This document shows positions 1 through 64,000 of a stretch of DNA of 64,000 nt, piece after piece. How positions within the stretch are numbered: position 1 is the stretch's first letter; each line of letters starts with the position of its first letter. Under the pieces are notes generated by a model. That model saw only the letters and a program-made list of their open reading frames with translations, made no database searches and was not told the DNA's origin. The translations under genes and the position numbers were made by a program. The stretch covers positions 255,335-319,334 of the IMG/VR virus record IMGVR_UViG_3300024239_000013; one strand, 5' to 3'.

Positions 1-825
1 AGAATTACCGGATTTAAAATTTTTATCTTGATCTCCAATTATGGTATTAACCACACCTAAATTACTACCTGGATTGTTACCAGACCCAAGTAAAGTAGAA
101 AGATTATCAATTGCTGTAAGTGCTGCAGAAGAACCTAACAATCTAGAGGTCTTAAAAAAATTACGTATCTCTGAAACAAAAATGTACATAGTAAATTTTC
201 TAAGATTTCTTGGAAGCAATTCTCTCATATTATCGTAATCAAAAGTAGCTTGATTATAAAGATCTGCTAATGCAGTCATTCTTAGATTTAAAGATTCAAG
301 TGTAGTAAATTCGAGTACCTTTCCTGCGGTTCTTTGCGGATTAAAAGCATTCTCTGAAGGATTTGATTGATATCCGGGTCTAGAAACTTTAGCCAATTCG
401 TCTAATCCATTTATCGATTGTATAAACCAGGGGGAATTTGATAAAAGATCGCTGAGTATTACCTTAAATTGTCTAAGCATATCTGATCTTTTCCCACCAT
501 AAAGGAAATCGGATTCTCTCTGTTCTAAATAACTTGCTGCAGAATAATAAGCAACCTTACCATTAGGTGATGGATTTATATAGTCATATTGTCTTTGTCC
601 AAATGGATTTTCGCTAAAAAAGCTATTTCCTGATCCGTGATAATAGCTATCATCTTTAAAAAGTGGACTTGGGGGAAGCCCGTCGTCAGCATTTATTGGA
701 AGGGTTCCGAAATCAAAAACAAGTTTAAATCCAAGATATGTTGGATCCTCATAATTTCCTTGTTTTGATAGTTTAAATCCTTTTAAAAATAAACTTCTAT
801 GTTTGTCTGTTGCTCCTAATGACAT
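1..825 (-). CDS. Partial ORF (runs off window), probable tail-tube-like/baseplate structural protein
   Basis: Not in ORF track (no stop in window). ATG at 825; hand translation of sampled stretches is open (MSLGATDKHRSLFLKGF...EDPTYLGFKLVFDF...SPWFIQSINGLDEL); follows baseplate genes. Confidence 0.6.
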   Translation of the reverse strand, partial: MSLGATDKHRSLFLKGFKLSKQGNYEDPTYLGFKLVFDFGTLPINADDGLPPSPLFKDDSYYHGSGNSFFSENPFGQRQYDYINPSPNGKVAYYSAASYLEQRESDFLYGGKRSDMLRQFKVILSDLLSNSPWFIQSINGLDELAKVSRPGYQSNPSENAFNPQRTAGKVLEFTTLESLNLRMTALADLYNQATFDYDNMRELLPRNLRKFTMYIFVSEIRNFFKTSRLLGSSAALTAIDNLSTLLGSGNNPGSNLGVVNTIIGDQDKNFKSGNS

Positions 826-845
826 CTGAGTTCTATAATATTTAC

Positions 846-856
846 TATATTTATCC
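846..856 (-). promoter_or_regulatory. Late-promoter-like motif variant GGATAAATATA
   Basis: About 20 nt upstream of ATG 825; variant of the GATATATA motif. Confidence 0.45.
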
Positions 857-862
857 TACATT

Positions 863-2416
863 TTAAAATTGTCTATTTTGGATCGATATCGGGAAAGCTT
901 TAGGTATAGCCCCAGATTCATTAGCGACCCAAGTTCTTTTAGATAAAATAAGTATGTGTTTCATACCACCTGCTGTTTCTGACCAGGTAACATGCATACC
1001 CATAACCACATACAACCCAGAAAGGAATTCATCCCTTGTTGGAATTAGATCAGTGTTTGTTTTTCTGTTTGGTATTTTTCCAACATTCTGTTGTCTAACT
1101 CCACCATCAAAAACATAAATTTCTACAGGTACTACTTGACCTCTATAGATACCGGGAAAATAGCCATTCAATTCAACCTCCAATGTCATCTTAGTGACGT
1201 CATTAATATTTATTATATTTTGATATTTTGAATGATAATAGTTCTTATGAACTCCCTCTCCATTTTGAGGATCAGTATTTAGAATTCCTATCCATTCCCT
1301 TCTAGTTTCTAACTTATAATCATTACTTCTTGCCCTACCTTTTTGTAAAATACCACTAGATGGAACGTTATCAGTTGTAAGTGATTCTATCTCGTAGCTT
1401 ATGTATTTTTTTGAAGGGTCATCGGTTTCTAAATTTTCATCATAGAACCCTATGTTTGTAATATACCCCATTTCGTTGCTGTTTATACCAGCTCTAGAAG
1501 TTAATGTATATCCGTTTATCATAAAAGGGTTTACTGCAGCTCCTATTACATTAGTCAAAAGTAAAGGGAGGCTAACTGGATCTCTAGTAGGGGTTCCAGG
1601 AAACATAGTATCAGCCTTTCCTCCTAAGTTGGTGTACCCTGGTACTATTACTATTTCTTCCTTGGTATCTCCAGAAAAAGAAAATTGATTTCCTAAATTT
1701 GCAAAATTTAGATTATAATAACTGTCTATCCAGCAATCATAAAAACTGGATTCGTCATCCTTGTATGATCTAATTGAAACTTCTTGTATAAAATCATAAT
1801 AAGAGTAATTTGGACATATCCATGTCATCGAATCTTCAGTGTTTTTCTCGTTTGTAGAAAATCCTAAGTTTAATTCCTGAGAAACCTCTAATAATACATC
1901 AACAGAACTCATCGATTTGAAGGACTTTATCTTCGGTGTATATAAACCAGGAATATAACATTCAGCGACAACAAAAAATTTAAAATAAGATCCATTTGGG
2001 TCTGTTCCATCATTTGAATATCTACTAGAAACATCACCATCAACGGAAAGGATCTTGAAATCCATTCTGAATGGTTTATAGAAATCTCCAGGAGCTCTCA
2101 TGTAAACCGAAACTATATCTCCGTCTTTTGGATAATTTACTGAAATAAAAGCTGTTTCTGCAGCACTAAAAGTAAAATTAATAACAGGTAAAAATCCACT
2201 AAGATTTAAGCTAAAGTTTATTAAATATGTTGTAACATTATAACCATTAATTGAGATATAAGGGGAAACCACACCAGTTGCTTTCTCGTCAATTGATCCC
2301 ATATTTCTCTTAGTTTCGATGCTTTCTGATCCGTTTGCAGCATCGATCTTAATAAGTTCATCAAGTTTTATATTATTTAGAGCTAGTGTTCCAAATTTTA
2401 TATCATCTACAGTCAT
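863..2416 (-). CDS. Probable baseplate hub / tail protein D-like (gp27-like)
   Basis: 517 aa; C-terminal LEVELNG..PGIYRGQVV...LSGLYVVMGM pattern typical of hub proteins; next to gp53-like gene. Confidence 0.5.
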   Translation of the reverse strand: MTVDDIKFGTLALNNIKLDELIKIDAANGSESIETKRNMGSIDEKATGVVSPYISINGYNVTTYLINFSLNLSGFLPVINFTFSAAETAFISVNYPKDGDIVSVYMRAPGDFYKPFRMDFKILSVDGDVSSRYSNDGTDPNGSYFKFFVVAECYIPGLYTPKIKSFKSMSSVDVLLEVSQELNLGFSTNEKNTEDSMTWICPNYSYYDFIQEVSIRSYKDDESSFYDCWIDSYYNLNFANLGNQFSFSGDTKEEIVIVPGYTNLGGKADTMFPGTPTRDPVSLPLLLTNVIGAAVNPFMINGYTLTSRAGINSNEMGYITNIGFYDENLETDDPSKKYISYEIESLTTDNVPSSGILQKGRARSNDYKLETRREWIGILNTDPQNGEGVHKNYYHSKYQNIININDVTKMTLEVELNGYFPGIYRGQVVPVEIYVFDGGVRQQNVGKIPNRKTNTDLIPTRDEFLSGLYVVMGMHVTWSETAGGMKHILILSKRTWVANESGAIPKAFPISIQNRQF

Positions 2417-2429
2417 AATAAATTATAAA

Positions 2430-3020
2430 TTATACGGGTTTATTGAATCCCCCTCCACCTGCGCTAGGAGCAAATATTAAGAATCCATCTTTCTTTTCTA
2501 TCGATTTATCGTTAGGTTGAGCTACATTAGGTGCCAATATCATAGAAGGCTGGTTCTTAATTTTGGATTCTAAGAATTTTTTTCTACCTTCACTAACTTT
2601 GAATTTTTTCTGCTCCTGATTTTCTCTGAAAACCTGGTTCGGATTAGTATTAGTGTTTGATGATGATGTTCTTTGGTTCTCATTTTTTTTAGACATAAAG
2701 CTTTCTTCCACAGTAGAAGAAGTTGGAATTAATAATACATTTCCCTCCATTAAAGAGAAAGGATTGCTGATATTATTCATTTTAAGAAGTGATCCTACTG
2801 AAGAATGGTCACCTAACTTTATAGCAGCTATTAAATCAGGCCTCATTTGATAGTATTCAGTAACAAGAAATACACTATCTACAGAAACTTTTACTGCATT
2901 ATAAGTAATAGATGATTTAGTCAAGTCCCAAATACCATAGTTTCCACTAGATTCTAATGTTTTGTCAGGATTGAATATGTTCTTATTCCTATATAAGGTA
3001 TCTATTTTAAAATATCCCAT
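2430..3020 (-). CDS. Baseplate wedge protein, gp53/LysM-like
   Basis: RPDLIA...LLKMNNISNPFSLMEGNVLLIP LysM-like motif. Confidence 0.7.
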   Translation of the reverse strand: MGYFKIDTLYRNKNIFNPDKTLESSGNYGIWDLTKSSITYNAVKVSVDSVFLVTEYYQMRPDLIAAIKLGDHSSVGSLLKMNNISNPFSLMEGNVLLIPTSSTVEESFMSKKNENQRTSSSNTNTNPNQVFRENQEQKKFKVSEGRKKFLESKIKNQPSMILAPNVAQPNDKSIEKKDGFLIFAPSAGGGGFNKPV

Positions 3021-3032
3021 TGTCTATTAATA

Positions 3033-4892
3033 TTATTGTTGTCCAGGAGCTTTTTGATCAGGTAAATCTGCTCCGTAAGGATTAAGTGTCAATGTATCCT
3101 TAATAACTTCTTCACTCAATATATTACCAGCAGTATCAGCATAAGCATCATAACTTTGTAAAGAAGATGAAGTTTCTAATGAGCTTTGATATAATCTACC
3201 ATCACCTCTATTAAATATACTTTCTATTTCACCTCTTTCTCTGGATCTGGCATGTTTTAATGTAAAAGTAGCCTTTATCGTCGTAGGAAAATCGTCAGGA
3301 CCTAAAGCATCTCCGAATTCTATTTTTAAATCATCACAGATCAAATTACCTATCATTGCTATAGGATTACATGGATTTCCTATTGTTAAATGCCATTCTC
3401 CTATAGGAGTCCCTGTTAATAAACTTGAAGATGCCTGGATCTTTTCGATATAATCTGCTGTTACTACGTTCTGTAAAATTCTACGAAGTGCACCAGGAAA
3501 CTTTTTACTAAGATCTCTTATTTTATTAATATCTACTGTGGCTCCGTCTTTATTTGTTAATTGTAATATCTGTGCTCTCAATTCAGCTAGATCTGAATTT
3601 TCCGTTGATGTTGAAGCCCCTGGGGATATTTCTCCAGTTATTTGTGCTCCTTGAGCGGATTTTGTCGCTTGTCCCTGTGCATTTAATATTTTTTCGCCAT
3701 AAGTTAAAATAAAATTAAGCGGATCCTTATAGAATTGTAAAAGCCCTTCCTCTCCTCCAGGAAATCCCACTGCAGGGAATTCGCTATTGTATTTAATATC
3801 AGGACTTAAAAAATTACCATAGTTTGTTCCGATTGATAGTAAATTTCCCATTATATCCAGCATAGCAGCCTTAGTATTAACTTCACCGACTGATGTTAAA
3901 TCATATTCAAATACAACATTCAGATTTTCCCACGTAAACTTAAGTCCAGATTTTCTTACATAGGTATCTTTAATAACATCCATAGGAACCCATTGATATT
4001 TACTCAAAAGACCAAAATTTCCTTCAGTAGCTCTGTCCCTCAATCCACTGTACCTTCTACTTTCTACTGTTGTGTTATTGGGGTCTGCATAAATAGCTGC
4101 ATTTTCCCCTATAGACTGCAAAGCTAAAGAAAGGTCATCCGTACCTGTAACAACCCTAGCTGCTTCTGAGAACCATTTATAAGGTAAATCCCCATAGAAA
4201 CCCTTTGATGTTGCTTCCTGCGTAATGACATCTGCTTGGGTATCTTGATCCCATTCTAGTCCGGTTGTAAATTGGATTAAACTACTAAGTACATTACCGG
4301 TATTTCCACCAAACCAGGTAACAGCTTGTGCTACTGGTCTTCCTGCACCTTTAGTAAGGTAAGCTTCTGATGTCTTAACCGATTCGGGTACTGATAAATT
4401 ATCGAGAACTGGAGTTGGAAACCTTCTTAAGGTTATCATGTAATTATTAGGTATCGTTCCATAATACTTACAATATAAAAAATCTTTCCAGTAATAAGGA
4501 GCAGAAAGTCCCCCGATAATACTTTTTTCGAATTTAGAAACAAATCCGGATAACCTTCCTTCATTGTTACCGATTATAGATTCCAGATCAGAGGTCTCTC
4601 TTACTAGATATCCTGCTGAAGGATTTTTTGATTTTAGTGAGGATACTCTTCTATTATATTCGGCATTTTCCGATTTATAATAGGAATCCACAAAGTCATT
4701 TTCATTATTTCCTAATGAATAAAATAAGAACTGTCCATACGCATTTGGAGTTCTTTTTGCAGCTTCGTAGAAAAGACTTCTGGCTGTAGGTCCCTTAAAT
4801 GGATTATTTGATCCTAGATTGCTATATCGTTTTACAATCGTAGAAACATTTTTTCTTAAAAGAGTTTCTTGTAAACTTGGTCCTGGAATCAT
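3033..4892 (-). CDS. Probable baseplate/tail-tube initiator structural protein
   Basis: 619 aa; C-terminal WHLTIGNPCNPIAMIGNLIC...FPT.IKATFTLKH; upstream of gp53-like gene. Confidence 0.45.
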   Translation of the reverse strand: MIPGPSLQETLLRKNVSTIVKRYSNLGSNNPFKGPTARSLFYEAAKRTPNAYGQFLFYSLGNNENDFVDSYYKSENAEYNRRVSSLKSKNPSAGYLVRETSDLESIIGNNEGRLSGFVSKFEKSIIGGLSAPYYWKDFLYCKYYGTIPNNYMITLRRFPTPVLDNLSVPESVKTSEAYLTKGAGRPVAQAVTWFGGNTGNVLSSLIQFTTGLEWDQDTQADVITQEATSKGFYGDLPYKWFSEAARVVTGTDDLSLALQSIGENAAIYADPNNTTVESRRYSGLRDRATEGNFGLLSKYQWVPMDVIKDTYVRKSGLKFTWENLNVVFEYDLTSVGEVNTKAAMLDIMGNLLSIGTNYGNFLSPDIKYNSEFPAVGFPGGEEGLLQFYKDPLNFILTYGEKILNAQGQATKSAQGAQITGEISPGASTSTENSDLAELRAQILQLTNKDGATVDINKIRDLSKKFPGALRRILQNVVTADYIEKIQASSSLLTGTPIGEWHLTIGNPCNPIAMIGNLICDDLKIEFGDALGPDDFPTTIKATFTLKHARSRERGEIESIFNRGDGRLYQSSLETSSSLQSYDAYADTAGNILSEEVIKDTLTLNPYGADLPDQKAPGQQ

Positions 4893-4910
4893 TTAGTACA
4901 CATTCTTTTT

Positions 4911-5258
4911 TTAAAGAGTGTGTATGGTATATCCAAATTCTTCGGAATGCTCGTCTAAGAAGGTCTCAAAATTTTCTAAAAAATCCGGAGAAATGTTCTT
5001 ATAGCAAACTAGTATACCATCACACTTCGTACTATATATTCCTTGTAGTATTTTCTTGCGAATAGTGTAGTTTATTATAAATTCAGATTCATTAGATAAA
5101 TTGTCGATATCATATCCAAGTTCTCTTATTATTTTAGAAATATCTACTACATAAAAATCTGAGCCATGAGTTGATCTTTTCTTGGCTTCTTTTGGTGAAT
5201 ATCGGGATATGTAGAATTTTACAATAATTTTATTATGCATCGGATTCATTAGATTCAA
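4911..5258 (-). CDS. Hypothetical protein
   Basis: 115-aa ORF in tightly packed - strand run. Confidence 0.5.
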   Translation of the reverse strand: MNLMNPMHNKIIVKFYISRYSPKEAKKRSTHGSDFYVVDISKIIRELGYDIDNLSNESEFIINYTIRKKILQGIYSTKCDGILVCYKNISPDFLENFETFLDEHSEEFGYTIHTL

Positions 5259-5529
5259 GACTATCCCAATTTTTATTTAGTAAAAAGGATTTAAGTGATG
5301 AATATTCAGTGGATTCGTTTCTATAAAAAAAGACATCATTAGAATCTGGTTCTTTACCAAATTTTTCTTTTTCTTGCTTTATAAGGTCGTTTTTAACAGC
5401 CTGAAGATGTTTTCTGTGTCTATTCTTTCCATATTCTACAGTTTCTTCAAGTTTAAGATTTTTTGATTTTATGTCACCCAAAAGGCCCATTTTCCTTAAA
5501 ATTTTTCTTCTTTCTTTTCTATTACTCAT
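5233..5529 (-). CDS. Hypothetical basic protein
   Basis: 98-aa ORF, MSNRKERRK start, A-rich leader. Confidence 0.55.
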   Translation of the reverse strand: MSNRKERRKILRKMGLLGDIKSKNLKLEETVEYGKNRHRKHLQAVKNDLIKQEKEKFGKEPDSNDVFFYRNESTEYSSLKSFLLNKNWDSLESNESDA

Positions 5530-5539
5530 AATAAATATA

Positions 5540-6121
5540 TTAGATATCTATACTAAATCCTTTATTTTTACCGAAAACTGAATCATCCCTGTTATAGAGA
5601 TCCATTCCTACAACAAATTTAAAAAGCTTAAGGAATAGAGAAGGTATAAAAACATCCTTAACTTTAACCACATCATTAGCAGGGATAAATTGGAAAGTTG
5701 ACGATAACTCTTTATCTGAACCGTCCGTAATTGGCTCATTTCTTTTCATATCACTAACATCTATAGCAAAACAAGGATATTCCTTATCAATAAATTTAGA
5801 AGCGGTAACGGTACCTAAGAAATACCATTTATTATTATCCTGAATATCATACCCGGATTCCTCTTTTAGTTCTCTTTTTGCTGTTTGTAGATAGTCAGGA
5901 TCTTCATCTTCTGAAGTTCCAGTAATTAAAGTTATCGAATATCCACCTTCTCTAAATGGGTTTTTTTCTTTTAGTACACCTAACATCAGAGGTAACCCGT
6001 TATCATCCTTTATGAAAGGTAACAAGATAACAGTTTCAGTATTCGAGCATATTCCGATACTATTTTCTCTTTCAACGACATTAAAATTAGGAGAACTGTA
6101 TAAAATTTTTTCGTTATTCAT
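5540..6121 (-). CDS. Nudix hydrolase
   Basis: Nudix box GTSEDEDPDYLQTAKRELKEESGY. Confidence 0.85.
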   Translation of the reverse strand: MNNEKILYSSPNFNVVERENSIGICSNTETVILLPFIKDDNGLPLMLGVLKEKNPFREGGYSITLITGTSEDEDPDYLQTAKRELKEESGYDIQDNNKWYFLGTVTASKFIDKEYPCFAIDVSDMKRNEPITDGSDKELSSTFQFIPANDVVKVKDVFIPSLFLKLFKFVVGMDLYNRDDSVFGKNKGFSIDI

Positions 6122-6788
6122 TATTCTTAGAATTTTTTCCTATAGTTGATTTTTCTAAAACAAGATTCTTTTCTGATTCTACTTTTTTATTTACAGAATA
6201 ATAAGTTTTTTTTATAGAATCTGCCAGAGAAGATTTGATATCTTCAATATCAATACCATCTAAAACAAAATTTATAATCTCACTATCTGCATCATCAAAA
6301 GAACTAGATAAAACTCCATATAGCTCTTTTGGAGGTAGATTTAACTTTAATTTTATAGAAACCTCTACAATGTTTTCTTTTTGTTTTTTTAACAGCTTAT
6401 ATATCGGAGAATCCGTATCAACAAATAACTGAGGATCCTTATAAACTACCTCAGTAACAGATGATGTTTTTGACTGCGGGATCGCTTTTATAATATCAGA
6501 TTCTCTGTGATCTATTTGTTTTAATTTTGGTTGGGCTGGAAAATAAGTCATATACTCTTCCAAAAGTTCTAAATTAATTCTCTTTCCACTTTCAAATTCA
6601 ACAAAAACGCTCTCGCCGACTTTATTGACTCTTTTGAATGATTCTATCGATAAACTATCGTCTCCTTTTATCCATTGGAACTCCATATTAGAATACATAC
6701 TACTAAGTTCTTCGAGATTAACTTTTTTATTTTCCATTTTTTTATTTTTTTTATTTTTACCGAATAAAAGACCAATGAAATTAGGCAT
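6114..6788 (-). CDS. Hypothetical protein (true start possibly ATG 6737, MENKK)
   Basis: 224-aa ORF; A-rich leader before 6737. Confidence 0.55.
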   Translation of the reverse strand: MPNFIGLLFGKNKKNKKMENKKVNLEELSSMYSNMEFQWIKGDDSLSIESFKRVNKVGESVFVEFESGKRINLELLEEYMTYFPAQPKLKQIDHRESDIIKAIPQSKTSSVTEVVYKDPQLFVDTDSPIYKLLKKQKENIVEVSIKLKLNLPPKELYGVLSSSFDDADSEIINFVLDGIDIEDIKSSLADSIKKTYYSVNKKVESEKNLVLEKSTIGKNSKNNE

Positions 6789-6871
6789 CTTTATACAATT
6801 TTACGTTTAGTATATGATTTTTTCCTACTATTAATAAATATATTTTAATAAAAAAATAAAACCATCCAAGA

Positions 6872-6900
6872 TTGTAGAATCCGGGATGGTCTTTTGTTTC
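6872..6900 (-). promoter_or_regulatory. ECF-type promoter variant GAAAC-N18-CTACAA
   Basis: Spacer one base longer than the other copies; overlaps a weak hairpin. Confidence 0.35.
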
Positions 6901-6916
6901 GTATATGTTAAAATAT

Positions 6917-7873
6917 TTAATCCTTATTTTTAGAAACTTCCCTTATTTTTTTATCTGATATGAAGAAGCGTAAAAGTTTTTTTAATTTTTTTACATATTT
7001 TTCATCTTTCTTGCTTCTTTCTTGCTTTTCTTTTTCGTCCAAATCATTATATTTCCAATCTTCTCTATTTTCAACTTCTAGGAAGTGGTTATATAATCTT
7101 TCTTCATCTTCACTATTTTCTATACCTAAAGATTTTTTAAGAAGATAGTTTAAATAATCGTTTTTATTTATATCCTGGATATCTGATTCTATTTCCTCCT
7201 CTTCAAAACCATCTATATTAAAATTCAAGATTGTTTTACCTCTTTCGCTATTTATTGAAACTGAAGGATAAACGTCAGATTTTTTTCTAAATATTTCAAA
7301 ATTACCTATGAATTGATCTGGAGATTTTTTTCTTATGTCCACCTGCATATCATTCATAAGAGATATTTCATATTTCCCATCTTCGCATTTTTTCAAATCT
7401 TTAACTTCGCACGGAACTCCGAGTATTTCCATTATAAAATAAACATCATCCTTAACTGTGTCCAATTGTCTAGTTTTATATGTCTCGTTATCTATTTTAG
7501 AATTAATGTAATCTTCTATAAAATCTTCTAGTATTTCTCTATTGGATCTTTTATTTAGCCATCTTTGATTAGGATCAATTTTTATAGAATATTGATTTTC
7601 CTGGATTTTATTAATCTTGATAGAATCTTTGGGCAGATTTATTTTTTTGTCCATTTTACCAAATCTATTACAGAAAGAAATTGTAACGTTATTATCATCT
7701 TGTGAAGTAATCAATAACTTACCAACAGGGGGTATAGATTCATTCCCACTAAAATTTTCGGCGAATATTTCATATCCGTCTTCTATTATATTTTTAATTT
7801 CGTCAATTTCATAATTAAAAGACTCAGACTCCTTTATCATGAATTCTCTAAAATTTAGTATTCTGTTATTCAT
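6917..7873 (-). CDS. Probable internal head protein with capsid-targeting-like leader
   Basis: N-terminus MNNRILNFREFMIKES. Confidence 0.5.
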   Translation of the reverse strand: MNNRILNFREFMIKESESFNYEIDEIKNIIEDGYEIFAENFSGNESIPPVGKLLITSQDDNNVTISFCNRFGKMDKKINLPKDSIKINKIQENQYSIKIDPNQRWLNKRSNREILEDFIEDYINSKIDNETYKTRQLDTVKDDVYFIMEILGVPCEVKDLKKCEDGKYEISLMNDMQVDIRKKSPDQFIGNFEIFRKKSDVYPSVSINSERGKTILNFNIDGFEEEEIESDIQDINKNDYLNYLLKKSLGIENSEDEERLYNHFLEVENREDWKYNDLDEKEKQERSKKDEKYVKKLKKLLRFFISDKKIREVSKNKD

Positions 7874-7893
7874 ATTATCTACAGTCTAGCATA

Positions 7894-8343
7894 TTATTTT
7901 TCACCAAAATAAACAGTAATATCAAAGTTTCTTGGGTCTGTTGACTTATTCATATTTATTTCTAATTTTTCAGGATAAGTTGGGATTGGTGAATCACTTA
8001 CTTCATTTTTCAACTGGCTGTAGTCTATGGTTTTACCTGGAATTAAGTCTATATCAAATTCTTTAATTCCATTTGGATAATCATCAACCTCAAATTCAAG
8101 CTCTATTGAATTTAAAGAGAATATGATTCCGTCGATTCCTCCCTTCTTTACAATTAGATCTACTGAATACTCAATAAAAGCTTTACAGTCGTTTATTTCT
8201 TCATATTCTTCTGGTCTATCATATAAATCTATATCAACGTACTTTAACTCCCACCCAAAAGAATAGTCATTGATTCCGCCTCCTATTTTCTTTCCATTTG
8301 AATTGTTTTCTGAAAAAGCAGTATAATCGTATATTTTCGACAT
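7894..8343 (-). CDS. Probable internal head protein
   Basis: MSKIYDYTAFSE leader; TTGGATATATA upstream. Confidence 0.45.
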   Translation of the reverse strand: MSKIYDYTAFSENNSNGKKIGGGINDYSFGWELKYVDIDLYDRPEEYEEINDCKAFIEYSVDLIVKKGGIDGIIFSLNSIELEFEVDDYPNGIKEFDIDLIPGKTIDYSQLKNEVSDSPIPTYPEKLEINMNKSTDPRNFDITVYFGEK

Positions 8344-8359
8344 TTTATTTTTTTTATTC

Positions 8360-8370
8360 TATATATCCAA
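8360..8370 (-). promoter_or_regulatory. Late promoter TTGGATATATA
   Basis: Exact 11-mer 16 nt upstream of ATG 8343. Confidence 0.7.
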
Positions 8371-8425
8371 AGTAATATTTTTAGATTTAAAATATATAGA
8401 TAGAGCATTTTAAAAAAATTGTATC

Positions 8426-9148
8426 ATGAAGCAAATAAGTCCAGTATGGTTTATAAAGAAACCACTAGATCAAGAACACAAGGAATACGTACTTTTAGAT
8501 TATCTTAAAAAATTAAGTAGAAAATTAGATAAAGAAAATTGTTATTCCATACTAAGAGAAATCTCCAACAAAATAAAAATAATAAACGAATTTAAAGAAT
8601 CTAAGATTATAAGTGAATTTCTAATAAATAATCTTAAGAAGGAAGATAAAAAAATAGCTAAAGAGTTTATATATGATAATTTAGACGAATCTGATAAATT
8701 ATTATTGGAAAAAATATTAGAAAGTTCTCTAGAAATACTATACGAATATTTAGGTATTTGTTTAGATATGATAAAAGAAGAAGAATCTAAAATAAGGATA
8801 TTTAAAATAGACCCACCATCAGGAGTAGAAGATAGACAAAAATCTGGTATAGTAATAGTTAGAAATATGATAACAGATAGAATTATACCATATTATTGGC
8901 AGGATTCGGTTACTCTAAAAACAAAGGAAGGAGATAAAGAAATTTTTATATTAAAAAAAATTCATATAAAAAACCAAACATTCTCCTTAAATTATGAGTA
9001 CATTTATCACGAGATATTGGAAAAATTCAGTAAAAGTTCCAAGAGATTGTCCCCTGATTTACACATAATTGAAATATATGAGAATTTTGAAGAAGACTCT
9101 GGTATTTATAAATTAGCAAAAGAAAAATTTATAGAAATGTTATCATAA
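8426..9148 (+). CDS. Hypothetical protein; only credible + strand gene
   Basis: 240 aa, no overlap with - strand genes, ends at a bidirectional terminator. Confidence 0.75.
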   Translation: MKQISPVWFIKKPLDQEHKEYVLLDYLKKLSRKLDKENCYSILREISNKIKIINEFKESKIISEFLINNLKKEDKKIAKEFIYDNLDESDKLLLEKILESSLEILYEYLGICLDMIKEEESKIRIFKIDPPSGVEDRQKSGIVIVRNMITDRIIPYYWQDSVTLKTKEGDKEIFILKKIHIKNQTFSLNYEYIYHEILEKFSKSSKRLSPDLHIIEIYENFEEDSGIYKLAKEKFIEMLS

Positions 9149-9180
9149 AAAAAGAGAGCTAATTTTTAGCTCTCTTTTTT
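9146..9180. terminator. Bidirectional intrinsic terminator
   Basis: aaagagagctaa-ttt-ttagctctcttt stem flanked by A and T runs between convergent genes. Confidence 0.85.
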
Positions 9181-9181
9181 A

Positions 9182-9517
9182 TTAAAAATCATTTAGTTTT
9201 TTAATACTGAATTGTTCGGATTCACTAGTATCCATATTGAATATTCCACCTGATGCCGAAGCGTCAGCCATACCAGTAGTATCTCCTACATTCATTCTAT
9301 ATCCAGGTACTTCTATTTTAGACTGCTTACCAAAAACTGAATCAGCATAACCTACATAGTCGTAAGCATGTTGTCTAGTAATTTCAGATAGTCCAGTTTT
9401 TTCTGGTTGATGAGTTTGGTTTTCTTTTGAAAATGGTTTATATTCATTATCGTGGACTTTACCTAAAAATTGTTCATAGTCCAATATTTCTCTTTTTGCA
9501 ACGTTTTGTTGGTTCAT
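9182..9517 (-). CDS. Small probable internal head protein
   Basis: EILDYEQF near N-terminus, IKKLNDF at C-terminus. Confidence 0.45.
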   Translation of the reverse strand: MNQQNVAKREILDYEQFLGKVHDNEYKPFSKENQTHQPEKTGLSEITRQHAYDYVGYADSVFGKQSKIEVPGYRMNVGDTTGMADASASGGIFNMDTSESEQFSIKKLNDF

Positions 9518-9538
9518 GATCGATTTATTAATATTTTA

Positions 9539-10159
9539 TTATTTATCACTCTTACCAAAGAGTCCTTCCCAAAAAGATCCAAAAGAATTGGATTTTGTTT
9601 TTTCAGGATATTCTTTTACTAGCTGTTGCGATAGAGCATCCTTCATTTTTTCTTTACTTTCATCGTCAAGCTTATTGATAACATCTTTACCTACTGGTTC
9701 TTCTCCTAAAACTTTCAGAAAAAACTTAGTTAAATTTTCCTTACCCATTCTTTCCTGTAAACTTTCTCTTATTATGGAAGCTAACCATCCGTTAGGCATT
9801 ATACCAAATGGAGTATAAAGGGAATCGAAACCTTTTCTTTGGATATATTCTTGTACGGCTTGAGCTAAACGAGGAGCTAAAAATTGAGCATTAGCATTTT
9901 TACCGGTTAATAATCCTGGGATTTCTTTAATCTCTATGGCGTCTACAACTTCTTGAATTATAGTAGAGGCTTCACTATTTTCAGAGATCCCTAATTTCTC
10001 CAGAAGCGAAGCTGCAAGTTTTTGTTTAACGGTTTTAACAAAACCTGCTCCTAATAAAGGAAGCATCCTACCAAATATTGAGTTCATATCGGATATAAGA
10101 TCTTCATTAACCTCATTTGAATCGTATGAAAAATCTTCAAAACTTTTTATCTTTGACAT
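9539..10159 (-). CDS. Probable internal head protein
   Basis: MSKIKSFEDF...VNE leader; late promoter upstream. Confidence 0.55.
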   Translation of the reverse strand: MSKIKSFEDFSYDSNEVNEDLISDMNSIFGRMLPLLGAGFVKTVKQKLAASLLEKLGISENSEASTIIQEVVDAIEIKEIPGLLTGKNANAQFLAPRLAQAVQEYIQRKGFDSLYTPFGIMPNGWLASIIRESLQERMGKENLTKFFLKVLGEEPVGKDVINKLDDESKEKMKDALSQQLVKEYPEKTKSNSFGSFWEGLFGKSDK

Positions 10160-10179
10160 TTTTGGATTTTATTTTAGTG

Positions 10180-10190
10180 TATATATCCAA
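10180..10190 (-). promoter_or_regulatory. Late promoter TTGGATATATA
   Basis: Exact 11-mer 20 nt upstream of ATG 10159. Confidence 0.7.
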
Positions 10191-10212
10191 TAAAAATAAA
10201 AATATTCGAAGA

Positions 10213-11619
10213 TTAGGCTATAGCTAAAAATAATTCAACAGCCTTTTGTCTATAAGTTAATTTATCCTTTTTTATTTCTGGATTTTTGAGAGCCTCTTTT
10301 TTTCTATTTATTATTGATTCTGGTAACATAGGACCAAAAGTATCTTTTAATATCTTTTTGTCCTTTCTCCATTCTAGAGGAAGATGCATTGCAAATCTAA
10401 CAATTTCTAAATTTAAAAACGGATTTCTTAATTCCAATGTATGAGCCATTGACATCTTATCAAGTCTTGGTAAATGATAGAAAGTAAGTTCTTCAAAAAT
10501 ATCAGATTTTTGTGAATCGTATTCATGAATTCTTGAATACCCTCCAAATAACTCATCTGCTCCATCTCCACTTAATACTATTCTATAATCAGTATTATTA
10601 CGAATTGATTCGAATAAATGATATTGGGGTATAACAGATCCCAAATCTATCGGGCTTTCGTTCCATTGTGCATATATAAGACCATTTTTTGCAGGATCCA
10701 TATCATAGCTAAGGAAATTTACAGGAGTGTCTAAATGAGCTCTTAAATCGTTTATAAAGGGAGTTTCCCCATTTTCTATACTAAACCAAGTAACCTTTGC
10801 ATCTAACTCTTTTAAAATAGCAGCAATTATAGAAGAATCCAATCCTCCGGAAACTAAAAGGGATATCGGATAATTTCTAGATACCAATCTATTCTTAACA
10901 CTTTCAAACATCTTATCCCAAAGCCAATCGACGTATGAGTCATAATCAGCACCTTCCAATTCAGGAATTGGAAGATCCCATAATCTATAATAGTCCTTGT
11001 AGGTTTGTTCAAATCCGGGTGATTGCATATTATGATAATAAATTGTATTAGGAAGAACTCTTTTTATATTTTTATATGCTGTTCTCGTATCCGTATTATA
11101 TCCCCATTTTCTAACTGAGCTTATAAAAATTTCATCTATATCAGAAAAATTAGTATAAAGTCCTTTTATCTCAGAGCAGATTTCTCCCAATTCATTTTTA
11201 TATAAAGATTTCTTTCCAAGAGGATCTGTAAAATATATAACGTCTCCGTTTTTTGAATTGTAGACCACAATAGACCAAAAACCATCCCATTTTACAATGT
11301 GAGGAACATACATAGCAACAAAAAATTCTAAATTACCTCCTTTATAATTTTTAAAAAGATCACATAGGTATTCAGTATCAGATTCAAATATATTCGAATC
11401 ATAATTAAAAATTTCACCATTAAACATCAGATAAATACCGTCGTTTATTTCTATTGGTTGGTTCCAATTATCACCGTCTAAAGTTTGTATAGGTAATCTA
11501 TGATGACATAGCGTTATGTCACCAAATGACTCTGTTGATCTTTCTATTCCCCTGTGTTTAATAGAGTCTAATATTCTATCATCAGAATTTCCTCTTGTAG
11601 TAAGTAATATTCCACACAT
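10213..11619 (-). CDS. asnB: Asparagine synthetase B-like glutamine amidotransferase
   Basis: MCGI (Ntn Cys2), HRG, FNGEIFNY, SGGLDSS, LSGDGADELFGGY, RLDKMSMAHTLELRNPFL. Confidence 0.9.
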   Translation of the reverse strand: MCGILLTTRGNSDDRILDSIKHRGIERSTESFGDITLCHHRLPIQTLDGDNWNQPIEINDGIYLMFNGEIFNYDSNIFESDTEYLCDLFKNYKGGNLEFFVAMYVPHIVKWDGFWSIVVYNSKNGDVIYFTDPLGKKSLYKNELGEICSEIKGLYTNFSDIDEIFISSVRKWGYNTDTRTAYKNIKRVLPNTIYYHNMQSPGFEQTYKDYYRLWDLPIPELEGADYDSYVDWLWDKMFESVKNRLVSRNYPISLLVSGGLDSSIIAAILKELDAKVTWFSIENGETPFINDLRAHLDTPVNFLSYDMDPAKNGLIYAQWNESPIDLGSVIPQYHLFESIRNNTDYRIVLSGDGADELFGGYSRIHEYDSQKSDIFEELTFYHLPRLDKMSMAHTLELRNPFLNLEIVRFAMHLPLEWRKDKKILKDTFGPMLPESIINRKKEALKNPEIKKDKLTYRQKAVELFLAIA

Positions 11620-11621
11620 AA

Positions 11622-12203
11622 TTATTTAGATAAAATTTTTTTAAAGTTTTTTGTTATGTTTTGTATCGAGGTCTCATCAAAATTATTTAGAAATCTATGT
11701 ATTTTAGCTATTTCATATTTTTCAAAAACAGAAATGACCTTTAAATATGATTCAATTTCTCTAGAATCTCCATCGATTCTATCCCATTGATCTTTATTCC
11801 TGTTATTTTTATTTGGATTGTCTCCATATAGGAATATAATCTCGATATTTTCCATTAGATTGAAATCCTTAATTAGCTTAATTTGATCCTCCATTTCAGA
11901 TTCAGATATTCTTCCTTCCATTATTCCCCAAGCAAGTACAGTAAGAATACCTCTATCGTGAATAAAAGAAAAAACATTTCCATTAGACTCAATAGGAACT
12001 AAATCCTTAAAAAGCTGCATTAACATAAGTTCTTTCCCCATAGAAAAAGCATGAGCTTCTTTACTATTTTGACTTTCTAGACCAAGTCTAGAAAAATAGC
12101 CAGCAAAGGAAAATTGATACCTTTGGATGTTGAATTTCTCCGATATTAATTTGGAGATGAATGTTTTTCCAGAATTTCTAGGACCTTCAAATACGTATAC
12201 CAT
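11622..12203 (-). CDS. Thymidylate-kinase-like dNMP kinase
   Basis: P-loop EGPRNSGKT and IHDRG; ATG 12203 preferred over TTG 12218. Confidence 0.75.
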   Translation of the reverse strand: MVYVFEGPRNSGKTFISKLISEKFNIQRYQFSFAGYFSRLGLESQNSKEAHAFSMGKELMLMQLFKDLVPIESNGNVFSFIHDRGILTVLAWGIMEGRISESEMEDQIKLIKDFNLMENIEIIFLYGDNPNKNNRNKDQWDRIDGDSREIESYLKVISVFEKYEIAKIHRFLNNFDETSIQNITKNFKKILSK

Positions 12204-12208
12204 GTATT

Positions 12209-12236
12209 TTATATCCAAAAAATACTAAATGTTTTC
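12209..12236 (-). promoter_or_regulatory. ECF-type promoter variant GAAAA-N17-ATATAA
   Basis: Same spacing as the GAAAC copies with one -35 mismatch; also resembles TTGGATATAAA. Confidence 0.4.
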
Positions 12237-12267
12237 AAAATAGTTATAAAAATTGACTTAAAATAAA

Positions 12268-12299
12268 AAAAAAAGAGGGATTTAATTCCCTCTTTTTTT
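12268..12299 (-). terminator. Intrinsic terminator
   Basis: AAAAGAGGGA-attaaa-TCCCTCTTTT followed by T run. Confidence 0.8.
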
Positions 12300-12302
12300 A
12301 TT

Positions 12303-14786
12303 TTAATTTTTGAATTCCTTACATTTGAAAGGTGATGTTTGTGGTACCTGTTCGAATGTGTTTGCATTCATTCTCTTTAGATGAGTTTTTATACTTGGAT
12401 ATATGTCTGCACCTATATAGTAACAGTTTTTGGCAAGAGATTTTCTTATAGGTGAATCTGGATTTACGTCAGAAAGTATTCTAAGACCAGCTAAGTCTTC
12501 GCTAACTTCACCATTTTTATTAACTTTCCTCTCTGCTATCTTTTTGGAAGGTGCTGTTATTATGGTAGATTTTTCAAACCCTAATAAATTACCGGTATCT
12601 TCATCTTCATTAGTAGCTGAAAACATTTGGTCTCTATTTATTCTTTTAGCGGTAGCTTCACCCAATAAATTATCATGAATCCATTTAACACAGCTGATGA
12701 ATTTATTACCATCGAAAGATATTGCGTTTGCTATCATCACTAAGAAGTTATTTATAGCAACAAAATCTTCTTTACCTAAATCTGGATTTTTTTCAGCAGT
12801 CTGTAATGCAATTTTAAATGCTTTTGCTATATCGCCTTTAAGGTCGTCATATTCTATGAAAGGTATACTCTTATTCTTAATAGAAGCACTCATCATTTCA
12901 TAAGAAGAGCTTAGATCTAATTCATCATTCTGTGAATTTTCTCTGAGTAATGATTTTATACCTTCGTATCTATATTCAGGTCTAATCATACCAAAAGTTT
13001 TCCACCCTTTTAAATAATTCTCTATAAAATCAACCGAATCATCATTACCTAAATTTTTTATCCCTCTGGCATCTGCCCATTTATTCCAGTTACATGGATT
13101 TTTTAGAGAACTTGAAGATAGATTTAGATTATAAACACCTCCAGAAAAAAAGAAATATGAGTATTCTTCAATATCTTTTTCTTTCACTATCTTTTCTATA
13201 CTGTCGTTCCAAGCTTTAATAAACTGTGGGCTATATGAAGATTTTAAAGATCCATCAGATTTAAGGAAATCCTCTTCCTCAACTTTTAGGTTATAAACAG
13301 ACCTTAAATTTTTTGATAGGGTCTTAATTCCTGAAGAAGATCCTCCTCTACTTGGGGATTCGTAAGTTTCACCCTTATCTGAGACATTTCCTCCTAAATT
13401 TTTATATTGAGTATTAAGCTCTTTTTCGAAATCTGAATTATTTATGACTATTTTACTTTCATATAACTTACTAAAATCATCTAGACTAACTACTGGACTA
13501 TATCCCTCATTCATCTTGTTTCTTATAATATCCAAAGATCTTTGTATCGATTTCTTATCCTTATCAGAAACCCAATCAGAAGAAAGAATATCATCTAAAA
13601 GAACCTTATCTATTTCACCATTGTTGTTTTTATTTCCTATTATTTTCTGAAGAGTAGAAACTACAGCAGTTGTTGCTGGACCATATTTACCATTAGGACC
13701 GCCTTTAGATTTTATCAATTTAGAAGCAGAAGGAATCCCATTTACAAGTGCATTTTGAACGGCATAAATAAGTCCGCTTCCTTTTATTTTTTTATCCGAA
13801 TCTGAGTCACCTCTTTTAAGTGGAAATACTGATTTAACTATCTGATTTTCTTCAGCTATTTTATCTTCTTTTATCTCCTTTGTTGTTATAGTATATTGTG
13901 CTTTAGCTCTAGTCAAAAGATCCAGTGCAGCATTAGTAAGATCTGTCACATCAGAATATGATGTATAGACTTCTTCATCATCTTCTAAATTCTGTAAAGA
14001 TCTATTAGCAGTTTGAATTAATGTTTTATTGAAATCCTCCTGGTATTTCTCAACTTGTTTCTCCAACTCCTCTAGTGCTTTTCTGTCTCTTTCTCCAAAT
14101 CCACCTCTGGTGGTATCCAAAACTTTTCTTTTCTCGTCAAGATCGATGAATGTTCTTTTCCAATCTCTACCATAACCATTTCTTTGGTCCTTTCCCTCTG
14201 CAGAAGTTATGAGATTATATAGAAGTTTTTTGAGATTCTCTATTCTTCCTTTATAACCGGTAAACATGGATTCTAATATAGGATTACCCAGGAATAATTC
14301 AGATTCGTCTACTTTCTTACTTTTTAATTCCTTCTCTGCTTCTTTTGCTATATTATCTAAAGTGTTTTGTAATTTTACTGGAGACTTTCTAAAACTTTTT
14401 AAAATAACCTCGTCCTTATCTTTACCGATCTCAGAAGCTCTCTTTAGCGCTTCTGCAAGCTTTTTAAGAGCTTCCAAATAAAGTCTCTTAGTTTCAGCGT
14501 ATTTAGAATTTAGCAAATCATTATCGTCTGCATAATCCAAAAGTTTAGCAGTTAACTCTTTAACATTCTTAGAATTACTAATATCTGAAAGTTTTACTCT
14601 CATAACATCAGGATTTCTATCTCTGGCAGGAGCCAAATCAAAAGTCAATATTTTGAAAGCATCTAGAGCATTATCAGATATCTTATTTAAAAGTGCATCT
14701 ACTTTTTCGTTCTCCAAAATTACTTCATAGTGCTCATTAAATAAAGATTTTGCTACTGGATTATTTAAGTATGGATTTTTTCTCAT
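12303..14786 (-). CDS. Large probable virion protein with peptidoglycan-binding-like domain
   Basis: 827 aa; AVQNAL...NGKYGPATTAVVSTLQK motif; several (L/I)xE sites. Confidence 0.5.
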   Translation of the reverse strand: MRKNPYLNNPVAKSLFNEHYEVILENEKVDALLNKISDNALDAFKILTFDLAPARDRNPDVMRVKLSDISNSKNVKELTAKLLDYADDNDLLNSKYAETKRLYLEALKKLAEALKRASEIGKDKDEVILKSFRKSPVKLQNTLDNIAKEAEKELKSKKVDESELFLGNPILESMFTGYKGRIENLKKLLYNLITSAEGKDQRNGYGRDWKRTFIDLDEKRKVLDTTRGGFGERDRKALEELEKQVEKYQEDFNKTLIQTANRSLQNLEDDEEVYTSYSDVTDLTNAALDLLTRAKAQYTITTKEIKEDKIAEENQIVKSVFPLKRGDSDSDKKIKGSGLIYAVQNALVNGIPSASKLIKSKGGPNGKYGPATTAVVSTLQKIIGNKNNNGEIDKVLLDDILSSDWVSDKDKKSIQRSLDIIRNKMNEGYSPVVSLDDFSKLYESKIVINNSDFEKELNTQYKNLGGNVSDKGETYESPSRGGSSSGIKTLSKNLRSVYNLKVEEEDFLKSDGSLKSSYSPQFIKAWNDSIEKIVKEKDIEEYSYFFFSGGVYNLNLSSSSLKNPCNWNKWADARGIKNLGNDDSVDFIENYLKGWKTFGMIRPEYRYEGIKSLLRENSQNDELDLSSSYEMMSASIKNKSIPFIEYDDLKGDIAKAFKIALQTAEKNPDLGKEDFVAINNFLVMIANAISFDGNKFISCVKWIHDNLLGEATAKRINRDQMFSATNEDEDTGNLLGFEKSTIITAPSKKIAERKVNKNGEVSEDLAGLRILSDVNPDSPIRKSLAKNCYYIGADIYPSIKTHLKRMNANTFEQVPQTSPFKCKEFKN

Positions 14787-14801
14787 TTTTGATTAATCTT
14801 T

Positions 14802-15071
14802 TTAGTATATATTAGTATTTCCTGCATCTGGATTTGCTCTAATTTCCGCAGCTAAAGTTTTAAGAAGATTTGATATCTGTAAGTAAACAACTGATTGTTT
14901 ATTCAGAGATTCAATTTCAGAATTAACATTTCCTGGTTTTTTAGCTTTTTTAATTGCAGATATCTCAGAGAATTTTTTCGAAAGATCCAATTTCGTTTGT
15001 TCCATCTTAGATATTTCTGCTTCATTCATTTCAGAATATCCACCCATTTTAAATTCATTAAAACTAATCAT
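14802..15071 (-). CDS. Small probable internal head protein
   Basis: MISFNEF...MNEAE leader. Confidence 0.5.
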   Translation of the reverse strand: MISFNEFKMGGYSEMNEAEISKMEQTKLDLSKKFSEISAIKKAKKPGNVNSEIESLNKQSVVYLQISNLLKTLAAEIRANPDAGNTNIY

Positions 15072-15954
15072 GATTTCTTGCTACTGTTATTTTAGATCTG
15101 AGGTCTCTTATTTGACCCATATATTTTTCTCTAATTTCCTTTATTCTCTTAGCTGCTGATTCTCTAGTTTCTCCGTTCCCGGTTTTATTTGAAATTTCAT
15201 TATTAAGAGCATCCCTTTCCAAATCCATCTGAACGTATAAAGAATCTCTTTCCTTTATAAGAGAGGAAGTTAGTTTTTTGATTTGTTCCTTGGTAAGAGA
15301 TGAAATTTCTTTCGTAAACTCTGATATTGACATTGATGTATATCGATCGATAGAGCTATCATTTAAACCAGAAGATTTCTTTTCGTCCTCCTTTGATTTA
15401 ACTTCTCTACTAACCAAATCACCATAGTTTTTTTTGAATTCCAGATCTCTTTCCTTTGCTTTAAGAACTGCCTTTTTGTATTTGTCATAAAGATCCTTAG
15501 ATGTGGAAGAATCTGCTAATTCTTTAGACTTCTTATACATTTCCTCTGCAACTTCAGCATCGACTTTAGCTTTATTCACCTCCCAGAAATTTTGCAATTT
15601 AATGCTATCACTAATTACATCTTTAACAACCTTCATTAAATGATCTACTTTTTTAGCGTGAACCTTTTTAGAATTAGCTAAAACAGCATTATTTCTTTGG
15701 ATATATCTTTCGGCTTTTTTTGCTTCTGCTGGGTCATTTTTAGATTGGGCTCTTTCCAATTCTAGTTTATCTATTTCAATTAAAACTTCCTCCCATTCAT
15801 CAACAAATTCCAATTCTAGATTTTTATAGTCATTTAGGAGTCCTTGAAGTTTACTCATAGCTCCACCAAAATTAGCACTAAACCAATCTTTAACTTTATC
15901 AAAAAAGTTTGCTTCATTTAGGGTTTCCCATTCTTTAAATTTAAGAGTCTTCAT
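15064..15954 (-). CDS. Coiled-coil probable internal head protein
   Basis: MKTLKFKEWETLNEAN leader; helical and charged. Confidence 0.55.
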   Translation of the reverse strand: MKTLKFKEWETLNEANFFDKVKDWFSANFGGAMSKLQGLLNDYKNLELEFVDEWEEVLIEIDKLELERAQSKNDPAEAKKAERYIQRNNAVLANSKKVHAKKVDHLMKVVKDVISDSIKLQNFWEVNKAKVDAEVAEEMYKKSKELADSSTSKDLYDKYKKAVLKAKERDLEFKKNYGDLVSREVKSKEDEKKSSGLNDSSIDRYTSMSISEFTKEISSLTKEQIKKLTSSLIKERDSLYVQMDLERDALNNEISNKTGNGETRESAAKRIKEIREKYMGQIRDLRSKITVARNHD

Positions 15955-15955
15955 T

Positions 15956-17104
15956 TTAATCTATTAATTTTGATTTAGCTTTTTTAATTCTTCCTACGTT
16001 AGCTGGAGAATTCTTATCTTTTTCTATACTAGCAAAAAGATCAGATACCACCTTTTTAGTTCCTGAATTAGCATCATCTCCGTTAATAATCTCCTGATTT
16101 ATTTTATTTGTTAACTTAGTAAAATCAGATTCTTTGGATAAAACCTTAGTTATCTCTGATTCAGTTTTACCTAGACCTCTAAATAGATGTAAGAGATTTT
16201 CCTTTGCATCTAAAGTAGAGCTCAGTTCAAGAAGATCCATTTTAAAAGTCTCTATGTACTTTAGTGATATTGTTTTAGGGCTCTTAGCCATTTTAGATTC
16301 TAAAACATTCAATTTTCTCTCAATATCAGATCTTAAATCTGCTATTTCTTTTTCTAATTCATTTTTTCTTTGTATTAGGTCCTTACCCTTTCTACTCGAG
16401 ATTTTTTTCTTCTCCTTTTCTAAATCTACAGATAGATCATTTTTAGGGGCTCTGTCCTCTAAATCTCTCTCAGTTTTAGCTTTTATATCATTAGCCTTTT
16501 CCTCTGCATCTCTCTTTGCATCTTCTATTTTTTCTTTATACTTTCTAATTTCAGTTTGGTCTTTAGATCTTTCTGAAGCTAATTTATATTCTAGTTCTGC
16601 TATAGCAATTTCATCCTCTGCATATCCTGCAGCTAAATATTGTTTTCTTCTAGAATTATCATCAGTAAGTCTATAAGCAACATCTTTTGATTTTTTAATC
16701 TTTAATTTTTGAGCTTTCACATAAGCTTCAAATTCTTTAATTTTAGAATCTCTTTCTTTCTCTAAAGAATCTATTTTTTCTTTATTTCCGGATCTAGATA
16801 AGCTATCTATTTGAATATCTATTTTTTCTATATTCTTTTCAAACTCGTCTTTTTTTTCTATTAAATCTAATTCTAAATCAAGAATAATTTTTCTAGCCTG
16901 ATCAATCATACTTATTCTTGACATAGATCCAAGGAAAAATTTAGATAAGCTATTCTTTAAATTATTCATAAGATTCCCTTCATTAACCGAATGTATAGGT
17001 TCAACTCTTTCTAGGGAATTAAGCTCATTCAACAATTCAGGACTTACACTTTCCATCAAATCCCCATATTTTTTGAATTCACTAAAAGATGGTATATTTT
17101 TCAT
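15956..17104 (-). CDS. Coiled-coil probable internal head protein, paralog of 15064..15954
   Basis: MKNIPSFSEF leader; NEGNLMNNLKNSLSKFFLGSMS resembles NEANFFDKVKDWFSANFGGAMS. Confidence 0.55.
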   Translation of the reverse strand: MKNIPSFSEFKKYGDLMESVSPELLNELNSLERVEPIHSVNEGNLMNNLKNSLSKFFLGSMSRISMIDQARKIILDLELDLIEKKDEFEKNIEKIDIQIDSLSRSGNKEKIDSLEKERDSKIKEFEAYVKAQKLKIKKSKDVAYRLTDDNSRRKQYLAAGYAEDEIAIAELEYKLASERSKDQTEIRKYKEKIEDAKRDAEEKANDIKAKTERDLEDRAPKNDLSVDLEKEKKKISSRKGKDLIQRKNELEKEIADLRSDIERKLNVLESKMAKSPKTISLKYIETFKMDLLELSSTLDAKENLLHLFRGLGKTESEITKVLSKESDFTKLTNKINQEIINGDDANSGTKKVVSDLFASIEKDKNSPANVGRIKKAKSKLID

Positions 17105-17130
17105 ATATAGACAATTATATTTTTCTATTC

Positions 17131-17141
17131 TATATATCCAA
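17131..17141 (-). promoter_or_regulatory. Late promoter TTGGATATATA
   Basis: Exact 11-mer upstream of ATG 17104. Confidence 0.7.
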
Positions 17142-17168
17142 TAAGATTTTTTATATGTTACCTAAACT

Positions 17169-18905
17169 CTAATGAATTCCATATTTATAATTACCACAGT
17201 CCCATATTTTATAATATCCCATAGAATGCATAATATCATCAGCTTTTAAGTTTGGATCAAATCCAAGAGAAATCAATTTAGATTTTGTCCAGTTTAGTCG
17301 ATTAGATTTTCTATCGTCAACAACCCAATAATATCCAGGAGTTGTTTTTCCGATATAAATAAATCCACTTTTATAATAAGAAGTTTCTTTGTGATTGGGG
17401 GAGAAAGAAACATCGCAATAAGTAACTATAGATTTGGTAATATTATCTTTTATATACTTAATAATCCTAGAAACTCCACCAACTACAGTTGTATTAATAA
17501 GACTACAACTTCTGATTACCTCATATTCATATTTAGATTTTTTACTATCTATTAATTTTCTAGTTTTCGCTAAACTCATCAGAGAAACTAATACATTCTC
17601 GTAATATAATCCTATTATTATACTTGCTGGACAATATCCCTTGAGATGATTCTTCTGTGTAAAATGCTTATATTCACTTTTAGTGACCTGTTTTATTTCA
17701 CACTTTCTGGCAAAAATTTTTCTTGAAATAGCACCAACTGCAGAAGATATCATAGACTTAACTATTTCTTTTTTATACCTCCAATCATCCTCCCATATAT
17801 GATATAAACTAATACCTTTACTTGATAAAAATTCAGTTTTTTCTTGGTGATATTTAGAATTCTTATATATCTCAGAGTGCCAATAAAGTCCATTAAACTC
17901 AAAAGCAACGTTTATTTTTGGCAAATAGACGTCAACTTCAGAAAATTGTTTATTGTTTTTAAATAAACTTCTATTATTAGATAATACCTCTCCAGGATAT
18001 ATTTCTTCTATATATTTTAGTAATTCCCTTTCCAAAACAGAAGATTTCATGTCTATTGGGTTACAATATGGACATGGATCTATTCCATTTCTAAGTTTAG
18101 CATTTATAGTTGTTGAATGGAAACTAAAATCATGATTGCATCTTTCACAATTTAGATCAACCTTAGTTGTCGAATAACTAATCAATCCAATAGAATAAGA
18201 ATCCAATTTACTAGAAAGTGTTTTTTGCTTAGTTATCGATGAAGACTCCGAAACTTTCTTAGCTATTTCAGGATTTTTCATAGTATTCTCGTGTCCATAC
18301 TTAAGAATATTGGTATTTCTTGACGACTCCGAATTAATAAAATCCAAGGTTCCATATTTTTCAATACAGGTTTTAAGTCTTTTTTCAGAAATCTCCTTAT
18401 TTTTTAAGGGAGAGTCTACACCATATTTTTCATTAAGGGTTTCCCTTATTTTTTCTTTTACTTCATTGGATTTGAAATTATGATCAACCCCATATTTTGT
18501 TAACATAGTAGCTTCATATTTTTTTCTTTCTTCCGAACCTTTTTTGAAATACGAGTCTCCGTATTTTGACTTTATTGTATTTTTAAAACTATCGACTTTA
18601 ATTTTTCTTTTACATTCAGAATTACCACATGTATTAAAGTAACCATCACTGAATCTATAGAATTTTTTAGGGTTTCCGCATATGCACTTTTCTACTAATT
18701 CCAAATTATTTATTATATGATATAATCTTTGTCCTATAGTAATGTCAAAATATACTTGATTTAGAAAATGTGTTACGTTCTCGATATCTGAAATTAATTC
18801 CTTATCGTTCCTTATTCTAGTGAATATGCCATTTAATGACATATTATTCGAAAGCTTATCGTTGATGTCATTCGTTATTAATATCAGATTATTGCTAAGT
18901 TTCAT
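17169..18905 (-). mobile_element. Free-standing Hef-like (Vsr/PD-(D/E)xK-type) homing endonuclease
   Basis: KYGVD repeats, zinc-binding Cys pairs, EVDVYLP..AFEFNGLYWHS, HIWEDDW, KIFARKC, IWDCG. Confidence 0.8.
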
Positions 18906-18942
18906 GTTTCGTAAAATTGCTTATATTGTTTAATATTATAGC

Positions 18943-18977
18943 AAAAAAAAGCTTTAGTTTTCACTAAAGCTTTTTTT
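18943..18977 (-). terminator. Intrinsic terminator after the capsid gene
   Basis: aaagctttagt-tttc-actaaagcttt perfect stem with long A/T tails. Confidence 0.85.
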
Positions 18978-18995
18978 ATTTATTTAATGTTTAGA

Positions 18996-20708
18996 TTATG
19001 CTAGACCTCCTGCAGGTACATTAACAAAGAATGTTAAGTACATAGTTTCAGGTAACATACCAGCTTCAACTAGAGCGTATCTAGATTTAACTGCTATTTT
19101 AGGTGACATAGTACCTTCAGAGATTGTCTGAATTGACTCTGCCATCATATAAGGCATGAATTTAAGACCTGGTTCGTCGTCTCCACCTTTTCTACCAACT
19201 AATACTCTAGTATCTCCGTAGCTCATGTTTTGATCTACATAAACAGTCATACCAGCAAGAGATCCTACCGGATATAATGTACCGTTATTTTGAGTTAGAG
19301 TGTTAGAGAAAGGAGCAAAAGTGAATTGAGAGATGTCTTGAAGTGCACTTGCAACTGCAGCGTTTGTTACGATGAAGTTAGCTGGACCTCTTCTACCTCT
19401 GTTAGCTACTACGTTAGCAGCTGCAAGAATTCTAGAGAATAATCTTCTTTGTAAAGTTGATAAGTTCTCGTAAGAAGTTGATGCAGGACCTGCTGGAATA
19501 GCCATAGCTACACCTTGATCTGATTTATTAACGTAAGCTGCTGTTGTACCAGTAGATCCGTTAAGTACTAAGTTTAAGTTCAAGTTTTGGTTTTCAACGT
19601 TGTTGAATTGAACGTGGTTAGACCAACCTAGAGCAAATGCTCTTGAAAGGATGTGCTTGTTAATTGCTTGAGAAACCTCGTTAACTAATGCATTCTCGAT
19701 CATTGAAATAACGTCGATACCGAATTGTTTGTTAAGGTCTTGGATTTGCTCAGTTGTAACTGAAGCAGCAACTTGGAAAGTCTCAGCTTCTACGAACTTA
19801 GTGAAAGTAGAAAGACCCATTGAGTTATAGTAAGTAGATTCAGCTACTCCTCTTAACATTGGGTTATAAGTTTTAGTACCATCAACATAAGGTCCTTGCC
19901 AATCAGCATCGTTATTGAAACCAGCACCAGAGAATCCTTGGATGTGATCTTCTAAAGCTTTAACTAATTGAGCAACGTATCCGTTAACTGAAGTAGAAGT
20001 ACCAGTGTACATACCGCTAGTACCAACTTGTACTGAAGTACCGTTGACGATAGAAGCTATTGTATAGTTTTGAGTAACTCCAGCAACCTCGAAAATTGGG
20101 AAACCGTCAATTCTTGAAAGTCCAACGAAAGTTAAAGTTAAAGTACCACCGTTAACTACAGTGTAAGAAGTTCCTACTGTAAAAGTACCAGCTGTAGCAC
20201 CAGTAGCACCAGCAGCAGATCCTTGATAAACAGGGAATTTAATCATTGATGGAGCTTTTGCTAAAGCATCTGCAGCAGAAGCATCTGAGCCAGTAGCACC
20301 AGCTAATTTACCACCTGCATATACATAATCTAGATAAGATAAGATACCAGTTGGTCCTGACATAGGAATAACAGGAACGATATCAAACCCGATTGTTTTA
20401 GCAGCTACTTGAATAGCTAAAGGTAACAATGATGGGAATTTATCTCCTGAACCTTGCCAAGATGCGTTATAGAAACCAGCATTAGCACCAGTTGATAATC
20501 CACCTGCTCCTGGGAATGATGGAGGGGTTACGTTACCCATACCATTTACAACACCTAAAGAGTTATATGCACCCGCAGATTCGTTTAATGAGTGATAGTG
20601 ACAATATTTAGTTAACCACTCTTTTTTGCTTGAGTCAGTGATTCCTGCTTTACTCTCGATGATAGGAGACCAGGTTTCATAGATTTCTTGTTCGTTAATC
20701 AATTTCAT
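18996..20708 (-). CDS. gp23: Major capsid protein (T4 gp23-like)
   Basis: FPSLLPLAIQVAAKTIGFDIVPVIPMSGPTG, RRGPANFIVT, GLKFMPY, PKIAVKSRYAL; LNE|S candidate maturation site. Confidence 0.92.
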   Translation of the reverse strand: MKLINEQEIYETWSPIIESKAGITDSSKKEWLTKYCHYHSLNESAGAYNSLGVVNGMGNVTPPSFPGAGGLSTGANAGFYNASWQGSGDKFPSLLPLAIQVAAKTIGFDIVPVIPMSGPTGILSYLDYVYAGGKLAGATGSDASAADALAKAPSMIKFPVYQGSAAGATGATAGTFTVGTSYTVVNGGTLTLTFVGLSRIDGFPIFEVAGVTQNYTIASIVNGTSVQVGTSGMYTGTSTSVNGYVAQLVKALEDHIQGFSGAGFNNDADWQGPYVDGTKTYNPMLRGVAESTYYNSMGLSTFTKFVEAETFQVAASVTTEQIQDLNKQFGIDVISMIENALVNEVSQAINKHILSRAFALGWSNHVQFNNVENQNLNLNLVLNGSTGTTAAYVNKSDQGVAMAIPAGPASTSYENLSTLQRRLFSRILAAANVVANRGRRGPANFIVTNAAVASALQDISQFTFAPFSNTLTQNNGTLYPVGSLAGMTVYVDQNMSYGDTRVLVGRKGGDDEPGLKFMPYMMAESIQTISEGTMSPKIAVKSRYALVEAGMLPETMYLTFFVNVPAGGLA

Positions 20709-20737
20709 GATTTTATTTACTTTTTTTTAATTTTAAT

Positions 20738-22726
20738 TTACCTTTTTGAGAATTTTTGCTCTAGTGCTGAAGCTATATAATTCATATAATCATTTGAATA
20801 AGCTTTTGGAGCATCGTCTTGAGCTAGATTTTCATTCTCGTTTAGTTTTTGAACACCAACTGGTTTAGTCCCTAGCTGTCTAGTAGACCAGAAGTTTTTG
20901 ATCTGGTAAGGTGTATCTAATCTATAGAAGTTACTTTGAGCAATGATAGATTGCTGGTGGCCTTCGTTAAGAGATTCCCAAACCTGAACATATTCTTCAG
21001 GCATCTCGTCGATAAACTTAAGTCCTGTTTTGTTAGTGTTCTCGTTAAGAGTTTCTTCTGCCTTCTGTGTGTCGGCTGGTGCTTCTACAAATCTAGAAGC
21101 TTCGTTTATATTTGATTCAGTTTTTTGTGTTTTAACTGATTCTATCAAATTGTCAATTTTTGTTGAAAGATTATCATAATCTCCAGCAAATCCAGATTCA
21201 TTTAAACCTGCTTTAGCTGAAAGATCTACGCTTTCTCTTAGTGATTCTTCTTTTTGCATAATTCCGTTATTAACGCTTTCTGCTATATATTCAGTATAAG
21301 ATATTGATCTTTTAACTTTTTCTGCTAAATATTCAGAATAATCCAATCCTCTATTAAGATTTTCAGCTAAATAATCAGAATATTCGATTGATTTGTTTAA
21401 GTTTTCTGCTAAGTACTCAGTATATTCAATTCCATCATTTAGTTTTTCTGCTACGTATTCAGTGTAGGCAATACCTTTATCTAAGTTTTCTGCAATATAT
21501 TCAGTGTAAGCAATACCTTTATCTACATTTTCTGCAAGATATTCAGCGTAGGCAATACCTTTATCTACATTTTCTGCAAGATATTCAGAATATTGGATAT
21601 TCTGATCAACTTTCTCTGCAAGATACTTAGAATATTCAATGGATTTATCTACATTTTCAGCAACATACTCAGAATAAGAAATGGATTTATCTACATTTTC
21701 AGCTAAATACTTAGAATAAGAAATATTCTTATCAAGATTTTCAGCTAAATATTTGCTGTAGCTGATACTAGAATCTAAATTCTCTGCAAGATATTCTCCG
21801 TACTTGATAGCATTATCTAAGTTTTCAGCAAGATATTCAGAATATTTTTCTAATTTTTTTACTCTTTCTTCTAGTGCTGAAGTATTAGAAGATTCATCAG
21901 ATTCTGTCAATTTTTCTCTTTGGTCTTTAATTTCTGCTATTGAACTTTTCATAGCATCCATCTCTTTTTTTAAGAAAATCGAATATCGATTAAGTTCTTC
22001 TGCAGTAACAAGTTCTTTATTCTCCATGAGGATTGTTTTATTTTTGTCTATTTTTGATACGAGTTTGTTAAATTCTTCGTTATTTTCAACTTTATATATC
22101 TTTACTGAGGATTCATTTTCTAGGCCTAATGATTCATTCACACAAATTAAATCAGATAATACACTAGAATTTCTCATTTCGAAAAATTCTTCAAATGTAT
22201 AACCTGCACTTTCATAAACTCTTTCAAGCTGTGCGTCTTGAAATCCAGGATCTGCAACTAGGTCGTAAGTAAATATCTTTTTAATTTGAACTTTCTTATC
22301 GTTACCTACCGCTCCTGCTGCTCTAGATGATATAGATAAAGGAACTCCAGCATCTACTAATTTCTTAGCAATCTGACCCGCTGGTGTATCTAGAAGTCTT
22401 ACTTTAATTCTAATTTCTCTAGTATTCTTATCGTAAGTAAGATCCGTAATTATGTGGGATATGTTTTTTAAAGAAACGTCAAACTTTTCTGGGTGGTCTA
22501 ATTCTCCAACCAGTCTTTTTTGAGCTATCTTATCTTTAAGATAATTTAAATGTGGAAGATATTCAGCTTCTTCATATATCCTATTGTTGTTGTTCTCTTT
22601 TCCGAAAACAGCAGCAATACCCTCAAGTACATATTCTTCAGAATCTGTTTTTTTAGATTCCAAAACCGTTTCCTGTCTTTCTAGAATAAAAACTAAATCT
22701 TCGTTCAATTTTTGAGTTGTCGGCAT
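20738..22726 (-). CDS. gp21: Prohead protease (gp21-like) fused to repeat-rich scaffold
   Basis: LEGIAAVFG.ENNNNRIY, LVGELDHP, GVPLSISSRAAG, TYDLVADPGF, followed by 14-aa repeats. Confidence 0.9.
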   Translation of the reverse strand: MPTTQKLNEDLVFILERQETVLESKKTDSEEYVLEGIAAVFGKENNNNRIYEEAEYLPHLNYLKDKIAQKRLVGELDHPEKFDVSLKNISHIITDLTYDKNTREIRIKVRLLDTPAGQIAKKLVDAGVPLSISSRAAGAVGNDKKVQIKKIFTYDLVADPGFQDAQLERVYESAGYTFEEFFEMRNSSVLSDLICVNESLGLENESSVKIYKVENNEEFNKLVSKIDKNKTILMENKELVTAEELNRYSIFLKKEMDAMKSSIAEIKDQREKLTESDESSNTSALEERVKKLEKYSEYLAENLDNAIKYGEYLAENLDSSISYSKYLAENLDKNISYSKYLAENVDKSISYSEYVAENVDKSIEYSKYLAEKVDQNIQYSEYLAENVDKGIAYAEYLAENVDKGIAYTEYIAENLDKGIAYTEYVAEKLNDGIEYTEYLAENLNKSIEYSDYLAENLNRGLDYSEYLAEKVKRSISYTEYIAESVNNGIMQKEESLRESVDLSAKAGLNESGFAGDYDNLSTKIDNLIESVKTQKTESNINEASRFVEAPADTQKAEETLNENTNKTGLKFIDEMPEEYVQVWESLNEGHQQSIIAQSNFYRLDTPYQIKNFWSTRQLGTKPVGVQKLNENENLAQDDAPKAYSNDYMNYIASALEQKFSKR
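21269..21856 (-). repeat. 14 tandem in-frame 42-bp repeats (14 aa, consensus KSIxYSEYLAENLD)
   Basis: Counted directly in the protein, from KLEKYSEYLAENLD to RSISYTEYIAESVN. Confidence 0.92.
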
Positions 22727-22751
22727 TTTTCTATATTCTTTTTATCTTTCT

Positions 22752-22761
22752 TATATATCAA
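22752..22761 (-). promoter_or_regulatory. Late promoter TTGATATATA
   Basis: 25 nt upstream of the protease/capsid operon. Confidence 0.7.
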
Positions 22762-22794
22762 TAAAGATTTTAATATTTTTAATCTTTTTTTATA

Positions 22795-25377
22795 TTATTC
22801 ATATTTTATTCTATCTTCAACTTCAGTCGTAAACTTTTTAGCTATTTGGAAAGCTTCACCGTCGGTCACTCTATATTTTCTAACTCTATCCCCAGGGGAT
22901 GCAAATTTATTTTTAAGTTTAACTTCTACTATATCTCCTCTGTTATCCTGTAGTGCTTTTGCGAAAGATATTGCCTTCCATCCTTCTACGCCTAGAACTT
23001 CTTTTTCCTTATCTGATAAGAACTTATCTATTAAGTTTATTCCACCAGTTACTGAATTGTCTCTTATTATCGTAGAACTTCTTCTATCCTTAATTTTAAC
23101 ATCATTTGGATCAACCTTGATATAATAATCATCAGAAACCTTACCTTCTACTTTATCACCAGAAACTTCTGGTTTTTTTTCATCGGTTTTTGGATTTACT
23201 ACTGTTACGATATCAGATTCTCTTCCGTCTTTTTTATTATCAAGTTTGGCTTTTTTAAATTGATATACACCTCTCTTAGGATTGTTTATATCCTCATTTA
23301 TGGTATTTGTCTGAACCGAAATCGATTCACCTCTTTTGGCTCCATAGTCACTTGGATCTATAGTAAAGTTAGTGAATTTTCCAGTTTTATATTTTCTTAA
23401 TTCTGGATCTGCGTATTCTCTATCAGTAACCCAATATATTGCGACTTTTGCTGGTGTTGATAAATCGGCTGAAGATAGACTAACAATATCTCCTGATTTT
23501 TTATCCTCATTTATACCATAAATTCTATCGCTAAACGAAGAGAAGCTTGTAATGACATCATTTTCATTAACAAGGTCCATGTATACTAAGCCACCGTCTT
23601 CTGATTCATTCTTTTTAGAACCATTTCCTGAATCTTCTTTAACTTCCTTAGGTATAAATATTTTATCGATGTCATCTTTAGAAGTTGATCTTAATTCGTC
23701 ATTATTCATAAGTCTACCAACAACATTTATTATATCACCTTCATCGTTCTGATAATAAAATTCATAATTTTCTGGTGCACTATCATCTGAAATTATAAGT
23801 TGATCTGAAGAACTGTCCAAAGCTGTTTTAAAAACATCCCAATCACACATACCCTTAAATTTAAAGATAGTTGCTAATTTAGATATTCCGTCAACATAAG
23901 ATATTTTAAAATCAAGGTCTTCGTTATCGAAAACTCTAGCTATAGTATTTAGAGCACCTTCTTGGTCATTAACAATGTCGTTATTGTCCAATGCAATTAA
24001 AACAAGATCATGTTCTGCAAGTTGTTTCTGTGCTTCTTTAGAATTTATCTGAGTTAATATAAGTATGGAGTAATTGTTCTTATCCGCTATTTTAATAAAT
24101 TCTGCTGTTGTTCTCGTTTCATTGTTAAAAAGGAAACTAGTAACAGTGCCCCATCCTCCTCCTGCTGGCTGAGACCAACAAACTGTAATAGGTACTCCGA
24201 TTGGGATTTTTTTAGAATCCATTTCCCTCTGTGCAAATGATTTAACCTCATTATATTTTGGAGCTTGCTTATCACTAAACCAATTCCAAGCTGATCCTAT
24301 TACGTCAGTTAAAATAAGTATTTCACCAACAAAAGGAATAAGTTTAGCTCCTCCTTGAGCTGCTCCTCTTGTAAATCCTTTAGAAAATGCTTTTAAAGCA
24401 CCCTTTGCTCCAACCTTACCTAATGTATAAGCTGATTTTGCTCCCTTTGCTCCTCTAACTATCGAAGATCCAATAGTTCTGGTGTTTTTAAGTAAAGCAA
24501 CATCTTTAGCTCCTCCCCATAGACTTTTTATAGCAGAACCACCATAATTTTTTATCTTATCCATTACACCAGGGGGAACCTGAGTTGCATTTTTTGGATT
24601 TATTCTAAATCCCGATATACTCTTAAGTAAAAGTGCTCCAGATAATGCTCCACCCGCAGCTTTTAATGCTCCAAAAAGAGTGATACTAACCCCACCCATT
24701 ACTGCTAATATTGATGCATCTTGTATAATTTTTTGAGTAAGACCTTCAGCAGTTTCATTTTCTGGAATTTGACCACCGGGATACATCTCATTAACATCAA
24801 GAAGCATTATCTTTGATGCAGATTGAGATTTAGTGAAAGATTTCATTTTTACCGCCTTTAAGGTTTCCTGTATATCTTCTCCAGTATCTGGATCATTTCC
24901 ACAGATAAAAATTGCCTTTTCCTTTCCATCTAATATTTCACCAGGACTTAAAGTTTCGTCTATTTTACCTTCACTCTTTAATTTATTGTAAGCAAAATGG
25001 AATTTTATGGCTTCCCTAAATTTAGGATCATCATCAGCAGTATTAGTATCTTCATTCAATTTAGAAAAATTAGAAAAAGAAATTACTCCGTTATCTAAAT
25101 CGTTCTCATCTAACGAAACGTTTATATCGTCTAAATTAAAATTATATTTTTCCTTGATGTATTCTGCAACATTAGAATATTTACTCATATCTTCAGAATC
25201 AGCGACCCAAGATCTAGGATTTTTATCAAGCCATTTTTGAAAATCCTCAGATTTTGCCCACCATTGAAAATCTTCAAAAGATGCACTTTCTGCTCCTTTC
25301 ATATCAAGGGGAACTGTTAAGAATGGGAAATCGTCTCCGTTTTTATATTCTGTTTTTTTAGGTAGTAGTATAATCAT
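22795..25377 (-). CDS. Large probable virion protein with hydrophobic Gly/Ala-rich segment
   Basis: 860 aa; ILAVMGGVSITLFGALKAAGGALSGALLL and LIPFVGEILILTDV; internal ISFSNFSKLNE motif. Confidence 0.5.
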   Translation of the reverse strand: MIILLPKKTEYKNGDDFPFLTVPLDMKGAESASFEDFQWWAKSEDFQKWLDKNPRSWVADSEDMSKYSNVAEYIKEKYNFNLDDINVSLDENDLDNGVISFSNFSKLNEDTNTADDDPKFREAIKFHFAYNKLKSEGKIDETLSPGEILDGKEKAIFICGNDPDTGEDIQETLKAVKMKSFTKSQSASKIMLLDVNEMYPGGQIPENETAEGLTQKIIQDASILAVMGGVSITLFGALKAAGGALSGALLLKSISGFRINPKNATQVPPGVMDKIKNYGGSAIKSLWGGAKDVALLKNTRTIGSSIVRGAKGAKSAYTLGKVGAKGALKAFSKGFTRGAAQGGAKLIPFVGEILILTDVIGSAWNWFSDKQAPKYNEVKSFAQREMDSKKIPIGVPITVCWSQPAGGGWGTVTSFLFNNETRTTAEFIKIADKNNYSILILTQINSKEAQKQLAEHDLVLIALDNNDIVNDQEGALNTIARVFDNEDLDFKISYVDGISKLATIFKFKGMCDWDVFKTALDSSSDQLIISDDSAPENYEFYYQNDEGDIINVVGRLMNNDELRSTSKDDIDKIFIPKEVKEDSGNGSKKNESEDGGLVYMDLVNENDVITSFSSFSDRIYGINEDKKSGDIVSLSSADLSTPAKVAIYWVTDREYADPELRKYKTGKFTNFTIDPSDYGAKRGESISVQTNTINEDINNPKRGVYQFKKAKLDNKKDGRESDIVTVVNPKTDEKKPEVSGDKVEGKVSDDYYIKVDPNDVKIKDRRSSTIIRDNSVTGGINLIDKFLSDKEKEVLGVEGWKAISFAKALQDNRGDIVEVKLKNKFASPGDRVRKYRVTDGEAFQIAKKFTTEVEDRIKYE

Positions 25378-25379
25378 TT

Positions 25380-26180
25380 CTATTTTTCTGTGTAAATTTT
25401 ATCGTATGATTTTGAAATAATATTTATCAATTTTTCTATATATCCTTCATTTCTAAGCTTTTTAAATGCTAGGTTTCCTATAGACATTTCTCCTCCTTTT
25501 TCTAACCCCTCTCTTCTCATTTTAAATATTTTTTTCTTCATCGTAAGACATCTCTTATAAAGTTGTCTAGCATTTGAAGGTATCATCGAGTCAACAAGAA
25601 GTCTTGAATGTAATTGTTCTATGTCAGAAACTATGGAATTATATTTCTTTTCAACATCTCTCTCGTCTATTGAAGGTGGATTATATGATGGAGATTTTAT
25701 CCATTCATTTTTTAAAAGAGAAAAGAGAGCAGATGCTGTATGTGGTTCTGATTCGTCCTGTACGTAAAGTTCAACGTCATAACCTCTAATAACGATATCA
25801 TGTCTAAGATTCCACATGAATCTAATCCCACCTATGGCTTTTTTTAGTATTTGAGGATTGTCATCATCAATACCTTTAAGGTTAACTATAATATGAACGT
25901 CAAGATCAGAAAAATCTGTGTAGTTGTAATTTGATAAAGATCCAGTTAATTGTATATCAACAATATCCTTTTGTTTTAATACATCTTCATAATTAGAAAA
26001 AAATTCATTGGCTATCCTAAGTAGCTTTCTTCTAACTCTCTGGTCAAATACCCATTTATCCTTCTTCTTAGTCCAAAAAACTGGAGCCAACTCATCATGG
26101 TAGAAAGAATTTACCTTTCCTTCATTTAATGAATTGCTTCTTTTATTTAAAAATCTATTAAACTCTAATAATCTATCCAC
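25380..26180 (-). CDS. Pol-beta-superfamily nucleotidyltransferase with capsid-targeting-like leader
   Basis: LTGSLSNYNYTDFSDLDVHII (hGS-x-DhDh) and VELYVQD; GTG start; MDRLLEFNRF..LNE leader. Confidence 0.75.
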   Translation of the reverse strand: MDRLLEFNRFLNKRSNSLNEGKVNSFYHDELAPVFWTKKKDKWVFDQRVRRKLLRIANEFFSNYEDVLKQKDIVDIQLTGSLSNYNYTDFSDLDVHIIVNLKGIDDDNPQILKKAIGGIRFMWNLRHDIVIRGYDVELYVQDESEPHTASALFSLLKNEWIKSPSYNPPSIDERDVEKKYNSIVSDIEQLHSRLLVDSMIPSNARQLYKRCLTMKKKIFKMRREGLEKGGEMSIGNLAFKKLRNEGYIEKLINIISKSYDKIYTEK

Positions 26181-26219
26181 AAAAAAAAAGCTTTTCTCTA
26201 TATATCGAGAAAAGCTTTT
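26181..26219 (-). terminator. Intrinsic terminator whose loop is the late-promoter octamer GATATATA
   Basis: 13-bp stem aaaagcttttctc / gagaaaagctttt, loop tatatatc (26199-26206), T run on - strand. Confidence 0.8.
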
Positions 26220-26238
26220 AATGTATTTGATTTTTTTA

Positions 26239-26940
26239 CTAGAAGCAGATTTTTTTCATGATAAGCATTAATGTTCTAACGTCGGACTCACAATATCTTG
26301 ATATCTTCAAGTGATCTTTGTCCAACCAATACGTTTCATTTACTTTGGATCCATCAAGATCTCCTTTAGGAGATTCTATATTTAGGGAGCAGGCTAATAA
26401 ATCTAAGCTAAGATATTTTTGTTGAACCCAGCTACCAAATGAAAATATCTCAGAGGTATCAACATAAGGGATTTCCCATGGTTTTTTGTCCCATACTTGT
26501 AAATTTCCTGATGGATTTATTCCATTGAATATCATTCTTTTACCAAGACATGGAACATCAAATCCCTTAATATTATGACCACACAATTTCCAATTTTTGG
26601 CCATTGCATTATTGAATATCTTGTTGGTTTTGTTTAGTATATCAACCTCATCGTCACCATAAAAAGATTTAAACGACATTTCACCATCCGCACTAAAAGA
26701 TCCAAAACTAACACATACAACTTTTGAAAATTCGGGTTCTAGAGATCCTTTTTGTAAAAATATTTCACTGTCAGATGCTTTTTCTAGCTCTATATTAGAT
26801 CCTCTATAATAATTTGCTCTCTTAGTCCAAAGAAGAGCAAGTCTAGGATTTAAATATTCCATGGATGAGTAGGATTCGTATGCGCATGCTGTCTCTACAT
26901 CAAAATAAAGTAGATTTTGTATTACTTCTTTTTTAAACAT
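26239..26940 (-). CDS. PolB-exonuclease-like 3'-5' exonuclease (DEDD)
   Basis: YFDVET, GHNIKGFDVP, KPWEIPYVDT, YCESDV. Confidence 0.85.
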   Translation of the reverse strand: MFKKEVIQNLLYFDVETACAYESYSSMEYLNPRLALLWTKRANYYRGSNIELEKASDSEIFLQKGSLEPEFSKVVCVSFGSFSADGEMSFKSFYGDDEVDILNKTNKIFNNAMAKNWKLCGHNIKGFDVPCLGKRMIFNGINPSGNLQVWDKKPWEIPYVDTSEIFSFGSWVQQKYLSLDLLACSLNIESPKGDLDGSKVNETYWLDKDHLKISRYCESDVRTLMLIMKKICF

Positions 26941-26957
26941 AAAAAATTATTTTTAAG

Positions 26958-26965
26958 CAAATTTA
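26958..26965 (-). promoter_or_regulatory. Bacteroidota-type -7 element TAAATTTG(C)
   Basis: Matches TAnnTTTG 17 nt upstream of the ATG; no clear -33 element. Confidence 0.4.
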
Positions 26966-26988
26966 ATAAAAATTCCCGAGAATAAAAA

Positions 26989-27891
26989 TTATTTTTTTAA
27001 AATTTTATTTATTATAGTAGGAGGAAGAGCTTTATAGGTTTTCATATATTTAATATATGATAGTTCTCTTTTAGGTGAATCTATTATAACATCACAATCT
27101 AAACCAAAAGTAGGTATTCTTCTGCTTAAAAATTGTACTGGATTTGGTGAAATAGAAATTCCGTTTTCATTTATTTCCTCAGATTCGGAATGTATATAAA
27201 AAGGTTTTTGACCGGGTCTCCATGTGGAAGCAGCTAAGAATAGTGCTTCTCTTATCGAGAGTCCACCGTCATTAAATTGATGAGGAAGAGATCTGAAACA
27301 AAGAGGAATTCCAGATTCATAATATATTCCAGAAAGAAGATCAGTGATTGAAAATAAACTTGGCTTATCGTCATTTGTTACACATAACTTCTGTCTAGTT
27401 CTATCAGATAACAATGAAAGTCTCTCGCAAAACAATTTCATCGTTTGTTTTCTGTTGCCATAAGCAGATCCAATTCTAACTATTATAGATGGATAATTAA
27501 TGCCGAGAAGGTCTAGTATAGAACTCAATCGGTTTAAAAATAATACACTATTTTCTTTTACCGATTCTATTTGACTTCCTAAGAAATGTTCCTTCCCTAC
27601 AAAAAAACAAATCTTTAGAGAATTCTTGTTAATTAATGAATTTATAGAATTTATTCTTGACGATATCTCAGGATCCTCTTCCTCTATAACATCCAGGAAA
27701 AAAGATTCATGAAAATCAATTTCACCAACATCTAAACAAACAATATTTGCATGGATCCGTGAATTTATTACACAAACATCCAATATTAACGAAAGTATAT
27801 CCTTATAAGAGGTTATTGTAAAGTCCCCCTTTATATGTTCTCTTGGAATTCCAAGATATGAAATATTCGGTTGATTATTTCCAGATAACAT
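26989..27891 (-). CDS. UvsE-like UV-damage endonuclease fold, metal ligands apparently degenerate
   Basis: IG.AYGNRK...RLSLL...KLCVTNDDK, GIPLCF, ASTW, HSES follow the UvsE layout, but HP, IH, END and DxHHH are altered. Confidence 0.65.
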   Translation of the reverse strand: MLSGNNQPNISYLGIPREHIKGDFTITSYKDILSLILDVCVINSRIHANIVCLDVGEIDFHESFFLDVIEEEDPEISSRINSINSLINKNSLKICFFVGKEHFLGSQIESVKENSVLFLNRLSSILDLLGINYPSIIVRIGSAYGNRKQTMKLFCERLSLLSDRTRQKLCVTNDDKPSLFSITDLLSGIYYESGIPLCFRSLPHQFNDGGLSIREALFLAASTWRPGQKPFYIHSESEEINENGISISPNPVQFLSRRIPTFGLDCDVIIDSPKRELSYIKYMKTYKALPPTIINKILKK

Positions 27892-27904
27892 TTATTTTTT
27901 ACTA

Positions 27905-27932
27905 TTGTATCTGAATAACAGTAAATAGTTTC
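27905..27932 (-). promoter_or_regulatory. ECF-type promoter GAAAC-N17-ATACAA
   Basis: Exact spacing, 13 nt upstream of ATG 27891. Confidence 0.6.
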
Positions 27933-27937
27933 GCTAG

Positions 27938-28417
27938 TTATCCACCAGTAGTTTCCAAGCCAAGTTCGTTTGAGCTATATACAGTATCTGAATTGTAAGC
28001 AGATCCTGGTATTTCGTTATTTTTATATTTTGAAAGGGTTTCCATGTTACCGTGATCCCCACCTTCTGCAAATTTAACGGTGTCACTTTTAACCTCAATA
28101 ACGCTTTCTGTTTTTTTACCGTCAGTATAAACTTGTATAAAATATCTATATTGCTGATTATCAGGATTTCTAAAAGCTCTAACTATTACACCAATAACCT
28201 TCTTCTTTGAATTCAATGGCTGAGCAGTGATAACATCACCCAATTGAAATTGTGAACCCTTAACAGTTCTATCCACATTAGGATCTGGGCCAACGGAAAC
28301 CGAAAGATCACTGAATGGCTTATAATTTATTTTAAATACACCATTGGCTCCGCCATATCCATAGCTGTCTCCAAATGCATTGCTATCAAATTCATTTATT
28401 GAGATTATGTGTTTCAT
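27938..28417 (-). CDS. Probable internal head protein with SH3/KOW-like domain
   Basis: MKHIISINEF leader; FQLGDVITAQ...IGVIV. Confidence 0.5.
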   Translation of the reverse strand: MKHIISINEFDSNAFGDSYGYGGANGVFKINYKPFSDLSVSVGPDPNVDRTVKGSQFQLGDVITAQPLNSKKKVIGVIVRAFRNPDNQQYRYFIQVYTDGKKTESVIEVKSDTVKFAEGGDHGNMETLSKYKNNEIPGSAYNSDTVYSSNELGLETTGG

Positions 28418-28418
28418 A

Positions 28419-28967
28419 TTAATTAATGTCGGGATTTTCCGAGTTATTTTGAAGCTTTATAACTTCTTTTATCTTAGAAGCTAATTCATATTGTTCATTG
28501 TCAATAGCCTTTTTGAACATAATCTCGAGTTTATTCTCATCGGAATCCTCAAATTTATTATTCTTATATTGAGAATTTTCTATAGTTAGGACCCTTTGTG
28601 GAGAGTAGATGACTTCTAGTGTAGAATCTAGTACAATCTCTTCGAATTCCGCTTCTTCATCATCATATTGTTCCATCAGCTGGTTTAATGATTCTTCGGT
28701 CCATTCTGCATTGTTCCAGAAAATCATCCAATACCCATAAATTAATTCGGAAAGATCATTTTCTATGACGTATTTTAATAGGCATTTTAGCTCATTTTTT
28801 ATATCTGATTTGGTTATACCGGTATCAAAAGATTTTCTCTTAATTCCAGGTATAGCAGAGGTTCCGTCTCCGACACCTTTTTTAAAGCAAGTATTTACCG
28901 CATAAATAGAATCCCAGTCTAGACTAGAAATTACTTTTTCGATTAATTTATTGTTGGGCTTTTTCAT
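28419..28967 (-). CDS. Hypothetical protein with C-terminal UVR (UvrB/UvrC) motif
   Basis: KLEIMFKKAIDNEQYELASKIKEVI. Confidence 0.6.
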   Translation of the reverse strand: MKKPNNKLIEKVISSLDWDSIYAVNTCFKKGVGDGTSAIPGIKRKSFDTGITKSDIKNELKCLLKYVIENDLSELIYGYWMIFWNNAEWTEESLNQLMEQYDDEEAEFEEIVLDSTLEVIYSPQRVLTIENSQYKNNKFEDSDENKLEIMFKKAIDNEQYELASKIKEVIKLQNNSENPDIN

Positions 28968-28972
28968 TTTTT

Positions 28973-28981
28973 TATATATCC
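28973..28981 (-). promoter_or_regulatory. Late-promoter motif GGATATATA
   Basis: 5 nt upstream of ATG 28967, implying a very short leader. Confidence 0.5.
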
Positions 28982-28983
28982 TT

Positions 28984-29397
28984 TTATCTTCCTATTTGCT
29001 CTGCTATATCGGATATCCATTTCTGGTATCTTTCTGGATAGAAACTTTTTAACTGTAAAAGATCTTTTTTTGTAATTTTGTATTTTTCCCTTATTAAATC
29101 TTCAATATCAGGTAATTCTTTTACTGAATCTATCTTCTCCTTTTCTAATTTTTTAGTTTTTGTATATATCCAAGTTGGAGGTTTGCTGTATCTGTGAGAT
29201 AGATTGTCTCTCCACCAATCTACTACCGGAGGGGAGACAACCTTTAATTTATTGAATTGATTAGCCTGTATGGGAAATTGTATCGACATGATTCGATTGA
29301 CCATAAAAAAATTCTTAGACTTATCAAATTTACCTACAGTTTTCCAAACTTTATCGTCACTTGAAAATATATTTTTTATTAAAGTAAATAATTCCAT
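28984..29397 (-). CDS. Probable clamp-loader small subunit (gp62-like)
   Basis: FFMVNRIMSIQFPIQANQFN resembles the gp62 FMINR.LS...AN pattern; same run as the gp44-like gene. Confidence 0.5.
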   Translation of the reverse strand: MELFTLIKNIFSSDDKVWKTVGKFDKSKNFFMVNRIMSIQFPIQANQFNKLKVVSPPVVDWWRDNLSHRYSKPPTWIYTKTKKLEKEKIDSVKELPDIEDLIREKYKITKKDLLQLKSFYPERYQKWISDIAEQIGR

Positions 29398-29402
29398 TGT
29401 TA

Positions 29403-30551
29403 TTAATTTAGAAAATTTTCAAAAGGATCAAATCCTTTAGGTTGGTATCCACTAGTTACCCATTCGGTTCCTTCTAATATTTTTATTCTATCTAGAGTTA
29501 CTGATCTTTTTTCAATATTAGATCCTCTCTCAATCTCACTTAAACAACCTTTAGCTACAAAATCTGGTATCATACTTCGATCCAACCACATCAATTTAAA
29601 GTTCCTAATTATATTAGATTTAACTTTTACCCTGTTTTCTGTACTATCTACGCCTTTAGAAGTTCGAATTACAATACCACTAAGCCAATCCAGGAAATTC
29701 TCGCTATCTTCGGAATTTAACAAATAGCTAAAACTCTTATCAGACCATTCTGATTCTAGGAATGCACCGTAAACAGCTTCTGCTTTTTTTTGTGTGAAAT
29801 TGACAATCTTATTGTTATTGGTATAAGACCATACACTAGGTACAGAATCTCCTTTATCCCCGATTAAAATTTTATTAAATATGAAAGGTCTACTTTCAAT
29901 TTCCTCTATCTGAACTTTCTTAAGAAAATCTTTAAACCTTTCCTTTTCTGGGGAAATTGCAGAAGCCATATTAAAAATATCAATAGACTCGTTTTTATCC
30001 AGCCAATCCTCTTTCCATCCTTTAGGAACCGAAATCACATTTTTCTTAGAGTTATTGTTCCATATCGTAGTCCACGATTTATTAGAAATTTTTGCTAATT
30101 GGTGCAAATCCTTATCACCAGTTATGATTATGCAATTTTCTCCTGCTTCGTTAAAGTGATCTGACCAGTACATAAGTAAATCGTCACCCTCTGCACCTTC
30201 GGTTTTAGAAAAAATGAATCCCATTTTTTCTAATTGGGCACCAAAAGATTGCATGAGATCAAAAAATATAGTCCAGTCTACTGCTTCATCTTTTACTCTT
30301 CCTGATTTATACCCCCCGTCCTCTATTTCAATATCCTTCCTCCAGCTTCTACTATCAGAAGTAAAAATTAATCTTCCCCCTTGTGGGATCATTTTCAGGG
30401 AGGAGCAAAGATCGGTAGAAACTTTTCGGATAAATGCAGCTTGTTCAGATTTATCTTTTAAGATTTTACCAGGATCTACATTTCCATACCCACCAAATAT
30501 TCCAAAGGTTTTATGAAATATATAATTCCCGTCTATTAATATATTAACCAT
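29403..30551 (-). CDS. rnh: T4-type RNase H / 5'-3' flap exonuclease
   Basis: ILIDGNYIFH, DSRSWRK, EGDDL, TGDKDLHQL, LIGDKGDSVP. Confidence 0.88.
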   Translation of the reverse strand: MVNILIDGNYIFHKTFGIFGGYGNVDPGKILKDKSEQAAFIRKVSTDLCSSLKMIPQGGRLIFTSDSRSWRKDIEIEDGGYKSGRVKDEAVDWTIFFDLMQSFGAQLEKMGFIFSKTEGAEGDDLLMYWSDHFNEAGENCIIITGDKDLHQLAKISNKSWTTIWNNNSKKNVISVPKGWKEDWLDKNESIDIFNMASAISPEKERFKDFLKKVQIEEIESRPFIFNKILIGDKGDSVPSVWSYTNNNKIVNFTQKKAEAVYGAFLESEWSDKSFSYLLNSEDSENFLDWLSGIVIRTSKGVDSTENRVKVKSNIIRNFKLMWLDRSMIPDFVAKGCLSEIERGSNIEKRSVTLDRIKILEGTEWVTSGYQPKGFDPFENFLN

Positions 30552-30559
30552 TTCTTTTA

Positions 30560-31081
30560 TTATATTTTATATTTATTAACATCTGCCCATTCAACATCTA
30601 ATTTAAAATTAGGGTCGGTTATTTTATAATCGAAATCAGTAAAGTTTTCAAAATCCTTTTTATCTGATTCCAATCTTCTATTTACAGTATCAGCATCTTT
30701 CCTATCGGATAATCTTTTTTTTCTTATCTCCTCGTCTATATCAAAATAAACTATAAAAGACTCCTTTCTATCTTCAGGTTTTAATCTCATGATCCCGGAT
30801 GGTGTCATTATAAATAAATTGGATTTAGAAAATTCTTCAATAGTTGTTCCGTATAACCATCCATTAAAAATTACATATTCATAAAATAAATCTTTAGCTA
30901 TAAAATGATGGTTAGCAGAGTCCATAGATATAAAATGATAATCCTTCCCATCAACCTCACCAATTCTAGGAGGTCTTGTGGTATGGGATATACAATAGAC
31001 AAATCCAGATTCCTCCAGAATTTCTCTAGCATAATCTTTTCCTGAAGCTCCTTTACCCACTAATATAATTCTTTTCATCAA
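30560..31081 (-). CDS. gmk: Guanylate kinase-like
   Basis: GKGASGKD, SHTTRPPRIGEVDGKDYHF. Confidence 0.88.
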   Translation of the reverse strand: MMKRIILVGKGASGKDYAREILEESGFVYCISHTTRPPRIGEVDGKDYHFISMDSANHHFIAKDLFYEYVIFNGWLYGTTIEEFSKSNLFIMTPSGIMRLKPEDRKESFIVYFDIDEEIRKKRLSDRKDADTVNRRLESDKKDFENFTDFDYKITDPNFKLDVEWADVNKYKI

Positions 31082-32022
31082 TCTATCATTTTTTGTATCT
31101 GATAAACTAAGGATAAAAGGGAAACCATCGGATCTATTACCTGTGTTCTTTGAGCTTGATGTTCGGCCACTAGTATTATAACACCAGGTATTATTTTTTT
31201 ATGCTCAGGCTTATTGTCGATTATCCATTTTATGAATTCATCTCCTAATGCAGACATTACATCATCTACCTTACCTTGATATTCACCAACTATAGATTGA
31301 TAATTCTTGATAGGATCCTTCGAATTTAATATGAGATCGTAAAGAGTCTCGTAAGACCAGCCTAGTTCCTTCATTTTATTCTGATCTACGGTTTTAACTC
31401 CTTCGATAGTCCAACTTTGAATTTTATTTAAAGCTGATCTAAAATCAGGATAATAATTTCTCTGGAATTCTAAAAGTGATTCGCTATCGATAGAAATATT
31501 CAATTTGCTAAGAATTAAACTAATTCTTTTATTCCATTCTTCTTTTAGTTGGTTTTCTTCTTCAGTTGTTGCTGGAGTAAAATCTATAACTTCGAATCTA
31601 CTTTTTATAGCATCTGGGATTTTGTTGATATAGTTACATGTGGATATGAATCTGGTATTTCCAGCAAATTTCTCGATAGTTCCTCTTAAAGCTTTATGAA
31701 ACTGATCTGAAACCCCATCAAACTCATCCAATATTACCACTTTTTTTGAAGACTTACCATCCAATACAGATATTGTTGAGCAGAAATCATTTATCTTAAC
31801 TCTAAGGGTTTCTACTGAACTCTCATCTGATCCATTTATGAATATATGGGGATAAGGCGCAGCTAAAATTTTAGCCAGAGTTGTCTTCCCACACCCCGGA
31901 GGTCCACTAAGAAGTACATTTTGATTTAATCCATTTTCAAACACTCTTGAAATTCTTTGAGGCAATATCATATGTCTCAATTCTTTCGGTCTAAGCTTTT
32001 CTGTTAATAATTCTTGTATCAT
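31078..32022 (-). CDS. gp44: Clamp-loader AAA+ subunit (gp44/RFC-like)
   Basis: EKLRPK, GPPGCGKTT, ILDEFD, TCNYINKI.DAIKSRF. Confidence 0.92.
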   Translation of the reverse strand: MIQELLTEKLRPKELRHMILPQRISRVFENGLNQNVLLSGPPGCGKTTLAKILAAPYPHIFINGSDESSVETLRVKINDFCSTISVLDGKSSKKVVILDEFDGVSDQFHKALRGTIEKFAGNTRFISTCNYINKIPDAIKSRFEVIDFTPATTEEENQLKEEWNKRISLILSKLNISIDSESLLEFQRNYYPDFRSALNKIQSWTIEGVKTVDQNKMKELGWSYETLYDLILNSKDPIKNYQSIVGEYQGKVDDVMSALGDEFIKWIIDNKPEHKKIIPGVIILVAEHQAQRTQVIDPMVSLLSLVYQIQKMID

Positions 32023-32027
32023 ACTAA

Positions 32028-32055
32028 TTCTAGTGAATAAATTAATTCTTGTTTC
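32028..32055 (-). promoter_or_regulatory. ECF-type promoter GAAAC-N17-CTAGAA
   Basis: Directly upstream of the clamp loader-gmk-RNase H run. Confidence 0.65.
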
Positions 32056-33387
32056 TTAAAATTTATTAGAAAAGTCATCTGAAGTTGTCTTGTCGGATCT
32101 TATCTCTATAAATCTTGGTAAAAATAAAGATCTGTTTCCGTGTTTATCCTCTATAGTTACGTTATATTGGACAGCAGCAATTTTTCCAATATGAGAATCT
32201 GGATCTTCACTTAGTGTTTTTAAATCATTGTCAGTAAATCCGGCTCCGACTTTAACATTAAGAGTCCCACTTGAATCTGTTAAGATAAATCCACCAATAA
32301 ATCCTTCTCTCTTTCCCTCTCCTGGATACCATCCAGTTATAAGAAGATCGCAATCATTAACCTCTTTAAATTTTATCCAAGACTTAGATCTTTTACATTC
32401 ATAAACAACATCAGCTTTACAAATAACTCCCTCCCCACCTTCATCGACAATCTTTTTATAAATAGACGAAACTTCACTGGCATCTTTAAGCTCCCACATT
32501 TTAGCTAATTTAACCGGGGATTCTTCTGAAATCGAGGATAAAACTTTTTCTAACGTATCTCTTCTTATTTTGTAATTAATAACTCCAGAGCCAGTATCTA
32601 GAGTAGATGCTTCCTCCAGATCAAAAATATTAAAAAGAAGTCCCTTTTCTATAGATGAATCAACTTTACCCTTAAGTATCTGAGTAACCTTGCCACTGAC
32701 TGATTTTCTATTCAAATCCGTTAATTCGCCATCGAAAAACCAATCACCCTTCAATCCGCTATTTATCATACACGTTTTAAGATCGAAAGTTATTTTAGGA
32801 AAACAAGAGGAATCAAGTTCATTAAATGCTCTAGTAAAGTAGGAAAATTCACCATTCTTATAAAGTGCTATTACTCTCACTCCATCATATTTCTCCTCAC
32901 AATATACTTTTCCCCATTTTTCTATGTTATCGTGATCATCTGTTGCCAGCATAAGAGAAGGATCGGGGATTAATTCTCTCTTAAGTGCTTTATTGATAAG
33001 TTTTGCACCTATACCTATGTTCATTCTTTTGGTTAATATTTTCATAAGTACAGTTCTGAGTTCCAAATCCTCAGCATCATCTTCAGATATTCTCTGTGAG
33101 ATGATATTTTGAGCTCTACCTCTAAGTATATCGTTTGCTGCAGGGGCTTTTTTAAGCTCTTCTACAAGGGCTTTAAATTCATCCCAATGATTAGGATTAC
33201 TTTCACTTAAAGATTCGTTAAAAGATATCTTATGAAGTTTTGTGGTAATAAATGGGTTATAACAGACGTCTAGAATATAAGAGAATTTGTCTGTTAAGTT
33301 TTCTTCGATTAATTTTTGTTTTGCCTTTTGAGATCCCTCTCCTGTAAGATTTTCTAGATTTTTAAAAATTCTTAATTCTTGTATCAT
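32056..33387 (-). CDS. lig: ATP-dependent DNA ligase
   Basis: EEKYDGVR, FDGEL, EGVICK, WIKFK, SLFLPRF. Confidence 0.92.
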   Translation of the reverse strand: MIQELRIFKNLENLTGEGSQKAKQKLIEENLTDKFSYILDVCYNPFITTKLHKISFNESLSESNPNHWDEFKALVEELKKAPAANDILRGRAQNIISQRISEDDAEDLELRTVLMKILTKRMNIGIGAKLINKALKRELIPDPSLMLATDDHDNIEKWGKVYCEEKYDGVRVIALYKNGEFSYFTRAFNELDSSCFPKITFDLKTCMINSGLKGDWFFDGELTDLNRKSVSGKVTQILKGKVDSSIEKGLLFNIFDLEEASTLDTGSGVINYKIRRDTLEKVLSSISEESPVKLAKMWELKDASEVSSIYKKIVDEGGEGVICKADVVYECKRSKSWIKFKEVNDCDLLITGWYPGEGKREGFIGGFILTDSSGTLNVKVGAGFTDNDLKTLSEDPDSHIGKIAAVQYNVTIEDKHGNRSLFLPRFIEIRSDKTTSDDFSNKF

Positions 33388-33404
33388 ATTGATTTATTTT
33401 TTCA

Positions 33405-33412
33405 CAAATATA
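33405..33412 (-). promoter_or_regulatory. Bacteroidota-type -7 element TATATTTG
   Basis: 17 nt upstream of the ligase ATG. Confidence 0.4.
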
Positions 33413-33436
33413 ATACAAAAATTCGAACTGAAAAAA

Positions 33437-34408
33437 TTATAAATTGAAATATTTACTATTATAGACATCTTCTATCCCGACCGAAACCGCACCTACACTA
33501 GAGCATGCGATAGATCCAGCTATATTACATAATTTTAAAGATTCTTTTATATCCAACCCAGAAGAAAAACATAAAGATATCATAGCGGTAACGGTATCAC
33601 CAGCACCCGAAACGTCGGAAATTTTCACAGGATATGAAGGAGAGTGATATGATTCATTAGCAGTGATGAAAATTACCCCATTTTCTGATAAGGTGACTAG
33701 TATAGATTCTATACCTAATTTAGATATAATATTCCTTCCCTCATAAACTATGGAATCGAAATCATTGGGACTCAATTTTTTATTGATTAAACTACAAAAC
33801 TCTAAGAAATTGGGTTTAATCAAAGTACAACCGCTATATGAATCAAAATTTTTTAATTTAGGGTCTACTAATACTGGCTTATTTTTTTCCTTGCAAATTT
33901 TTATAATTCCCTTTATAAGTACAGAGGTTAATAATCCTTTATTATAGTCCTCCATAATAACACAATCATAAAAATCTATAACGGATTCTATTTTTGATAA
34001 TATAATAGATTCTAAATTACTATCAATATCAATTATATCCTCATTATCAACTCTTAATAATTGATGAGAATTTGAAATGTATCTTGATTTAGTAGTTGTC
34101 TTTATTCCCGACCTTTTTATAAGAAGGCTGAGATCAGATTTTTCTGAAACCAAACTTTCTACCTTATCTCCATTAAGATCATTTCCTATAACAGAAATAA
34201 TATCGCTATATCCACCTAAAGAATGAATGTTTAGAAAAACATTACCTGCCCCTCCTAAATAGTAATTTTCAGATTTATTTAATAATACCGGTACTGGAGC
34301 TTCTGGGGATATTCTAGATACGATTCCATTTACATAATGGTCTAGCATGATATCTCCAATGACCAATATTTTAAGTCTGGAAAAAATATCCCTGATGTCT
34401 AGATTCAT
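33437..34408 (-). CDS. hldE: HldE/RfaE-type D-glycero-D-manno-heptose-7-phosphate kinase (stand-alone kinase domain)
   Basis: VIGDIMLDHY..G.VSRISPEAPVPV, GGAGNV, QLLRVD, DYNKG, VDPK, DVSGAGDTV. Confidence 0.88.
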   Translation of the reverse strand: MNLDIRDIFSRLKILVIGDIMLDHYVNGIVSRISPEAPVPVLLNKSENYYLGGAGNVFLNIHSLGGYSDIISVIGNDLNGDKVESLVSEKSDLSLLIKRSGIKTTTKSRYISNSHQLLRVDNEDIIDIDSNLESIILSKIESVIDFYDCVIMEDYNKGLLTSVLIKGIIKICKEKNKPVLVDPKLKNFDSYSGCTLIKPNFLEFCSLINKKLSPNDFDSIVYEGRNIISKLGIESILVTLSENGVIFITANESYHSPSYPVKISDVSGAGDTVTAMISLCFSSGLDIKESLKLCNIAGSIACSSVGAVSVGIEDVYNSKYFNL

Positions 34409-34440
34409 TTGAGATTGAGTTTTTTAGAGATTATTTATTA

Positions 34441-36108
34441 TTATAGTGTCACTTCCGGAGTTTCTTCATCTGTTCCCCCTTCTGCTGGTGTTGTTCCCTC
34501 GGTCGGTGAAACTTCTTCACCAGTAGCGGATTCTGCTCCAGCTTCTCCTGATTCTGCTTCATTTTTTTTAGCAGCTTTAGCTTCCTTTTCTTTATAGATT
34601 TTATTCATTTTTATTTCGTCTGGATTCATTCCAAGAAATCTCTGGATTAAGAAATCATTATCGAAATAAGATTTTTCCTCTTCTCCGACTTTAACTTTAA
34701 GTTCAGCTAATCCCTTAATAAATTCACTTCTTTTTGTAAATGACGTCATCTGTACAGATTCCTCAAATTCATTATCTCTATAAAAATTTAAACCAAGATT
34801 TGATTTAAAGCTTTTATCTTTAGATAATTCAGGATGATCTAAGCACATCTGAATATAAAGAGGTTTTACTAGGATCTCCTGGAATATCGATCTAAGTCTT
34901 CTAAGGAATTTTTCAAATCTTATTTCGTCTCTTTCTAGCTGATCTATAGCTATTTGATAATTGGCAGGTGTTCCATTTTTAGAGGCAAATCTAGCATAAG
35001 GTATTTTAGAATCCATTTTAAGTTTATTGAAGAAAAATAAAACACTCTCCATCACATTAAAATCTGGTCCAGATGGGTTTAACGATTCTATCTGTGGGGA
35101 CTGCCCATCTTTCTCGGGAAACAGATAATTCTTATAGAACTGAACTTTAGGTCTACCGTTAATCGTCAATTCTCCAGAAGCATCATTGATAGAAATATCC
35201 TCTTTATAGTTAGACATCAGTTGTCCCAATGTTTGCATAGCTTTTTGTGAAGATTGACTTCCTATAGGTATAATAAATTTAAGTCTATATGAAGCATTCA
35301 TAACATTCCATATAACTCTGGAGTTTTCCATTATTCTTAGAATATTATAAGATCTCACCAATCTTTCTACGTAACTTACTCTTGAAATACTATTTCCCTT
35401 TGCATAAGAAATATAGATAACCTGTTCGTTAGTGAGTTTTCGGGTCATCTGTGGATTTTTTGGATATTGTAGCCAAAATTGAACATATTCGCTTTCTCCA
35501 ACCTTTTCAACTACAGGTTGCAAAGAAGCAGGATCTAATTCTTTAAATCCTATAATCTCTTTCCCCTTGTTATCATAAATTATTTCAAAAGCTAAAAACC
35601 CATCTATGAGAAACTGTCTAAAATACTGCCACCCCAAAACACTATTCTGAAATCCAAAAACATTATATATTCTATTATAATGTTTGAACATTTTTTCCTT
35701 CATTTTTTCCTTCAGATCCATGTTGATAAATGAGGGTTGTGCAAAATAATTTCTATCGTCGTAATTTATTGCCTCGTCACTAATAGTATCCAATATAAAT
35801 TCTATCTCACCATTCAAAGAAAACTTTCTGAGATAATTTCTCTTATCGTTATAGTCTCTATCGAAATATGCAATATATTTTCTTACCTTTGTATCCTGGT
35901 AAGAAGCTGTCCAATAAAAAGCATCATTTTGGGTAAATCCTGTTCCCTCTTGACTGGAGAAGAATCCCTCAGTTTTCCCAATGGCCTGTGAATTTCTCAC
36001 AACCATATCGTCATACTGCATACCAAATTTTGATATATTCCCTAGATTTTTTAATATATTACCTAGTGCGGATTGGTTTGGTTTTAAATAATCTAAAAAT
36101 CCTGCCAT
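34441..36108 (-). CDS. gp20: Portal protein paralog B (gp20-like)
   Basis: FRQFLIDGFLAFEI, SYVERLVRSYN.LRIME.SRVIW, DEIRFEKFLRRLRSIF. Confidence 0.85.
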   Translation of the reverse strand: MAGFLDYLKPNQSALGNILKNLGNISKFGMQYDDMVVRNSQAIGKTEGFFSSQEGTGFTQNDAFYWTASYQDTKVRKYIAYFDRDYNDKRNYLRKFSLNGEIEFILDTISDEAINYDDRNYFAQPSFINMDLKEKMKEKMFKHYNRIYNVFGFQNSVLGWQYFRQFLIDGFLAFEIIYDNKGKEIIGFKELDPASLQPVVEKVGESEYVQFWLQYPKNPQMTRKLTNEQVIYISYAKGNSISRVSYVERLVRSYNILRIMENSRVIWNVMNASYRLKFIIPIGSQSSQKAMQTLGQLMSNYKEDISINDASGELTINGRPKVQFYKNYLFPEKDGQSPQIESLNPSGPDFNVMESVLFFFNKLKMDSKIPYARFASKNGTPANYQIAIDQLERDEIRFEKFLRRLRSIFQEILVKPLYIQMCLDHPELSKDKSFKSNLGLNFYRDNEFEESVQMTSFTKRSEFIKGLAELKVKVGEEEKSYFDNDFLIQRFLGMNPDEIKMNKIYKEKEAKAAKKNEAESGEAGAESATGEEVSPTEGTTPAEGGTDEETPEVTL

Positions 36109-36112
36109 TTTA

Positions 36113-37702
36113 TTATAATGTTACTTCCGGGGTTTCTTCACCTTCACCCTTATTTTCGGCTTTCTTTTTTTCCCTTTCCTTTCTTTCTAAAGCTTCTTTA
36201 TTTGCAACTATATCTTGTTTAGAAATACCTAAGTAGTTTTCTATAAGAAAAGCATTAGAAAAATACGGTTCTTCATTATCTCCTAAAATTCCACTCATGG
36301 ATAGAATTGCTTCTTTCTTCTTTTCTATTGTTGCTATTTCCTGATTTATTTTAAATGGATTATCAGAGAAATAATCTAAACCTAATTGGCTTTTAAATAA
36401 GAAATCATCTTCAAGATTAGGATATTTCTTAACCATTTGTATCCAAAGTGGTTTTATTAGAATCTCCTGGAAAGTAGATCTTAGTCTAGATATGAATTTT
36501 GAAAATCTTATTTCTTCCTTATCCAGTCCCTCTGCACCATTTGAATAAGGAGACGTACTTCCTCCATCTGGATTATGAAACCTAGAAGGAGGTACTTTAG
36601 ATTCTAATATAAACTTATCGAAAAAATAACTCAAAGGTTGAGGATCGTTTAAATTAGGACCCTCCGTATTTATAGGTTCTATAGTAGGTGTACCATTTAC
36701 ACCAGAAGGCATCAGATAGTTTTTGTAGAATTGTATCTTTGGTCTACCGTCTATTGTCAATTCACCACTTTCATCATTAAGTTCTATATCCTCCTTATAA
36801 ATGCTCATTAGTTCGCCTAGAGTTTGCATTCCTTTTTGCTGGGATTTAGATCCTATCGGAACTGTCATTTTCAGCTTAAATGAAGCGTTCATAACGGACC
36901 AAATAACTCTAGTATATTCCATGATTCGTAGAATATTATAGGGTCTTATAAGTCTCTCTATATAGCTTATTCTTGATATAGCATTACCCTTCGCATAAGA
37001 AATATAAATTATCTGTGGATCATATAAAACTCTTTTTCTTTTAGGATCTTGTGGATATTGTGTCCATGTATTTATAAAAGTCCCATCTATTTGTTTTTCT
37101 ACACTAGGAACTAGGGTTACCGCATCTAATTCTTTAAATCCTATTATATTTTCTCCTCTATCATCATAGATTATCTCAAATGCTAAGAAACCATCTATTA
37201 TAAATTGTCTGAAATATTGCCAGGCTGTTATATCGTCCGAAAATCCCCAGATGTCATATAATTTTTTATATGATTCATAAAGTTCATCCTTTAATTTTTC
37301 ATTTATATCAGTAATATCAATAAAGTCGGGATAAGCAAAGAAATTTGAAGGATCATAGGATATCGACTCGTCACATATAGTATCTAGGACCCATTCAATC
37401 TCAGGATTAAGTGAGAATTTTCTTAAGAAATCTCTTTTCCCTTTATAGTCCTTATCGAAATATCCGATAAACTGTTTAGTAGTTATATCCTGCTTTGCTA
37501 AAGTCCATAACATACTTTCGTCCTCCACGTTGGACTTATTCTTGTTTAAGAAGTTTGCTTCGGTTACACCTACAGCCTGTGAATTTCTGATGACCATGTC
37601 ATCATACTTCATACCAAAGGTACTTATCTTCCTAACAGAGTCTCGGATTCTCTGTATAACAGGAGTCTGTGATGGATTATTATTATCTACAAAGCCAGCC
37701 AT
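36113..37702 (-). CDS. gp20: Portal protein paralog A (gp20-like)
   Basis: FRQFIIDGFLAFEI, SYIERLIRPYN.LRIME, EEIRFSKFISRLRSTF. Confidence 0.85.
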   Translation of the reverse strand: MAGFVDNNNPSQTPVIQRIRDSVRKISTFGMKYDDMVIRNSQAVGVTEANFLNKNKSNVEDESMLWTLAKQDITTKQFIGYFDKDYKGKRDFLRKFSLNPEIEWVLDTICDESISYDPSNFFAYPDFIDITDINEKLKDELYESYKKLYDIWGFSDDITAWQYFRQFIIDGFLAFEIIYDDRGENIIGFKELDAVTLVPSVEKQIDGTFINTWTQYPQDPKRKRVLYDPQIIYISYAKGNAISRISYIERLIRPYNILRIMEYTRVIWSVMNASFKLKMTVPIGSKSQQKGMQTLGELMSIYKEDIELNDESGELTIDGRPKIQFYKNYLMPSGVNGTPTIEPINTEGPNLNDPQPLSYFFDKFILESKVPPSRFHNPDGGSTSPYSNGAEGLDKEEIRFSKFISRLRSTFQEILIKPLWIQMVKKYPNLEDDFLFKSQLGLDYFSDNPFKINQEIATIEKKKEAILSMSGILGDNEEPYFSNAFLIENYLGISKQDIVANKEALERKEREKKKAENKGEGEETPEVTL

Positions 37703-37735
37703 TTAAATAATACTTTATTAATTTTATCGAATTTC

Positions 37736-38338
37736 TTAAATTAATTTCGATCTATATTCATTATATATCCCCTGTATGGATAACCCCTCTATCATATTAA
37801 AACTAAGATAAGGAATTTTTGGCCAATCCTCCATGGAAATAACCTTAACATTTTTTATGAATTTATATTTAAATCCAAAATAGGAATTTAAATATCCAGT
37901 ACCTTTAAGAATATTCTTTAGCACAGGGTCCTTTAAATTCACTGGAACTTTGGTCGATCCTCTTTCGTATGAATTCTTATTAGCTAATAATTGTTCATAG
38001 AAATTATCATATATTCTTTCTATTATATCAACTCTTATTATATTCGGTACAGTTATTAAATCTATACCTTTTATTACAGTTCCAGATTCTAATGTGTTGA
38101 AAACATCGGTACAAATAACAAGAGGCATTCGATCTACGAAAGGCCTTTTTTTGCTAATTTCAGAATCCGTTAAATACCTAAAAGAGTAAATCTCTCCTGG
38201 GATGAATGGAGGAATGAAAGATATATCTGGTGAATCGTTCTTAAAATATTTACTTAAGAACAGATCATTAGTTGAAGTGAATATGTTTCCCGAACTAGTT
38301 TCATCTTCTTTGTATTTAAGAACTAAATCTTTATACAT
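37736..38338 (-). CDS. gp2: DNA end protector (gp2-like)
   Basis: PGEIYSFRY...PFVDRMPLVI...GIDL; adjacent to gp4. Confidence 0.7.
   Translation of the reverse strand: MYKDLVLKYKEDETSSGNIFTSTNDLFLSKYFKNDSPDISFIPPFIPGEIYSFRYLTDSEISKKRPFVDRMPLVICTDVFNTLESGTVIKGIDLITVPNIIRVDIIERIYDNFYEQLLANKNSYERGSTKVPVNLKDPVLKNILKGTGYLNSYFGFKYKFIKNVKVISMEDWPKIPYLSFNMIEGLSIQGIYNEYRSKLI
37762..37770 (-). promoter_or_regulatory. Late-promoter motif GGATATATA embedded in the 3' end of gp2
   Basis: About 60 nt upstream of the portal A start. Confidence 0.5.
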
Positions 38339-38823
38339 TATTTACTTTTAAATAGGAAATTTTCATCAATAACACCAAATTTATAGCCCCTTTTTTCAGC
38401 CCATATTTTTGCAGCTTTGAATTTTGCTTGGTTTGTTATCCAGATCTGCATATTTCTATTATATGATTTTAACTTTGCAACCGTCATCTTACCCTCATAA
38501 ATTGGTTTTTTCGTTTGATTCTCTGGTTTTATTTCAATTATCCATTCTTGAGCATCTCCAGATTCCTTTACAACCTTGATATAAAAATCTACATTATATT
38601 TATGCTCTTTTTTATCTAATGGATTATAATACTCGATAGCAATTGGTTCGGAACTCCACTTTACTATAGAATCATTTGTATCACAATACGTACAAAAACG
38701 ATACTCCCAAGAGGATCTATATATGATGTTATGAATATCTCCTATATACTTTTCAGGATTTCTGGGTTCGTATTTACCGGATTTATATTCACCGTTTGGT
38801 TTTATCTTCTTTATATCAGGCAT
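38338..38823 (-). CDS. gp4: Head completion nuclease (gp4-like, TnsA-type)
   Basis: YRSSWE, KWSSE, VDFYIK, IEIKP, AKFKAA. Confidence 0.9.
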   Translation of the reverse strand: MPDIKKIKPNGEYKSGKYEPRNPEKYIGDIHNIIYRSSWEYRFCTYCDTNDSIVKWSSEPIAIEYYNPLDKKEHKYNVDFYIKVVKESGDAQEWIIEIKPENQTKKPIYEGKMTVAKLKSYNRNMQIWITNQAKFKAAKIWAEKRGYKFGVIDENFLFKSK

Positions 38824-38829
38824 ATGGTA

Positions 38830-39189
38830 TTAAATATTATATGAATTATCATCACCAGTGATATAGCTAAATGGTATAGTTTTAGGATTTTTAGGGGGAT
38901 GTAATTTTTTCCATCCCTTAGCAAATCCATTTTTAGCAATCTGTGTAAAATAAGCAAATGGATTATTAGACTTTTCAGGATTGAATCGATTCCAATATTT
39001 ACAGAGATCTTCCATAGCAAAGGCCATACAATCTTCTTTATCTTCTGGATCTTTATATGACATTTTCTTAGCTATACCGTTTATCATTAAGGTAAACATT
39101 TCTATAGTTTCCGGTGTCAGCTTACCGGCTTTCTTTGATTCTATTACAGCAAGCATAAGCTCACTATTTTTAACATATTCTTTTGCCAT
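38830..39189 (-). CDS. gp55: Late-transcription sigma factor (gp55-like); start reassigned to ATG 39189 (MAKEYV)
   Basis: YVKNSEL, KYWNRFNPEKSNNPFAYFTQI. Confidence 0.85.
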   Translation of the reverse strand: MAKEYVKNSELMLAVIESKKAGKLTPETIEMFTLMINGIAKKMSYKDPEDKEDCMAFAMEDLCKYWNRFNPEKSNNPFAYFTQIAKNGFAKGWKKLHPPKNPKTIPFSYITGDDNSYNI

Positions 39190-39216
39190 TAATTGTTTAA
39201 TTAGTTTGGATTTATA

Positions 39217-39244
39217 TTCTAGTATAAAAAATGGTAAATATTTC
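39217..39244 (-). promoter_or_regulatory. ECF-type promoter GAAAT-N17-CTAGAA upstream of gp55
   Basis: Same spacing and -10 as the other copies. Confidence 0.6.
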
Positions 39245-39246
39245 AT

Positions 39247-39283
39247 AAAAAAAGAATGTAGCTTTTTGGTTACATTCTTTTTT
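39247..39283 (-). terminator. Intrinsic terminator
   Basis: aaaaaagaatgta-N10-tacattctttttt 13-bp stem. Confidence 0.75.
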
Positions 39284-39441
39284 ATTTTTATTCCTTTCTT
39301 CTCCGGTTTCGTCTGCATCCGAATCGTCTTTTATTTCTTTTCCATCTGGTGCCTTACTTAATTTTCCTTCCGAAGATTGAACGAAGGGTTCACCCGGTTT
39401 ATTTTGATCTTCCGATTTTGGAGCAAAATAAAAGTTACGAC

Positions 39442-41829
39442 TTAGTTTTTTTTTAAAGTTTCAGATTCGGTTAAATTCCCATCATTTTCAACTTTACCCT
39501 CTCTAAGATTATATCCAATTTCATATTTTTCCCCATCTGCATCTTCTGCATCAAAATTAGTTTTATCTTTGGTTTTAGGTGAATCAGCTAAAAGTTTTTC
39601 TCCTTCCACTTTACCCTTTTCTTTTTTATTGTTTCCTGGGGCTTTTGCAAGATCGTCATTACCATCTTTCTTCTTAGCTTCGTTCATAGTAATATTATAC
39701 CCATGAAGAGAATCTAATTCCATTTCTATGGAATCTTGTTCTCCCTTAGGAGCTTTAGAAAAACTGTGGCTATCTGCAAAATTCTTTAAAAGAGTTTTTT
39801 GCTCTTCTATGCTTAGGTCTGATTTATTAAGATTATTTGACTCTTTAACTTCTTCTGCTTCCTCCTCCTCTTTAGCATCTTTTTCATTTTTATCTGCAGC
39901 TTGACTTAAAGCTTCTTCCAAATCAGAAATTTCATTAACTAGGAAATCTTCGGTTTTTCCGTTGTCTAAAAGTATAGTATATCTTCCAGATGTCCCATCT
40001 ACTGAAATTATCTTACCGGTTTCTCCTGATTCTTTAACTTTTATAAAATCTCCAATATTGAATTTTTCATCTTCTGATATATTAATTTTGTCAGCAAATG
40101 AAATTTCTTCTTCTATTTTAGATATTTCAGTGTTTATTTGGTTCCATTTTTCTCTTAGAACATTTAGTTCGTTTTCTAATGCAGATTTAGCAGTTAGAAT
40201 TTCATTAGAGCTTTTATATAAAGGTGAAGATTCTAATAAAGAATTTATTTTATTAATCTCATTCTCAACTTTAGAAATATTTTCTAAAACTTTATTTCTA
40301 TCATTTACCATGATAGATTTTAGTTTATTTTCGCCTTCCAAGAACTCAGTTAACCCTTCCGAAATATCATATTTTAAATAAGACTTAACCATAGAAACTG
40401 CTTGAGTTCCACTAACTTTGAAAATTGAATTTTCATTCATAGTTTGGTTAATCTTTTGTAAATAGATCTGATTATTCCACTTGAACATATTTACACCAAC
40501 TCCTTCATAGATATTAGAATTTATACTTTTTGCAAAATCTAACTCAACTATATCTGAATAGTTATTGTATAAGAACATTGTATCATTAACAACTTCTGAT
40601 TCATTTACTCCAAAATAAGAGCTAGACTCTAATCCTAATATTTTAGCAAGTCCAATATTATCTGAAAATCTTAATTTATCTTTTCCTAAATAAACTGCTA
40701 CATTTTCTCCCTCTTCTACTAGTTTAACTATTTTTTTACCAAATCTAATGGAAATACCATTCTCATTAATAGTAACATGTGGTTTTTTAGTAATCTCCAC
40801 TAATTTAAGATAATCTGAAGGTAATTCAGAAACCTGTTTTTCTGTTAATTTAACTAATTCTTTTTCTGATGCTTCGAATACAGAATTTCCTATATGGAAG
40901 AAAGTTCTTCCATTTTCAAATAAAATAGGCGAGTAAACTCTAGAAACGCTAGATTCACCCTGAGCTTTTATTGGAATTTCCAAGAATCTATTATCCTCTT
41001 TCTCGTTTATATTTAGAAAATTTATTAAATTTCTAACAACTGGATTGAAACTATATTTAGAAATATCTCTAACTAATAAACCATTTGACTTTTCTTCTGA
41101 AACCAACCAAGAATTTAAAGTTTCAGAAAGTTCAGAATAGAATGCATAGCTTCCACTATTTTTGATAGATTCTAAAACTTTAGAAACCTCAATTTCTCTA
41201 GAATATTTTTTAGCTTTATTCTTTAACTCTTCTGCTATACCTCTAACTGAATTTTCCCAATTAAAAGATTCTAATTCAGCAATAAAATTATTCACTACAA
41301 CAAACTCAGGAAGATTCTTATTTAAAATAAGATTCTGATATTGTTCAAAAAGTACTTTTGCTTTAGGATACTCACAGATAGAAGATTCTTTCAACTTGGA
41401 AATTGCCTCCATAACTCCCAAGTTTTTAATTCCTTGAGATTCAATAAATGAAATAGCAGATCCGTCTTTATCTTCTAAACTAGATATACTCTCTAATAGT
41501 TTTTCAGATTTGGCATCGTCCATTTCATTACCAGGAAGATATGATCCTGAATTTGATGATGTGTTTTTACCTAATCCTGACCAAGATTCCATAAGTGCTT
41601 CTGCTGCTCTTTTAGATACCTCAGCTTCTTCCTTTCTTATTGCTTCAATGTGATTGACAATACTAGGAGATTCGTTTTGTGTCATTTCTGAATTATTATG
41701 TTCGTTGATAGAAGCTATTAATTGATCTTTAGAAACGGATTCGCCTCTAAGAAAACTCTCACATAGTGATTTTACCTCTGGAGATTTTGTTACCTCTTTT
41801 AATTTTTTTACTTGGTTTATAAAGTCCAT
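39442..41829 (-). CDS. Large probable head/core protein with KOW-like domain and xKAP repeats
   Basis: 795 aa; FNIGDFIKVKESGETGKII; many (L/I)xE sites; late promoter upstream. Confidence 0.6.
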   Translation of the reverse strand: MDFINQVKKLKEVTKSPEVKSLCESFLRGESVSKDQLIASINEHNNSEMTQNESPSIVNHIEAIRKEEAEVSKRAAEALMESWSGLGKNTSSNSGSYLPGNEMDDAKSEKLLESISSLEDKDGSAISFIESQGIKNLGVMEAISKLKESSICEYPKAKVLFEQYQNLILNKNLPEFVVVNNFIAELESFNWENSVRGIAEELKNKAKKYSREIEVSKVLESIKNSGSYAFYSELSETLNSWLVSEEKSNGLLVRDISKYSFNPVVRNLINFLNINEKEDNRFLEIPIKAQGESSVSRVYSPILFENGRTFFHIGNSVFEASEKELVKLTEKQVSELPSDYLKLVEITKKPHVTINENGISIRFGKKIVKLVEEGENVAVYLGKDKLRFSDNIGLAKILGLESSSYFGVNESEVVNDTMFLYNNYSDIVELDFAKSINSNIYEGVGVNMFKWNNQIYLQKINQTMNENSIFKVSGTQAVSMVKSYLKYDISEGLTEFLEGENKLKSIMVNDRNKVLENISKVENEINKINSLLESSPLYKSSNEILTAKSALENELNVLREKWNQINTEISKIEEEISFADKINISEDEKFNIGDFIKVKESGETGKIISVDGTSGRYTILLDNGKTEDFLVNEISDLEEALSQAADKNEKDAKEEEEAEEVKESNNLNKSDLSIEEQKTLLKNFADSHSFSKAPKGEQDSIEMELDSLHGYNITMNEAKKKDGNDDLAKAPGNNKKEKGKVEGEKLLADSPKTKDKTNFDAEDADGEKYEIGYNLREGKVENDGNLTESETLKKN

Positions 41830-41851
41830 TTTTTACTTTTTTTTTACTGTT

Positions 41852-41862
41852 TATATATCCAA
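41852..41862 (-). promoter_or_regulatory. Late promoter TTGGATATATA
   Basis: Exact 11-mer upstream of ATG 41829. Confidence 0.7.
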
Positions 41863-41913
41863 CTAAGGACAAGAAACTTTTACTATATATTTTACGATAT
41901 AATCTTTTTTTTC

Positions 41914-42408
41914 TTAATGACATACTAATATTTCCAATTTAACTGTTATATCAGTACTTGGATTATAAAATGATATTCCACCATCACCAATATTACCGGA
42001 AACTGTTCCAGGTTTAGATAGATTCCATCCAAGATATTCTGAATTTATAGTAGAAACTTTAGGTCCGGAAAGCACCATCAATTCACCCATATTATTAATA
42101 TTTCCCTGATATGTCCAATTTATGTATTTTCTAGATTCTACGACCGTGCTCGGGTATACTGCTTTTACTGCTATGAATGAAACATATCCATTTTCATCTG
42201 CAATATCACTTTGACTCAATAGAGATCTACTACCAGGTCTTAAAGTTACTCTAGATCTAGAAAATTTATTCACGGGTATACTCAAATCACTCAAAGAAAG
42301 GTATTTTATGGGATTCATAGAATTGCCATCATCTAATACTAAGTCTTCTTTATAAAATCTAAGTCCTTCTGTTACGTCATAAGGACAATTGATAGGTTGT
42401 GTTGCCAT
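41914..42408 (-). CDS. Hypothetical beta-rich protein, paralog of 42410..43084
   Basis: Shared NG.VS.I..KA.Y, MGE.M.LSG and GG..F.NP motifs. Confidence 0.6.
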   Translation of the reverse strand: MATQPINCPYDVTEGLRFYKEDLVLDDGNSMNPIKYLSLSDLSIPVNKFSRSRVTLRPGSRSLLSQSDIADENGYVSFIAVKAVYPSTVVESRKYINWTYQGNINNMGELMVLSGPKVSTINSEYLGWNLSKPGTVSGNIGDGGISFYNPSTDITVKLEILVCH

Positions 42409-42409
42409 T

Positions 42410-43084
42410 TTAATTTGCTGTTATTACTATTAATTTTACCTCTGAAGATGTTGGGTTAGTAAAAATAAAACCACCCATCGAAGAATCCGAATTTTCGCTG
42501 TGGTCATACGTAGAAAATGGATCTACGTCCCATCCCATCCAAGATGAATTATTTTTAATTGCACCAGAAAGAATCATAATTTCACCCATTACATTTCTCT
42601 GATTTGCCTTATAGTCCCAAAATAATATCTTATCCTCTTCGGGGGTTCCTGGTAGATATTCGGCTTTAGCTATTATAAGGGAAACTTCTCCGTTTGTGCT
42701 GGTAAATGAAGAAGGGTCCAAATTAGCTGATGTTTTTGGCGATATAACAAAGGTTTGCTTTTGGTAATTAGAAAATTCTTGAAGTGGATGAAAAAAATCA
42801 ATCACACTAAGCTTATCCAATATTTTATCCTGGAAAACAACATCAAAAGCTCTGTTTATGAACTTTATTTGATTAGGATCGTTGAATCTTTTAAATGTAG
42901 CTTCTATTACTTCCATCTGTGGTATAGATCTAGCTATATTTTGATATTCTATATCAAAAGAAGCAGTATCACCAGAAGGTGATATCGAGAACTGTGAATT
43001 CCCACCTAATATTGAATTAGAACTACTTTGTATCGAATTCCCTCCATCGAAATTTTCATTGTTTAATATTTCTGTATCTGACAC
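42410..43084 (-). CDS. Hypothetical beta-rich protein, paralog of 41914..42408
   Basis: Same shared motifs; GTG start. Confidence 0.6.
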   Translation of the reverse strand: MSDTEILNNENFDGGNSIQSSSNSILGGNSQFSISPSGDTASFDIEYQNIARSIPQMEVIEATFKRFNDPNQIKFINRAFDVVFQDKILDKLSVIDFFHPLQEFSNYQKQTFVISPKTSANLDPSSFTSTNGEVSLIIAKAEYLPGTPEEDKILFWDYKANQRNVMGEIMILSGAIKNNSSWMGWDVDPFSTYDHSENSDSSMGGFIFTNPTSSEVKLIVITAN

Positions 43085-43101
43085 TTTTACTTGTGATATT
43101 T

Positions 43102-43806
43102 TTATAGTTTGGTTGGATCTATATCCTGATGTATTCTATTTCTATTTACGTGTTTTAATTTCTCATCATATTCTGAATTAGAGTTACTAGAATCTGATAA
43201 ATCTAATATCTGGATCTCATCAGTATTATTAGTTTCAGATCCCAATCCATCAACAAAAAATTCAGATTCTTCCTCTTTTTTTTCAAAATCCATCAATTCC
43301 TCATTTATTTTAGAATTAGTATCAGAATCGTTATTATCTGATTGTGTTCTACTATTTCCAATTTCAACTTCTTCTTCCGGTTTTATGTAGTCAACTAGGG
43401 ATTTAATAAAACCCAAAGCAATGACAGGAAGAACTGCTCCACTTATAATAGACAATACTCTTTTCTGATAGATTTTCTCTTCCTCGTCAAGACCAAATAA
43501 TTCAGACCAACCCTGAAAATCTTGTAGATGAGTATATGCATAGAAAGTATTACCCATTGCTTGCATAAGGGTTAATATAATAAATAAGCTCCAAACCATT
43601 CCCTTGTTCATTTTATCTAAGGAAATTAAAGATGCTAATGATGCAGCCGCACCAATCTCAAAGGCAATAGCCAAACTAACTGCTAGCCAAGTGGGATTGG
43701 AGAGTTTAAAGAAATCTATAACGTGAATGGTCGATATAACCGAAACCATCAGATATAAACTAACAAATGTACCTATTATAAAATAACTTACTGTTTTTTT
43801 GCTCAT
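43102..43806 (-). CDS. Multi-pass membrane protein (holin candidate)
   Basis: About four hydrophobic helices followed by an acidic tail. Confidence 0.5.
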   Translation of the reverse strand: MSKKTVSYFIIGTFVSLYLMVSVISTIHVIDFFKLSNPTWLAVSLAIAFEIGAAASLASLISLDKMNKGMVWSLFIILTLMQAMGNTFYAYTHLQDFQGWSELFGLDEEEKIYQKRVLSIISGAVLPVIALGFIKSLVDYIKPEEEVEIGNSRTQSDNNDSDTNSKINEELMDFEKKEEESEFFVDGLGSETNNTDEIQILDLSDSSNSNSEYDEKLKHVNRNRIHQDIDPTKL

Positions 43807-43820
43807 TATTATCGATTCTG

Positions 43821-44123
43821 TTATTTTTTAAGACTTTCAAGTTTTTTTATTTCTAAATCAATTTCACTCTGTCTGTTCACGTCTAATATTTTTCTATCCG
43901 TAGATTGAATCATTCTTTTTTCAACTTTAAGACCTTCTATTTCGATCATATTTTTTAATTCCTGTTTATTCGCTACAGAATCAAGAATAGCTGATTGTAT
44001 TTTAGATTGTTTAGCTAATTTTTCAATATCACTATTAGCTCCACACTGTTTAACGAAAAGAACAGCTAAAAACACAAGTACAATAACTTCAAAATTAGAT
44101 TTGATTTTCTCGATTATTTTCAT
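43821..44123 (-). CDS. Membrane-anchored coiled-coil protein (spanin candidate); start reassigned to ATG 44123
   Basis: MKIIEKIK..FEVIVLVFLAVLFVKQC then coiled coil; longer ORF-track start crosses a terminator. Confidence 0.45.
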   Translation of the reverse strand: MKIIEKIKSNFEVIVLVFLAVLFVKQCGANSDIEKLAKQSKIQSAILDSVANKQELKNMIEIEGLKVEKRMIQSTDRKILDVNRQSEIDLEIKKLESLKK

Positions 44124-44143
44124 AATATTAATTTTTATTTTTT

Positions 44144-44154
44144 TATATATCCAA
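44144..44154 (-). promoter_or_regulatory. Late promoter TTGGATATATA
   Basis: Exact 11-mer 20 nt upstream of ATG 44123. Confidence 0.7.
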
Positions 44155-44167
44155 AAACAAACTCCAC

Positions 44168-44201
44168 AAAAAAACCAGTAATAAAAATCACTGGTTTTTT
44201 T
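44168..44201 (-). terminator. Intrinsic terminator
   Basis: aaaaaaaccagt-N10-actggttttttt. Confidence 0.75.
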
Positions 44202-44220
44202 CATTTTTTTTATGTTTATA

Positions 44221-44778
44221 TTAACCTAGAGTAACTCCTTGCATAGCTGCAGCTAGTTGTTTTTCTAAATCTTTTACTAAAGCTGCATCTTCTTTTGCAT
44301 CGGATAATGCTTGATCGAATGCTTTAAACAGTCTAAGAAAATCTTCAGCGCTCTTTAAACCAACACCTTTGGATTTAGAAAGGAAATAGTGACTTGCTTC
44401 CAGAGGTAAAGCACTCATATAAATAGTATTGTCTTTAATTCCTTCTTTTCTGATCTTTTTAATCTGTTTATTAACTTCAACAACACCTAAAGCTTCAGTT
44501 GAATTCCATTCAGCCTTTTCCTGCATGAATTTTTCATATTCAGAGAAAAGATCTTGATTACAAGAAATAGCATAAAGCTTTGTCTTAATCTCTTCTTTTT
44601 TAGCAGAAATTTCTTTATGTAATTGATCCACTTTTTCTTGATCAATTCCTATAGGTGAATCCAAAATTGAATCTTGAGGAACAGTTGGACCATTAGTATT
44701 AAATTTGATTACATTCGATGCTAGAGGTTCGGTATTTCCAATCTCTATTTTTTGTGAATTCTTCTTAGTTGATGACAT
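44221..44778 (-). CDS. Hypothetical helical protein
   Basis: 185-aa ORF with its own promoter motif and terminator. Confidence 0.6.
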   Translation of the reverse strand: MSSTKKNSQKIEIGNTEPLASNVIKFNTNGPTVPQDSILDSPIGIDQEKVDQLHKEISAKKEEIKTKLYAISCNQDLFSEYEKFMQEKAEWNSTEALGVVEVNKQIKKIRKEGIKDNTIYMSALPLEASHYFLSKSKGVGLKSAEDFLRLFKAFDQALSDAKEDAALVKDLEKQLAAAMQGVTLG

Positions 44779-44796
44779 ATTTTTTTAATTTTATAG

Positions 44797-44824
44797 TTCT
44801 AGTTATTTTTATTTGTTTTGTTTC
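44797..44824 (-). promoter_or_regulatory. ECF-type promoter GAAAC-N17-CTAGAA
   Basis: Exact copy upstream of ATG 44778. Confidence 0.65.
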
Positions 44825-45643
44825 TTATCTTATATCAAAAATATCAAAATTAGTTCTATTTTGTTCGAGATATGCTCTCAGAGGCTCTCTTAGATCTTTT
44901 GCCGGATATATTTTGGGATTTGAATTTGGTCCTATGTGACAAAGAAATCCACTTTCGGTTTCTATTCCAATTTCCTCCTCCAATATTAATCTATATAGAC
45001 TTATTTGTATAGAATATAAGTTGTGCTCATTCTCCCATAAATGAGTAAAAGGTCTTAATAATCTTTTATACCTTCCTTCAGGATGATCATCATGCTTAAA
45101 TACACCATTTGTTTTCCAGTCTCCTATAAGTAGAAATAATTTTTCTCTTTTCTGGTCCCAAAATAAAAATGGTTGGTCGACAGTTCCAGCAAGTCTCCAC
45201 CTTCTAGAGAATATTTTGAGCTCAGAAGGAAGTGGTACCAATACATGAAATTTTCTATTGTAGAGTTCAATAAATTTATTTACTCTCAATGAATATTCAT
45301 CATCAGGATCTATAGAAGGAATCTCTGGATTTTCACCACTCCAAAAATCCTCTATAAATTTATGAACCTTCGTACCAAGTTCATTTGCTACATTTGCTTT
45401 ATTTTTCCATTCATCTAATATAACCGAAACGTCGACTCCTCTTTCTGCTGCTTTTCTCTTAGACCAATATTCTCTATTAAAAGGGGCCTTAAAATTTTTA
45501 ATGTATGTTGTTACGGAATCGAATAATATACCATCATATCTATATGTATGCGTGGCTTCATCAAAAACAAATTTAGGATCCTTCGAAAAAATAGCCAATT
45601 TGCTTTCTATATCTTTTTTTGTGCTTTCTATGTATTCCTTCAT
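44825..45643 (-). CDS. PD-(D/E)xK exonuclease
   Basis: HTY...SVTT, GTKVHKFIE, LAGTVD, IGDWKT, Y..QISLY. Confidence 0.85.
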   Translation of the reverse strand: MKEYIESTKKDIESKLAIFSKDPKFVFDEATHTYRYDGILFDSVTTYIKNFKAPFNREYWSKRKAAERGVDVSVILDEWKNKANVANELGTKVHKFIEDFWSGENPEIPSIDPDDEYSLRVNKFIELYNRKFHVLVPLPSELKIFSRRWRLAGTVDQPFLFWDQKREKLFLLIGDWKTNGVFKHDDHPEGRYKRLLRPFTHLWENEHNLYSIQISLYRLILEEEIGIETESGFLCHIGPNSNPKIYPAKDLREPLRAYLEQNRTNFDIFDIR

Positions 45644-46086
45644 TAAACTAAATTAATAATTTTTAAGAGCCATTCCCACTTAATAGCAACAAAAACTATA
45701 AGTGAAACCTCAACAATAAATCTAAGAATCCACAATAGACTAATATATCTAAATAAGAATTGATATACTACTAAATATGATTCTTCATCGGTTCCTTTTA
45801 CTGGCTCTATCCACATCGTAAGTAACTCCTCTAAATTAAGAGATTTGAAATACTCGTTAGTAGGCTTAATTTCACTTATAACAAAAGAAGGTCTAGCATC
45901 TTTAGGAAGATCTACAGAAAGAGTAACCTGTGGGGGAAGATTAACGACAGTGTATATTCTATTTAAATAATCTCTTCTTAAATTTCTTCTTGCCCATATA
46001 GGAGAATCTGTCTCCTCTTTTTTTATGATTTTCACATATTCAAGATAGAGTAAAAATTCTTTTATAACCTTAAAAATTCTAAACAT
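45643..46086 (-). CDS. Hypothetical protein with C-terminal membrane anchor
   Basis: 147 aa with hydrophobic C-terminus. Confidence 0.55.
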   Translation of the reverse strand: MFRIFKVIKEFLLYLEYVKIIKKEETDSPIWARRNLRRDYLNRIYTVVNLPPQVTLSVDLPKDARPSFVISEIKPTNEYFKSLNLEELLTMWIEPVKGTDEESYLVVYQFLFRYISLLWILRFIVEVSLIVFVAIKWEWLLKIINLV

Positions 46087-46099
46087 GATGGTTTATTTT

Positions 46100-46127
46100 T
46101 TATATCATCGTAAATCTTTATTGTTTC
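46100..46127 (-). promoter_or_regulatory. ECF-type promoter GAAAC-N17-ATATAA
   Basis: 13 nt upstream of ATG 46086. Confidence 0.6.
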
Positions 46128-46726
46128 TCGTCTATTTTTTTTCTGATTTTACTGCGAGCTCTTCTGATCCTTGTAGCGATGGATCTTTTCTTTATCCCAT
46201 ATTTTTCTGCAATGTCCTTATATTTCATATTGTTTATCTCTCGGTCGATCATAATGTCTCTGTATAACTCTGGGAGATCTCTAATCTCATCCAGAACGGA
46301 TTCATAAAACTCATCAAAAGTAGATTCCTCCTTATAGAATGCATACAAAGGATCCTCTTCTAAAACATACTGTCCTCCTATCTCATTGGATTCGTTTTTT
46401 GAAGAAAGATATTCGAGTTCAGCATCAGTGTGATTGTGATATCTTTTTCTGGACTTCATTAAGAGGAGAGATTCATTTCTTGCTATATTATAACACCAAG
46501 TTGAAAAATTTCCTCTTTCATTGTTATACTGGTCTATTTTTATCCAAATTTTAGACATGGTATTAATGAAAGCATCTTCAGCAAGTTCCTGTTCTTTTAC
46601 AATCAAAAAACAATGGTTTAGTATACCAGGTCGGAGTCTCTCGAATAAAATTTTAAAATTCTTATCATTTTTCACAGTTATGAAATCCTCAGCTATCTTT
46701 TGGATATTCTTTTCTTTTTGTTGCAT
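46118..46726 (-). CDS. ECF-family (sigma-24-like) RNA polymerase sigma factor
   Basis: Region 2 AEDAF...NFSTWCYNIARN; region 4 LPELYR...MKYKDIAE..GI...IATRIRRAR. Confidence 0.9.
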   Translation of the reverse strand: MQQKEKNIQKIAEDFITVKNDKNFKILFERLRPGILNHCFLIVKEQELAEDAFINTMSKIWIKIDQYNNERGNFSTWCYNIARNESLLLMKSRKRYHNHTDAELEYLSSKNESNEIGGQYVLEEDPLYAFYKEESTFDEFYESVLDEIRDLPELYRDIMIDREINNMKYKDIAEKYGIKKRSIATRIRRARSKIRKKIDEKQ

Positions 46727-46729
46727 ATA

Positions 46730-47335
46730 TTAAAATTGGTTTTTTATTTTACTGTTTGAAAATTTTACTATTTCTATATTGGCTTCTACCAAGAACGATA
46801 AAGATTCAGGTTTTCTATAAACCTCTGAAAAAATAACTCTCTTTATACCAGATTGGATTATTAGTTTAGAACACTCATAACAGGGAGAAAGAGTTACATA
46901 TAAACTAGAACCCTCAGAACTCTGAGTTCCCTTCGCTAGCTTAGTTATCGCATTAGCTTCTGCGTGTAATACATAAGGAAGAGTTATATTATCCACATTT
47001 TCACAAATGTTCGGGAACCCTGTAGGAGATCCGTTATATCCGTCCGATATTATCGATTTGTCTTTAACTATTAAACATCCAACTTTCATTCGATTGCAAT
47101 GAGAATTTTTAGACCAAACCGAAGCCATTTCCAGGTAAATTGAATCTTTTTTATCCGTTACTTCCGAAAATTCACGATCGGACAATTCAGATTCAGAATA
47201 GAATACTTCTAATTTTTTATCTTCGTTAGTTTTAACCGACCAAAAGGGTAAAGACAGAAAATCATCCGTCATAAAAGACATGTCATCACAGACTCGTCTA
47301 TTAACATTTTCTGTAATTTTTATAGATTTTAACAT
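46730..47335 (-). CDS. dCMP deaminase
   Basis: KVGCLIVKD, DGYNG, LHAEANAI, LSPCYECSKLIIQSGI. Confidence 0.92.
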   Translation of the reverse strand: MLKSIKITENVNRRVCDDMSFMTDDFLSLPFWSVKTNEDKKLEVFYSESELSDREFSEVTDKKDSIYLEMASVWSKNSHCNRMKVGCLIVKDKSIISDGYNGSPTGFPNICENVDNITLPYVLHAEANAITKLAKGTQSSEGSSLYVTLSPCYECSKLIIQSGIKRVIFSEVYRKPESLSFLVEANIEIVKFSNSKIKNQF

Positions 47336-47355
47336 ACAACTACATTTGATTGGTG

Positions 47356-47363
47356 CAAATGTA
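47356..47363 (-). promoter_or_regulatory. Bacteroidota-type -7 element TACATTTG(C)
   Basis: 20 nt upstream of the dCMP deaminase-ECF sigma pair. Confidence 0.45.
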
Positions 47364-47403
47364 GATCAAAATCTCGCTATAAAAAAATATTTTGTATTAT
47401 TTT

Positions 47404-48921
47404 TTAGATTCTTCTCGAATCCGGTCTTAATACTCTGTCACCTGAGGTAACGTTTAAAGGTCCTTCTAGTAATAAAGCTATTCTAACTAAGGTAGCTTTC
47501 ATTTCTTGTATATCTTTAGAACTTAAGCTTTCAGATTGATTATTACTTTTAGATGGATCCTTATCATCAGATTTAGAAACTGTTTTTATATCATTAACTG
47601 GTTTCTGTAAATTATTATCAGGTAAACCTGTATCTGTAGTAGAATTTTCAATAACTGATGGGGATAACTTGGACTGAGGTTTAGGGGAAAGACTAGTTAT
47701 AGACTTCTTTATCTCGGGAGCTTTTATAGCTGGAATTTTAGTAGATAGTGAAGGTATTTTATTCTCTTTAAAAGTTGGAGTTATATTTTTAGATTGTAGA
47801 GGTTCTATCTTATTTAAAAATGAATCCTGTTTATTTTTACTGAACATACTTCCTACACTCTTAGCTAAACCAACTCCAGTACCCATTAAATTATTTTTAT
47901 CTAAGCCCTTTAATAAAGATCCACCCTTTTGTATTAATTCCGAAGGATTATCTAGACCAAAATCTAAATTTTTTACTTTATTTAAAGTGTCAAAAGCACC
48001 AGATAATAGAGGGGATTCTTTTAGATTTAATTTTCCACTAAAATTTTTACCTATATTACTAACAAAACCAGAAAGAGAATCGGGACTTAATATATTTTCT
48101 ATCTTAGATGATATTGATTTATTTAAATTTCCCAATCCTTCCTTAAATATTGGATTTTTATCATCAAAATTCAAAAGTGATGACATTTCTTTTAGAGGGG
48201 ATTCTATATTCTTCAAAAGATCTGTTGGAATTAGACCCTTTATATTATCCATCACGCTATTACCAGAATTCTTGGTAAAGGTTTCAAGTATGTCATTTAT
48301 AGGATTTTCTGTGGTTTTTTTAGAGAACTCTGTTTTTATTAATTCTGGTAGTTTATCCCCCATTAACGAGTTAAATGCTTCTTCAAGATTCTTAGATTCA
48401 TTAGGTATACCCAACAAATCATTACCTTTTTTTAATAAGGTTTCCATAGAACCAGAAACGATTTCCGAAATTTTATCAGAATTTAACGGTTCGTCTGGTT
48501 TTTTAGCTATAATTTCTTTAGCTAAATTTGGAATATTTTTTATATCTGTTTTTATAACATTACTGATATCCTTTAGACCAAGATTTTCTATCCCTTTGTA
48601 AACCCCCTTGAAATCTAGAGATTTTATATCATTAGAAAGTTCTTTAAAATCTAGAGTTTTCAGGTCAGTAGAAAGACCTTTAAAATCCAGCTCACCAATA
48701 CTTTTAGTGAGCTGGTTAAATTCATTCTTTAGACTATTTAGATCTAGTCCGTTTATTTTTTCAACTACCTTTACTATTTTATCCCCACTCTCTGAACTTT
48801 TTTCGTGGGATTCTATTAAATCATCTGTAGATGCTATATTTTTTCTAATGTCGCTAGAAAGTTTATCAACGTTTCTAGACAAATCCAATAGAGAGGATAT
48901 AAGTTTTTGATCTGTGGCCAT
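47404..48921 (-). CDS. Probable tape-measure/baseplate hub protein (gp29-like position)
   Basis: 505 aa, helical, short LDFK repeats; directly after the tail chaperones. Confidence 0.4.
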   Translation of the reverse strand: MATDQKLISSLLDLSRNVDKLSSDIRKNIASTDDLIESHEKSSESGDKIVKVVEKINGLDLNSLKNEFNQLTKSIGELDFKGLSTDLKTLDFKELSNDIKSLDFKGVYKGIENLGLKDISNVIKTDIKNIPNLAKEIIAKKPDEPLNSDKISEIVSGSMETLLKKGNDLLGIPNESKNLEEAFNSLMGDKLPELIKTEFSKKTTENPINDILETFTKNSGNSVMDNIKGLIPTDLLKNIESPLKEMSSLLNFDDKNPIFKEGLGNLNKSISSKIENILSPDSLSGFVSNIGKNFSGKLNLKESPLLSGAFDTLNKVKNLDFGLDNPSELIQKGGSLLKGLDKNNLMGTGVGLAKSVGSMFSKNKQDSFLNKIEPLQSKNITPTFKENKIPSLSTKIPAIKAPEIKKSITSLSPKPQSKLSPSVIENSTTDTGLPDNNLQKPVNDIKTVSKSDDKDPSKSNNQSESLSSKDIQEMKATLVRIALLLEGPLNVTSGDRVLRPDSRRI

Positions 48922-48925
48922 ATTG

Positions 48926-48938
48926 TATATATTTATTC
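48926..48938 (-). promoter_or_regulatory. Late-promoter variant GAATAAATATATA
   Basis: 4 nt upstream of ATG 48921. Confidence 0.35.
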
Positions 48939-49174
48939 TACTTTTTTAGATTAAATACTTGTTTCACACCTCCTTCATTCTGTGCTTCTGCATTTTCAGC
49001 TTCTATGGTAGCATTTAATTTATTTAGCCATATCTGATATTCGTAGAAAGGTATGGATTCTAACCATTCTGGGTCTATTCCATGTTCTCTCCACATTCTA
49101 AACTTAATATCAAAGAAGTTCTCTAAAGATATCTGAAATAACGAAAAGAGATCTAATCCCTCTGGGAAATGCAA
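48938..49174 (-). CDS. gp51-like tail/baseplate assembly chaperone; no upstream ATG, overlaps gp26-like ORF
   Basis: SLENFFDIKF.MW..HG....LESIPFYE.QIW resembles the gp51 SLENYY..NF..H....LE..P.E pattern. Confidence 0.6.
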   Translation of the reverse strand: MHFPEGLDLFSLFQISLENFFDIKFRMWREHGIDPEWLESIPFYEYQIWLNKLNATIEAENAEAQNEGGVKQVFNLKK

Positions 49175-50195
49175 GGTAAGCGGATACCTCTTCTTGTCCG
49201 CACAATTCGCACTTTTGTTTAACGGTTAATTCAGTTCCCAATTTTATTCTTTCGGAAAGCTCAAAATATAAACTATATTCTTCTTTTGTCCAATAATCAG
49301 ATTCCCTCATTTTGAACATTATTTTTTCAGTTGTTAAATCTCTCCACTCTTCAAATAGGAAAGGTGATATTTTAAGGAATCCCTCATCTATTTCTATTCC
49401 TTTTTTAACTGAATCTGCCACAAACTTAGATATTGCTTTAGTAACTCCTATGCTAGGTATAAACATTTCTATTTTTTTACCAATTCTCTTAACATCAAAA
49501 ACAAAAGATCTAGTTTCCGGATTATAATATTCCATTATTTTTTCATCAAGTTCATATGAACTTAAAACGCCGGTTCTTAATTCTATTCCATCCTTATATG
49601 GACACTGTGGATTATTACCACATTCCTTATTTAAAGGAAGAATTATCGAATTCTCTCCTTTTACAAAAGTAAGATCCCTGATTGCCATTATAACAAAAAA
49701 TCTATCCTCCTGCTTAAGATCCATATATGAAACTACTCCTTCCCCTGGAAAATCGATTCTTAGACATCTGTCCAAGATATAGCTAAGCTTATCTTCTACG
49801 TCAAGTCTATCTTCGTCATCAATAGTCGAGAAATGTCTTATCTCTCTTACCTCAGCAGATCTTATAGCTAATTTAGATCCATCGGGATAAAAAAGACCCA
49901 TTGAAGGAAGTATTTCAACTGGAAGATTTTTCCAACCAGTATCAAAAGCTGGAGAAGCTGATTGTGCCTTACCAAAACTATTAACTAGTGGTTCCTCCGA
50001 ATTTAAACTAGATTCTAGTTTTATCGGTTCCTTTCTGATTAGATTATCAGGGATGTTAATTTGTTTTGACTGATCTATTTCTACTCCAACTACTGAACTT
50101 TGCATATTTTCGTTAGAAGTTACCGGATCATCATAAACTATTCCTCCTGACAATTCCTTATTCTTTAGAATTTCTTCTGGTGATATGTTATCCAT
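49110..50195 (-). CDS. gp26-like baseplate/tail assembly chaperone
   Basis: LPS.G.FYP, D.KQEDRFFVIMAIRDLTF, C-terminal KCELCG. Confidence 0.7.
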   Translation of the reverse strand: MDNISPEEILKNKELSGGIVYDDPVTSNENMQSSVVGVEIDQSKQINIPDNLIRKEPIKLESSLNSEEPLVNSFGKAQSASPAFDTGWKNLPVEILPSMGLFYPDGSKLAIRSAEVREIRHFSTIDDEDRLDVEDKLSYILDRCLRIDFPGEGVVSYMDLKQEDRFFVIMAIRDLTFVKGENSIILPLNKECGNNPQCPYKDGIELRTGVLSSYELDEKIMEYYNPETRSFVFDVKRIGKKIEMFIPSIGVTKAISKFVADSVKKGIEIDEGFLKISPFLFEEWRDLTTEKIMFKMRESDYWTKEEYSLYFELSERIKLGTELTVKQKCELCGQEEVSAYLAFPRGIRSLFVISDIFRELL

Positions 50196-50228
50196 AATTT
50201 TTTATTTATTCATTATATAACCAAAAAC

Positions 50229-50261
50229 AAAAAAAGAGACCAAAATTGATCTCTTTTTTTT
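50229..50261 (-). terminator. Intrinsic terminator after the tail tube genes
   Basis: AGAGATCA-attt-TGGTCTCT plus T run on - strand. Confidence 0.75.
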
Positions 50262-50285
50262 ATATAATTTAAAAAAATTATCAAA

Positions 50286-50861
50286 TTACAAGAAAAGGTC
50301 TTCCCAATAATCACAAACCCAACTAGTTGTTATTGTATAGATAGTTGCTTGTTCATAGTCTAGTTCCATGGGATTTATAGCTTCACTCAAGAAACATGAG
50401 GGTATTCTTATTCTCCTAAAAACATCCCCTCTTTTATTAAAGATTGATATTGAGATAGATCCTACATAGTCTGCTTTTATCCCCATTGCACCTGTAAGAG
50501 GATTATAAATTAAATCTGACCATTGTCTAAGTATTTTATAAACGCTCATCGAATTAGCATCATTTAAGTTAACCTCAAATTCCATGGTCAATGTCATATC
50601 ACTTTGAGAAGGTTCTCCCCCTGCATATCTTCTTGTTGCAAACTTATAGTTTTGGTTAATAGTCTGTGCAGGAGCAATATCAACAGCTAACCCTGTTATA
50701 GATTTAACTTGTTGTGCTAATATTCCCTCCCCATTAAATGCCGTTGTTGCATCTAAAATACCAGCAGGAGGATTTATAATAACTTCAAACTGGTTCAAAA
50801 ATACCGGTTCATAGTTATTTATTGCTGCTTTAGAATTCGTAAAATGTGGTAATCCTGCCAT
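50286..50861 (-). CDS. Tail tube protein paralog 2 (gp19-like)
   Basis: MAGLPHF, LRQWSDLIYNPLTG, W.CDYWEDLFL. Confidence 0.85.
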   Translation of the reverse strand: MAGLPHFTNSKAAINNYEPVFLNQFEVIINPPAGILDATTAFNGEGILAQQVKSITGLAVDIAPAQTINQNYKFATRRYAGGEPSQSDMTLTMEFEVNLNDANSMSVYKILRQWSDLIYNPLTGAMGIKADYVGSISISIFNKRGDVFRRIRIPSCFLSEAINPMELDYEQATIYTITTSWVCDYWEDLFL

Positions 50862-50878
50862 TTATTATTTTTAATTTT

Positions 50879-51433
50879 TTATAGGAATAAATCTTCCCAA
50901 TAATCAACCGCCCAAGTCATATCGTCAATTTTATATAAATCGGTAGAGGTATAATTTAAATTCATAGGAGATATTGGTTTAGTAGGAAAGCAATCCTTAC
51001 ATGTTATTCTTCTAAAAACGTCTCCTTGTTTATTAAAAATCGATATAACTATAGTTCCCGTATAGTCGCTTTTAATGCCCATTGCACCAGTCAATGGATT
51101 ATAAATCAAATCTGACCATTGTCTTAATGTTTTGAAAACATACATAGAGTTAGCATCATTAAGGTTTACAGTAAAACTTAAACTAACGTCCATAAATGTA
51201 TTTTCGGGTTTAGCTCCAGCATAATTTCTTTTAGCAAATTTATACTTTTGGCTAGTTACTCCGGGATTCTTATCTAAAGAAAGTCCGCTAACCTTAGTAA
51301 CATGTTGGAGTAATATTTCACCACCAGCTACAGCAGCAGGAGGTATTATTGTTACCTCGAACTGGTTCAGATAAACAGGTTCAAATTTGTTTATAGCTGA
51401 AAGTGAATTTTGAAAATGTGATAGTCCTGCCAT
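50879..51433 (-). CDS. Tail tube protein paralog 1 (gp19-like)
   Basis: MAGLSHF, LRQWSDLIYNPLTG, WAVDYWEDLFL. Confidence 0.85.
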   Translation of the reverse strand: MAGLSHFQNSLSAINKFEPVYLNQFEVTIIPPAAVAGGEILLQHVTKVSGLSLDKNPGVTSQKYKFAKRNYAGAKPENTFMDVSLSFTVNLNDANSMYVFKTLRQWSDLIYNPLTGAMGIKSDYTGTIVISIFNKQGDVFRRITCKDCFPTKPISPMNLNYTSTDLYKIDDMTWAVDYWEDLFL

Positions 51434-51440
51434 AGTTAGT

Positions 51441-51450
51441 TATATTTATC
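51441..51450 (-). promoter_or_regulatory. Late-promoter variant GATAAATATA
   Basis: 7 nt upstream of the tube ATG 51433. Confidence 0.5.
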
Positions 51451-51477
51451 TTTACTTATGAAAATCATCAAATTACA

Positions 51478-54400
51478 TTATACAAATTGTATAAATCCTC
51501 CTGATGATATTCCTCCTGTTTTACTAACAGTAAGTCTGTTGATGAATTTTTGAATTCCTTTTGCAGGTTCAACAATAACATCAATTATACCCATATTCAT
51601 ATCTATGATTGAAGGGGTGTTATTAGAAGCATCCATAATAGTCTGATATGCATAAATACCTCCTCCTGCTCTAACTCCATCAAGATAATTATCAACTAAA
51701 GTTTTTATCTCAAGTCTGATTGTGTCTTCATTGAAATCAAAAAGATAATTAGCTAGAATTTCTTGTACGTCAGTTTCGATACTAATTAAAAGATCTCTAA
51801 CATGTATAAGATTAAAAGCAGAGTTAACTTGTTGATAAGCAGTTTGGTTACCATAGATGGCTACACCAACCCCTCTTCTTTTTATAATTGGATTGATACC
51901 AAAAGGCTCTAAATTACCTCTATCTTCTTCATCGAAATCATATTCAACCCCTACTATATTAGATCCGCTTATTAAACCTCTTTTTTGACCAGCAATGATA
52001 GCATAAGGTTCTCCGTTAGAAAATTTTCTAAGGAAATTGTTAGAAACAAATGCTGCAGGAGGAACGTTTATATTTCTATTTCCCTCTCTTACTGTTATGT
52101 ATGGAGCATAGAAACCACAGAATTTAGCTCCATCTTCTTCGCTAGGTAAGCTGAAAGTGTAGGTTGGATTTAATGATAAATTACCTCCTTCCGTAATATA
52201 AGCTGTATTTAGCTTAGGATATGGGTTTACAGAAGTAGGAGCATCGGTAAATCTAGGGTCTGTACTAGCTCTAAATTGTTCCATAGAAGGAGCATTTATA
52301 ATAGCAAGTGCTTGTTGTCTTAGTTTAGCAAGTCTACTTAATTGATATTTAGAATTAGGTAGAATTTGACCAGAGAATGTGTCTACAATATATCTAAATG
52401 ATATAACGTCTTTAGAGGATAAAGTTTTAGCTATGTTTGTGTTGTACATAACATCTAAAATCTCTGATATTCTCGCGTCTGTTCCGTTAGGTCTATGCCA
52501 ATCATTCATACTAAATCCTGAAAGATATGAGAAATCAAAAGATCTAGTAAATTGAGCAATAGATGCAAATTTTTGAACTCTGACCCCATTAGCAGTAGAA
52601 TAGTATAATACAGGTCTTGAAGAAACTACTTTATAAATACCTGCTGTACTAGTTCTTGAAACTGATGTAATTTTAGCTAATCTATTTTGTCTGTTTCCAT
52701 TAACATTTTCACAAACATCCAAGTCTGTAGATACTACCAAGTCACCTACAGAAAATGGAACATTACCGTTCAAATCTAATCCAATAGTGAACGTATTAAC
52801 ATCTATTCTTGTACAATCAATAAATTGATTAATGGAACCATTTTTAGAAACGATATCAAATTTCTGAGTGTCTACTGGATATCCAATATTATCTGAAGCA
52901 TATGTCGTGCCAAAAGAAGGAACGTCTGTTATCGTAGCATCATCTAGATCTACATTGCTATAAGCCCTAGTATAAACTAGATTAAATTGGTCTCTATCTA
53001 CTGTAGATTCAAACCCCAAATATCTAACTTGCGTTCCTGCAGAGTTAATCCAAGCAAGATCCCCTGTAGTAATTTCCGAATATTTATGATCCTGATAAAG
53101 TTGGGATGCATTATAAGCTAAGATTGCATTAGAAATACCCAAAGGTGCTCCAGGCCCAGTTATTCCATTAGGTGTAAATATACTTTCTATATTAACATAA
53201 TCCGAATTACCAAATTGATAAGCTTTAGCGTAGAACGGTTGGCTACTTCCCGATGCTCCTGTATTATAAGAATTTAAATTATAAGTAGGGGTAACGGTTA
53301 TACCCTGAGATCTATAGAAAGGAGTATCTAAAGGATGTGTGAAATAAATTCTAAGTGCTCCAGAAACCTCCTTAGTTCCAGTAACTTTAAGTTTAACTAT
53401 ACTTGCTTCAGAGAATTGATTTATTAATGCACCTGTTAATCCCCCAGTGTATCCTGAAACTACTCCTAGTATAAATTTCTGATCGTTTGAAGAGGTAACA
53501 CTTAAGAAACTTTTAAGTTCAGCAACATCTGTATTATTTTGGATGTAACCTGCGGTAACACCATAAGTAGTTTTAGTTTGCAAATAATGTAAACCACTAT
53601 CATAAGCAGAAGGATCATAGATTTCAAAAGAATCAGAAACGATCCCTGCAGTAGCTCCTTCGGAACCGGTTAAAGTAAATAAAGTACCAACTTTAGTTCC
53701 TGTAGTAAATACAGTTGCTCCAGTTGGACTAGTAAATCCAGTAGCACCAGTTACACCAACTACTTTTTGAGAGTATAAGTAATCTGCAACTAAAACCTGG
53801 TCATAACTTAAGAAATTGATCTTTGGTGTTTTAAGGTCTCTGTCTCCTGTTAATTCATCAATTAAGTGGTTACCAACTAAATCTATTCTAGATGTATTTT
53901 GACAAATGCTATCAAATGCTTGTTCATCAATAGCACAGAATAACCCAGTTGACGGAGTATTATTATTAACTAGTGTTTGTATATACTGATTAACTCCATT
54001 TAAATCAACGAAATCTGGAATTATACATCCAGTAACATTCGTAACAATAGAAACATCAGGATCGTTTAGAAATTGATCAATTCTATCTTTTATAAATCCA
54101 TTATTGGTAAAATATTTACTCCATTTCGGATCTATTGAAAGTGCTTGATAATTTGTCCAGTTACCATAAACTGCTATAACATCAATAAAATAATCAGATA
54201 TGTAATCATAAGGGTGCATGAAACTAGGAACATTATCAGCACCATACCAATCTATTGCGAAAATATCATAACCTTTAAGCGGCTTATTAGAATCTGTAGA
54301 TTTTCTAACTATTACGCTCATAGGTGATTTACCGAGATTCGTTAAATTAAACAATTTACCTTGGTCTTCTACGCTTAGTGTTGCAAGGAAATAATTTGGA

Positions 54401-54831
54401 TCTGCAAACCAGAATCTCTCCTTATTATAATAAGAAGAATAAAGTCTGCTTGTTACAACACCATTATTTTCTTCAGTGTCAATTGAATATGATTGATATG
54501 TTGCTTTATCTGGGTTAGATGATTCTTCGTCGTCATTTAATCTTAATAGATTTAACGCAAAGACTGGTCCAGTATTTAGACATGTTAATATTGACCTTTG
54601 AAAGAAAGATCCTTTATTTTCTAGTGATCTATCGACGTCACCGAAAATAGATATAAGAGTTGTTACGTCTGGAATATAGACTGGTGTATTGAACGGTCCC
54701 TTATTAGAGAATCCTACAACTAATCTGATAGTCTGAGATGTTAATATTACATTTTGAGTTGTCTCAAATTCCAATGTATAAACTCCAGATGCTCTAAATT
54801 GAGAGTAGTCTATTTTTACCTTATTTGCCAT
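51478..54831 (-). CDS. gp18: Contractile tail sheath (gp18-like) with large insertion
   Basis: SGVYTLE, GFS.KGPFNTP, VPPAAFV, GINPI, GNQT, IHVRDLLI, VEPAKGI. Confidence 0.92.
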   Translation of the reverse strand: MANKVKIDYSQFRASGVYTLEFETTQNVILTSQTIRLVVGFSNKGPFNTPVYIPDVTTLISIFGDVDRSLENKGSFFQRSILTCLNTGPVFALNLLRLNDDEESSNPDKATYQSYSIDTEENNGVVTSRLYSSYYNKERFWFADPNYFLATLSVEDQGKLFNLTNLGKSPMSVIVRKSTDSNKPLKGYDIFAIDWYGADNVPSFMHPYDYISDYFIDVIAVYGNWTNYQALSIDPKWSKYFTNNGFIKDRIDQFLNDPDVSIVTNVTGCIIPDFVDLNGVNQYIQTLVNNNTPSTGLFCAIDEQAFDSICQNTSRIDLVGNHLIDELTGDRDLKTPKINFLSYDQVLVADYLYSQKVVGVTGATGFTSPTGATVFTTGTKVGTLFTLTGSEGATAGIVSDSFEIYDPSAYDSGLHYLQTKTTYGVTAGYIQNNTDVAELKSFLSVTSSNDQKFILGVVSGYTGGLTGALINQFSEASIVKLKVTGTKEVSGALRIYFTHPLDTPFYRSQGITVTPTYNLNSYNTGASGSSQPFYAKAYQFGNSDYVNIESIFTPNGITGPGAPLGISNAILAYNASQLYQDHKYSEITTGDLAWINSAGTQVRYLGFESTVDRDQFNLVYTRAYSNVDLDDATITDVPSFGTTYASDNIGYPVDTQKFDIVSKNGSINQFIDCTRIDVNTFTIGLDLNGNVPFSVGDLVVSTDLDVCENVNGNRQNRLAKITSVSRTSTAGIYKVVSSRPVLYYSTANGVRVQKFASIAQFTRSFDFSYLSGFSMNDWHRPNGTDARISEILDVMYNTNIAKTLSSKDVISFRYIVDTFSGQILPNSKYQLSRLAKLRQQALAIINAPSMEQFRASTDPRFTDAPTSVNPYPKLNTAYITEGGNLSLNPTYTFSLPSEEDGAKFCGFYAPYITVREGNRNINVPPAAFVSNNFLRKFSNGEPYAIIAGQKRGLISGSNIVGVEYDFDEEDRGNLEPFGINPIIKRRGVGVAIYGNQTAYQQVNSAFNLIHVRDLLISIETDVQEILANYLFDFNEDTIRLEIKTLVDNYLDGVRAGGGIYAYQTIMDASNNTPSIIDMNMGIIDVIVEPAKGIQKFINRLTVSKTGGISSGGFIQFV

Positions 54832-54860
54832 TATTTTTCAAGATATTTTTGCTTCATGTC

Positions 54861-54870
54861 TATATATCAA
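54861..54870 (-). promoter_or_regulatory. Late promoter TTGATATATA
   Basis: 29 nt upstream of the sheath ATG. Confidence 0.65.
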
Positions 54871-54913
54871 AAAAGAAAACGGAATTATTGGTAAGAGAGA
54901 TTAAATGGATATA

Positions 54914-56737
54914 TTACATGAGTTTACTAAAGTCTCCATAGCTCCTTCCTTCCTTAGTAGAAGGTCCCCTTTGTTCCTCATCAAACGACATTCCATCTTC
55001 GAGTTTACCGATAATAATATCCTTGTATGGATTATCTTCCATCTCATCAAAAACTTCTCCAATCAATTGATTGAAATCATATCCTTCGAAAAGACCAGAA
55101 AGATTTACTAAAGTCATTACAACATCGTCATGTCCACTTTGACTTGAGTATGTTCCTCTTGAATTTAATCCGAATGTAAAAAGCTCTGGTATGGTCCATT
55201 TCTTTTCATTGATTAGTATCTTGTCTGATTTAACTAAACTTCTGAGAACCTCACAGTATTTCATTTTGTTCTTTTCGTTGTATTTTATACCAGGTTTTAG
55301 AATCCTTGCACTTTCTGTGTGTTTGGTGAAGAGGAACATTTCATCGAAAAAGTCATCTCTTGATATCAGTTTATCATATAAAAGTTCACCCTTGAAGTTC
55401 ATTTCAAGTGCTATTTTAACTCTATCTACAGTGAAAACATCAGTACAAAGGAGTTGTAAGAGTTTAGTTAATTCTTCCAATTTTATTTCATTATCTCTAA
55501 ATACACCAACCTGTACAAGACCGAAGAAATCAGATTCATCATCAAACTCTTCAATTCTTTCTATAACAACTCTGGGTAAAGGAACAATCTTAAGTATATT
55601 AATTACGGTAAAGTCCCCACTCCCACCTGCGCTAAGATCTACAGATAAAACAAATTTTTTACCTGGTCGGTCGCATTTATCGAGATTAAATTTTGGATGC
55701 CATATCAGATTCTCGTAGTTTATTCCGCTATCATGTAAACACTCAATCTCTCTCCAGATGTACTCAACCTCATTTTTTCTAATCTTTCTAAGCTCGCTAG
55801 AGCCTAATAATAAACTAGACGAACTTAAAAATTGATTCCCATATTCCTGATTAAAAAGTTCCTCGCTACCAAGGTTACCAATTTCTTTCTGTTTCCACTC
55901 TTCGTCTCTACCTGGAACCTGCCACCAATCAACACGGATTGGATTAAAGCTATTCTCCCCTGTTAGTGCTCCCTGGTATATCTCATAGAACTTATTCATT
56001 CCATTAGGAGTTGAAGTAATAATAATTCTGGAGACTTTAGACGAAGAAACAGTTGGGTATGTAGATCTAAAGAAAGCTTCTATAAAGTTGGGATTAATGT
56101 GAGCAAATTCATCCATGTATAGAAAGTGTATCGTAAAACCAATACCCGACGTTTTTGTAGTTGTCTTAGCTAATACTCTGCATCCATTATCGAAACGCAT
56201 TGACATCACGTTATTCACCATTATACCTGGTTTAAGGAAGAATGGCAGACCTTTTATTATGGATTTAATCTTATCCATTAATTCTTCTGCTGTATCCCCT
56301 ACGTTCGCCAATATCATAGCGTTTTTATCATGATTGAAAAGAAGATACCAAACAAGTATTATAGAAGAAGTGATAGATTTACCAACTTGTCTGGGTGCTA
56401 GAAAAACATTAAATCTATTGCTCTGGTATTCTCTAAGAACCGATTCCTGATAGTCTCTAAGTCTAATATATTCTAATCCAGTATCAGTCATTACTTTACA
56501 ATATTTAGCAAAGTAGGTAACGTCCTCTGCACATTTTTTCATTTCAAGAATTTCCTCTTTGGTATACTCCCAAAGAATATTTGCTCTTTTTAGTTCTGGA
56601 TTATTATCATGAAATGGATTCTCGACACTTTTATAGTCAAGTCCTTCTTCATCAACTCTTCTTAAAAGTTCGTCAATTCTTGCAGTAGTCCAATATGTAG
56701 TTTCTTGTTGGACCCCATTTTCTAATAATTCTGCCAT
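54914..56737 (-). CDS. terL: Terminase large subunit (gp17-like)
   Basis: APRQVGKS, LYMDEFAHI, IITSTPNG, SVDLSAG.SGDFT, HDDVVM. Confidence 0.95.
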   Translation of the reverse strand: MAELLENGVQQETTYWTTARIDELLRRVDEEGLDYKSVENPFHDNNPELKRANILWEYTKEEILEMKKCAEDVTYFAKYCKVMTDTGLEYIRLRDYQESVLREYQSNRFNVFLAPRQVGKSITSSIILVWYLLFNHDKNAMILANVGDTAEELMDKIKSIIKGLPFFLKPGIMVNNVMSMRFDNGCRVLAKTTTKTSGIGFTIHFLYMDEFAHINPNFIEAFFRSTYPTVSSSKVSRIIITSTPNGMNKFYEIYQGALTGENSFNPIRVDWWQVPGRDEEWKQKEIGNLGSEELFNQEYGNQFLSSSSLLLGSSELRKIRKNEVEYIWREIECLHDSGINYENLIWHPKFNLDKCDRPGKKFVLSVDLSAGGSGDFTVINILKIVPLPRVVIERIEEFDDESDFFGLVQVGVFRDNEIKLEELTKLLQLLCTDVFTVDRVKIALEMNFKGELLYDKLISRDDFFDEMFLFTKHTESARILKPGIKYNEKNKMKYCEVLRSLVKSDKILINEKKWTIPELFTFGLNSRGTYSSQSGHDDVVMTLVNLSGLFEGYDFNQLIGEVFDEMEDNPYKDIIIGKLEDGMSFDEEQRGPSTKEGRSYGDFSKLM

Positions 56738-56738
56738 T

Positions 56739-57521
56739 TTATTCTAATATATCGTCCTCTATTTCAAACTCTTCAGGATCTTCGTAATTATCATCATCCT
56801 TTCTATTCGGATTCTGTGCATCTATTAATTTTTTTTCTCTTGCATTAACAACTGAGTTGGGATCTACTATTTCCGGTTTAATGTCAACTATTTCAGACCC
56901 TATTATATCTCTAAGACCCTCCATAATTCCTCTAGTTCCTCTGGATCTCAATCCTTCACTTGAACTTGAAGCTATATATGTCGTACCATCAGAATCTGAA
57001 GTTTGATCTAATACCATCCCTCCAGAGTGTCTTTTTTCGTCTATTTCTATCTTCGTCTTTTTATAATTCTGTTCCATTTTTTCCAGATAGTTCTGGTAAT
57101 CCTTCGGCATCTGCATTATCTGAGATTGTAATTGGGCCAATACTTCAAATAATCTTGGATGCATATTACCAAGATCAATCTCTTCCAATATTTTTGTTAT
57201 TGCATGCTGTGCAGACTTTAGCTGAAACATCATAGCAGATAGATTTAAAGTGTCCGCTTTTTTCTTAAACTCCACATGAGATCCAGATGCTTGATCCAAA
57301 TCCACATAAAATTTCGTAATCGAATCCATTAAAGCCTTCGCCTCGGTTAAAGCTGTAGATTTTTCTCCAGCAATATCCATCATTTCGGTGGTCTTTAGTC
57401 TAGGAAGCTCATCAGTATCAGGAAGTATATTTTCCAAAGCTTCCTCCATTATAATGGAATCTAAACTTTCCTTAATCTTTTCCTGTACTACTTTTTCTGG
57501 TTTTGGTTTTCTTCTTGGCAT
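56739..57521 (-). CDS. Putative terminase small subunit
   Basis: Helical 260-aa ORF directly upstream of terL; position-based call only. Confidence 0.4.
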   Translation of the reverse strand: MPRRKPKPEKVVQEKIKESLDSIIMEEALENILPDTDELPRLKTTEMMDIAGEKSTALTEAKALMDSITKFYVDLDQASGSHVEFKKKADTLNLSAMMFQLKSAQHAITKILEEIDLGNMHPRLFEVLAQLQSQIMQMPKDYQNYLEKMEQNYKKTKIEIDEKRHSGGMVLDQTSDSDGTTYIASSSSEGLRSRGTRGIMEGLRDIIGSEIVDIKPEIVDPNSVVNAREKKLIDAQNPNRKDDDNYEDPEEFEIEDDILE

Positions 57522-57524
57522 ATA

Positions 57525-60014
57525 TTATCTATTTCTTGCAAATTTAGGAATATTTAATAAAGGCTTAGCATTATCTATAATGTGAGCCAAATGTGCATCT
57601 CTAATTATATTTTGATTTAATACTGTTGATTGATTATCTATATCTATCATATTTTTAAATAATCTAACATTTCCTACGTATATAGGACCAGTAAATATCT
57701 TATAAGAGTTATTGTCTGTTCCGTAATAAGGACTTGAGTTATCGTTATCTATATCAGGATTAGCTTTAAAAATCATTGGAGAATTCATCATTCTTACATC
57801 TTCATGAAGCTTTTCTAATTTACTAGATTGATCTGACGAATTTACAGGATCATAAGTCATTCCCCATATATTAGCAGCAATCTGTTTATAAACATTGGAT
57901 ACATTTACAACAACTCCGTACCAGCTACCATATTCGGGTACAAATTGTAACGGCGAATTTACTATCTTATTATTAATTCTTACTACTAAACTTCCCTGTT
58001 CTAAAAAGTTGTTAGCAGTATCATCAATTACACCAGAGTGTATTAAATCCACTCTAATTCCCTTTATTGAGCTATTTTCGTCTAAGTGTAATCCACTTAT
58101 TAAATTTCTACTTTGTGCTTTTTGCATTTTCCAAACAATAGTTCCTTGGGAAAATGTTTCTGAATTATTCTTAATTTTAAATCTATATTCGTCTGAAACT
58201 TCAAGAACCTCATATCCTCCCGAATGTAGTTTATCACCTTTTATAGCAACATATCCCTCAGGATTACTATCATACGATTCCCATTTTTTTAAATTGTGTT
58301 TTTTAGGATAAGTGTTAAAATATAAATAATCAGGATCATATGATTCTAGTGTTAGATTTAGTATAGGATAAGGTCTTCTTAACATTTGTTGATTATCATA
58401 GAAATTTCTGAGGTTAAACCAACATGTATAAGAAATTTCGCCAGTAGGACCGAGTTCTGGAAGAATCTTATATCTTACTGCATTTCTATATCTATAAGGA
58501 TCGTATTTAAATTCTGAATCGTCTGCAAAAGCACCGGAAAGATCATAATAATTATTAAGTACTATTGTCCAGTTATTATTAAGATCGTATTCAATTATAG
58601 GGAGATCTTTATAAACATAAGATCTAGTTGGATCCTGTGACATTTGATTTATGGTAGTAGCATACTGCTGTGGTTTTGCTATTTTTGTCCCTTCTTCTCT
58701 GATTTCGTCACCAAATAGTTTCTCAGTAGTTAGAGTTATACCATCCAATTCCTCCTTATATGCAGGATCTTGAAAATATGTATTGCTTTTAGGACTGTAT
58801 TTTTTAAGTTCAATCTTAAAATATACGGGAGCATTCATAAAATCTCTAAACAAGTAAGTTGAATTTATCTCATAAATTCTATTAGTTAGTGGAAAATATA
58901 TGATGTCTCTTTTTCTAGGTTGTGAACCCCTTCCGAATATACTTTCGAAATATTTTTTATCTATTTGTATTTCAAAAGGCTCGTCGAACTGTAATCCGAA
59001 AGGATCAAAATTTATCTTATTATCAGGAAATTGATTTTGTGGAACTAGAACTTTCACACATTTCTCATCAACTACATTAAAGATGGTATATTCTTTTAAT
59101 ATTACATCCTTTCCTCTTGCCTGTGGTTGAACTGAATAATAATTTGCCTCTAATCCAAATAAATTATTAACCATTAAGCTAAGGTCCTGGTACATATTTA
59201 GCGCTTTGTTTACAGCATAAGGATTGAATGTAAATTTACAATCTGAAAATATTACAGGTCTATTTGAAATTTCATTAGAACATATAGCAGCAGGTTTAAA
59301 AATGACAGTTTCAACATCAGCAGCATATTCTAAATCAAGATCAAAATTAACTATTACGATGCTAGGATCTATTGGTTCTTCTGTATTATAAACTATTGTC
59401 CCATCAGGATTCACTAAAACTGAGGTAAATCTAAATTCCGGATAGAATTTATTAGCTGGGTCTAAATTTATATCAAAAAGGTCAGAAAACTCGTTGGTTA
59501 TTCCACCTAGAGCGGTTCCCACATTCGTCCAAAGAGACCACGTTTTCCCGTCTATACTATATCTAAAATCTATAGAAATATCATTAGAATCTAGTCTAGA
59601 ACCGGAATTATTACTATTCGACGCATCTATTATCCATCCATTAAACTTACTAACATTTACGAAAGGCTTATCCCAACTTAATATTCTATAATTACCTATG
59701 TACGTGAAATTAAGAGCACTATCGAGTTGCTCCATCCTGGTTTCATAATAATCAGGGGAAGAACAAGGCTTATAATAAGTCTTTCCATCAATTAAAACCT
59801 CATGATATCCACCACAACCTATTTGTTTTGCCCTCGCTTCTGCTGAATCTGGTGTAGAATATAAGTTGTCAACAGATGATTCTTTTATTTTAGTAGTGTT
59901 TTCTAATCCGTCATGATAATTATATCTATTATCTGACAATTCGTACTGTTCCCCGTTACCGTTTTTAATAGGGAATCCTTTTTTTGGAAATTTATCTTCT
60001 GGGTAAAAATTCAT
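57525..60014 (-). CDS. Neck protein (gp14-like core) with extra N- and C-terminal domains
   Basis: FGLQFDEPFEI.I.K.YF...PRKRDIIYFPLTNRIYEI; N-terminal AEARAKQIGCGGYH...YKPC. Confidence 0.65.
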   Translation of the reverse strand: MNFYPEDKFPKKGFPIKNGNGEQYELSDNRYNYHDGLENTTKIKESSVDNLYSTPDSAEARAKQIGCGGYHEVLIDGKTYYKPCSSPDYYETRMEQLDSALNFTYIGNYRILSWDKPFVNVSKFNGWIIDASNSNNSGSRLDSNDISIDFRYSIDGKTWSLWTNVGTALGGITNEFSDLFDINLDPANKFYPEFRFTSVLVNPDGTIVYNTEEPIDPSIVIVNFDLDLEYAADVETVIFKPAAICSNEISNRPVIFSDCKFTFNPYAVNKALNMYQDLSLMVNNLFGLEANYYSVQPQARGKDVILKEYTIFNVVDEKCVKVLVPQNQFPDNKINFDPFGLQFDEPFEIQIDKKYFESIFGRGSQPRKRDIIYFPLTNRIYEINSTYLFRDFMNAPVYFKIELKKYSPKSNTYFQDPAYKEELDGITLTTEKLFGDEIREEGTKIAKPQQYATTINQMSQDPTRSYVYKDLPIIEYDLNNNWTIVLNNYYDLSGAFADDSEFKYDPYRYRNAVRYKILPELGPTGEISYTCWFNLRNFYDNQQMLRRPYPILNLTLESYDPDYLYFNTYPKKHNLKKWESYDSNPEGYVAIKGDKLHSGGYEVLEVSDEYRFKIKNNSETFSQGTIVWKMQKAQSRNLISGLHLDENSSIKGIRVDLIHSGVIDDTANNFLEQGSLVVRINNKIVNSPLQFVPEYGSWYGVVVNVSNVYKQIAANIWGMTYDPVNSSDQSSKLEKLHEDVRMMNSPMIFKANPDIDNDNSSPYYGTDNNSYKIFTGPIYVGNVRLFKNMIDIDNQSTVLNQNIIRDAHLAHIIDNAKPLLNIPKFARNR

Positions 60015-60033
60015 TATAGCTAGATACTTTGGT

Positions 60034-60042
60034 TATATATCC
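60034..60042 (-). promoter_or_regulatory. Late-promoter motif GGATATATA
   Basis: 19 nt upstream of the neck-terS-terL run. Confidence 0.6.
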
Positions 60043-60053
60043 GCTTAAAAAAG

Positions 60054-61256
60054 TTAGAATGAATTTTGAGTGTAATTAGAATTTACCCAATCGATTATGG
60101 AAAGATATACATCTTCAGGTTTTATTGTTTTTGTACATTCAAAAGCTCTTTCGGTTCCTTTATGCAAAGGACACCACCACCAATCACCCCTATCAAATTT
60201 ATATTTGGGGTCAGTAAAGCAACCATGACAAACGTTTTTATTTATAATCCTTAAGCATTTGTCGGAAAATTCTAAAAAAGGATCTGTAAATCCAGATATC
60301 ATAACAGTTGGAATTCCTAGTCCCCAAGATAACCAAGAAAGACCTGAACTTAATCCTATAAAGAAATCACAATTCAAAAGGTCACTTATTCTATCCTCAA
60401 GAGGGAAATCCCCACTCTTATCGACTACTCCTTTTAATTTGGTTTCTCCTTTTTGTATAACCACAACTTCATAACCAGAAAATTTCAGAAGATCTACTAG
60501 TCTTTGCCATCCGCCAGGATAGTGCCAAAATTTTGAACCTGCGGTAGATTCGGTAGCTATACAAACATATTTTTTATCAAAAATTTTATTTTTCTCTCTC
60601 CTATTGATTTTAGGTCTAATTTCTCCAATATAATCAACCCCCAGTATATCACTACATACTTTTTGTAGAGGAATGCTTCTGGGATCGTTTATATGAACGT
60701 TTCTATCATCCTCTTCATACCATCCTATACCGATAACAACTTTCGTTCCTGGTTCTCTGTGGCCTGGAGGTTTAAATTTAATTTCGGGATACATCGAATC
60801 GAAAAGTTCATTATAGAAAGTAGTAACAGTTAGATCCATAACTCCATATTTTTTTCTAAATTCCTCAATATAAGGAACCCATGCTATAGTATCACCTAGA
60901 GATGAACTATCTATAGAGATACAAACCTTGCCGGTTTTTAGGTAATCGTAAAGATGAAATTCAGAGATTAATATTTTATCAGAATTATAGACTTCTATTA
61001 TGCAATTATAGATTCCCCTTTTAAATGCACTGGAGAACATATTATGAGATAGCTTAGCACCATATAATTCTTTGTTACCATCTCTTATAATGACGAAAAA
61101 ATAATCATCCGGATTTTCAGATCTTCCTGAAATATAAACTCTGGGATAATAATCAAACCAACAATGAACGTCAGTTTTTAGATTGTCACTTACAAAAATA
61201 TTTTCTGACTTTTCTATATCAGAATAAATTGAAATTGAATTTTTACTTATTTCCAT
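60054..61256 (-). CDS. TibC/Aah-type (autotransporter) protein O-heptosyltransferase
   Basis: SSSLGDTIAW.PY.EEF, KYVCIA, K.W..P.GW..LV, FIGLSSGLSWL, MISGFT, VCHGCF...FDRGDWWWCP.HKGT...FECTKTI. Confidence 0.82.
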   Translation of the reverse strand: MEISKNSISIYSDIEKSENIFVSDNLKTDVHCWFDYYPRVYISGRSENPDDYFFVIIRDGNKELYGAKLSHNMFSSAFKRGIYNCIIEVYNSDKILISEFHLYDYLKTGKVCISIDSSSLGDTIAWVPYIEEFRKKYGVMDLTVTTFYNELFDSMYPEIKFKPPGHREPGTKVVIGIGWYEEDDRNVHINDPRSIPLQKVCSDILGVDYIGEIRPKINRREKNKIFDKKYVCIATESTAGSKFWHYPGGWQRLVDLLKFSGYEVVVIQKGETKLKGVVDKSGDFPLEDRISDLLNCDFFIGLSSGLSWLSWGLGIPTVMISGFTDPFLEFSDKCLRIINKNVCHGCFTDPKYKFDRGDWWWCPLHKGTERAFECTKTIKPEDVYLSIIDWVNSNYTQNSF

Positions 61257-62215
61257 TACACGTTTAATAATTTTAAAATTAAAGAAACGTTAAATGCTTT
61301 ATCCGAACTTAAATAGTGAACATTTTTCATATTGTCATACATATCCAAATAAGTCGGTAGTTTCTTTATAACAGTAGGCAAATTCCAAGAAAGAGATTCC
61401 TTTATTGAAAGAGGATTTAATTCAAAATTTGATGTAAATAAAAATAAATCTGATGCTTGATAGAACAAATCGACATCGGATCTTTCTCCCCATATATGAC
61501 AATTAGAAGGCACATCAGAGACCAAAGGTTCCCAATAATCTCTAAAATTATCTGCAAGATTACCAACAAAATGGAATATGATCTGGGTCTCTAAATTCAT
61601 ATTTAAAATTTCTCTAGCATACTCAAAAATCTCAGATTGATTTTTTCCAGGTGTAAAAAGACCAACGTTTACGATATGTTTATATTTTGGATTAAAACCT
61701 AAAAATTCCATACATTTTGATTTTTCAGCCTTTAATTCCTCTATCGGATATTCGAGAATAATTGAAGGTATTCCTAGCACTTTGAATTTTTCATCGTTCC
61801 ACTTAGAAACCATTACAAAAAGATCAGGTTTGTAAATTTTACTAGAAACCTCAGTTACCGAACTATGACAACTTTCTACTATTTTATATTTTCTATCTTT
61901 AGAAAATATTTTTAGAAGAATCTCATCAGGAACAAAGCTTTCACAAAACTCTTCAAAATGAATTACGTCTGGGTTTATTTTTTCTATAGTCTCATAAAGT
62001 AAAGCCCCGTCACTAAAAATGGGGATAAATCTATCCCCTAATAATTCTTTTATTCTGTTCCTTTGTACTACATATGCATCTCCAAGATAATCATATTCCA
62101 CACAATATACTTCTCCGACATCATTAAAGACTTCTATTTTTTTCCAAAGATATTGTGGTAATCCACCAGTAGAAAGATGTGGGGATATGTATAATATTTT
62201 TAATTTATCCTGCAT
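61256..62215 (-). CDS. GT4-family glycosyltransferase
   Basis: SPHLSTGGLPQY, NVGLFTPGKNQ, WGERSDVD.FYQASDLF, ELNPLSIKE. Confidence 0.85.
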   Translation of the reverse strand: MQDKLKILYISPHLSTGGLPQYLWKKIEVFNDVGEVYCVEYDYLGDAYVVQRNRIKELLGDRFIPIFSDGALLYETIEKINPDVIHFEEFCESFVPDEILLKIFSKDRKYKIVESCHSSVTEVSSKIYKPDLFVMVSKWNDEKFKVLGIPSIILEYPIEELKAEKSKCMEFLGFNPKYKHIVNVGLFTPGKNQSEIFEYAREILNMNLETQIIFHFVGNLADNFRDYWEPLVSDVPSNCHIWGERSDVDLFYQASDLFLFTSNFELNPLSIKESLSWNLPTVIKKLPTYLDMYDNMKNVHYLSSDKAFNVSLILKLLNV

Positions 62216-62232
62216 ATTTAGATTTAAAGAAA

Positions 62233-62505
62233 TTATCCCTTTGTATATACGCCAGTAGCAAAATCTAATTTACCCTCACCATATTGATTTACTACCTTTA
62301 CTTGTAAATCCTCCTCCATTTTAGAAATAGCCTCTGCTTTTGAATAAAGTGATTCTAATTCAGCATTAATCATTTCCAGATCCTTTTCATAAAATCTTTT
62401 TTGTACATTTAATCTACCTATCGCAATGACATTTTCGGTTAATTCGTTTTTTACGTCTTGAATTTCGGATAACAATTCATTAGGCAATTGAATACTTTCG
62501 CTCAT
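62233..62505 (-). CDS. Small coiled-coil protein
   Basis: 90 aa ending YGEGKLDFATGVY. Confidence 0.6.
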   Translation of the reverse strand: MSESIQLPNELLSEIQDVKNELTENVIAIGRLNVQKRFYEKDLEMINAELESLYSKAEAISKMEEDLQVKVVNQYGEGKLDFATGVYTKG

Positions 62506-62522
62506 ATTTTTAATTTTTTATA

Positions 62523-62550
62523 TTCTATAACATGAAAATGAAATAGTTTC
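62523..62550 (-). promoter_or_regulatory. ECF-type promoter GAAAC-N17-ATAGAA
   Basis: Heads the 90-aa, GT4, heptosyltransferase run. Confidence 0.6.
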
Positions 62551-62566
62551 GTGTTATAGAATAATA

Positions 62567-62986
62567 TTATTCAATTAATATCTTTGAGAAAAATATAGGG
62601 TAATATCCTTCAATTTTCACATCTTGAAAATCTTCAATTTTCACCTCACTAAATTCTATTTCTTTTTCTTCTAATAGAATAGGATTTAATTCTTCTAGAT
62701 ATTTTAAAATATTGGGGTTTTGTTTTTTTTCTGAGGTTTCTGAATCGTCTAAATAGTTAGGAATTAAATAATTTCCATCCCTTTCTTCTCCATATTTTTT
62801 GATCAATTCATCATTAATCTTCTGATAGGTCTCAACTTCTTTCGCTAATTCATTATTTAATTTACTCAATCTAAATTTAGTCAACATTGTCATGGACAAG
62901 GATAGTATTCCCTGGAGTTTAGCATTACCATTAAGTTCTTGTGATAGTTCTAAGATCTCGGCTAATTTAAAAATTTTTTTTACCAT
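62567..62986 (-). CDS. Small helical protein (possibly DUF1617-like); start reassigned to ATG 62986
   Basis: KFRLSKL..EL..E...Y......LIKKYGE. Confidence 0.5.
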   Translation of the reverse strand: MVKKIFKLAEILELSQELNGNAKLQGILSLSMTMLTKFRLSKLNNELAKEVETYQKINDELIKKYGEERDGNYLIPNYLDDSETSEKKQNPNILKYLEELNPILLEEKEIEFSEVKIEDFQDVKIEGYYPIFFSKILIE

Positions 62987-63062
62987 ATATTTTTTATTTA
63001 TTATATACAAGATTATATATTTTATTTCGGGATAAAATATATAATCTTATTTTTTAAGTACA

Positions 63063-63392
63063 TTAATTATTATTTATAAAAGGATTATATTCTACAATTA
63101 TTGGTGGATTTTTAATCTTTTCAATTTCAGTTGCTATTGATGTTTGAAATGAATCTACATCTAATTTCTTTTCTAACCAAGATACTACAGTTGCTTCTGT
63201 TAATTCATCATAAGGAATATATGCTGTGGTATTTGGAGCATCCATTGCTTGAGCACCAAATAGTTCATAAGATGTACCTGATGTTTCCTCAGTTCCCTTA
63301 TATCTCCAATGTACGGTTTTAACCACTTTATTTAAACCATTTTCTTCTGTAGCACATTCTAATGCTGCTATTGTCCATGTGTAATTTGTCAT
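63063..63392 (-). CDS. Probable tail-fibre-associated protein
   Basis: YTWTIAALEC...GL.KVV..VHWRY; follows the repeat protein. Confidence 0.5.
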   Translation of the reverse strand: MTNYTWTIAALECATEENGLNKVVKTVHWRYKGTEETSGTSYELFGAQAMDAPNTTAYIPYDELTEATVVSWLEKKLDVDSFQTSIATEIEKIKNPPIIVEYNPFINNN

Positions 63393-63405
63393 ATTTTTAA
63401 TTATT

Positions 63406-64000
63406 TTAAAATTTATTATAATATTTGTTGTAATTAGATGTTGGTAAATTAGAAAGATTTGAAGGTATTAGTGTATCTGTCCCAATAACATTAGGATTGT
63501 CTACTCTTGATAATTCAAGTATTTGTGAGGAAAAATATTGAGCAAAATAAATCTTTCCATTAGGGGCTAATACTCCTCCATTCCATTTAAAACTTGAAGT
63601 ATATTCTGTACCAACTAGCTGAGTTGTGTTTGTTGTTGGATTTAATTCAAGTATTTGTGTGGCATTATATGGAGCAAAATAAATCTTTCCATTAGGAGCT
63701 AATACTCCTCCGCGCCATTTAGAACCTCCAGTATATGTTGTACCAACTAACTGTGTTGTATTTGTTGTTGGATTTAATTCAAGTATTTGTGAGGAAAAAT
63801 ATGGAGTAAAATAAATCTTTCCATTAGGGGCTAATACTCCTCCCTCCCATTTAAAAAGTGTAATATCTTCTGTACCAACTAGCTGAGTTGTGTTTGTTGT
63901 TGGATTTAATTCAAGTATTTGTGTGGCATTATATGGAGCAAAATAAATCTTTCCATTAGGAGCTAATACTCCTCCGCGCCATTTAGAACCTCCAGTATAT
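63406..64000 (-). CDS. Partial ORF (enters from the window edge): beta-propeller-like repeat protein, probably tail/adsorption related
   Basis: Hand translation gives four 44-aa units KWxGGVLAPNGKIYFxPY..xQILELNPTTNTTQLVG, ending YNKF-stop at 63406. Confidence 0.75.
   Translation of the reverse strand, partial: YTGGSKWRGGVLAPNGKIYFAPYNATQILELNPTTNTTQLVGTEDITLFKWEGGVLAPNGKIYFTPYFSSQILELNPTTNTTQLVGTTYTGGSKWRGGVLAPNGKIYFAPYNATQILELNPTTNTTQLVGTEYTSSFKWNGGVLAPNGKIYFAQYFSSQILELSRVDNPNVIGTDTLIPSNLSNLPTSNYNKYYNKF
63505..64000 (-). repeat. 132-bp tandem repeats arranged as a near-identical 264-bp doublet
   Basis: 63961-64000 is identical to 63697-63736; units alternate A-B-A-B. Confidence 0.9.

What the first reader, a model, noticed from the sequence alone, without database searches (positions are those of the whole stretch)
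39212..39460. Hidden -1 frameshift (or A9 slippage) extension of the 795-aa head protein
Seen: the ORF ends TTA AAA AAA AAC TAA, i.e. a canonical A-AAA-AAC slippery heptamer (39445-39451) within a 9-A run, right before the stop. The -1 frame stays open for 77 codons with no ATG and encodes FYFAPK...GKLSKAPDGKEIKDDSDADE, continuing the FSKAP/LAKAP/LADSP repeats of the upstream C-terminus. This explains a 250-bp gap that is less AT-rich than other intergenic DNA. Known: phage capsid and tail genes use such shifts to make short and long forms at a fixed ratio. Caveats: a homopolymer sequencing error gives the same picture; no clear stimulatory hairpin; the frame runs through the 39247 terminator before its stop.
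Basis: partly seen in the sequence, partly recalled or inferred. Interest (0 to 1): 0.8.

Follow-up and report, generated by a model that had tools for sequence, protein, structure and literature searches.

The report
Conserved A9 frameshift site extending a phage protein
A run of nine A's at the end of an 795-residue gene of a 319-kb T4-like jumbo phage is a conserved recoding site that lets some molecules continue into a hidden ~50-residue tail, so the gene makes a short and a long protein that gene callers miss.

Summary
The minus-strand ORF 39442-41829 ends TTA AAA AAA AAC TAA. The -1 frame then stays open for 77 codons.

In 62 distinct relatives from independent metagenomes (54-79% protein identity):
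- the run is always 9 or 10 A's;
- the 0-frame C-terminus is KK[N/K]-stop;
- the -1 frame encodes a conserved peptide, LSRNFYFAPK..NQNKPG..FV.SS.GKLSKAP.GK plus an acidic tail.

This peptide shows clear codon periodicity, with pN/pS 0.25 against 1.5-1.8 in the other frames. No start codon can reach it. An intrinsic terminator follows the stop of the extension, not the 0-frame stop. One derived clade encodes the same peptide in frame with the main ORF, or as a separate small ORF.

Sequencing error, a dead relic and an independent gene are therefore excluded.

The mechanism is not settled. I favour RNA-polymerase slippage (A9 to A10 in the mRNA) for three reasons. The run length of at least 9 is conserved beyond what a heptamer needs. 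No stimulatory RNA structure is conserved. A metatranscriptome contig carries A10, while no DNA contig of this type does. Ribosomal -1 slippage on A_AAA_AAC remains a serious rival.

The protein's function is unknown, and the "head protein" label is unsupported. This is a new member of a known kind.

The parts
39442..41829 (-). Main ORF, 795 aa (short isoform), function unknown. The AF2 model shows a helical N-domain (1-276), a beta-rich domain (293-472), a coiled-coil hairpin (492-573), an SH3/Tudor-like domain (595-630) and a disordered C-terminal region (652-795) with [FL][SA][KD][AS]P motifs.
39446..39454 (-). A9 homopolymer, the proposed slip site. Its first A is the third base of the Leu codon TTA; then come AAA AAA and the AA of AAC.
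   Evidence: The run is 9 or 10 A's in all 62 distinct relatives. The codon before it varies (TTA, GTA, CTA, TCA, GGA, GAA) but always ends in A.
39445..39451 (-). X_XXY_YYZ heptamer A_AAA_AAC in the 0 frame, the candidate ribosomal -1 slip site.
   Evidence: Relatives have A_AAA_AAC, A_AAA_AAG, A_AAA_AAT or A_AAA_AAA.
39442..39444 (-). 0-frame stop TAA, the end of the short isoform (...ESETLKKN).
   Evidence: In 110 of the 120 listed homologs the C-terminus is KKN or KKK followed by the stop.
39290..39445 (-). Conserved part of the -1-frame extension (52 codons): LSRNFYFAPK..NQNKPG..FVQSS.GKLSKAPDGK plus an acidic tail.
   Evidence: Entropy by codon position is 0.48/0.30/1.18. pN/pS is 0.25 in this frame and 1.5-1.8 in the other two.
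39212..39289 (-). Strain-specific tail of the extension (..RNKNKKECNQKATFFFYEIFTIFYTRI-stop). It arises because this assembly has one base fewer behind 39294 than runs X2, X5 and X17.
39248..39283 (-). Intrinsic terminator (GAATGTA..TACATTC stem plus T-run) that closes the transcription unit after the extension.
   Evidence: A hairpin plus T-run lies about 30-60 nt (up to 87) after the extension's stop in 50 of 55 distinct loci.
38830..39189 (-). Downstream gene: T4-type late sigma factor gp55 (119 aa counted from the ATG at 39189).
   Evidence: Relatives have a 119-aa gp55 in the same place.

Best explanation
The A9 tract at 39446-39454 is a conserved programmed recoding site.

Most expression stops at TAA (39442-39444) and gives the 795-aa protein ending ...LKKN. 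A fraction enters the -1 frame on the A run. That fraction gives a long isoform with about 50 more residues (77 in this strain). The extra residues add two more aromatic/xxAP motifs (NFYFAPK, GKLSKAPDGK) and an acidic tail to an already disordered, motif-bearing C-terminus.

I think most of the shift is made by the host RNA polymerase, directed by the phage's T4-type late sigma. The polymerase slips on the nine template T's and adds one A (A9 to A10), and the edited mRNA is then translated normally to ...LKKK-LSRNFYF.... A ribosomal -1 slip on A_AAA_AAC, giving ...LKKN-LSRNFYF..., may contribute.

Shown: conservation of the site, coding status of the extension, no independent start, in-frame versions in relatives.
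Inferred: which machine slips, the ratio of the two forms, and what the tail does. My guess is extra copies of a short binding motif.
For: Recoding of some kind (my confidence about 0.9):
1. The 0-frame end [N]NA AAA AAA AA[C/G/T/A] TAA and a -1 ORF of 45-55 codons are present in 62 distinct sites from independent metagenomes. They also occur in a more distant 946-aa homolog with a diverged extension.
2. The extension is coding. Third-position entropy is 1.18 against 0.48 and 0.30 at positions 1 and 2. pN/pS is 0.25 against 1.5-1.8 in the other frames. Strain differences in the conserved part are synonymous in that frame.
3. Upstream of the extension its frame is open for only 4-16 codons. In 49 of 51 shift-requiring sites (49 of 60 sites in all) it holds no ATG, GTG or TTG, so the shift must occur on the A run. 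The P0123 and P0126 lineages do offer a possible start (ATG, TTG).
4. P0108, P0110 and P0111 carry the same peptide fused in frame...KKNPSRNFYFAPK....
5. The terminator follows the stop of the extension in 50 of 55 loci.
6. The tree puts the shift-requiring form on both sides of the root. The in-frame and split forms fall in one derived clade.

For polymerase slippage specifically:
a. The run is at least 9 A's everywhere. Its first A is the third base of a codon whose amino acid varies (L, V, S, G, E), while gene-wide usage is only TTA 43% and GVA... GTA 29%. A heptamer needs only 7 bases.
b. Bacterial RNA polymerase slips efficiently on 9 A/T, and its hybrid is 9-10 bp (PMC5009743).
c. No conserved downstream structure (RNAalifold -0.25 kcal/mol; window fold z = +0.39) and no conserved upstream Shine-Dalgarno-like element.
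d. A metatranscriptome contig (X17, 368 nt, depth 5.3) spanning the site has A10. An RNA-derived library (X5) has a side unitig with A10. None of 45 distinct DNA sites of this type has A10.
e. The A9 run is kept even in the clade where the tail is in frame. There a slip would give a short form ending ..PQS-stop.
Against: - No read-level data. All runs were available only as assembled contigs, which drop minor variants.
- The X17 sample has no matched DNA. Its depth is 5, and reverse-transcriptase or PCR slippage on A9 could create A10.
- The A10 unitig in X5 runs into an adapter and may be PCR duplicates of one molecule.
- Every architecture also offers a perfect X_XXY_YYZ heptamer, usually with the 0-frame stop immediately 3' of it. 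That is a classic ribosomal arrangement.
- The in-frame relatives read KKN-P/L, like the ribosomal product.
- The invariant first A could partly be inheritance, because TTA and GTA differ by a single step.
- No protein evidence exists for either isoform.
Confidence: 0.55

Rival explanations
1. Ribosomal -1 programmed frameshifting. The tRNAs in the P and A sites slip back one base on A_AAA_AAC while the ribosome is about to meet TAA. The product is ...LKKN-LSRNFYF... at a low fixed rate, as for IS1 InsAB' or lambda G/GT. The mRNA is unedited.
For: - A perfect heptamer is present in every architecture (A_AAA_AAC/G/T/A), and in most lineages the 0-frame stop directly follows it.
- The frame window that allows entry is 4-16 codons and always contains the run.
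- In-frame relatives read KKN then P or L.
- From my own knowledge, lambda G/GT and IS1 work without strong stimulators.
Against: - It does not explain why the run is always at least 9, including a synonymous third base of a variable codon.
- No conserved hairpin, pseudoknot or Shine-Dalgarno-like stimulator.
- The commonest heptamer ends in AAC, which is a poor shifter in bacteria (my own knowledge).
- A10 is seen in RNA-derived contigs only.
- Ribosome sliding on poly(A) is weak at A9-A10 and robust only from A11 (PMC4363877).
Confidence: 0.33
2. The tail is made as a separate small peptide, by termination-reinitiation at the stop or from its own start, rather than as a fusion.
For: - One derived lineage has the tail as a separate ORF with its own ATG (L071, L094, L102, P0122).
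- Another lineage has a Ser-to-Met change that creates a TAATG overlap (L152, L153).
Against: - In 49 of 60 distinct sites there is no ATG, GTG or TTG in the 4-16 open codons before the tail.
- Three clusters fuse the tail in frame.
- The split form is nested inside the in-frame clade, so it is derived.
- The leaders in this genome lack a Shine-Dalgarno sequence.
Confidence: 0.05
3. DNA-level phase variation. The A run changes length during replication, so sub-populations carry A9 (short form) or A10 (long form).
For: - Homopolymers are classic contingency loci.
- Lineages differ in whether the tail is in frame.
Against: - 0 of 45 distinct DNA sites of the [C/G]TAAG type has A10.
- Independent samples X1 and X2 both give A9.
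- The frame toggles seen between lineages come from changes outside the run.
Confidence: 0.03
4. Artefact or relic: either a homopolymer sequencing error in one continuous ORF, or a decaying duplicate of the C-terminal repeat that is no longer expressed.
For: - The tail resembles the upstream xxKAP motifs.
- A9 runs are error-prone.
- This assembly does differ from three other runs by one base at 39294.
Against: - The same A9 plus stop occurs in dozens of independent assemblies, and the KK[N/K]-stop C-terminus is conserved.
- The tail shows purifying selection and codon periodicity.
- The terminator is placed after the tail.
Confidence: 0.02

Closest known systems
Thermus thermophilus dnaX (tau/gamma) by transcriptional slippage on a run of nine A/T (reviewed in PMC5009743)
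   Same: A nine-base A/T homopolymer inside a gene. Bacterial RNA polymerase adds A's. There are two isoforms with a common N-terminus, and no RNA stimulator is needed.
   Different: There the unedited mRNA gives the long form and slippage gives the short one. It is a cellular replication gene, and slippage there is demonstrated experimentally, which it is not here. The derived in-frame clade found here (P0108 type) has the dnaX-like polarity.
Shigella spa13 / mxiE and Citrobacter rodentium tssM: transcriptional slippage giving C-terminally extended or two-length products (PMC5009743, PMC4256274)
   Same: Slippage on an A/T run yields a minority product with a C-terminal extension (25-30% for spa13).
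   Different: Those are bacterial secretion-system genes, not phage genes, and they are shown by RNA sequencing and protein work.
IS1 insAB' and E. coli dnaX: ribosomal -1 frameshift on A_AAA_AAC / A_AAA_AAG
   Same: Identical heptamers. IS1 has a nearby 0-frame stop and weak or no stimulators.
   Different: dnaX needs an upstream Shine-Dalgarno-like element and a downstream hairpin, neither of which is conserved here. Neither case requires a run of 9.
Phage short/long pairs made by -1 frameshifting: lambda G/GT tail assembly chaperone; T7 capsid 10A/10B (about 50-aa C-terminal extension)
   Same: A phage late-region gene with the shift at the very end of the ORF, giving a fixed minority of a C-terminally extended form of similar size.
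   Different: Different protein families and slip sites (G_GGA_AAG, G_GUU_UUC). The gene here is not a capsid protein or a chaperone by any test. According to a paper cited in PMC10885494, T4-like phages do not use frameshifting for their chaperones.

Membership tests
Programmed transcriptional slippage sites of bacterial RNA polymerase | A homopolymeric A or T run about as long as the RNA:DNA hybrid (at least 9) inside the coding region | tested here: met
   A9 at 39446-39454. All 62 distinct relatives have A9 or A10. The length criterion is taken from PMC5009743.
Programmed transcriptional slippage sites of bacterial RNA polymerase | Run length conserved beyond what the encoded amino acids require | tested here: met
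   The first A is the third base of TTA, GTA, CTA, TCA, GGA or GAA, which encode five different amino acids. Both Lys codons are always AAA, while gene-wide usage is AAA 80%, TTA 43% and GTA 29%.
Programmed transcriptional slippage sites of bacterial RNA polymerase | mRNA population with extra base(s) that the DNA lacks | tested here: inconclusive
   The metatranscriptome contig X17 has A10, and the RNA-derived library X5 has an A10 side unitig. DNA contigs X1 and X2 and 45 distinct DNA sites have A9. These are contigs only, there is no matched DNA, and the depth is low.
Programmed transcriptional slippage sites of bacterial RNA polymerase | Protein product with the junction encoded by the edited mRNA (KKK-LSR) | not testable with these tools
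   No proteomic data are available for this uncultured phage.
Bacterial -1 programmed ribosomal frameshift sites | X_XXY_YYZ heptamer in the 0 frame at the point where the -1 ORF becomes accessible | tested here: met
   A_AAA_AAC at 39445-39451. Relatives have A_AAA_AAG/T/A. The entry window is 4-16 codons.
Bacterial -1 programmed ribosomal frameshift sites | Conserved overlapping -1 ORF under purifying selection | tested here: met
   pN/pS is 0.25 in the -1 frame and 1.5-1.8 in the other two frames. The ORF is 45-55 codons long in all relatives.
Bacterial -1 programmed ribosomal frameshift sites | Stimulatory element: a downstream hairpin or pseudoknot 5-9 nt after the site and/or an upstream Shine-Dalgarno-like sequence. 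This is usual but not universal. | tested here: not met
   The RNAalifold consensus on 22 sequences is -0.25 kcal/mol with 2 invariant pairs far downstream. The window fold has z = +0.39. The upstream 12 nt vary and are not Shine-Dalgarno-like. A directly adjacent stop codon is the only candidate pause signal.
   No Pfam, PHROG or PDB-sequence match, and no Foldseek match in PDB beyond a Tudor/SH3-like domain. BFVD matches are all uncharacterized myovirus proteins. The neighbours are gp55, gp4, gp2 and gp20, which is suggestive context only.

The most novel reading that the evidence does not exclude
The A9 tract is an isoform-ratio device that this phage family keeps whichever frame is the default. 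In most lineages polymerase slippage makes the long form a minority. In one derived clade the tail was fused in frame and the same A9 now makes the short form the minority. In another the tail was split off as its own ORF. If so, selection acts on producing both forms of a protein conserved next to the T4-type late sigma gene. The ~50-residue tail would be a portable module of short binding motifs (SRNFYFAP, SKAPxGK). A similar motif occurs as four tandem repeats in an unrelated small protein (P0124).
Probability: 0.35. Interest if true: 0.7.

Novelty: new member of a known kind. Interest (0 to 1): 0.6.

Why it matters
- Annotation. The site adds about 50 coding residues that no gene caller reports, in a protein family with more than 340 detected members. 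These occur in jumbo T4-like phages from lakes, rivers, wastewater and the subsurface.
- Mechanism. It is a clean natural case for separating polymerase from ribosome slippage, because relatives supply 'mutants': A9 or A10; heptamers ending in C, G, T or A; stop adjacent or 17 codons away; tail in frame; tail split off.
- Evolution. It shows that the default frame of a recoded gene can flip while the slip site is retained.
- Function. It points to a conserved but uncharacterised gene next to the late sigma factor gp55 whose two isoforms presumably matter for the phage.

Tried and rejected
- Read-level A9/A10 counts were not possible. Every run was served only as Logan contigs, and the single read-laying run is spent.
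- A search for small ORFs or fragments carrying the tail found nothing.
- A profile search of 1.84 billion representatives gave only 6 hits, none of them an A10 fusion of the main type.
- An in-frame search with P0108:824-877 returned only the three clusters already known.
- Function searches failed: Pfam and PHROGs, ESM Atlas, PDB sequences and Foldseek against PDB. Foldseek against BFVD gave only uncharacterized phage proteins.
- A search for a stimulatory RNA structure was negative.
- The T4 late-promoter motif TATAAATA is not enriched in the window and does not occur exactly upstream of the gene.
- The idea that the xxAP motifs are T4-type prohead-protease sites (L-x-E|A) was dropped. The window's own motifs have K or D, not E, at that position.
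- The tape-measure idea was dropped. The model is not an extended helix, and there is no family match.
- The literature searches found no description of this site.
- L151, a 988-nt scaffold with a 19-nt deletion over the run, was set aside as a single short contig.
Full report
**What is in the window**

The feature lies on the minus strand. ORF 39442-41829 encodes 795 residues and ends ACT TTA AAA AAA AAC TAA.
- The nine A's are 39446-39454.
- The heptamer A_AAA_AAC is 39445-39451.
- The stop is 39442-39444.

Reading on from 39445 in the -1 frame gives 77 sense codons with no ATG, up to TAA at 39212-39214. The peptide is LSRNFYFAPKSEDQNKPGEPFVQSSEGKLSKAPDGKEIKDDSDADETGEE.... The +1 frame closes after 2 codons. 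The first 52 codons have 39% G+C. Other short intergenic gaps of the window have 10-23% and the ORF has 29%. A hairpin followed by a T-run lies at 39248-39283.

**Where it comes from**

The window is the last 64 kb of a 319,334-bp IMG/VR virus record rated complete, with 31.5% G+C. Its genes are T4-like:
- a neck-like protein, terminase, sheath and two tube paralogs upstream;
- downstream of the 795-aa gene, the late sigma factor gp55 (38830-39189), head-completion gp4, gp2, two portal (gp20) paralogs, a pfkB kinase, a ligase and a clamp loader.

The 795-aa protein itself matches no Pfam or PHROG family. It shows only a weak SH3-like MSSS signal at residues 592-625.

An AlphaFold model (mean pLDDT 67) shows:
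- a helical domain;
- a beta-rich domain;
- a long coiled-coil hairpin;
- a small Tudor/SH3-like barrel;
- a disordered C-terminal region, residues 652-795, which carries the FSKAP, LAKAP and LADSP motifs.

Foldseek finds only uncharacterized myovirus proteins, for example from Tenacibaculum phage PTm1. In PDB it finds nothing beyond Tudor domains for the small barrel. Distant relatives exist in Lak megaphages and in another huge phage. In that phage the gene again sits directly before gp55, but the protein ends right after the SH3-like domain, with no disordered tail. The label 'head protein' is therefore not supported. The function is unknown.

**Is the stop real?**

A protein search gave 340 homologs. 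Of the 120 listed, 110 end in KKN or KKK, and 104 of these in [LV]KK[NK]. The nearest one, P0001 at 99% identity, is 844 aa long. The reason is an extra 49-residue repeat unit inside the disordered region, not a different end. It finishes with the same ...LTESETLKKN. The 0-frame stop is thus a conserved C-terminus and not a sequencing error.

**Is the extension real?**

I fetched the DNA of relatives in three ways: by protein, by a DNA pattern in viral contigs and by a DNA pattern in metagenome contigs. After removing duplicates and three chance matches, 62 distinct sites remain. In every one the A run has 9 or 10 A's and the frame of the tail is open for 45-55 codons. It encodes [LVIP]SRNFYFAPK..NQNKPG..F[VI].S..GK[LFM][SA]KAP[DTS]GK followed by an acidic stretch.

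Several results show that this stretch is coding and belongs to the upstream gene.
- Over the first 36 codons of 26 distinct sequences, the entropy at codon positions 1, 2 and 3 is 0.48, 0.30 and 1.18. pN/pS is 0.25 in that frame and 1.5 and 1.8 in the other two.
- Upstream of the tail its frame is open for only 4-16 codons (mode 6). In 49 of 60 sites it holds no ATG, GTG or TTG. The tail therefore cannot be started independently, and the frame change must happen on the A run.
- A strong hairpin plus T-run follows the tail's stop about 30-60 nt (up to 87) downstream in 50 of 55 distinct loci. The transcription unit is thus built around the long reading.
- Three protein clusters (P0108, P0110, P0111; 32 member sequences) encode the same peptide in frame with the main ORF...GKKNPSRNFYFAPK...SKAPTGK...EEEE.
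- A more distant 946-aa homolog keeps CTA AAA AAA AAT TAA and a -1 tail..WAFAPENEE..GKMSVAPDGK.. plus an acidic end. The site is therefore older than the exact motif.

**Architectures and their history**

Counts are distinct sites, with examples.

| Architecture | Sites | Note |
|---|---|---|
| A9 then C-TAAG | 39 | the window's type |
| A9 then G-TAAG | 6 | heptamer A_AAA_AAG |
| A10 then T-TAAG | 6 | GAA AAA AAA AAT TAA |
| A10 then GCT-TAAG | 2 | |
| A10 then TAAG | 1 | |
| A9 then CCCA | 1 | -1 shift still needed; the 0 frame runs on for 17 codons |
| A9 then CCCC or CCCT | 6 | tail in frame |
| A9 then TCTT | 1 | split form |

In the split form the main ORF ends earlier, at STMNNEE-stop-stop. 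The tail is then a separate small ORF beginning MSSNKILDFFSYINEENADVKKNLSRNFYF.

A maximum-likelihood tree of 44 N-terminal cores places the shift-requiring C/G-TAAG form on both sides of the midpoint root. The CCCA, in-frame and split forms all fall in one derived clade with 100/100 support, and the split form is nested within the in-frame forms. The frameshift requirement is thus ancestral. It was later abolished once by a one-base change upstream of the run. In the in-frame clade the A9 is still there, and a -1 shift or an added A would give a short form ending ..PQS-stop.

**Peculiarity of this strain**

Contigs of three other runs carry one more base behind 39294: a riverine DNA run, a wastewater RNA-derived run and a wastewater metatranscriptome. 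With that base the tail ends ...DADETGEEKE-stop after 51 codons, before the terminator, as in the relatives. The window's last 25 tail residues, and its run through the terminator, result from a one-base shorter A stretch in this strain or assembly.

**Which machine slips?**

Both candidate mechanisms fit the frames. An added A in the mRNA (A9 to A10) and a ribosomal -1 slip on A_AAA_AAC reach the same frame. They differ only in the junction residue, KKK-L against KKN-L.

Three observations favour the polymerase.
- Run length. A heptamer needs seven bases, yet the run is never shorter than nine. Its first A is the third base of a codon that changes identity among lineages (TTA, GTA, CTA, TCA, GGA, GAA) but never its last base. 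Gene-wide, TTA is only 43% of Leu codons, GTA 29% of Val codons and AAA 80% of Lys codons. Neighbouring synonymous sites are close to saturation (pS 0.68). Nine is the length at which bacterial RNA polymerase slips efficiently and about the length of its RNA:DNA hybrid. Thermus dnaX uses exactly such a run (PMC5009743).
- No stimulator. There is no conserved downstream structure (RNAalifold -0.25 kcal/mol on 22 sequences; window fold z = +0.39) and no conserved upstream Shine-Dalgarno-like element. The leaders of this genome are A-rich and lack a Shine-Dalgarno sequence.
- RNA evidence. The one true metatranscriptome contig that spans the site (X17, 368 nt, depth 5.3) has ten A's. An RNA-derived library (X5) breaks its assembly exactly at the run and has a side unitig with ten A's. 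The two DNA runs and all 45 distinct DNA sites of this type have nine.

Against this reading:
- the RNA data are contigs, at low depth and without matched DNA;
- the X5 unitig ends in an adapter and may be PCR duplicates;
- reverse transcriptase also slips on A9;
- the adjacency of the stop to a perfect heptamer is a classic ribosomal layout;
- IS1 (A_AAA_AAC) and lambda G/GT work without strong stimulators (my own knowledge).

Ribosome sliding on poly(A) is weak at A9-A10 (PMC4363877). My estimates are: recoding of some kind about 0.9; polymerase slippage as the main route about 0.55; ribosomal -1 shift about 0.33. The two routes may act together.

**What the tail may do**

This part is inference only. 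The tail lengthens a disordered, motif-bearing C-terminus by two more aromatic/xxAP motifs and an acidic end. Two findings suggest a portable binding module whose dosage is set by the slip rate:
- it can exist fused, frameshifted or as a free small ORF;
- an unrelated 122-aa protein carries four tandem SRNYYFTDGEVD repeats.

One subfamily has a peptidoglycan-binding domain inserted near the N-terminus. This hints at a protein that meets the cell wall, but nothing here tests that.

**Comparison and novelty**

The logic is that of known short/long pairs:
- Thermus dnaX, Shigella spa13 and Citrobacter tssM for polymerase slippage;
- E. coli dnaX, IS1, lambda G/GT and T7 10A/10B for ribosomal shifts.

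The gene family is uncharacterised, and I found no description of this site in the papers searched. I rate it a new member of a known kind. Added interest comes from the natural series of architectures and from the retention of the run after the default frame flipped.

Noticed in passing
window 34441-36108 and 36113-37702 (-); 50286-50861 and 50879-51433 (-): There are two tandem T4-type portal (gp20) paralogs, 48% identical over their full length, and two tandem tail-tube paralogs. A duplicated portal gene is unusual for a tailed phage.
   Followed up: partly
window 39445-39876 (-) versus P0001: A 99%-identical relative (P0001, 844 aa) has an extra 49-residue repeat unit (..EGDLAEAPDNE..NLAEAPGKEGDIDF..GYN) inside the disordered C-terminal region. 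Family members range from 723 to 988 aa, mostly through copy number of such units.
   Followed up: partly
window 39294-39295: This assembly has one base fewer in a short A stretch than three other runs (X2, X5, X17). This replaces the usual ..EEKE-stop end of the tail by 27 other residues (from ..EERN on) that run through the terminator. It is either a real strain variant or an assembly error; the source run agrees with the window.
   Followed up: yes
L152:590-770, L153: In one lineage the Ser codon after the stop is ATG (A9 G TAATG CGT AAT TTC..). This creates a stop/start overlap, so the tail might also be made as a separate 48-aa peptide there. The A9 is kept.
   Followed up: partly
L154:1737-2105 (P0124): This is a 122-aa protein on a 2.5-kb scaffold, with an AAA_14 ATPase gene on the opposite strand about 470 nt away. 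It consists largely of four tandem repeats of SRNYYFTDGEVD, which resembles the first motif of the tail (SRNFYFAP; ISTNFYFTD in L017).
   Followed up: no
L157:988-3237 (LR756500, 462-kb huge phage): A distant homolog (617 aa) sits directly upstream of a gp55 gene, as in the window, but ends after the SH3-like domain. It has no disordered tail and no A run. The pairing of this gene with gp55 is therefore older than the recoding.
   Followed up: partly
window 41830-41850 (-): The leader of the gene has no Shine-Dalgarno sequence and contains another A9 (41837-41845) just before the ATG, preceded by GGATATATAAACAG. The style is that of Bacteroidota-type translation starts. A weak structural relative is from a Tenacibaculum phage, and sequence relatives are in Prevotella (Lak) phages.
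   Followed up: no
L037 (IMGVR_UViG_3300008113_006113): The homolog is broken by an internal frame change (463 + 317 residues), far from the A run. This is an assembly error or a pseudogene.
   Followed up: no
G000:C1 about 122959 (outside the window): A 152-aa ORF ends AGA TTA AAA AAA AAT TAA, the same LKKN-stop on an A9, but its -1 frame closes after 2 codons. This shows that A9 plus a stop arises by chance in this A+T-rich genome.
   Followed up: partly

What the first reader, a model, noticed from the sequence alone, without database searches (positions are those of the whole stretch)
48938..49190. Probable programmed frameshift joining the gp26-like and gp51-like chaperones (G/GT paradigm in a T4-like phage)
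Seen: gene order tube, tube, chaperone, short overlapping ORF, tape-measure-like gene. The short ORF lies in the +1 frame, overlaps by more than 60 nt, and has no ATG before its conserved-looking SLENFF block. Two candidate sites: CTT-TTC (49143-49148; a -2 or +1 slip to TTT gives ...RSLF-SLFQISLENFF) and CTT-TGA (49110-49115; the RF2-type +1 signal). Known: long-tailed phages commonly frameshift between tail chaperone genes, with -1 in lambda and -2 in Mu; T4 gp26 and gp51 are treated as separate genes.
Basis: partly seen in the sequence, partly recalled or inferred. Interest (0 to 1): 0.7.

Follow-up and report, generated by a model that had tools for sequence, protein, structure and literature searches.

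The report
Frameshifted tail chaperone in jumbo phage
In this 319-kb phage, a short gene piece with no conserved start codon is almost certainly added to the end of the tail-assembly chaperone when the ribosome slips on a run of T's; the same design (with a different slip) appears in marine T4-like phages, whereas phage T4 itself carries two separate genes, 26 and 51.

Summary
On the minus strand the order is sheath, tube, tube, ORF1 (50195-49110, 361 aa), a short ORF in the +1 frame (open 49224-48938), then the tape-measure gene (48921-47404). All 47 related junctions examined have the same +1-frame arrangement: 37 IMG/VR contigs and 10 GenBank jumbo/megaphages. No start codon is conserved. 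In the close clade the overlap is almost invariant at the nucleotide level. Frame-0 wobble positions are invariant at 12/15 sites in the overlap against 7/98 upstream (p = 4e-9). A U-run motif, NNU-[C/A]UU-UUC (window TCT CTT TTC, 49151-49143), is present in every non-Lak lineage. Profile comparisons link ORF1 to T4 gp26/gp51 (93.8%, E 1.7e-7) and ORF2 to the gp51 C-terminus (94.8%, E 5.4e-8). The most likely product is a 418-419 aa gp26-gp51-like fusion made by a -2 or +1 slip at the U-run, alongside the 361-aa product, following the lambda G/GT pattern. The CTT_TGA site and the TTG start are rejected. Separately, marine T4-like phages carry a perfect -1 heptamer, U_UUU_UUC, at the homologous point of gene 26, ahead of their short "gp51". 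No experimental evidence was available. The slip direction is unresolved.

The parts
49110..50195 (-). ORF1: gp26-like tail/hub assembly chaperone, the frame-0 product (361 aa, ending ...GIRSLFVISDIFRELL). It carries two Cys pairs (C192/C198 and C329/C332).
   Evidence: phrog_36717, E 4.9e-21; hhalign against the T4 gp26/gp51 plus marine gp26 alignment gives 93.8%, E 1.7e-7 over 211 columns; 2 of 11 family members hit phrog_150; a relative's ORF1 carries a weak PF12322 T4_baseplate hit.
49142..49151 (-). Proposed shift site. Frame 0 reads TCT CTT TTC G (S349 L350 F351). Frame +1 reads (T) CTC TTT TCG. A tandem -2 slip re-pairs CUU onto CUC and UUC onto UUU. A +1 slip re-pairs CUU onto UUU.
   Evidence: CTCTTTTC is invariant in all 37 close junctions (window plus 36 IMG/VR contigs; 24 distinct flanking sequences). 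NNT-[C/A]TT-TT[C/T], with the T-run starting at codon position 2, is present in all non-Lak lineages. Searches give the conservation profile.
49110..49153 (-). Dual-coding overlap: the frame-0 tail (VISDIFRELL, then stop) and the frame +1 block (SLFQISLENFF), almost invariant at the nucleotide level.
   Evidence: Frame-0 wobble positions are invariant at 12/15 sites here against 7/98 upstream (Fisher p = 3.8e-9). Frame +1 wobble positions are invariant at 8/14 sites here against 2/57 downstream (p = 1.1e-5).
48938..49144 (-). ORF2: the +1-frame extension (68 aa from the TCG codon to the TAG at 48940-48938), homologous to the C-terminal part of T4 gp51 and to the short 'gp51' of cyanophages. 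It is the T-like domain of the fusion.
   Evidence: phrog_634, E 2.8e-5. (E 3.2e-6 in the phage's own genome, the only copy); hhalign 94.8%, E 5.4e-8 over 58 columns; wobble variation with period 3 in the +1 frame downstream of the ORF1 stop.
49110..49115 (-). CTT_TGA, an RF2-like shifty stop at the end of ORF1.
   Evidence: replaced by CTT GGA TAT TAA in L036, L040, L041 and L042, and absent in PTm1, PAU, MaF61, LR756502 and others; the block upstream of it is homologous to translated gp51 sequence.
49172..49174 (-). TTG, the only canonical start codon in the +1 frame before the conserved block. Not supported as a start.
   Evidence: not conserved. Four lineages (L044, L004, L005, L008) have no ATG, GTG or TTG upstream at all; positions between the TTG and the T-run vary in ways that change the +1-frame residues.
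47404..48921 (-). Tape-measure protein gene (505 aa), immediately downstream of ORF2.
   Evidence: 8 of 9 syntenic orthologues hit PHROG tape-measure families (phrog_8892 6.7e-7, phrog_5062 1.4e-6, phrog_19914, phrog_1538). The window's own copy gives no hit.
50286..51433 (-). Two tail-tube paralogues (51433-50879, 184 aa; 50861-50286, 191 aa).
   Evidence: phrog_32623, phrog_45, phrog_3629; a weak PF06841 gp19 hit.
51478..54831 (-). Tail sheath (1117 aa).
   Evidence: phrog_34521, E 1.3e-121.
50229..50260 (-). Terminator-like hairpin (14 bp stem followed by a T-run) between the second tube gene and ORF1. A second one follows the tape-measure gene at 47364-47340. No such signal lies between ORF1 and ORF2.

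Best explanation
ORF1 encodes the phage's tail/hub assembly chaperone, a distant homologue of T4 gp26/gp51. Most ribosomes terminate at the TGA (49112-49110) and make the 361-aa protein. A fraction change to the +1 frame on the U-run at 49151-49142 (UCU CUU UUC G) and continue through ORF2. This gives a 418-419 aa fusion whose last 68 residues correspond to the C-terminal domain of T4 gp51.

Two slips would reach the +1 frame:
- A tandem -2 slip. The P-site tRNA-Leu moves from CUU to CUC and the A-site tRNA-Phe from UUC to UUU, giving the junction ...RSLF|SLFQ. I put this at about 55%, given that a shift occurs.
- An RF2-like +1 slip of tRNA-Leu from CUU onto UUU, giving ...RSL|SLFQ. About 35%.

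By analogy with lambda gpG/gpGT, the shared N-terminal part would coat the tape-measure protein encoded just downstream. The extension would recruit tube or hub components, and a fixed ratio of the two forms would be needed for tail assembly.

Shown here: the gene arrangement, both homologies, the lack of a conserved start, the conserved U-run and the dual-coding constraint. Inferred: that the ribosome actually shifts, the direction and efficiency of the shift, and the binding partners.
For: 1. Synteny is sheath, tube, tube, ORF1, ORF2, tape measure.
2. The +1 frame is open across the ORF1 stop in 47 of 47 related junctions, spanning roughly 22-76% protein identity. These include PTm1, MA9V-1, MaF61, PAU, four LR7565xx huge phages and the Lak phages. 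Three further lineages found through ORF2 homologues also have +1.
3. No start codon is conserved. Four lineages have none upstream. The window's Met codon at 49096-49094 is TTG, CTA, TTA, CTT or CTC in close relatives. In MA9V-1 the conserved QPSEI block lies before any possible start. Among 69 hits in 1.84 billion representative proteins, the calls that look like genuine homologues are short ORFs (44-180 aa) starting at inconsistent profile positions (1, 13, 25, 27). No long protein carries the domain as a C-terminal extension; the only two longer hits, of 757 and 311 aa, match in 9 and 3 repeated stretches rather than at the C-terminus, and only the 311-aa one was inspected.
4. The dual-coding signature starts 3 nt before CTCTTTTC and ends at the ORF1 stop (p = 4e-9 and 1e-5).
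5. The NNU-[C/A]UU-UUC motif, in a fixed codon phase, is present in all nine non-Lak lineages.
6. ORF1 matches gp26/gp51 (hhalign 93.8%, E 1.7e-7), and the alignment ends exactly at G.(R/K)S(L/I)F against GL..FF. ORF2 matches the gp51 C-terminus (94.8%, E 5.4e-8).
7. T4 gp51 is a natural in-frame equivalent of the predicted fusion. T4 gp26 and gp51 both belong to phrog_150, and only gp51 has the phrog_634 tail.
8. The complete 319-kb genome has one ORF1 and one ORF2, with no separate full-length gp51.
9. Four independent assemblies show no indel at the junction.
10. Marine T4-like phages have the -1 heptamer T_TTT_TTC at the homologous point. It is present in 65 of 65 distinct IMG/VR junctions.
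11. Shifts of -1, -2 and +1 are all documented for tail-chaperone genes (PMC5009743).
Against: - There is no experimental evidence: no protein, ribosome-profiling or reporter data.
- No downstream RNA structure stands out (z = -0.16 and -1.0), and no conserved SD-like stimulator was found. What would drive an efficient shift is therefore unknown.
- For a +1 slip, the A-site codon UUC is not a slow codon. For a -2 slip, P-site re-pairing is perfect only in the TCT CTT TTC lineages.
- Some distant lineages have a 45-65 aa linker and a start codon at or near the site. L140 has an ATG that coincides with its T-run. L139 has a GTG and no T-run. Independent initiation may operate there.
- Cyanophage gp51 ORFs have an ATG 4 codons after the heptamer.
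- The near-invariance of the overlap would also arise if the +1 frame were translated by some other route.
- The structure model was poor (pLDDT 43.6), and the complex prediction gave no answer.
Confidence: 0.8

Rival explanations
1. ORF2 is a separate small gene translated by its own initiation, either at TTG 49174, at ATG 49096, or by termination-reinitiation coupled to the ORF1 stop. No fusion protein is made.
For: The window has a TTG at 49174 with an AAGAGG string 12 nt upstream, and an ATG at 49096. Some distant lineages have an ATG or GTG at or near the junction and a 45-65 aa unique N-terminal stretch. Cyanophage 'gp51' ORFs have an ATG just after the heptamer and are annotated as free genes.
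Against: Neither start is conserved. The TTG is absent in most relatives, and the ATG is replaced by Leu codons. Four lineages have no start upstream, and L044 has no ATG in ORF2 at all. The conserved protein block starts at the U-run, before any start in MA9V-1 and LR756500. The frame relation is always +1 with an overlap, which independent initiation would not require. T4 gp51 is the fused form. The close relatives mostly infect Bacteroidota, where, from general knowledge, SD-led initiation is not the rule.
Confidence: 0.1
2. The shift is real but occurs at the RF2-type shifty stop CTT_TGA (49115-49110). There, tRNA-Leu slips +1 onto UUU while the stop codon waits in the A site.
For: CUU_UGA is the classical prfB +1 site (general knowledge). 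It is present in the window and in most of the close clade. The Lak phages lack the internal U-run and have GAT TTT TAA, a U-run plus stop, so they probably do use a shifty stop.
Against: The site is lost in L036, L040, L041 and L042 (CTT GGA TAT TAA). It is absent in PTm1 (TTA TTA TGA), MaF61, PAU, LR756502 and LR756504. A shift here would leave SLFQISLENFF untranslated. That block aligns with the translated, non-overlapping EDLESYY region of cyanophage gp51, and it is conserved at the protein level across distant lineages.
Confidence: 0.06
3. The junction is a frameshift mutation, pseudogene or sequencing error in what was once a single gp51-like gene. Alternatively, the extra product arises from transcriptional slippage on the T-run.
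For: T4 gp51 shows that a single-ORF version exists. Homopolymer runs are common sites of error.
Against: The arrangement is the same in 47 of 47 genomes and in 4 independent assemblies with no indel. Both frames are under purifying selection. The frame-0 tail ending ELL is conserved and is shared with the C-terminus of T4 gp26. From general knowledge, a run of four T is too short for RNA-polymerase slippage.
Confidence: 0.03

Closest known systems
Lambda gpG/gpGT and the conserved tail-assembly-chaperone frameshift of long-tailed phages (Levin 1993; Xu, Hendrix and Duda 2004, 2013, 2014; as summarised in PMC5009743)
   Same: Two overlapping ORFs lie between the tube gene and the tape-measure gene. 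The second ORF has no start of its own. A slippery site sits a few codons before the stop of the first ORF. A short product and an extended product are predicted.
   Different: There is no sequence similarity to gpG/gpT. ORF1 is much larger (361 aa against 140 aa) and carries Cys pairs. The net shift is +1/-2, not -1. The motif is U CUC UUU UCG rather than G GGA AAG. Nothing has been tested experimentally.
Phage Mu tail chaperone -2 frameshift (cited in PMC5009743)
   Same: A myovirus tail-chaperone pair whose second frame is reached by a net +1 change. A -2 slip is a documented route.
   Different: Whether this case is -2 or +1 is unresolved. No homology to the Mu proteins was tested.
T4 gp26 and gp51 (hub assembly chaperones; PF12322 T4_baseplate; phrog_150 and phrog_634)
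   Same: ORF1 is homologous to the shared gp26/gp51 body and ORF2 to the gp51-only C-terminal tail. The frame-0 product ends ...ELL, as gp26 does.
   Different: In T4 these are two separate, divergently transcribed paralogous genes with no slippery run (TTC TTT GAG at the gp26 end). Here there is one gene plus a recoded extension. ORF1 has an extra N-terminal region of about 85 aa. The window protein does not reach Pfam's PF12322 threshold.
Short 'gp51' of T4-like cyanophages, KVP40 and pelagiphage HTVC008M (noted as about 20% of the length in Sullivan et al. 2010, PMC3037559)
   Same: It has the same domain as ORF2, lies directly after a gp26 homologue and overlaps that gene's end.
   Different: In those phages the frame is -1 and the site is the canonical heptamer U_UUU_UUC (HTVC008M: U_UUU_UUU followed by UAA), 1-2 codons before the stop. 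I found no paper describing this as a frameshift.
prfB (RF2) +1 frameshift at CUU_UGA
   Same: CUU followed by U allows tRNA-Leu to re-pair on UUU. The window also has a literal CUU_UGA at the ORF1 stop.
   Different: At the favoured site the A-site codon is a sense codon (UUC). No SD sits 3 nt upstream. The literal CUU_UGA is not conserved.

Membership tests
G/GT-type tail assembly chaperone frameshift | The ORF pair is located between the major tail/tube gene and the tape-measure gene. | tested here: met
   the tube paralogues lie upstream, and the orthologues of the downstream gene hit tape-measure PHROGs.
G/GT-type tail assembly chaperone frameshift | The second ORF overlaps the 3' end of the first in another frame and lacks a conserved initiation site. 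| tested here: met
   the +1 frame in 47 of 47 junctions, with no conserved ATG, GTG or TTG.
G/GT-type tail assembly chaperone frameshift | A conserved slippery sequence lies near the end of the first ORF, in a fixed codon phase. | tested here: met
   NNT-[C/A]TT-TTC in all non-Lak lineages, and CTCTTTTC invariant in the close clade.
G/GT-type tail assembly chaperone frameshift | A fusion protein is made at a low, fixed ratio, and both forms are needed for tail assembly and absent from virions. | not testable with these tools
   No proteomic or ribosome-profiling data were available.
G/GT-type tail assembly chaperone frameshift | The common part binds the tape measure and the extension binds the tube protein. 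| tested here: inconclusive
   the complex prediction of ORF2 with both tube paralogues returned 'no answer' (score 0.00).
T4 gp26/gp51 family (PF12322, phrog_150 and phrog_634) | Sequence homology of the body to gp26/gp51. | tested here: met
   hhalign 93.8%, E 1.7e-7 over 211 columns; 2 of 11 members hit phrog_150 (best E 5.3e-5); a relative carries a weak PF12322 hit.
T4 gp26/gp51 family (PF12322, phrog_150 and phrog_634) | A Pfam PF12322 hit by the window protein itself above the gathering score. | tested here: not met
   no PF12322 match at E <= 0.1. Membership rests on profile-profile evidence only.
T4 gp26/gp51 family (PF12322, phrog_150 and phrog_634) | A gp51-specific C-terminal domain. 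| tested here: met
   phrog_634, E 2.8e-5; hhalign 94.8%, E 5.4e-8.
T4 gp26/gp51 family (PF12322, phrog_150 and phrog_634) | A C-terminal CxxC knuckle just before the G.(K/R)..F motif. | tested here: met
   window C329-x2-C332 aligns with the T4 gp26 CPEC motif. KVP40 has CPKC.
RF2-type +1 shifty stop | A conserved CUU_UGA (or equivalent) with an upstream SD-like element. | tested here: not met
   the site is not conserved within or beyond the close clade, and no SD lies 3 nt upstream.
-2 programmed frameshift (Mu, arterivirus nsp2TF) | A sequence that allows re-pairing of the tRNAs two bases upstream. | tested here: met
   Read directly from the sequence: CUU to CUC and UUC to UUU in the window clade, LR756500 and MaF61. 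Only the tRNA-Phe re-pairing holds in the other lineages.
-2 programmed frameshift (Mu, arterivirus nsp2TF) | A downstream stimulator (an RNA structure or a protein-binding motif). | tested here: not met
   the fold z-scores are -0.16 and -1.0, and nothing stands out.

The most novel reading that the evidence does not exclude
The gp26/gp51 pair of T4-type contractile tails is the long-missing counterpart of lambda G/GT. On this reading the ancestral state is a single gene with a recoded C-terminal extension. That state survives as a -1 shift on U_UUU_UUC in cyanophages, KVP40 and pelagiphages, and as a -2 tandem slip on U_CUC_UUU_UC, with no RNA structure, in Bacteroidota jumbo/megaphages. T4 would have replaced recoding with a gene duplication. 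That would bring T4-type tails under the rule of a frameshifted tail chaperone and add a new -2 slippery motif.
Probability: 0.4. Interest if true: 0.75.

Novelty: new member of a known kind. Interest (0 to 1): 0.62.

Why it matters
Frameshifted tail chaperones are among the most conserved recoding events known, but T4-type phages have been treated as the exception. The roles of T4 gp26 and gp51 are still described only as "hub assembly chaperone" or "essential protein of unknown function" (PMC3004832).

This locus and its relatives suggest a direct, testable reading: gp26 corresponds to G and gp51 to GT. In practice, dozens of jumbo-phage, megaphage and cyanophage genomes carry a mis-annotated, truncated small ORF at this position. 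It should instead be annotated as a recoded extension.

The site also offers a candidate structure-independent -2 (or +1) slippery motif for translation studies.

Tried and rejected
- **Structure of ORF1.** The AlphaFold model, built from 15 sequences, had pLDDT 43.6 and pTM 0.28. That is too poor for a fold search, so none was run.
- **Complex of ORF2 with the two tube paralogues.** The result was "no answer" and counts as evidence neither way.
- **RNA structure downstream of the site.** Nothing exceeded the shuffled controls. A small hairpin pairs AGAGGGAU with the slippery stretch itself. It was not tested for conservation.
- **Tape measure against T4 gp29.** hhalign found no relation, and Pfam and NCBIfam gave nothing. 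Identity as a tape measure rests on PHROG hits of the orthologues. The Atlas feature search gave only a weak lead to PF25671.
- **BLASTP of ORF2 against T4 gp51, and tblastn of ORF2 against the phage collection.** These were too insensitive. Profiles were needed.
- **The search for related loci with the divergent alignment A1.** It failed for lack of a conserved stretch.
- **Literature.** Six full-text searches found no description of a gp26/gp51 frameshift; a seventh, on tail-chaperone frameshifts in jumbo phages, listed two unrelated papers that were not read. Closed-access papers cannot be excluded. One GenBank record (Acinetobacter phage Octan, MT409116) already names its gp51 homologue "tape measure protein assembly chaperone".
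- **Rejected readings.** These are an assembly error, the TTG or ATG starts, and the CTT_TGA site.
Full report
**What is there**

All the relevant genes lie on the minus strand. In the direction of transcription they are:
- large terminase, 56737-54914
- a 1117-aa sheath, 54831-51478
- two tube paralogues, 51433-50879 and 50861-50286
- ORF1, 50195-49110 (361 aa)
- a short ORF in the +1 frame, open 49224-48938
- a 505-aa gene, 48921-47404

The frame-0 codons TCT CTT TTC occupy 49151-49143, and CTT TGA occupies 49115-49110. The only canonical start in the +1 frame ahead of the conserved block is the TTG at 49174. The first ATG is at 49096.

The window is the last 64 kb of a 319,334-bp virus record that CheckV rates as complete. 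Its relatives are jumbo and megaphages of Bacteroidota (Tenacibaculum PTm1, Chryseobacterium MA9V-1, Flavobacterium MaF61, the Prevotella Lak phages, and the LR7565xx huge phages) together with Sphingomonas phage PAU. It is therefore not a T4-like phage in the strict sense.

**Is it real?**

Four independent public assemblies, from wastewater, freshwater and another sample, hold 48800-50300 at over 99% identity. None has an indel between 48900 and 50196. The frame break is therefore not an assembly error.

**Comparative test**

I collected 37 IMG/VR relatives (55-75% identity to ORF1), 36 of which span the junction, and 10 GenBank relatives (22-34% identity). In all 47 related junctions the +1 frame is open across the ORF1 stop and encodes the same block: [LIV]F S L [FI] Q .. 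L. N [FY][FYL] ... P ... [LI].. [LIM] P [FWY] Y E [YF].

The annotated small ORFs in PTm1, PAU, MA9V-1 and MaF61 start at internal ATGs that cut this block.

No start codon is conserved:
- The window's TTG is missing in most relatives.
- The window's ATG is TTG, CTA, TTA, CTT or CTC in close relatives. This is the pattern of an internal Leu/Met position, not of a start.
- L044, MaF61, LR756500 and LR756501 have no ATG, GTG or TTG upstream of the block at all.
- In MA9V-1 the conserved QPSEI motif precedes the first possible start.

A profile of ORF2 searched against 1.84 billion representative proteins found 69 hits. The calls that look like genuine homologues are short ORFs (44-180 aa) that begin at inconsistent profile positions (1, 13, 25, 27). 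No long protein carries the domain as a C-terminal extension; the only two longer hits, of 757 and 311 aa, match in 9 and 3 repeated stretches rather than at the C-terminus, and only the 311-aa one was inspected. This is what gene callers produce from a recoded extension.

**Dual-coding signature**

I aligned 24 distinct close sequences.
- Upstream of the overlap, frame-0 wobble positions are invariant at only 7 of 98 sites.
- Downstream of the ORF1 stop, frame +1 wobble positions are invariant at only 2 of 57 sites. Each region is therefore under ordinary purifying selection in its own frame.
- Between 49153 and 49110, invariance rises to 12 of 15 frame-0 wobble sites and 8 of 14 frame +1 wobble sites (Fisher p = 3.8e-9 and 1.1e-5).
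- The extra constraint begins 3 nt before the CTCTTTTC string. It does not begin at the TTG 24 nt upstream. Between the TTG and the U-run, the +1 frame changes residues freely.

**The site**

Every non-Lak lineage has NNT-[C/A]TT-TT[C/T], with the T-run starting at codon position 2 of frame 0, 35-47 nt before the ORF1 stop. The variants are:
- TCT CTT TTC: window clade, LR756500, MaF61
- TAT CTT TTC: PAU
- AAT CTT TTC: LR756504
- CAT ATT TTC: PTm1
- GGT or AGT ATT TTC: LR756502 and LR756501
- TCT ATT TTT C: MA9V-1

This supports two mechanisms:
- **A -2 slip.** tRNA-Phe moves from UUC to UUU in all lineages. In the TCT CTT TTC group, tRNA-Leu also moves from CUU to CUC, which makes a perfect tandem re-pairing. 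The invariant T at the wobble position of the preceding codon supplies the middle base for the P-site tRNA.
- **A +1 slip.** tRNA-Leu or tRNA-Ile moves from [C/A]UU onto UUU, as in RF2.

I favour -2 slightly, but sequence alone cannot decide. The Lak phages lack this run and have GAT TTT TAA at the ORF1 stop, a good +1 shifty stop.

It is lost in L036, L040, L041 and L042 and is absent in the distant lineages. A shift there would also skip SLFQISLENFF, which is homologous to translated gp51 sequence.

I found no significant RNA structure downstream.

**What the proteins are**

ORF2 hits phrog_634, "baseplate hub assembly catalyst" (E 2.8e-5).

T4 gp26 (208 aa) and gp51 (249 aa) both belong to phrog_150. 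Only gp51 has the phrog_634 tail, at residues 147-246.

A profile of the ORF1 family aligns with a gp26/gp51 profile over 211 columns (93.8%, E 1.7e-7). The alignment includes the C-terminal CxxC and ends at G.(K/R)S(I/L)F against GL..FF, which is exactly where the shift site lies. The ORF2 family aligns with the gp51 C-termini (94.8%, E 5.4e-8). A relative's ORF1 also carries a weak PF12322 hit, although the window protein itself does not reach Pfam's threshold.

Eight of nine orthologues of the downstream 505-aa gene hit four PHROG tape-measure families. The hits presumably rest on the GG.V...G.YLVGEKGPE motif those orthologues share, which the window's copy has lost.

The locus therefore reads tube, chaperone, extension, tape measure. 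T4 gp51 is a natural in-frame version of the predicted fusion, and gp26 is a natural version of the short product. Like the window's frame-0 product, gp26 ends in ELL. The window's genome has no second copy of either part.

**A wider pattern found on the way**

Sullivan et al. 2010 remarked that the "gp51" of cyanophages and marine vibriophages is only about 20% of the T4 length (PMC3037559). I found the following in P-SSM2, S-PM2, Syn9, KVP40 and pelagiphage HTVC008M:
- The short ORF lies directly after a gp26 homologue ending ...LEGLQSFF(V/A/G).
- It lies in the -1 frame.
- The canonical heptamer T_TTT_TTC (HTVC008M: T_TTT_TTT TAA) sits 1-2 codons before the stop.

The heptamer is present, in phase, in 65 of 65 distinct cyanophage-type junctions from IMG/VR. 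The phrog_150 profile is covered by two consecutive frames in P-SSM2 and HTVC008M, but by a single ORF in T4 gp51.

Six full-text searches found no paper describing a gp26/gp51 frameshift; a seventh, on tail-chaperone frameshifts in jumbo phages, listed two unrelated papers that I did not read.

**Caveats**

- Nothing here is experimental.
- The driver of an efficient shift is unknown.
- In some distant lineages, ORF2 homologues have a 45-65 aa linker and a start codon at or near the junction. L140 has an ATG that coincides with its GTT TTC run. L139 has a GTG and no T-run. They still lie in the +1 frame and overlap ORF1, but independent initiation may operate there.
- The structure prediction was poor, and the complex prediction gave no answer.

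**Verdict**

This is a new member of the known class of frameshifted tail-assembly chaperones, in a protein family (gp26/gp51) not previously linked to recoding as far as I could find. It also gives a useful reading of T4 genes 26 and 51. My confidence that a fusion is made by a shift into the +1 frame is about 0.8. The direction of the slip (-2 or +1) is unresolved.

Noticed in passing
L054 (P-SSM2) 1513-1528; L055 (S-PM2) about 1552-1567; L056 (Syn9) about 1501-1516; L057 (KVP40); L058 (HTVC008M); L059-L138: In marine T4-like phages, the short 'gp51' ORF overlaps the end of gene 26 in the -1 frame. A perfect heptamer T_TTT_TTC sits 1-2 codons before the gp26 stop. It is present in 65 of 65 distinct IMG/VR junctions. 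This looks like an undescribed -1 programmed frameshift that produces a protein equivalent to T4 gp51.
   Followed up: partly
L006 and L009 (Lak-B5, Lak-C1) about 3780-3795: The Lak megaphages lack the internal T-run but end ORF1 with GAT TTT TAA, a +1 shifty stop. Their +1-frame extension has an extra linker of about 40 aa. Lak-B5 has an in-frame stop codon at the position where Lak-C1 has Glu; if that codon is TAG (not checked here), this would fit the TAG recoding I recall being reported for these phages.
   Followed up: partly
window about 48300-48420 (minus strand; residues about 170-205 of the 505-aa protein): The window's tape-measure orthologue has lost the GG.V...G.YLVGEKGPE..V.L..G..VIPN motif present in all 8 orthologues examined. 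It gives no tape-measure PHROG hit itself. Orthologue lengths vary from 480 to 570 aa.
   Followed up: partly
window 50260-50229 and 47364-47340 (minus strand): Terminator-like hairpins bracket the ORF1-ORF2-tape-measure unit. A 14-bp stem with a T-run lies between the second tube gene and ORF1. It could lower expression of the chaperone relative to the tube protein.
   Followed up: no
L001, L002, L003, L005, L007, L008, L009 (3' ends of the ORF2 homologues): ORF2 homologues in distant lineages end in a basic C-terminal motif such as FKMPKSPKFK, FRMPKMKKFW or YKVPKFKTPKI. The window clade lacks it and ends ...GVKQVFNLKK.
   Followed up: no
L140 about 300-350; L139 about 40-110: Two metagenomic lineages carry a linker of about 60 aa before the gp51-like block. 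In L140 an ATG in the +1 frame coincides with the GTT TTC run (A ATG TTT TCG). L139 has no T-run and a GTG inside the GGT GGA codons. These may be cases of independent initiation or of a different shift site.
   Followed up: partly
window 49170-49155 (minus strand): Because of the triplet homopolymers TTT CCC ... GGG, frame 0 and frame +1 both read F-P-x-G here (AFPRG and HFPEG). This makes the +1 frame look conserved upstream of the real shift site.
   Followed up: yes
L048 (T4) 3803-3830, minus strand: T4 gp26 ends ...KEFFELL, the same C-terminal ELL as the window's frame-0 product and those of LR756500 and PTm1. This suggests the short product's own tail is functional. T4 has TTC TTT GAG here, with no slippery run.
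   Followed up: partly
window 49161-49143 (minus strand): The predicted fold contains a small hairpin in which AGAGGGAU pairs with AUCUCUUU, so the slippery stretch forms the 3' arm. Its conservation was not tested.
   Followed up: no

What the first reader, a model, noticed from the sequence alone, without database searches (positions are those of the whole stretch)
60054..62550. Phage-encoded protein O-heptosylation system (TibC/Aah-type transferase, GT4, HldE kinase)
Seen: a 400-aa protein with the TibC/Aah signature including the Cys cluster (CHGC...WCP.H...FEC), abutting a GT4 gene in one run under a shared promoter motif, between the tail-fibre and neck genes; a heptose kinase lies at 33437. 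Known: TibC/Aah are iron-containing enzymes that transfer heptose from ADP-heptose to Ser residues of bacterial autotransporter adhesins, and ADP-heptose is the ALPK1-TIFA agonist. Inference: the phage heptosylates its own fibres, capsid or sheath (shielding or adhesion) or host surface proteins (superinfection exclusion), with GT4 extending or adding sugars. I know of no characterised phage example, but cannot check the literature here.
Basis: partly seen in the sequence, partly recalled or inferred. Interest (0 to 1): 0.85.

Follow-up and report, generated by a model that had tools for sequence, protein, structure and literature searches.

The report
Phage TibC-like glycosyltransferase pair beside neck gene
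A giant uncultured phage carries, inside its virion-gene block, a cousin of the bacterial enzyme that puts heptose sugars on adhesins, always partnered with a second sugar transferase, which suggests that many environmental phages sugar-coat one of their own particle proteins.

Summary
ORF 60054-61256(-) is a full-length TibC/Aah-type enzyme: TIGR04414 at 253.6 bits (cutoff 200), and an AF2 model matching TibC at TM 0.82-0.84. The catalytic Asp, the ADP-heptose contact residues and the four iron-finger Cys are all present. Its start overlaps the stop of a GT4 gene (TAATG). ORF 33437-34408(-) is a heptose-7-phosphate-kinase-like PfkB.

The protein lacks the beta-hairpin thumb that builds the TibC dodecamer. 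It sits in a sister clade that never neighbours AIDA-type autotransporters, whereas 43 of 64 thumb-bearing bacterial enzymes do. The kinase lies 26 kb away, occurs in only 21 of 71 related loci, and does not track the transferase pair. No other heptose-pathway gene is in the window.

New findings: at least 582 IMG/VR contigs encode relatives. At least 60 of 80 sampled loci have a GT4 homologue alongside or fused. In two myophage lineages the pair abuts a neck or sheath gene and a conserved ~85-90-aa coiled-coil protein. Variable sulfo- and methyltransferases lie upstream.

Best reading: late-expressed O-glycosylation of a virion protein, probably from ADP-heptose. Acceptor and donor are unproven. 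This is a new variant of a known kind.

The parts
60054..61256 (-). TibC/Aah-like GT9-type glycosyltransferase of 400 aa: N-terminal beta-barrel, GT-B core, four-Cys iron finger, but no beta-hairpin thumb.
   Evidence: TIGR04414 at 253.6 bits against a cutoff of 200. PDB TibC at E 4e-49. AF2 model with pLDDT 91 matches 4rap at TM 0.82-0.84, against about 0.5 for WaaF and WaaC. D122, T238, K242, R289, W308, C343, C346, C362 and C374 are conserved. The thumb segment is 21 aa, against 30 aa in bacterial BAHTs.
61256..62215 (-). GT4-family retaining-type GT-B glycosyltransferase of 319 aa, translationally coupled to the TibC-like gene.
   Evidence: Pfam Glycos_transf_1 at E 1e-8 and phrog_2170. 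TAATG stop/start overlap. AF2 model with pLDDT 91; best PDB matches are BshA, HepE, a PBCV NY2A glycosyltransferase, MshA and PimA at TM 0.65-0.75. E265 and E273, spaced as in an EX7E motif, are invariant. Homologues are fused to TibC-like domains in L367, L162, L189, Mel-JY01, P0084 and P0092.
62233..62505 (-). p90, a 90-aa helical, coiled-coil-like protein with a conserved C-terminal YGEGKLDF.TG motif. It is the first gene of the three-gene run and occupies the position that wac (fibritin) has in the T4 gene order.
   Evidence: Conserved immediately upstream of GT4 in the whole syntenic clade. Homologues of 82-85 aa lie between the TibC-like gene and the sheath gene in a second myophage lineage (E 4e-9 to 1e-4). 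It persists beside the neck gene where the transferase pair is absent. Its relatives form viral-only clusters.
57525..60014 (-). 829-aa neck (head-closure) protein with a gp14-like core, the invariant downstream neighbour and a candidate acceptor.
   Evidence: Pfam T4_neck-protein at E 4e-6 and phrog_679 head closure Hc2. It follows the TibC-like gene in the relatives fetched through that gene.
33437..34408 (-). [quoted passage not shown] It is an accessory gene between the portal and DNA ligase genes.
   Evidence: TIGR02198 at 315.6 bits against a cutoff of 345, while the next family, ribokinase, scores 75 bits. PDB HldA 4e84 at E 1e-48. The GAGD motif is invariant. Present in 21 of 71 related loci.
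63409..63999 (-). C-terminal part of a repeat protein with 44-aa units containing the Thr-rich loop NPTTNTTQ, cut by the contig end. Possible fibre or receptor-binding protein and candidate acceptor.
   Evidence: Translation. The 132-nt unit occurs 3.7 times, with a 264-nt super-repeat at 96% identity. Weak DUF5074 hit. Found only in this contig among fetched loci.
60034..60041 (-). Copy of the recurrent gene-strand motif GATATATA (candidate phage promoter element), located in front of the neck gene.
   Evidence: All 16 copies are on the minus strand, against 8.7 expected on both strands. Many copies lie in intergenic gaps upstream of genes.

Best explanation
The run p90 - GT4 - TibC-like is a virion-associated protein O-glycosylation cassette of a huge T4-like myophage. 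Proposed mechanism, with shown and inferred steps marked. The cassette lies in the same-strand run of virion genes, so it is presumably transcribed with the neck, terminase, sheath and tube genes (position shown; late timing inferred). The TibC-like enzyme keeps the GT-B active site of TibC, with catalytic base D122 and ADP-heptose contacts T238, K242, R289 and W308 (shown by alignment and model). It would therefore transfer a sugar from an ADP-sugar, most likely ADP-glycero-manno-heptose, to Ser/Thr hydroxyls of a folded phage structural protein in the host cytoplasm (inferred). At the position of TibC Pro300 it has Ser, as in AAH, so it may accept both the D,D and L,D epimers (inferred from the published P300S swap). 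It lacks the thumb, so it probably works as an iron-finger-mediated dimer and not as a dodecameric ring, and it must recognise its acceptor differently from TibC (inferred). The coupled, sometimes fused GT4 adds or extends a second sugar (inferred). In relatives, variable upstream sulfotransferases, an APS kinase and FkbM methyltransferases tailor the glycan (inferred from gene content). The acceptor is unknown. Candidates, from gene adjacency, are p90 (the only neighbour shared by both phage lineages), the neck protein, the sheath and fibre-like repeat proteins. The HldE-like kinase, where present, is an accessory gene that would boost host ADP-heptose supply. It is not an obligate part of the cassette.
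For: Family and chemistry: TIGR04414 above cutoff. Full-length fold match to TibC, far above WaaC and WaaF. The catalytic, donor-binding and Fe-binding residues are invariant or nearly so across 44 homologues, and their roles are defined in PMC4358343.

Coupling to GT4: the TAATG overlap. A GT4 homologue lies within 6 kb in at least 60 of 80 IMG/VR loci. Single-polypeptide GT4 + TibC-like fusions occur in a close relative (L367), in the cultured Microcystis phage Mel-JY01 and in P0084 and P0092.

Virion context: the order p90 - GT4 - TibC-like - neck - 260 aa - TerL - sheath - tube - tube is kept down to about 46% identity of the TibC-like protein. A second myophage lineage has GT4(-FkbM) - TibC-like - p90-like - sheath. 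The phage clade is monophyletic (SH-aLRT 99).

Glycan tailoring genes lie upstream in relatives: two sulfotransferases, an APS kinase and FkbM in L005, a methyltransferase-like gene in L033, and a large GT/MT array in L032.

Bacterial BAHT genes usually sit beside their acceptor gene (43 of 64), so adjacency is a reasonable guide to the acceptor. A heptose-7-phosphate-kinase-like gene is in the same genome and in several close relatives. Virion glycosylation by phage glycosyltransferases has a precedent in mycobacteriophages (Freeman et al. 2023, as cited in PMC12619734).
Against: No glycosylated acceptor was identified. There is no AIDA-like repeat protein in the window or in any phage locus, and no window protein is conspicuously Ser-rich. 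TibC thumb mutants are dimeric and inactive on TibA, so a thumbless enzyme could behave quite differently. The kinase does not co-vary with the transferase pair, and the other heptose-pathway genes are absent from the window. The donor could therefore be another ADP-sugar, or host-made ADP-heptose only. Some relatives have p90 - neck without the pair, so the cassette is dispensable for particle assembly. Late expression is inferred from position only. Phage DNA-glycosylation clusters can also lie among structural genes. The host and its ability to make ADP-heptose are unknown.
Confidence: 0.45

Rival explanations
1. The pair remodels the host cell surface and not the virion. The TibC-like enzyme and GT4 would glycosylate host envelope proteins or glycolipids during infection, masking receptors (superinfection exclusion, or preventing progeny from being trapped on debris). 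The variable sulfo- and methyltransferases would diversify that surface glycan.
For: Phage glycosyltransferases that alter host serotype are a known class (general statement in PMC12619734). Thumbless relatives also occur in bacterial chromosomes, outside any phage, beside DUF6502 and small CarboxypepD_reg/collagen-like proteins. L032 places a TibC-like gene in a large polysaccharide-type GT/MT/epimerase array. The cassette is dispensable in some relatives, as accessory host-modifying genes are.
Against: Known members of the family act on cytoplasmic protein acceptors before export. No signal for membrane or lipid-carrier chemistry was found (no Wzx/Wzy, polyprenyl transferase or ligase in the window). 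The fixed position between p90 and the neck or sheath genes, in two lineages of large and presumably lytic myophages, is unusual for a host-conversion gene.
Confidence: 0.2
2. The enzymes glycosylate non-virion proteins in the infected cytoplasm, either host proteins (takeover, or inactivation of a defence or translation factor) or phage non-structural proteins. The position among structural genes would be incidental.
For: The family's known chemistry is cytoplasmic protein O-glycosylation. The acceptor-recognition elements differ from TibC (no thumb), so the acceptor class is open. Mel-JY01's fusion protein gave a weak hit to a GT4 family found in conflict systems (PF20706, E 0.005).
Against: Takeover genes are normally early and clustered with other early genes. 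Here the synteny with morphogenesis genes holds across deep divergence. Glycan-tailoring enzymes (sulfation, methylation) point to an exposed, diversifying glycan and not to an inactivating single-sugar modification.
Confidence: 0.1
3. The GT4, the TibC-like enzyme or both hypermodify phage DNA (sugar on 5-hydroxymethyl-pyrimidine), and the kinase feeds a nucleotide-heptose donor, as in the phage clusters that put heptose on 5hmC.
For: Phage clusters that add mono- and di-heptose to 5hmC exist. They use GT-B enzymes that resemble BshA and MshA structurally, and some lie among structural genes (Pyle et al., bioRxiv 10.1101/2023.12.21.572611). The window's GT4 model also has BshA and MshA among its best PDB matches. 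A near-identical relative has a 2OG-Fe(II) oxygenase two genes upstream (L001).
Against: No cytosine methyltransferase, TET/JBP-type oxygenase or dCMP hydroxymethylase was found in the 64-kb window. The L001 oxygenase hits PF13759 and PF13640, not TET_JBP, and in this window that position holds a repeat protein instead. BshA/MshA similarity is generic to GT4. No TibC-family member is known to act on DNA. The kinase does not co-vary with the pair.
Confidence: 0.07
4. The protein is a TibC-like glycosyltransferase that no longer uses heptose. It would take another ADP-sugar such as ADP-glucose, or another nucleotide sugar, so 'heptosylation' is a misnomer even if the target is a virion protein.
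For: The clade is a sister to the characterised heptosyltransferases and is not nested within them. The adenine-contacting Arg is replaced in 10 of 44 homologues, though not in this protein. 50 of 71 related loci lack the kinase in its slot. Putative hosts are Bacteroidota (misbinned phage contig L039 in a Saprospirales MAG; host predictions for comparable phages in PMC12619734), whose ADP-heptose supply is uncertain (own knowledge, unverified).
Against: In this protein all four TibC donor-contact residues are present, including W308, which contacts a heptose hydroxyl. The next-best structural relatives, WaaC and WaaF, also use ADP-heptose. The same genome encodes a heptose-7-phosphate-kinase-like enzyme.
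Confidence: 0.15

Closest known systems
Bacterial autotransporter heptosyltransferases (BAHT: TibC of ETEC, AAH of DAEC, the C. rodentium enzyme; NCBIfam TIGR04414; PDB 4RAP and 4RB4)
   Same: Same overall architecture: N-terminal beta-barrel, GT9-like GT-B core and a four-Cys iron finger (TM 0.82-0.84). Same catalytic Asp and the same ADP-heptose contacts Thr, Lys, Arg and Trp. Scores above the curated family cutoff.
   Different: The beta-hairpin thumb (TibC F265/V266) that links dimers into the dodecamer is deleted: 21 aa against 30 aa. It belongs to a separate clade (SH-aLRT 100). It has no AIDA-type autotransporter neighbour, whereas 43 of 64 thumb-bearing enzymes do (Fisher p 1e-13). It is encoded by phages and is coupled or fused to a GT4.
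LPS inner-core heptosyltransferases WaaC and WaaF (GT9; TIGR02193; PDB 1PSW and 2H1H)
   Same: GT-B fold and the same donor class, ADP-heptose. Weak Pfam Glyco_transf_9 hit (19.8 bits).
   Different: Only 18 bits on the WaaC model against a cutoff of 185. TM 0.4-0.5. WaaC and WaaF have no beta-barrel or iron finger and take a lipid-linked acceptor.
Mycobacteriophage virion glycosylation (Freeman et al. 2023, Cell Host Microbe; seen here only as cited in PMC12619734)
   Same: Phage-encoded glycosyltransferases thought to decorate the phage's own structural proteins. This is the functional analogy for the best explanation.
   Different: Different enzyme families, different hosts (Actinobacteria) and no heptose. 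The acceptors there are the capsid and tail-tube C-termini. Nothing comparable was tested here.
Phage DNA hypermodification clusters that add heptose to 5hmC (Pyle et al., bioRxiv 10.1101/2023.12.21.572611; Cell Rep 2024)
   Same: Phage-encoded GT-B enzymes plus sugar-activating genes using heptose. Some of these clusters lie near structural genes.
   Different: They depend on 5hmC-forming enzymes, which were not found in this window. Their glycosyltransferases are T4 beta-GT/BshA-like, not TibC-like.
Viral NDP-heptose biosynthetic enzymes (Tang et al. 2024, as summarised in PMC11573728)
   Same: The window's HldE-domain-I-like kinase belongs to this class of virus-encoded heptose enzymes. At least 558 IMG/VR contigs encode relatives.
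   Different: Here it is a stand-alone kinase, with no isomerase, phosphatase or nucleotidyltransferase in the window. The physiological role of heptose in viruses is stated there to be unsolved.

Membership tests
BAHT / TibC-Aah autotransporter O-heptosyltransferase (TIGR04414) | Scores above the curated family model cutoff | tested here: met
   253.6 bits against a cutoff of 200, E 2.9e-75, covering residues 59-385.
BAHT / TibC-Aah autotransporter O-heptosyltransferase (TIGR04414) | Protomer architecture: N-terminal beta-barrel, GT-B catalytic domain and iron-finger module | tested here: met
   AF2 model with pLDDT 91.1 and pTM 0.88. Strands 29-101 come first, then the Rossmann-like lobes. 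Foldseek gives 4rap at TM 0.82/0.84 over 387 columns.
BAHT / TibC-Aah autotransporter O-heptosyltransferase (TIGR04414) | Catalytic base Asp110 and ADP-heptose contacts Thr226, Lys230, Arg286 and Trp305 | tested here: met
   D122, T238, K242, R289 and W308. D, K and W are invariant in 44 homologues.
BAHT / TibC-Aah autotransporter O-heptosyltransferase (TIGR04414) | Four cysteines coordinating Fe (Cys339, 342, 358, 370) | tested here: met
   C343, C346, C362 and C374 are invariant. Iron binding itself cannot be tested here.
BAHT / TibC-Aah autotransporter O-heptosyltransferase (TIGR04414) | Beta-hairpin thumb (Phe265-Val266 tip) that assembles six dimers into the active dodecamer | tested here: not met
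   A 9-residue deletion at this point. The segment is 21 aa, against 30 aa in 64 bacterial enzymes. The model shows no hairpin at 266-285.
BAHT / TibC-Aah autotransporter O-heptosyltransferase (TIGR04414) | Genetic linkage to an AIDA-repeat (strand-loop-strand) autotransporter acceptor | tested here: not met
   phmmer with the C. rodentium and E. coli AIDA proteins finds nothing in the window or in any phage locus. 43 of 64 thumb-bearing bacterial genes have such a neighbour within 8 kb.
BAHT / TibC-Aah autotransporter O-heptosyltransferase (TIGR04414) | Transfers heptose from ADP-heptose to Ser of a protein | not testable with these tools
   Requires an enzyme assay or mass spectrometry.
LPS heptosyltransferases WaaC/WaaF (GT9) | Matches the WaaC/WaaF family models and fold | tested here: not met
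   TIGR02193 at 18.3 bits against a cutoff of 185.3. Pfam GT9 at 19.8 bits against 22. TM 0.39-0.52.
Glycosyltransferase family 4 (GT4, retaining GT-B), for ORF 61256-62215 | Glycos_transf_1 domain above cutoff, GT-B fold and a C-terminal EX7E motif | tested here: met
   35.4 bits against a cutoff of 26.4. Model pLDDT 91, with BshA, HepE, MshA and PimA at TM 0.65-0.75. E265 and E273 are invariant in 24 homologues.
[quoted passage not shown] | Scores above the equivalog cutoff; PfkB fold with a GAGD catalytic motif | tested here: inconclusive
   315.6 bits against a cutoff of 345, while ribokinase, the next family, scores 75 bits. HldA 4e84 at E 1e-48. G268-A-G-D271 is invariant. Substrate was not tested.
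Complete ADP-heptose pathway (GmhA, HldE/HldA, GmhB, HldC, HldD) | All steps encoded by the phage | tested here: not met
   Within the window, only the kinase is found, by Pfam/NCBIfam scans of all ORFs of at least 90 aa and by tblastn with the E. coli enzymes. The other 255 kb of the contig could not be read.
Phage 5hmC DNA-glycosylation clusters (Pyle et al.) | A glycosyltransferase co-located with a cytosine methyltransferase and 5mC dioxygenase, or with a hydroxymethylase | tested here: not met
   No such enzyme in the window.

The most novel reading that the evidence does not exclude
A widespread, virus-borne, thumbless branch of the TibC family, working with a fused or coupled GT4 and perhaps the small p90 protein, O-heptosylates a neck, whisker, sheath or fibre protein of large environmental myophages. 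This would be the first viral protein-heptosylation system. It would also give a physiological reason why hundreds of viral genomes encode NDP-heptose biosynthetic enzymes, and it would show a non-dodecameric mode of acceptor recognition for this enzyme family.
Probability: 0.3. Interest if true: 0.8.

Novelty: new variant of a known kind. Interest (0 to 1): 0.62.

Why it matters
Protein heptosylation is known only from bacterial adhesins, and virion glycosylation in phages only from mycobacteriophages. A recent commentary on NDP-heptose enzymes states that it is unknown why viruses make heptose. This analysis shows that a TibC-like enzyme is not a one-off in one jumbo phage. It defines a distinct clade, found in at least 582 IMG/VR contigs, fixed next to neck or sheath genes in two myophage lineages, and almost always paired or fused with a GT4. 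That turns a vague 'auxiliary glycosyltransferase' annotation into a concrete, testable hypothesis with named candidate acceptors and a cultured entry point, Microcystis phage Mel-JY01. If confirmed, it bears on phage host range and stability, on recognition of phage particles by defence or immune systems, and on how the TibC fold selects acceptors without its ring.

Tried and rejected
(1) LPS-type GT9 assignment was rejected: 18 bits on the WaaC model and TM about 0.5 or less.

(2) Classical BAHT membership was rejected as a full assignment because the thumb and the autotransporter linkage are missing.

(3) 'Transferase and kinase form one system' was tested by looking at the portal-ligase slot in 71 related loci and comparing contig names. 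The kinase is accessory and does not co-vary with the pair.

(4) A search for GmhA, GmhB, HldC and HldD in the window and in about 35 phage loci, by tblastn with the E. coli enzymes, found only one locus (L025) with an adenylyltransferase.

(5) A search for an obvious acceptor found no AIDA-like repeats and no Ser-rich outlier. The Thr-rich repeat ORF at the contig end is unique to this contig.

(6) The Mel-JY01 'cytidylyltransferase-like' neighbour was checked as a possible heptose nucleotidyltransferase. It gave only weak NMN-adenylyltransferase hits, so it is not usable as evidence.

(7) The context of thumbless bacterial relatives (DUF6502, CarboxypepD_reg-like) was uninformative about the acceptor.

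(8) The p90 atlas search returned only viral hypothetical clusters.

(9) The GT4 sequence search against the PDB found nothing. The fold search gave only generic GT4 matches.

(10) No sigma-70-type promoter or terminator enrichment was found in 56-64 kb.

(11) Whether this phage belongs to the published 'moraphages' could not be determined.

It was repeated with permitted rows only.

Full report
**What the window is.** The 64-kb window is low in G+C (about 31%), and almost every ORF lies on the minus strand. It encodes the following virion proteins:
- a T4-type major capsid protein and a prohead protease;
- two tandem portal paralogs;
- a large terminase;
- a 1117-aa sheath and two tube paralogs;
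- a gp14-like neck protein.

The terminase is closest (38-40% aa identity) to the 460-640-kb 'huge phages' and, more distantly, to Sphingomonas phage PAU and the Lak phages. The window is the last 64 kb of IMG/VR contig IMGVR_UViG_3300024239_000013 (319,334 bp), and position 64000 is the contig end.

**Check of the observation.**
- ORF 60054-61256(-) is 400 aa. It scores 253.6 bits (E 2.9e-75, cutoff 200) on NCBIfam TIGR04414, the Aah/TibC equivalog. It scores only 18.3 bits on LPS heptosyltransferase I. Against the PDB it finds only TibC, at E 4e-49.
- The alignment was read against the TibC structure paper (PMC4358343), and the key residues are present: catalytic Asp110 = D122; beta-phosphate contacts Thr226/Lys230 = T238/K242; adenine contact Arg286 = R289; heptose contact Trp305 = W308; Fe ligands Cys339/342/358/370 = C343/C346/C362/C374. 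At the position of Pro300, which makes TibC selective for the D,D epimer, the phage protein has Ser, as AAH does.
- An AlphaFold2 model built on 44 homologues (pLDDT 91.1, pTM 0.88) superposes on TibC over 387 columns at TM 0.82-0.84, including the N-terminal beta-barrel. WaaF and WaaC reach only 0.4-0.5.
- ORF 61256-62215(-) is a GT4: Glycos_transf_1 above cutoff, invariant E265 and E273 spaced as in an EX7E motif, model pLDDT 91, and generic BshA/HepE/MshA/PimA-type fold matches. Its stop overlaps the TibC-like start as TAATG.
- ORF 33437-34408(-) is the best match by far to the heptose-7-phosphate kinase domain of HldE: 315.6 bits, just below the 345 cutoff, with ribokinase next at 75 bits. 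It matches HldA 4e84 at E 1e-48.

Two side claims are weaker.
- The recurrent gene-strand motif GATATATA occurs 16 times, all on the minus strand, against 8.7 expected on both strands. Its nearest copy precedes the neck gene, not the three-gene run.
- The 'tail fibre' upstream is, in this window, only a truncated repeat ORF.

**It is not a classical autotransporter heptosyltransferase.** The pairwise alignment shows a 9-residue deletion exactly where TibC has its beta-hairpin thumb (Phe265-Val266). The thumb joins six dimers into the active dodecamer, and thumb mutants are dimeric and inactive on TibA.

I collected 112 family members from the window, phage loci, plasmids and one genome per bacterial species. 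The thumb segment falls into discrete length classes:
- 30 aa in 64 bacterial proteins;
- 20-22 aa in the window's phage clade and about 20 others;
- 26 aa in a group that includes Microcystis phage Mel-JY01;
- 32 aa in a second phage lineage.

An AIDA-repeat protein lies within 8 kb of 43 of the 64 thumb-bearing genes. Among the others this is true of only one, a second copy that sits inside the thumb clade (Fisher p 1e-13).

A maximum-likelihood tree splits the family into a thumb/BAHT side (65 rows) and a thumbless side (47 rows) with SH-aLRT 100. The 13 phage rows that share the window's synteny form one clade (SH-aLRT 99). The nearest bacterial thumbless genes (Arenicellales and other Gammaproteobacteria) pair with a DUF6502 protein and a small CarboxypepD_reg/collagen-like protein, not with autotransporters. 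The protein therefore passes the sequence, fold and active-site tests for the family, but fails two defining features of the characterised enzymes.

**Conserved context.** The order p90 (about 90 aa) - GT4 - TibC-like - 829-850-aa neck protein - about 260 aa - TerL - about 1100-aa sheath - tube - tube recurs on many contigs, several of them 150-350 kb long. This holds down to about 46% identity of the TibC-like protein. One such contig (L039) is binned in a Saprospirales MAG. That is a weak hint of a Bacteroidota host.

Only 4 of 50,697 deposited phage genomes have one.
- In the 80 best loci, a homologue of the window's GT4 lies within 6 kb in at least 60.
- The two domains are fused, in the same order as the genes here, in several proteins:
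  - L367, 711 aa, a close relative that also keeps p90 and the neck gene;
  - L162 and L189;
  - P0084 and P0092;
  - the 1226-aa protein of cultured Microcystis phage Mel-JY01, deposited as 'methyltransferase FkbM'.
- A second myophage lineage shows GT4(-FkbM) - GT4 - TibC-like - small ORF - sheath. A profile of p90 detects that small ORF at E 4e-9 to 1e-4, with the shared C-terminal motif KYGEG..(L/I)..(T/S)GEF. p90 is thus the only neighbour common to both lineages.
- p90 stays beside the neck gene in relatives that lack the pair (L364, L366, L190). The transferase pair therefore behaves as a cassette inserted next to p90.
- The gene order parallels T4's wac-13-14-15-16-17-18-19-20 (own knowledge of the T4 map). 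This puts p90 at the fibritin position. That is an untested idea.
- The genes upstream of the cassette vary:
  - in L005: two sulfotransferases, an APS kinase and FkbM;
  - in L033: a methyltransferase-like gene;
  - in L001, whose TibC-like protein is 97% identical to the window's: a 2OG-Fe(II) oxygenase, a radical-SAM/SPASM protein and two DUF6734 proteins;
  - in L004, L007 and L008: fibre-type proteins;
  - in this window: a Thr-rich 44-aa-repeat protein.

**The kinase and the donor.**
- Within the window no GmhA, GmhB, heptose-1-phosphate adenylyltransferase or HldD was found. This rests on Pfam/NCBIfam scans of all ORFs of at least 90 aa and on tblastn with the E. coli enzymes. The other 255 kb of the contig could not be read.
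- Using the adjacent portal gene as a handle, I fetched 79 related loci. Of the 71 that also show the ligase or clamp-loader gene, 21 have the kinase between portal and ligase and 50 do not.
- Five contigs without the kinase in that slot still carry GT4 and the TibC-like gene: 3300027770_000025, 3300023184_000030, 3300017917_004503, 3300028394_000072 and 3300021962_000035.
- One contig with the kinase (3300009161_006153) has p90 - neck without the pair in the 6 kb upstream.
- HldE-kinase-like genes are themselves common in IMG/VR, in at least 558 contigs.

The kinase is therefore an accessory gene. It fits heptose use by this phage but is not part of one obligate system. The donor is inferred from conserved contact residues only. 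The adenine-contacting Arg is replaced in 10 of 44 homologues, though not in this protein.

**Mechanism and rivals.** The best-supported reading (confidence 0.45) is a cassette, expressed with the virion genes, that O-glycosylates a phage structural protein in the cytoplasm.
- The TibC-like enzyme probably acts as a dimer and transfers a sugar from an ADP-sugar, most likely ADP-heptose.
- The GT4 adds or extends a second sugar.
- Variable tailoring enzymes diversify the glycan.

Rivals and their confidences:
- modification of the host surface (0.2);
- modification of non-virion cytoplasmic proteins (0.1);
- DNA hypermodification (0.07). This is a real precedent for phage heptose use, but the partner enzymes it needs were not seen here;
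- a non-heptose donor (0.15). This is an orthogonal question about the sugar, not about the target.

What is shown: family membership at the sequence, fold and active-site level; loss of the thumb; the separate clade; coupling and fusion with GT4; the fixed virion-gene context in two lineages; the accessory status of the kinase. What is inferred: the donor, the acceptor, the timing and the oligomeric state.

**Comparison with what is known, and novelty.**
- Literature searches found no paper linking phages to TibC-type enzymes.
- A huge-phage survey mentions only an LPS 'heptosyltransferase I' as an auxiliary gene.
- A paper on large aquatic phages notes four core glycosyltransferase orthogroups without resolving them.
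- UniProt already carries an automatic name, 'Glycosyltransferase Aah/TibC', for a 924-aa protein of an uncultured phage (A0A6J5SVC1). A 985-aa protein of Virus NIOZ-UU157 matches equally well. The bare presence of the domain in phages is therefore not new.
- What appears new: the definition of a thumbless, autotransporter-independent, largely phage-borne clade; its obligate GT4 partnership; its fixed place next to p90 and the neck or sheath genes; and its scale.
- A commentary on NDP-heptose enzymes states that the role of heptose in viruses is unsolved. This cassette offers a testable answer.

I rate the finding a new variant of a known kind, with interest 0.62.

Noticed in passing
window 63409-63999 (-), running off the contig end at 64000: Partial ORF made of 44-aa tandem repeats (KW.GGVLAPNGKIYF.PY...ILELNPTTNTTQLVGT). 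The 132-nt unit occurs 3.7 times, and a 264-nt super-repeat is 96% identical. It gives a weak DUF5074 (beta-propeller-like) hit. The assembly probably broke in these repeats. A phage whose TibC-like protein is 97% identical (L001) has a 2OG-Fe(II) oxygenase, a radical-SAM/SPASM protein and two DUF6734 genes at this position instead.
   Followed up: partly
window 62233-62505 (-); L175:7119-7367, L187:4535-4783 and others: p90 is a small helical protein with the conserved C-terminal motif YGEG.L.F.TG. It is adjacent to the TibC-like gene in two myophage lineages and is kept beside the neck gene when the transferase pair is absent. It sits where wac (fibritin) sits in the T4 gene order. It could be a mini-fibritin, an assembly chaperone or the acceptor.
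   Followed up: partly
window 34441-36108 (-) and 36113-37702 (-): Two tandem T4-type portal (gp20) paralogs, both full length (Pfam Portal_T4 at E 9e-64 and 4e-56). Both are conserved in about 79 related IMG/VR loci.
   Followed up: partly
window 50286-50861 (-) and 50879-51433 (-); 51478-54831 (-): Two tandem tail-tube paralogs (phrog_32623 and tail-tube PHROGs), next to an unusually long 1117-aa sheath protein.
   Followed up: no
window, 16 sites such as 8360-8367, 10180-10187, 17131-17138, 22752-22759, 41852-41859, 54861-54868, 60034-60041: The motif GATATATA occurs 16 times, always on the gene strand, and many copies lie in intergenic gaps just upstream of genes. It is a candidate phage promoter element. 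Two sigma-70-like genes (38830-39318 and 46118-46726) are in the same window.
   Followed up: partly
window 62523-62561 (-): Inverted repeat TTCTATAAC ... GTTATAGAA (9-bp stem, 21-nt loop) in the 61-nt gap upstream of p90, followed by TATAAAAAAT. It could be a regulatory hairpin or a weak terminator for the upstream genes.
   Followed up: no
L005:3323-6731 (NCBI GCA_013572995.1 contig JACCDX011479450.1) and L366:2885-3706: Relatives carry sulfotransferases, an APS kinase and an FkbM methyltransferase directly upstream of p90. In L366 a sulfotransferase is present even though the GT4/TibC-like pair is absent from the 6 kb upstream of the neck gene.
   Followed up: no
L031:4750-8430 (Microcystis phage Mel-JY01, PP395634.1): A 1226-aa protein deposited as 'methyltransferase FkbM' is in fact a multi-domain enzyme with an N-terminal GT4 and a C-terminal TibC-like module (TibC_1st plus GT9). 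It lies next to a 'structural protein' and about 7 kb from the terminase gene. It is a cultured entry point for experiments.
   Followed up: partly
L039 (CALAZP010000278.1, 'Saprospirales MAG'), also L051, L056, L058: Contigs binned into Bacteroidota MAGs. L039 carries the complete phage synteny (p90 - GT4 - TibC-like - neck - TerL - sheath), so it is a misbinned phage contig. The others carry TibC-like/GT4 genes. This is a weak hint at Bacteroidota hosts.
   Followed up: no
window 10213-11619, 26989-27891, 38338-38823, 46730-47335, 30560-31081: Other auxiliary or unusual genes: an asparagine-synthase-like amidotransferase, a UvdE UV endonuclease, a TnsA-like endonuclease, a dCMP deaminase and a guanylate kinase.
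   Followed up: no
L065-L071, L075, L078, L083, L086, L087, L105, L117 (Negativicutes genomes): Many Selenomonadales and Sporomusaceae genomes carry two tandem thumb-bearing BAHT paralogs upstream of AIDA-repeat proteins. The two copies form separate clades in the tree.
   Followed up: no
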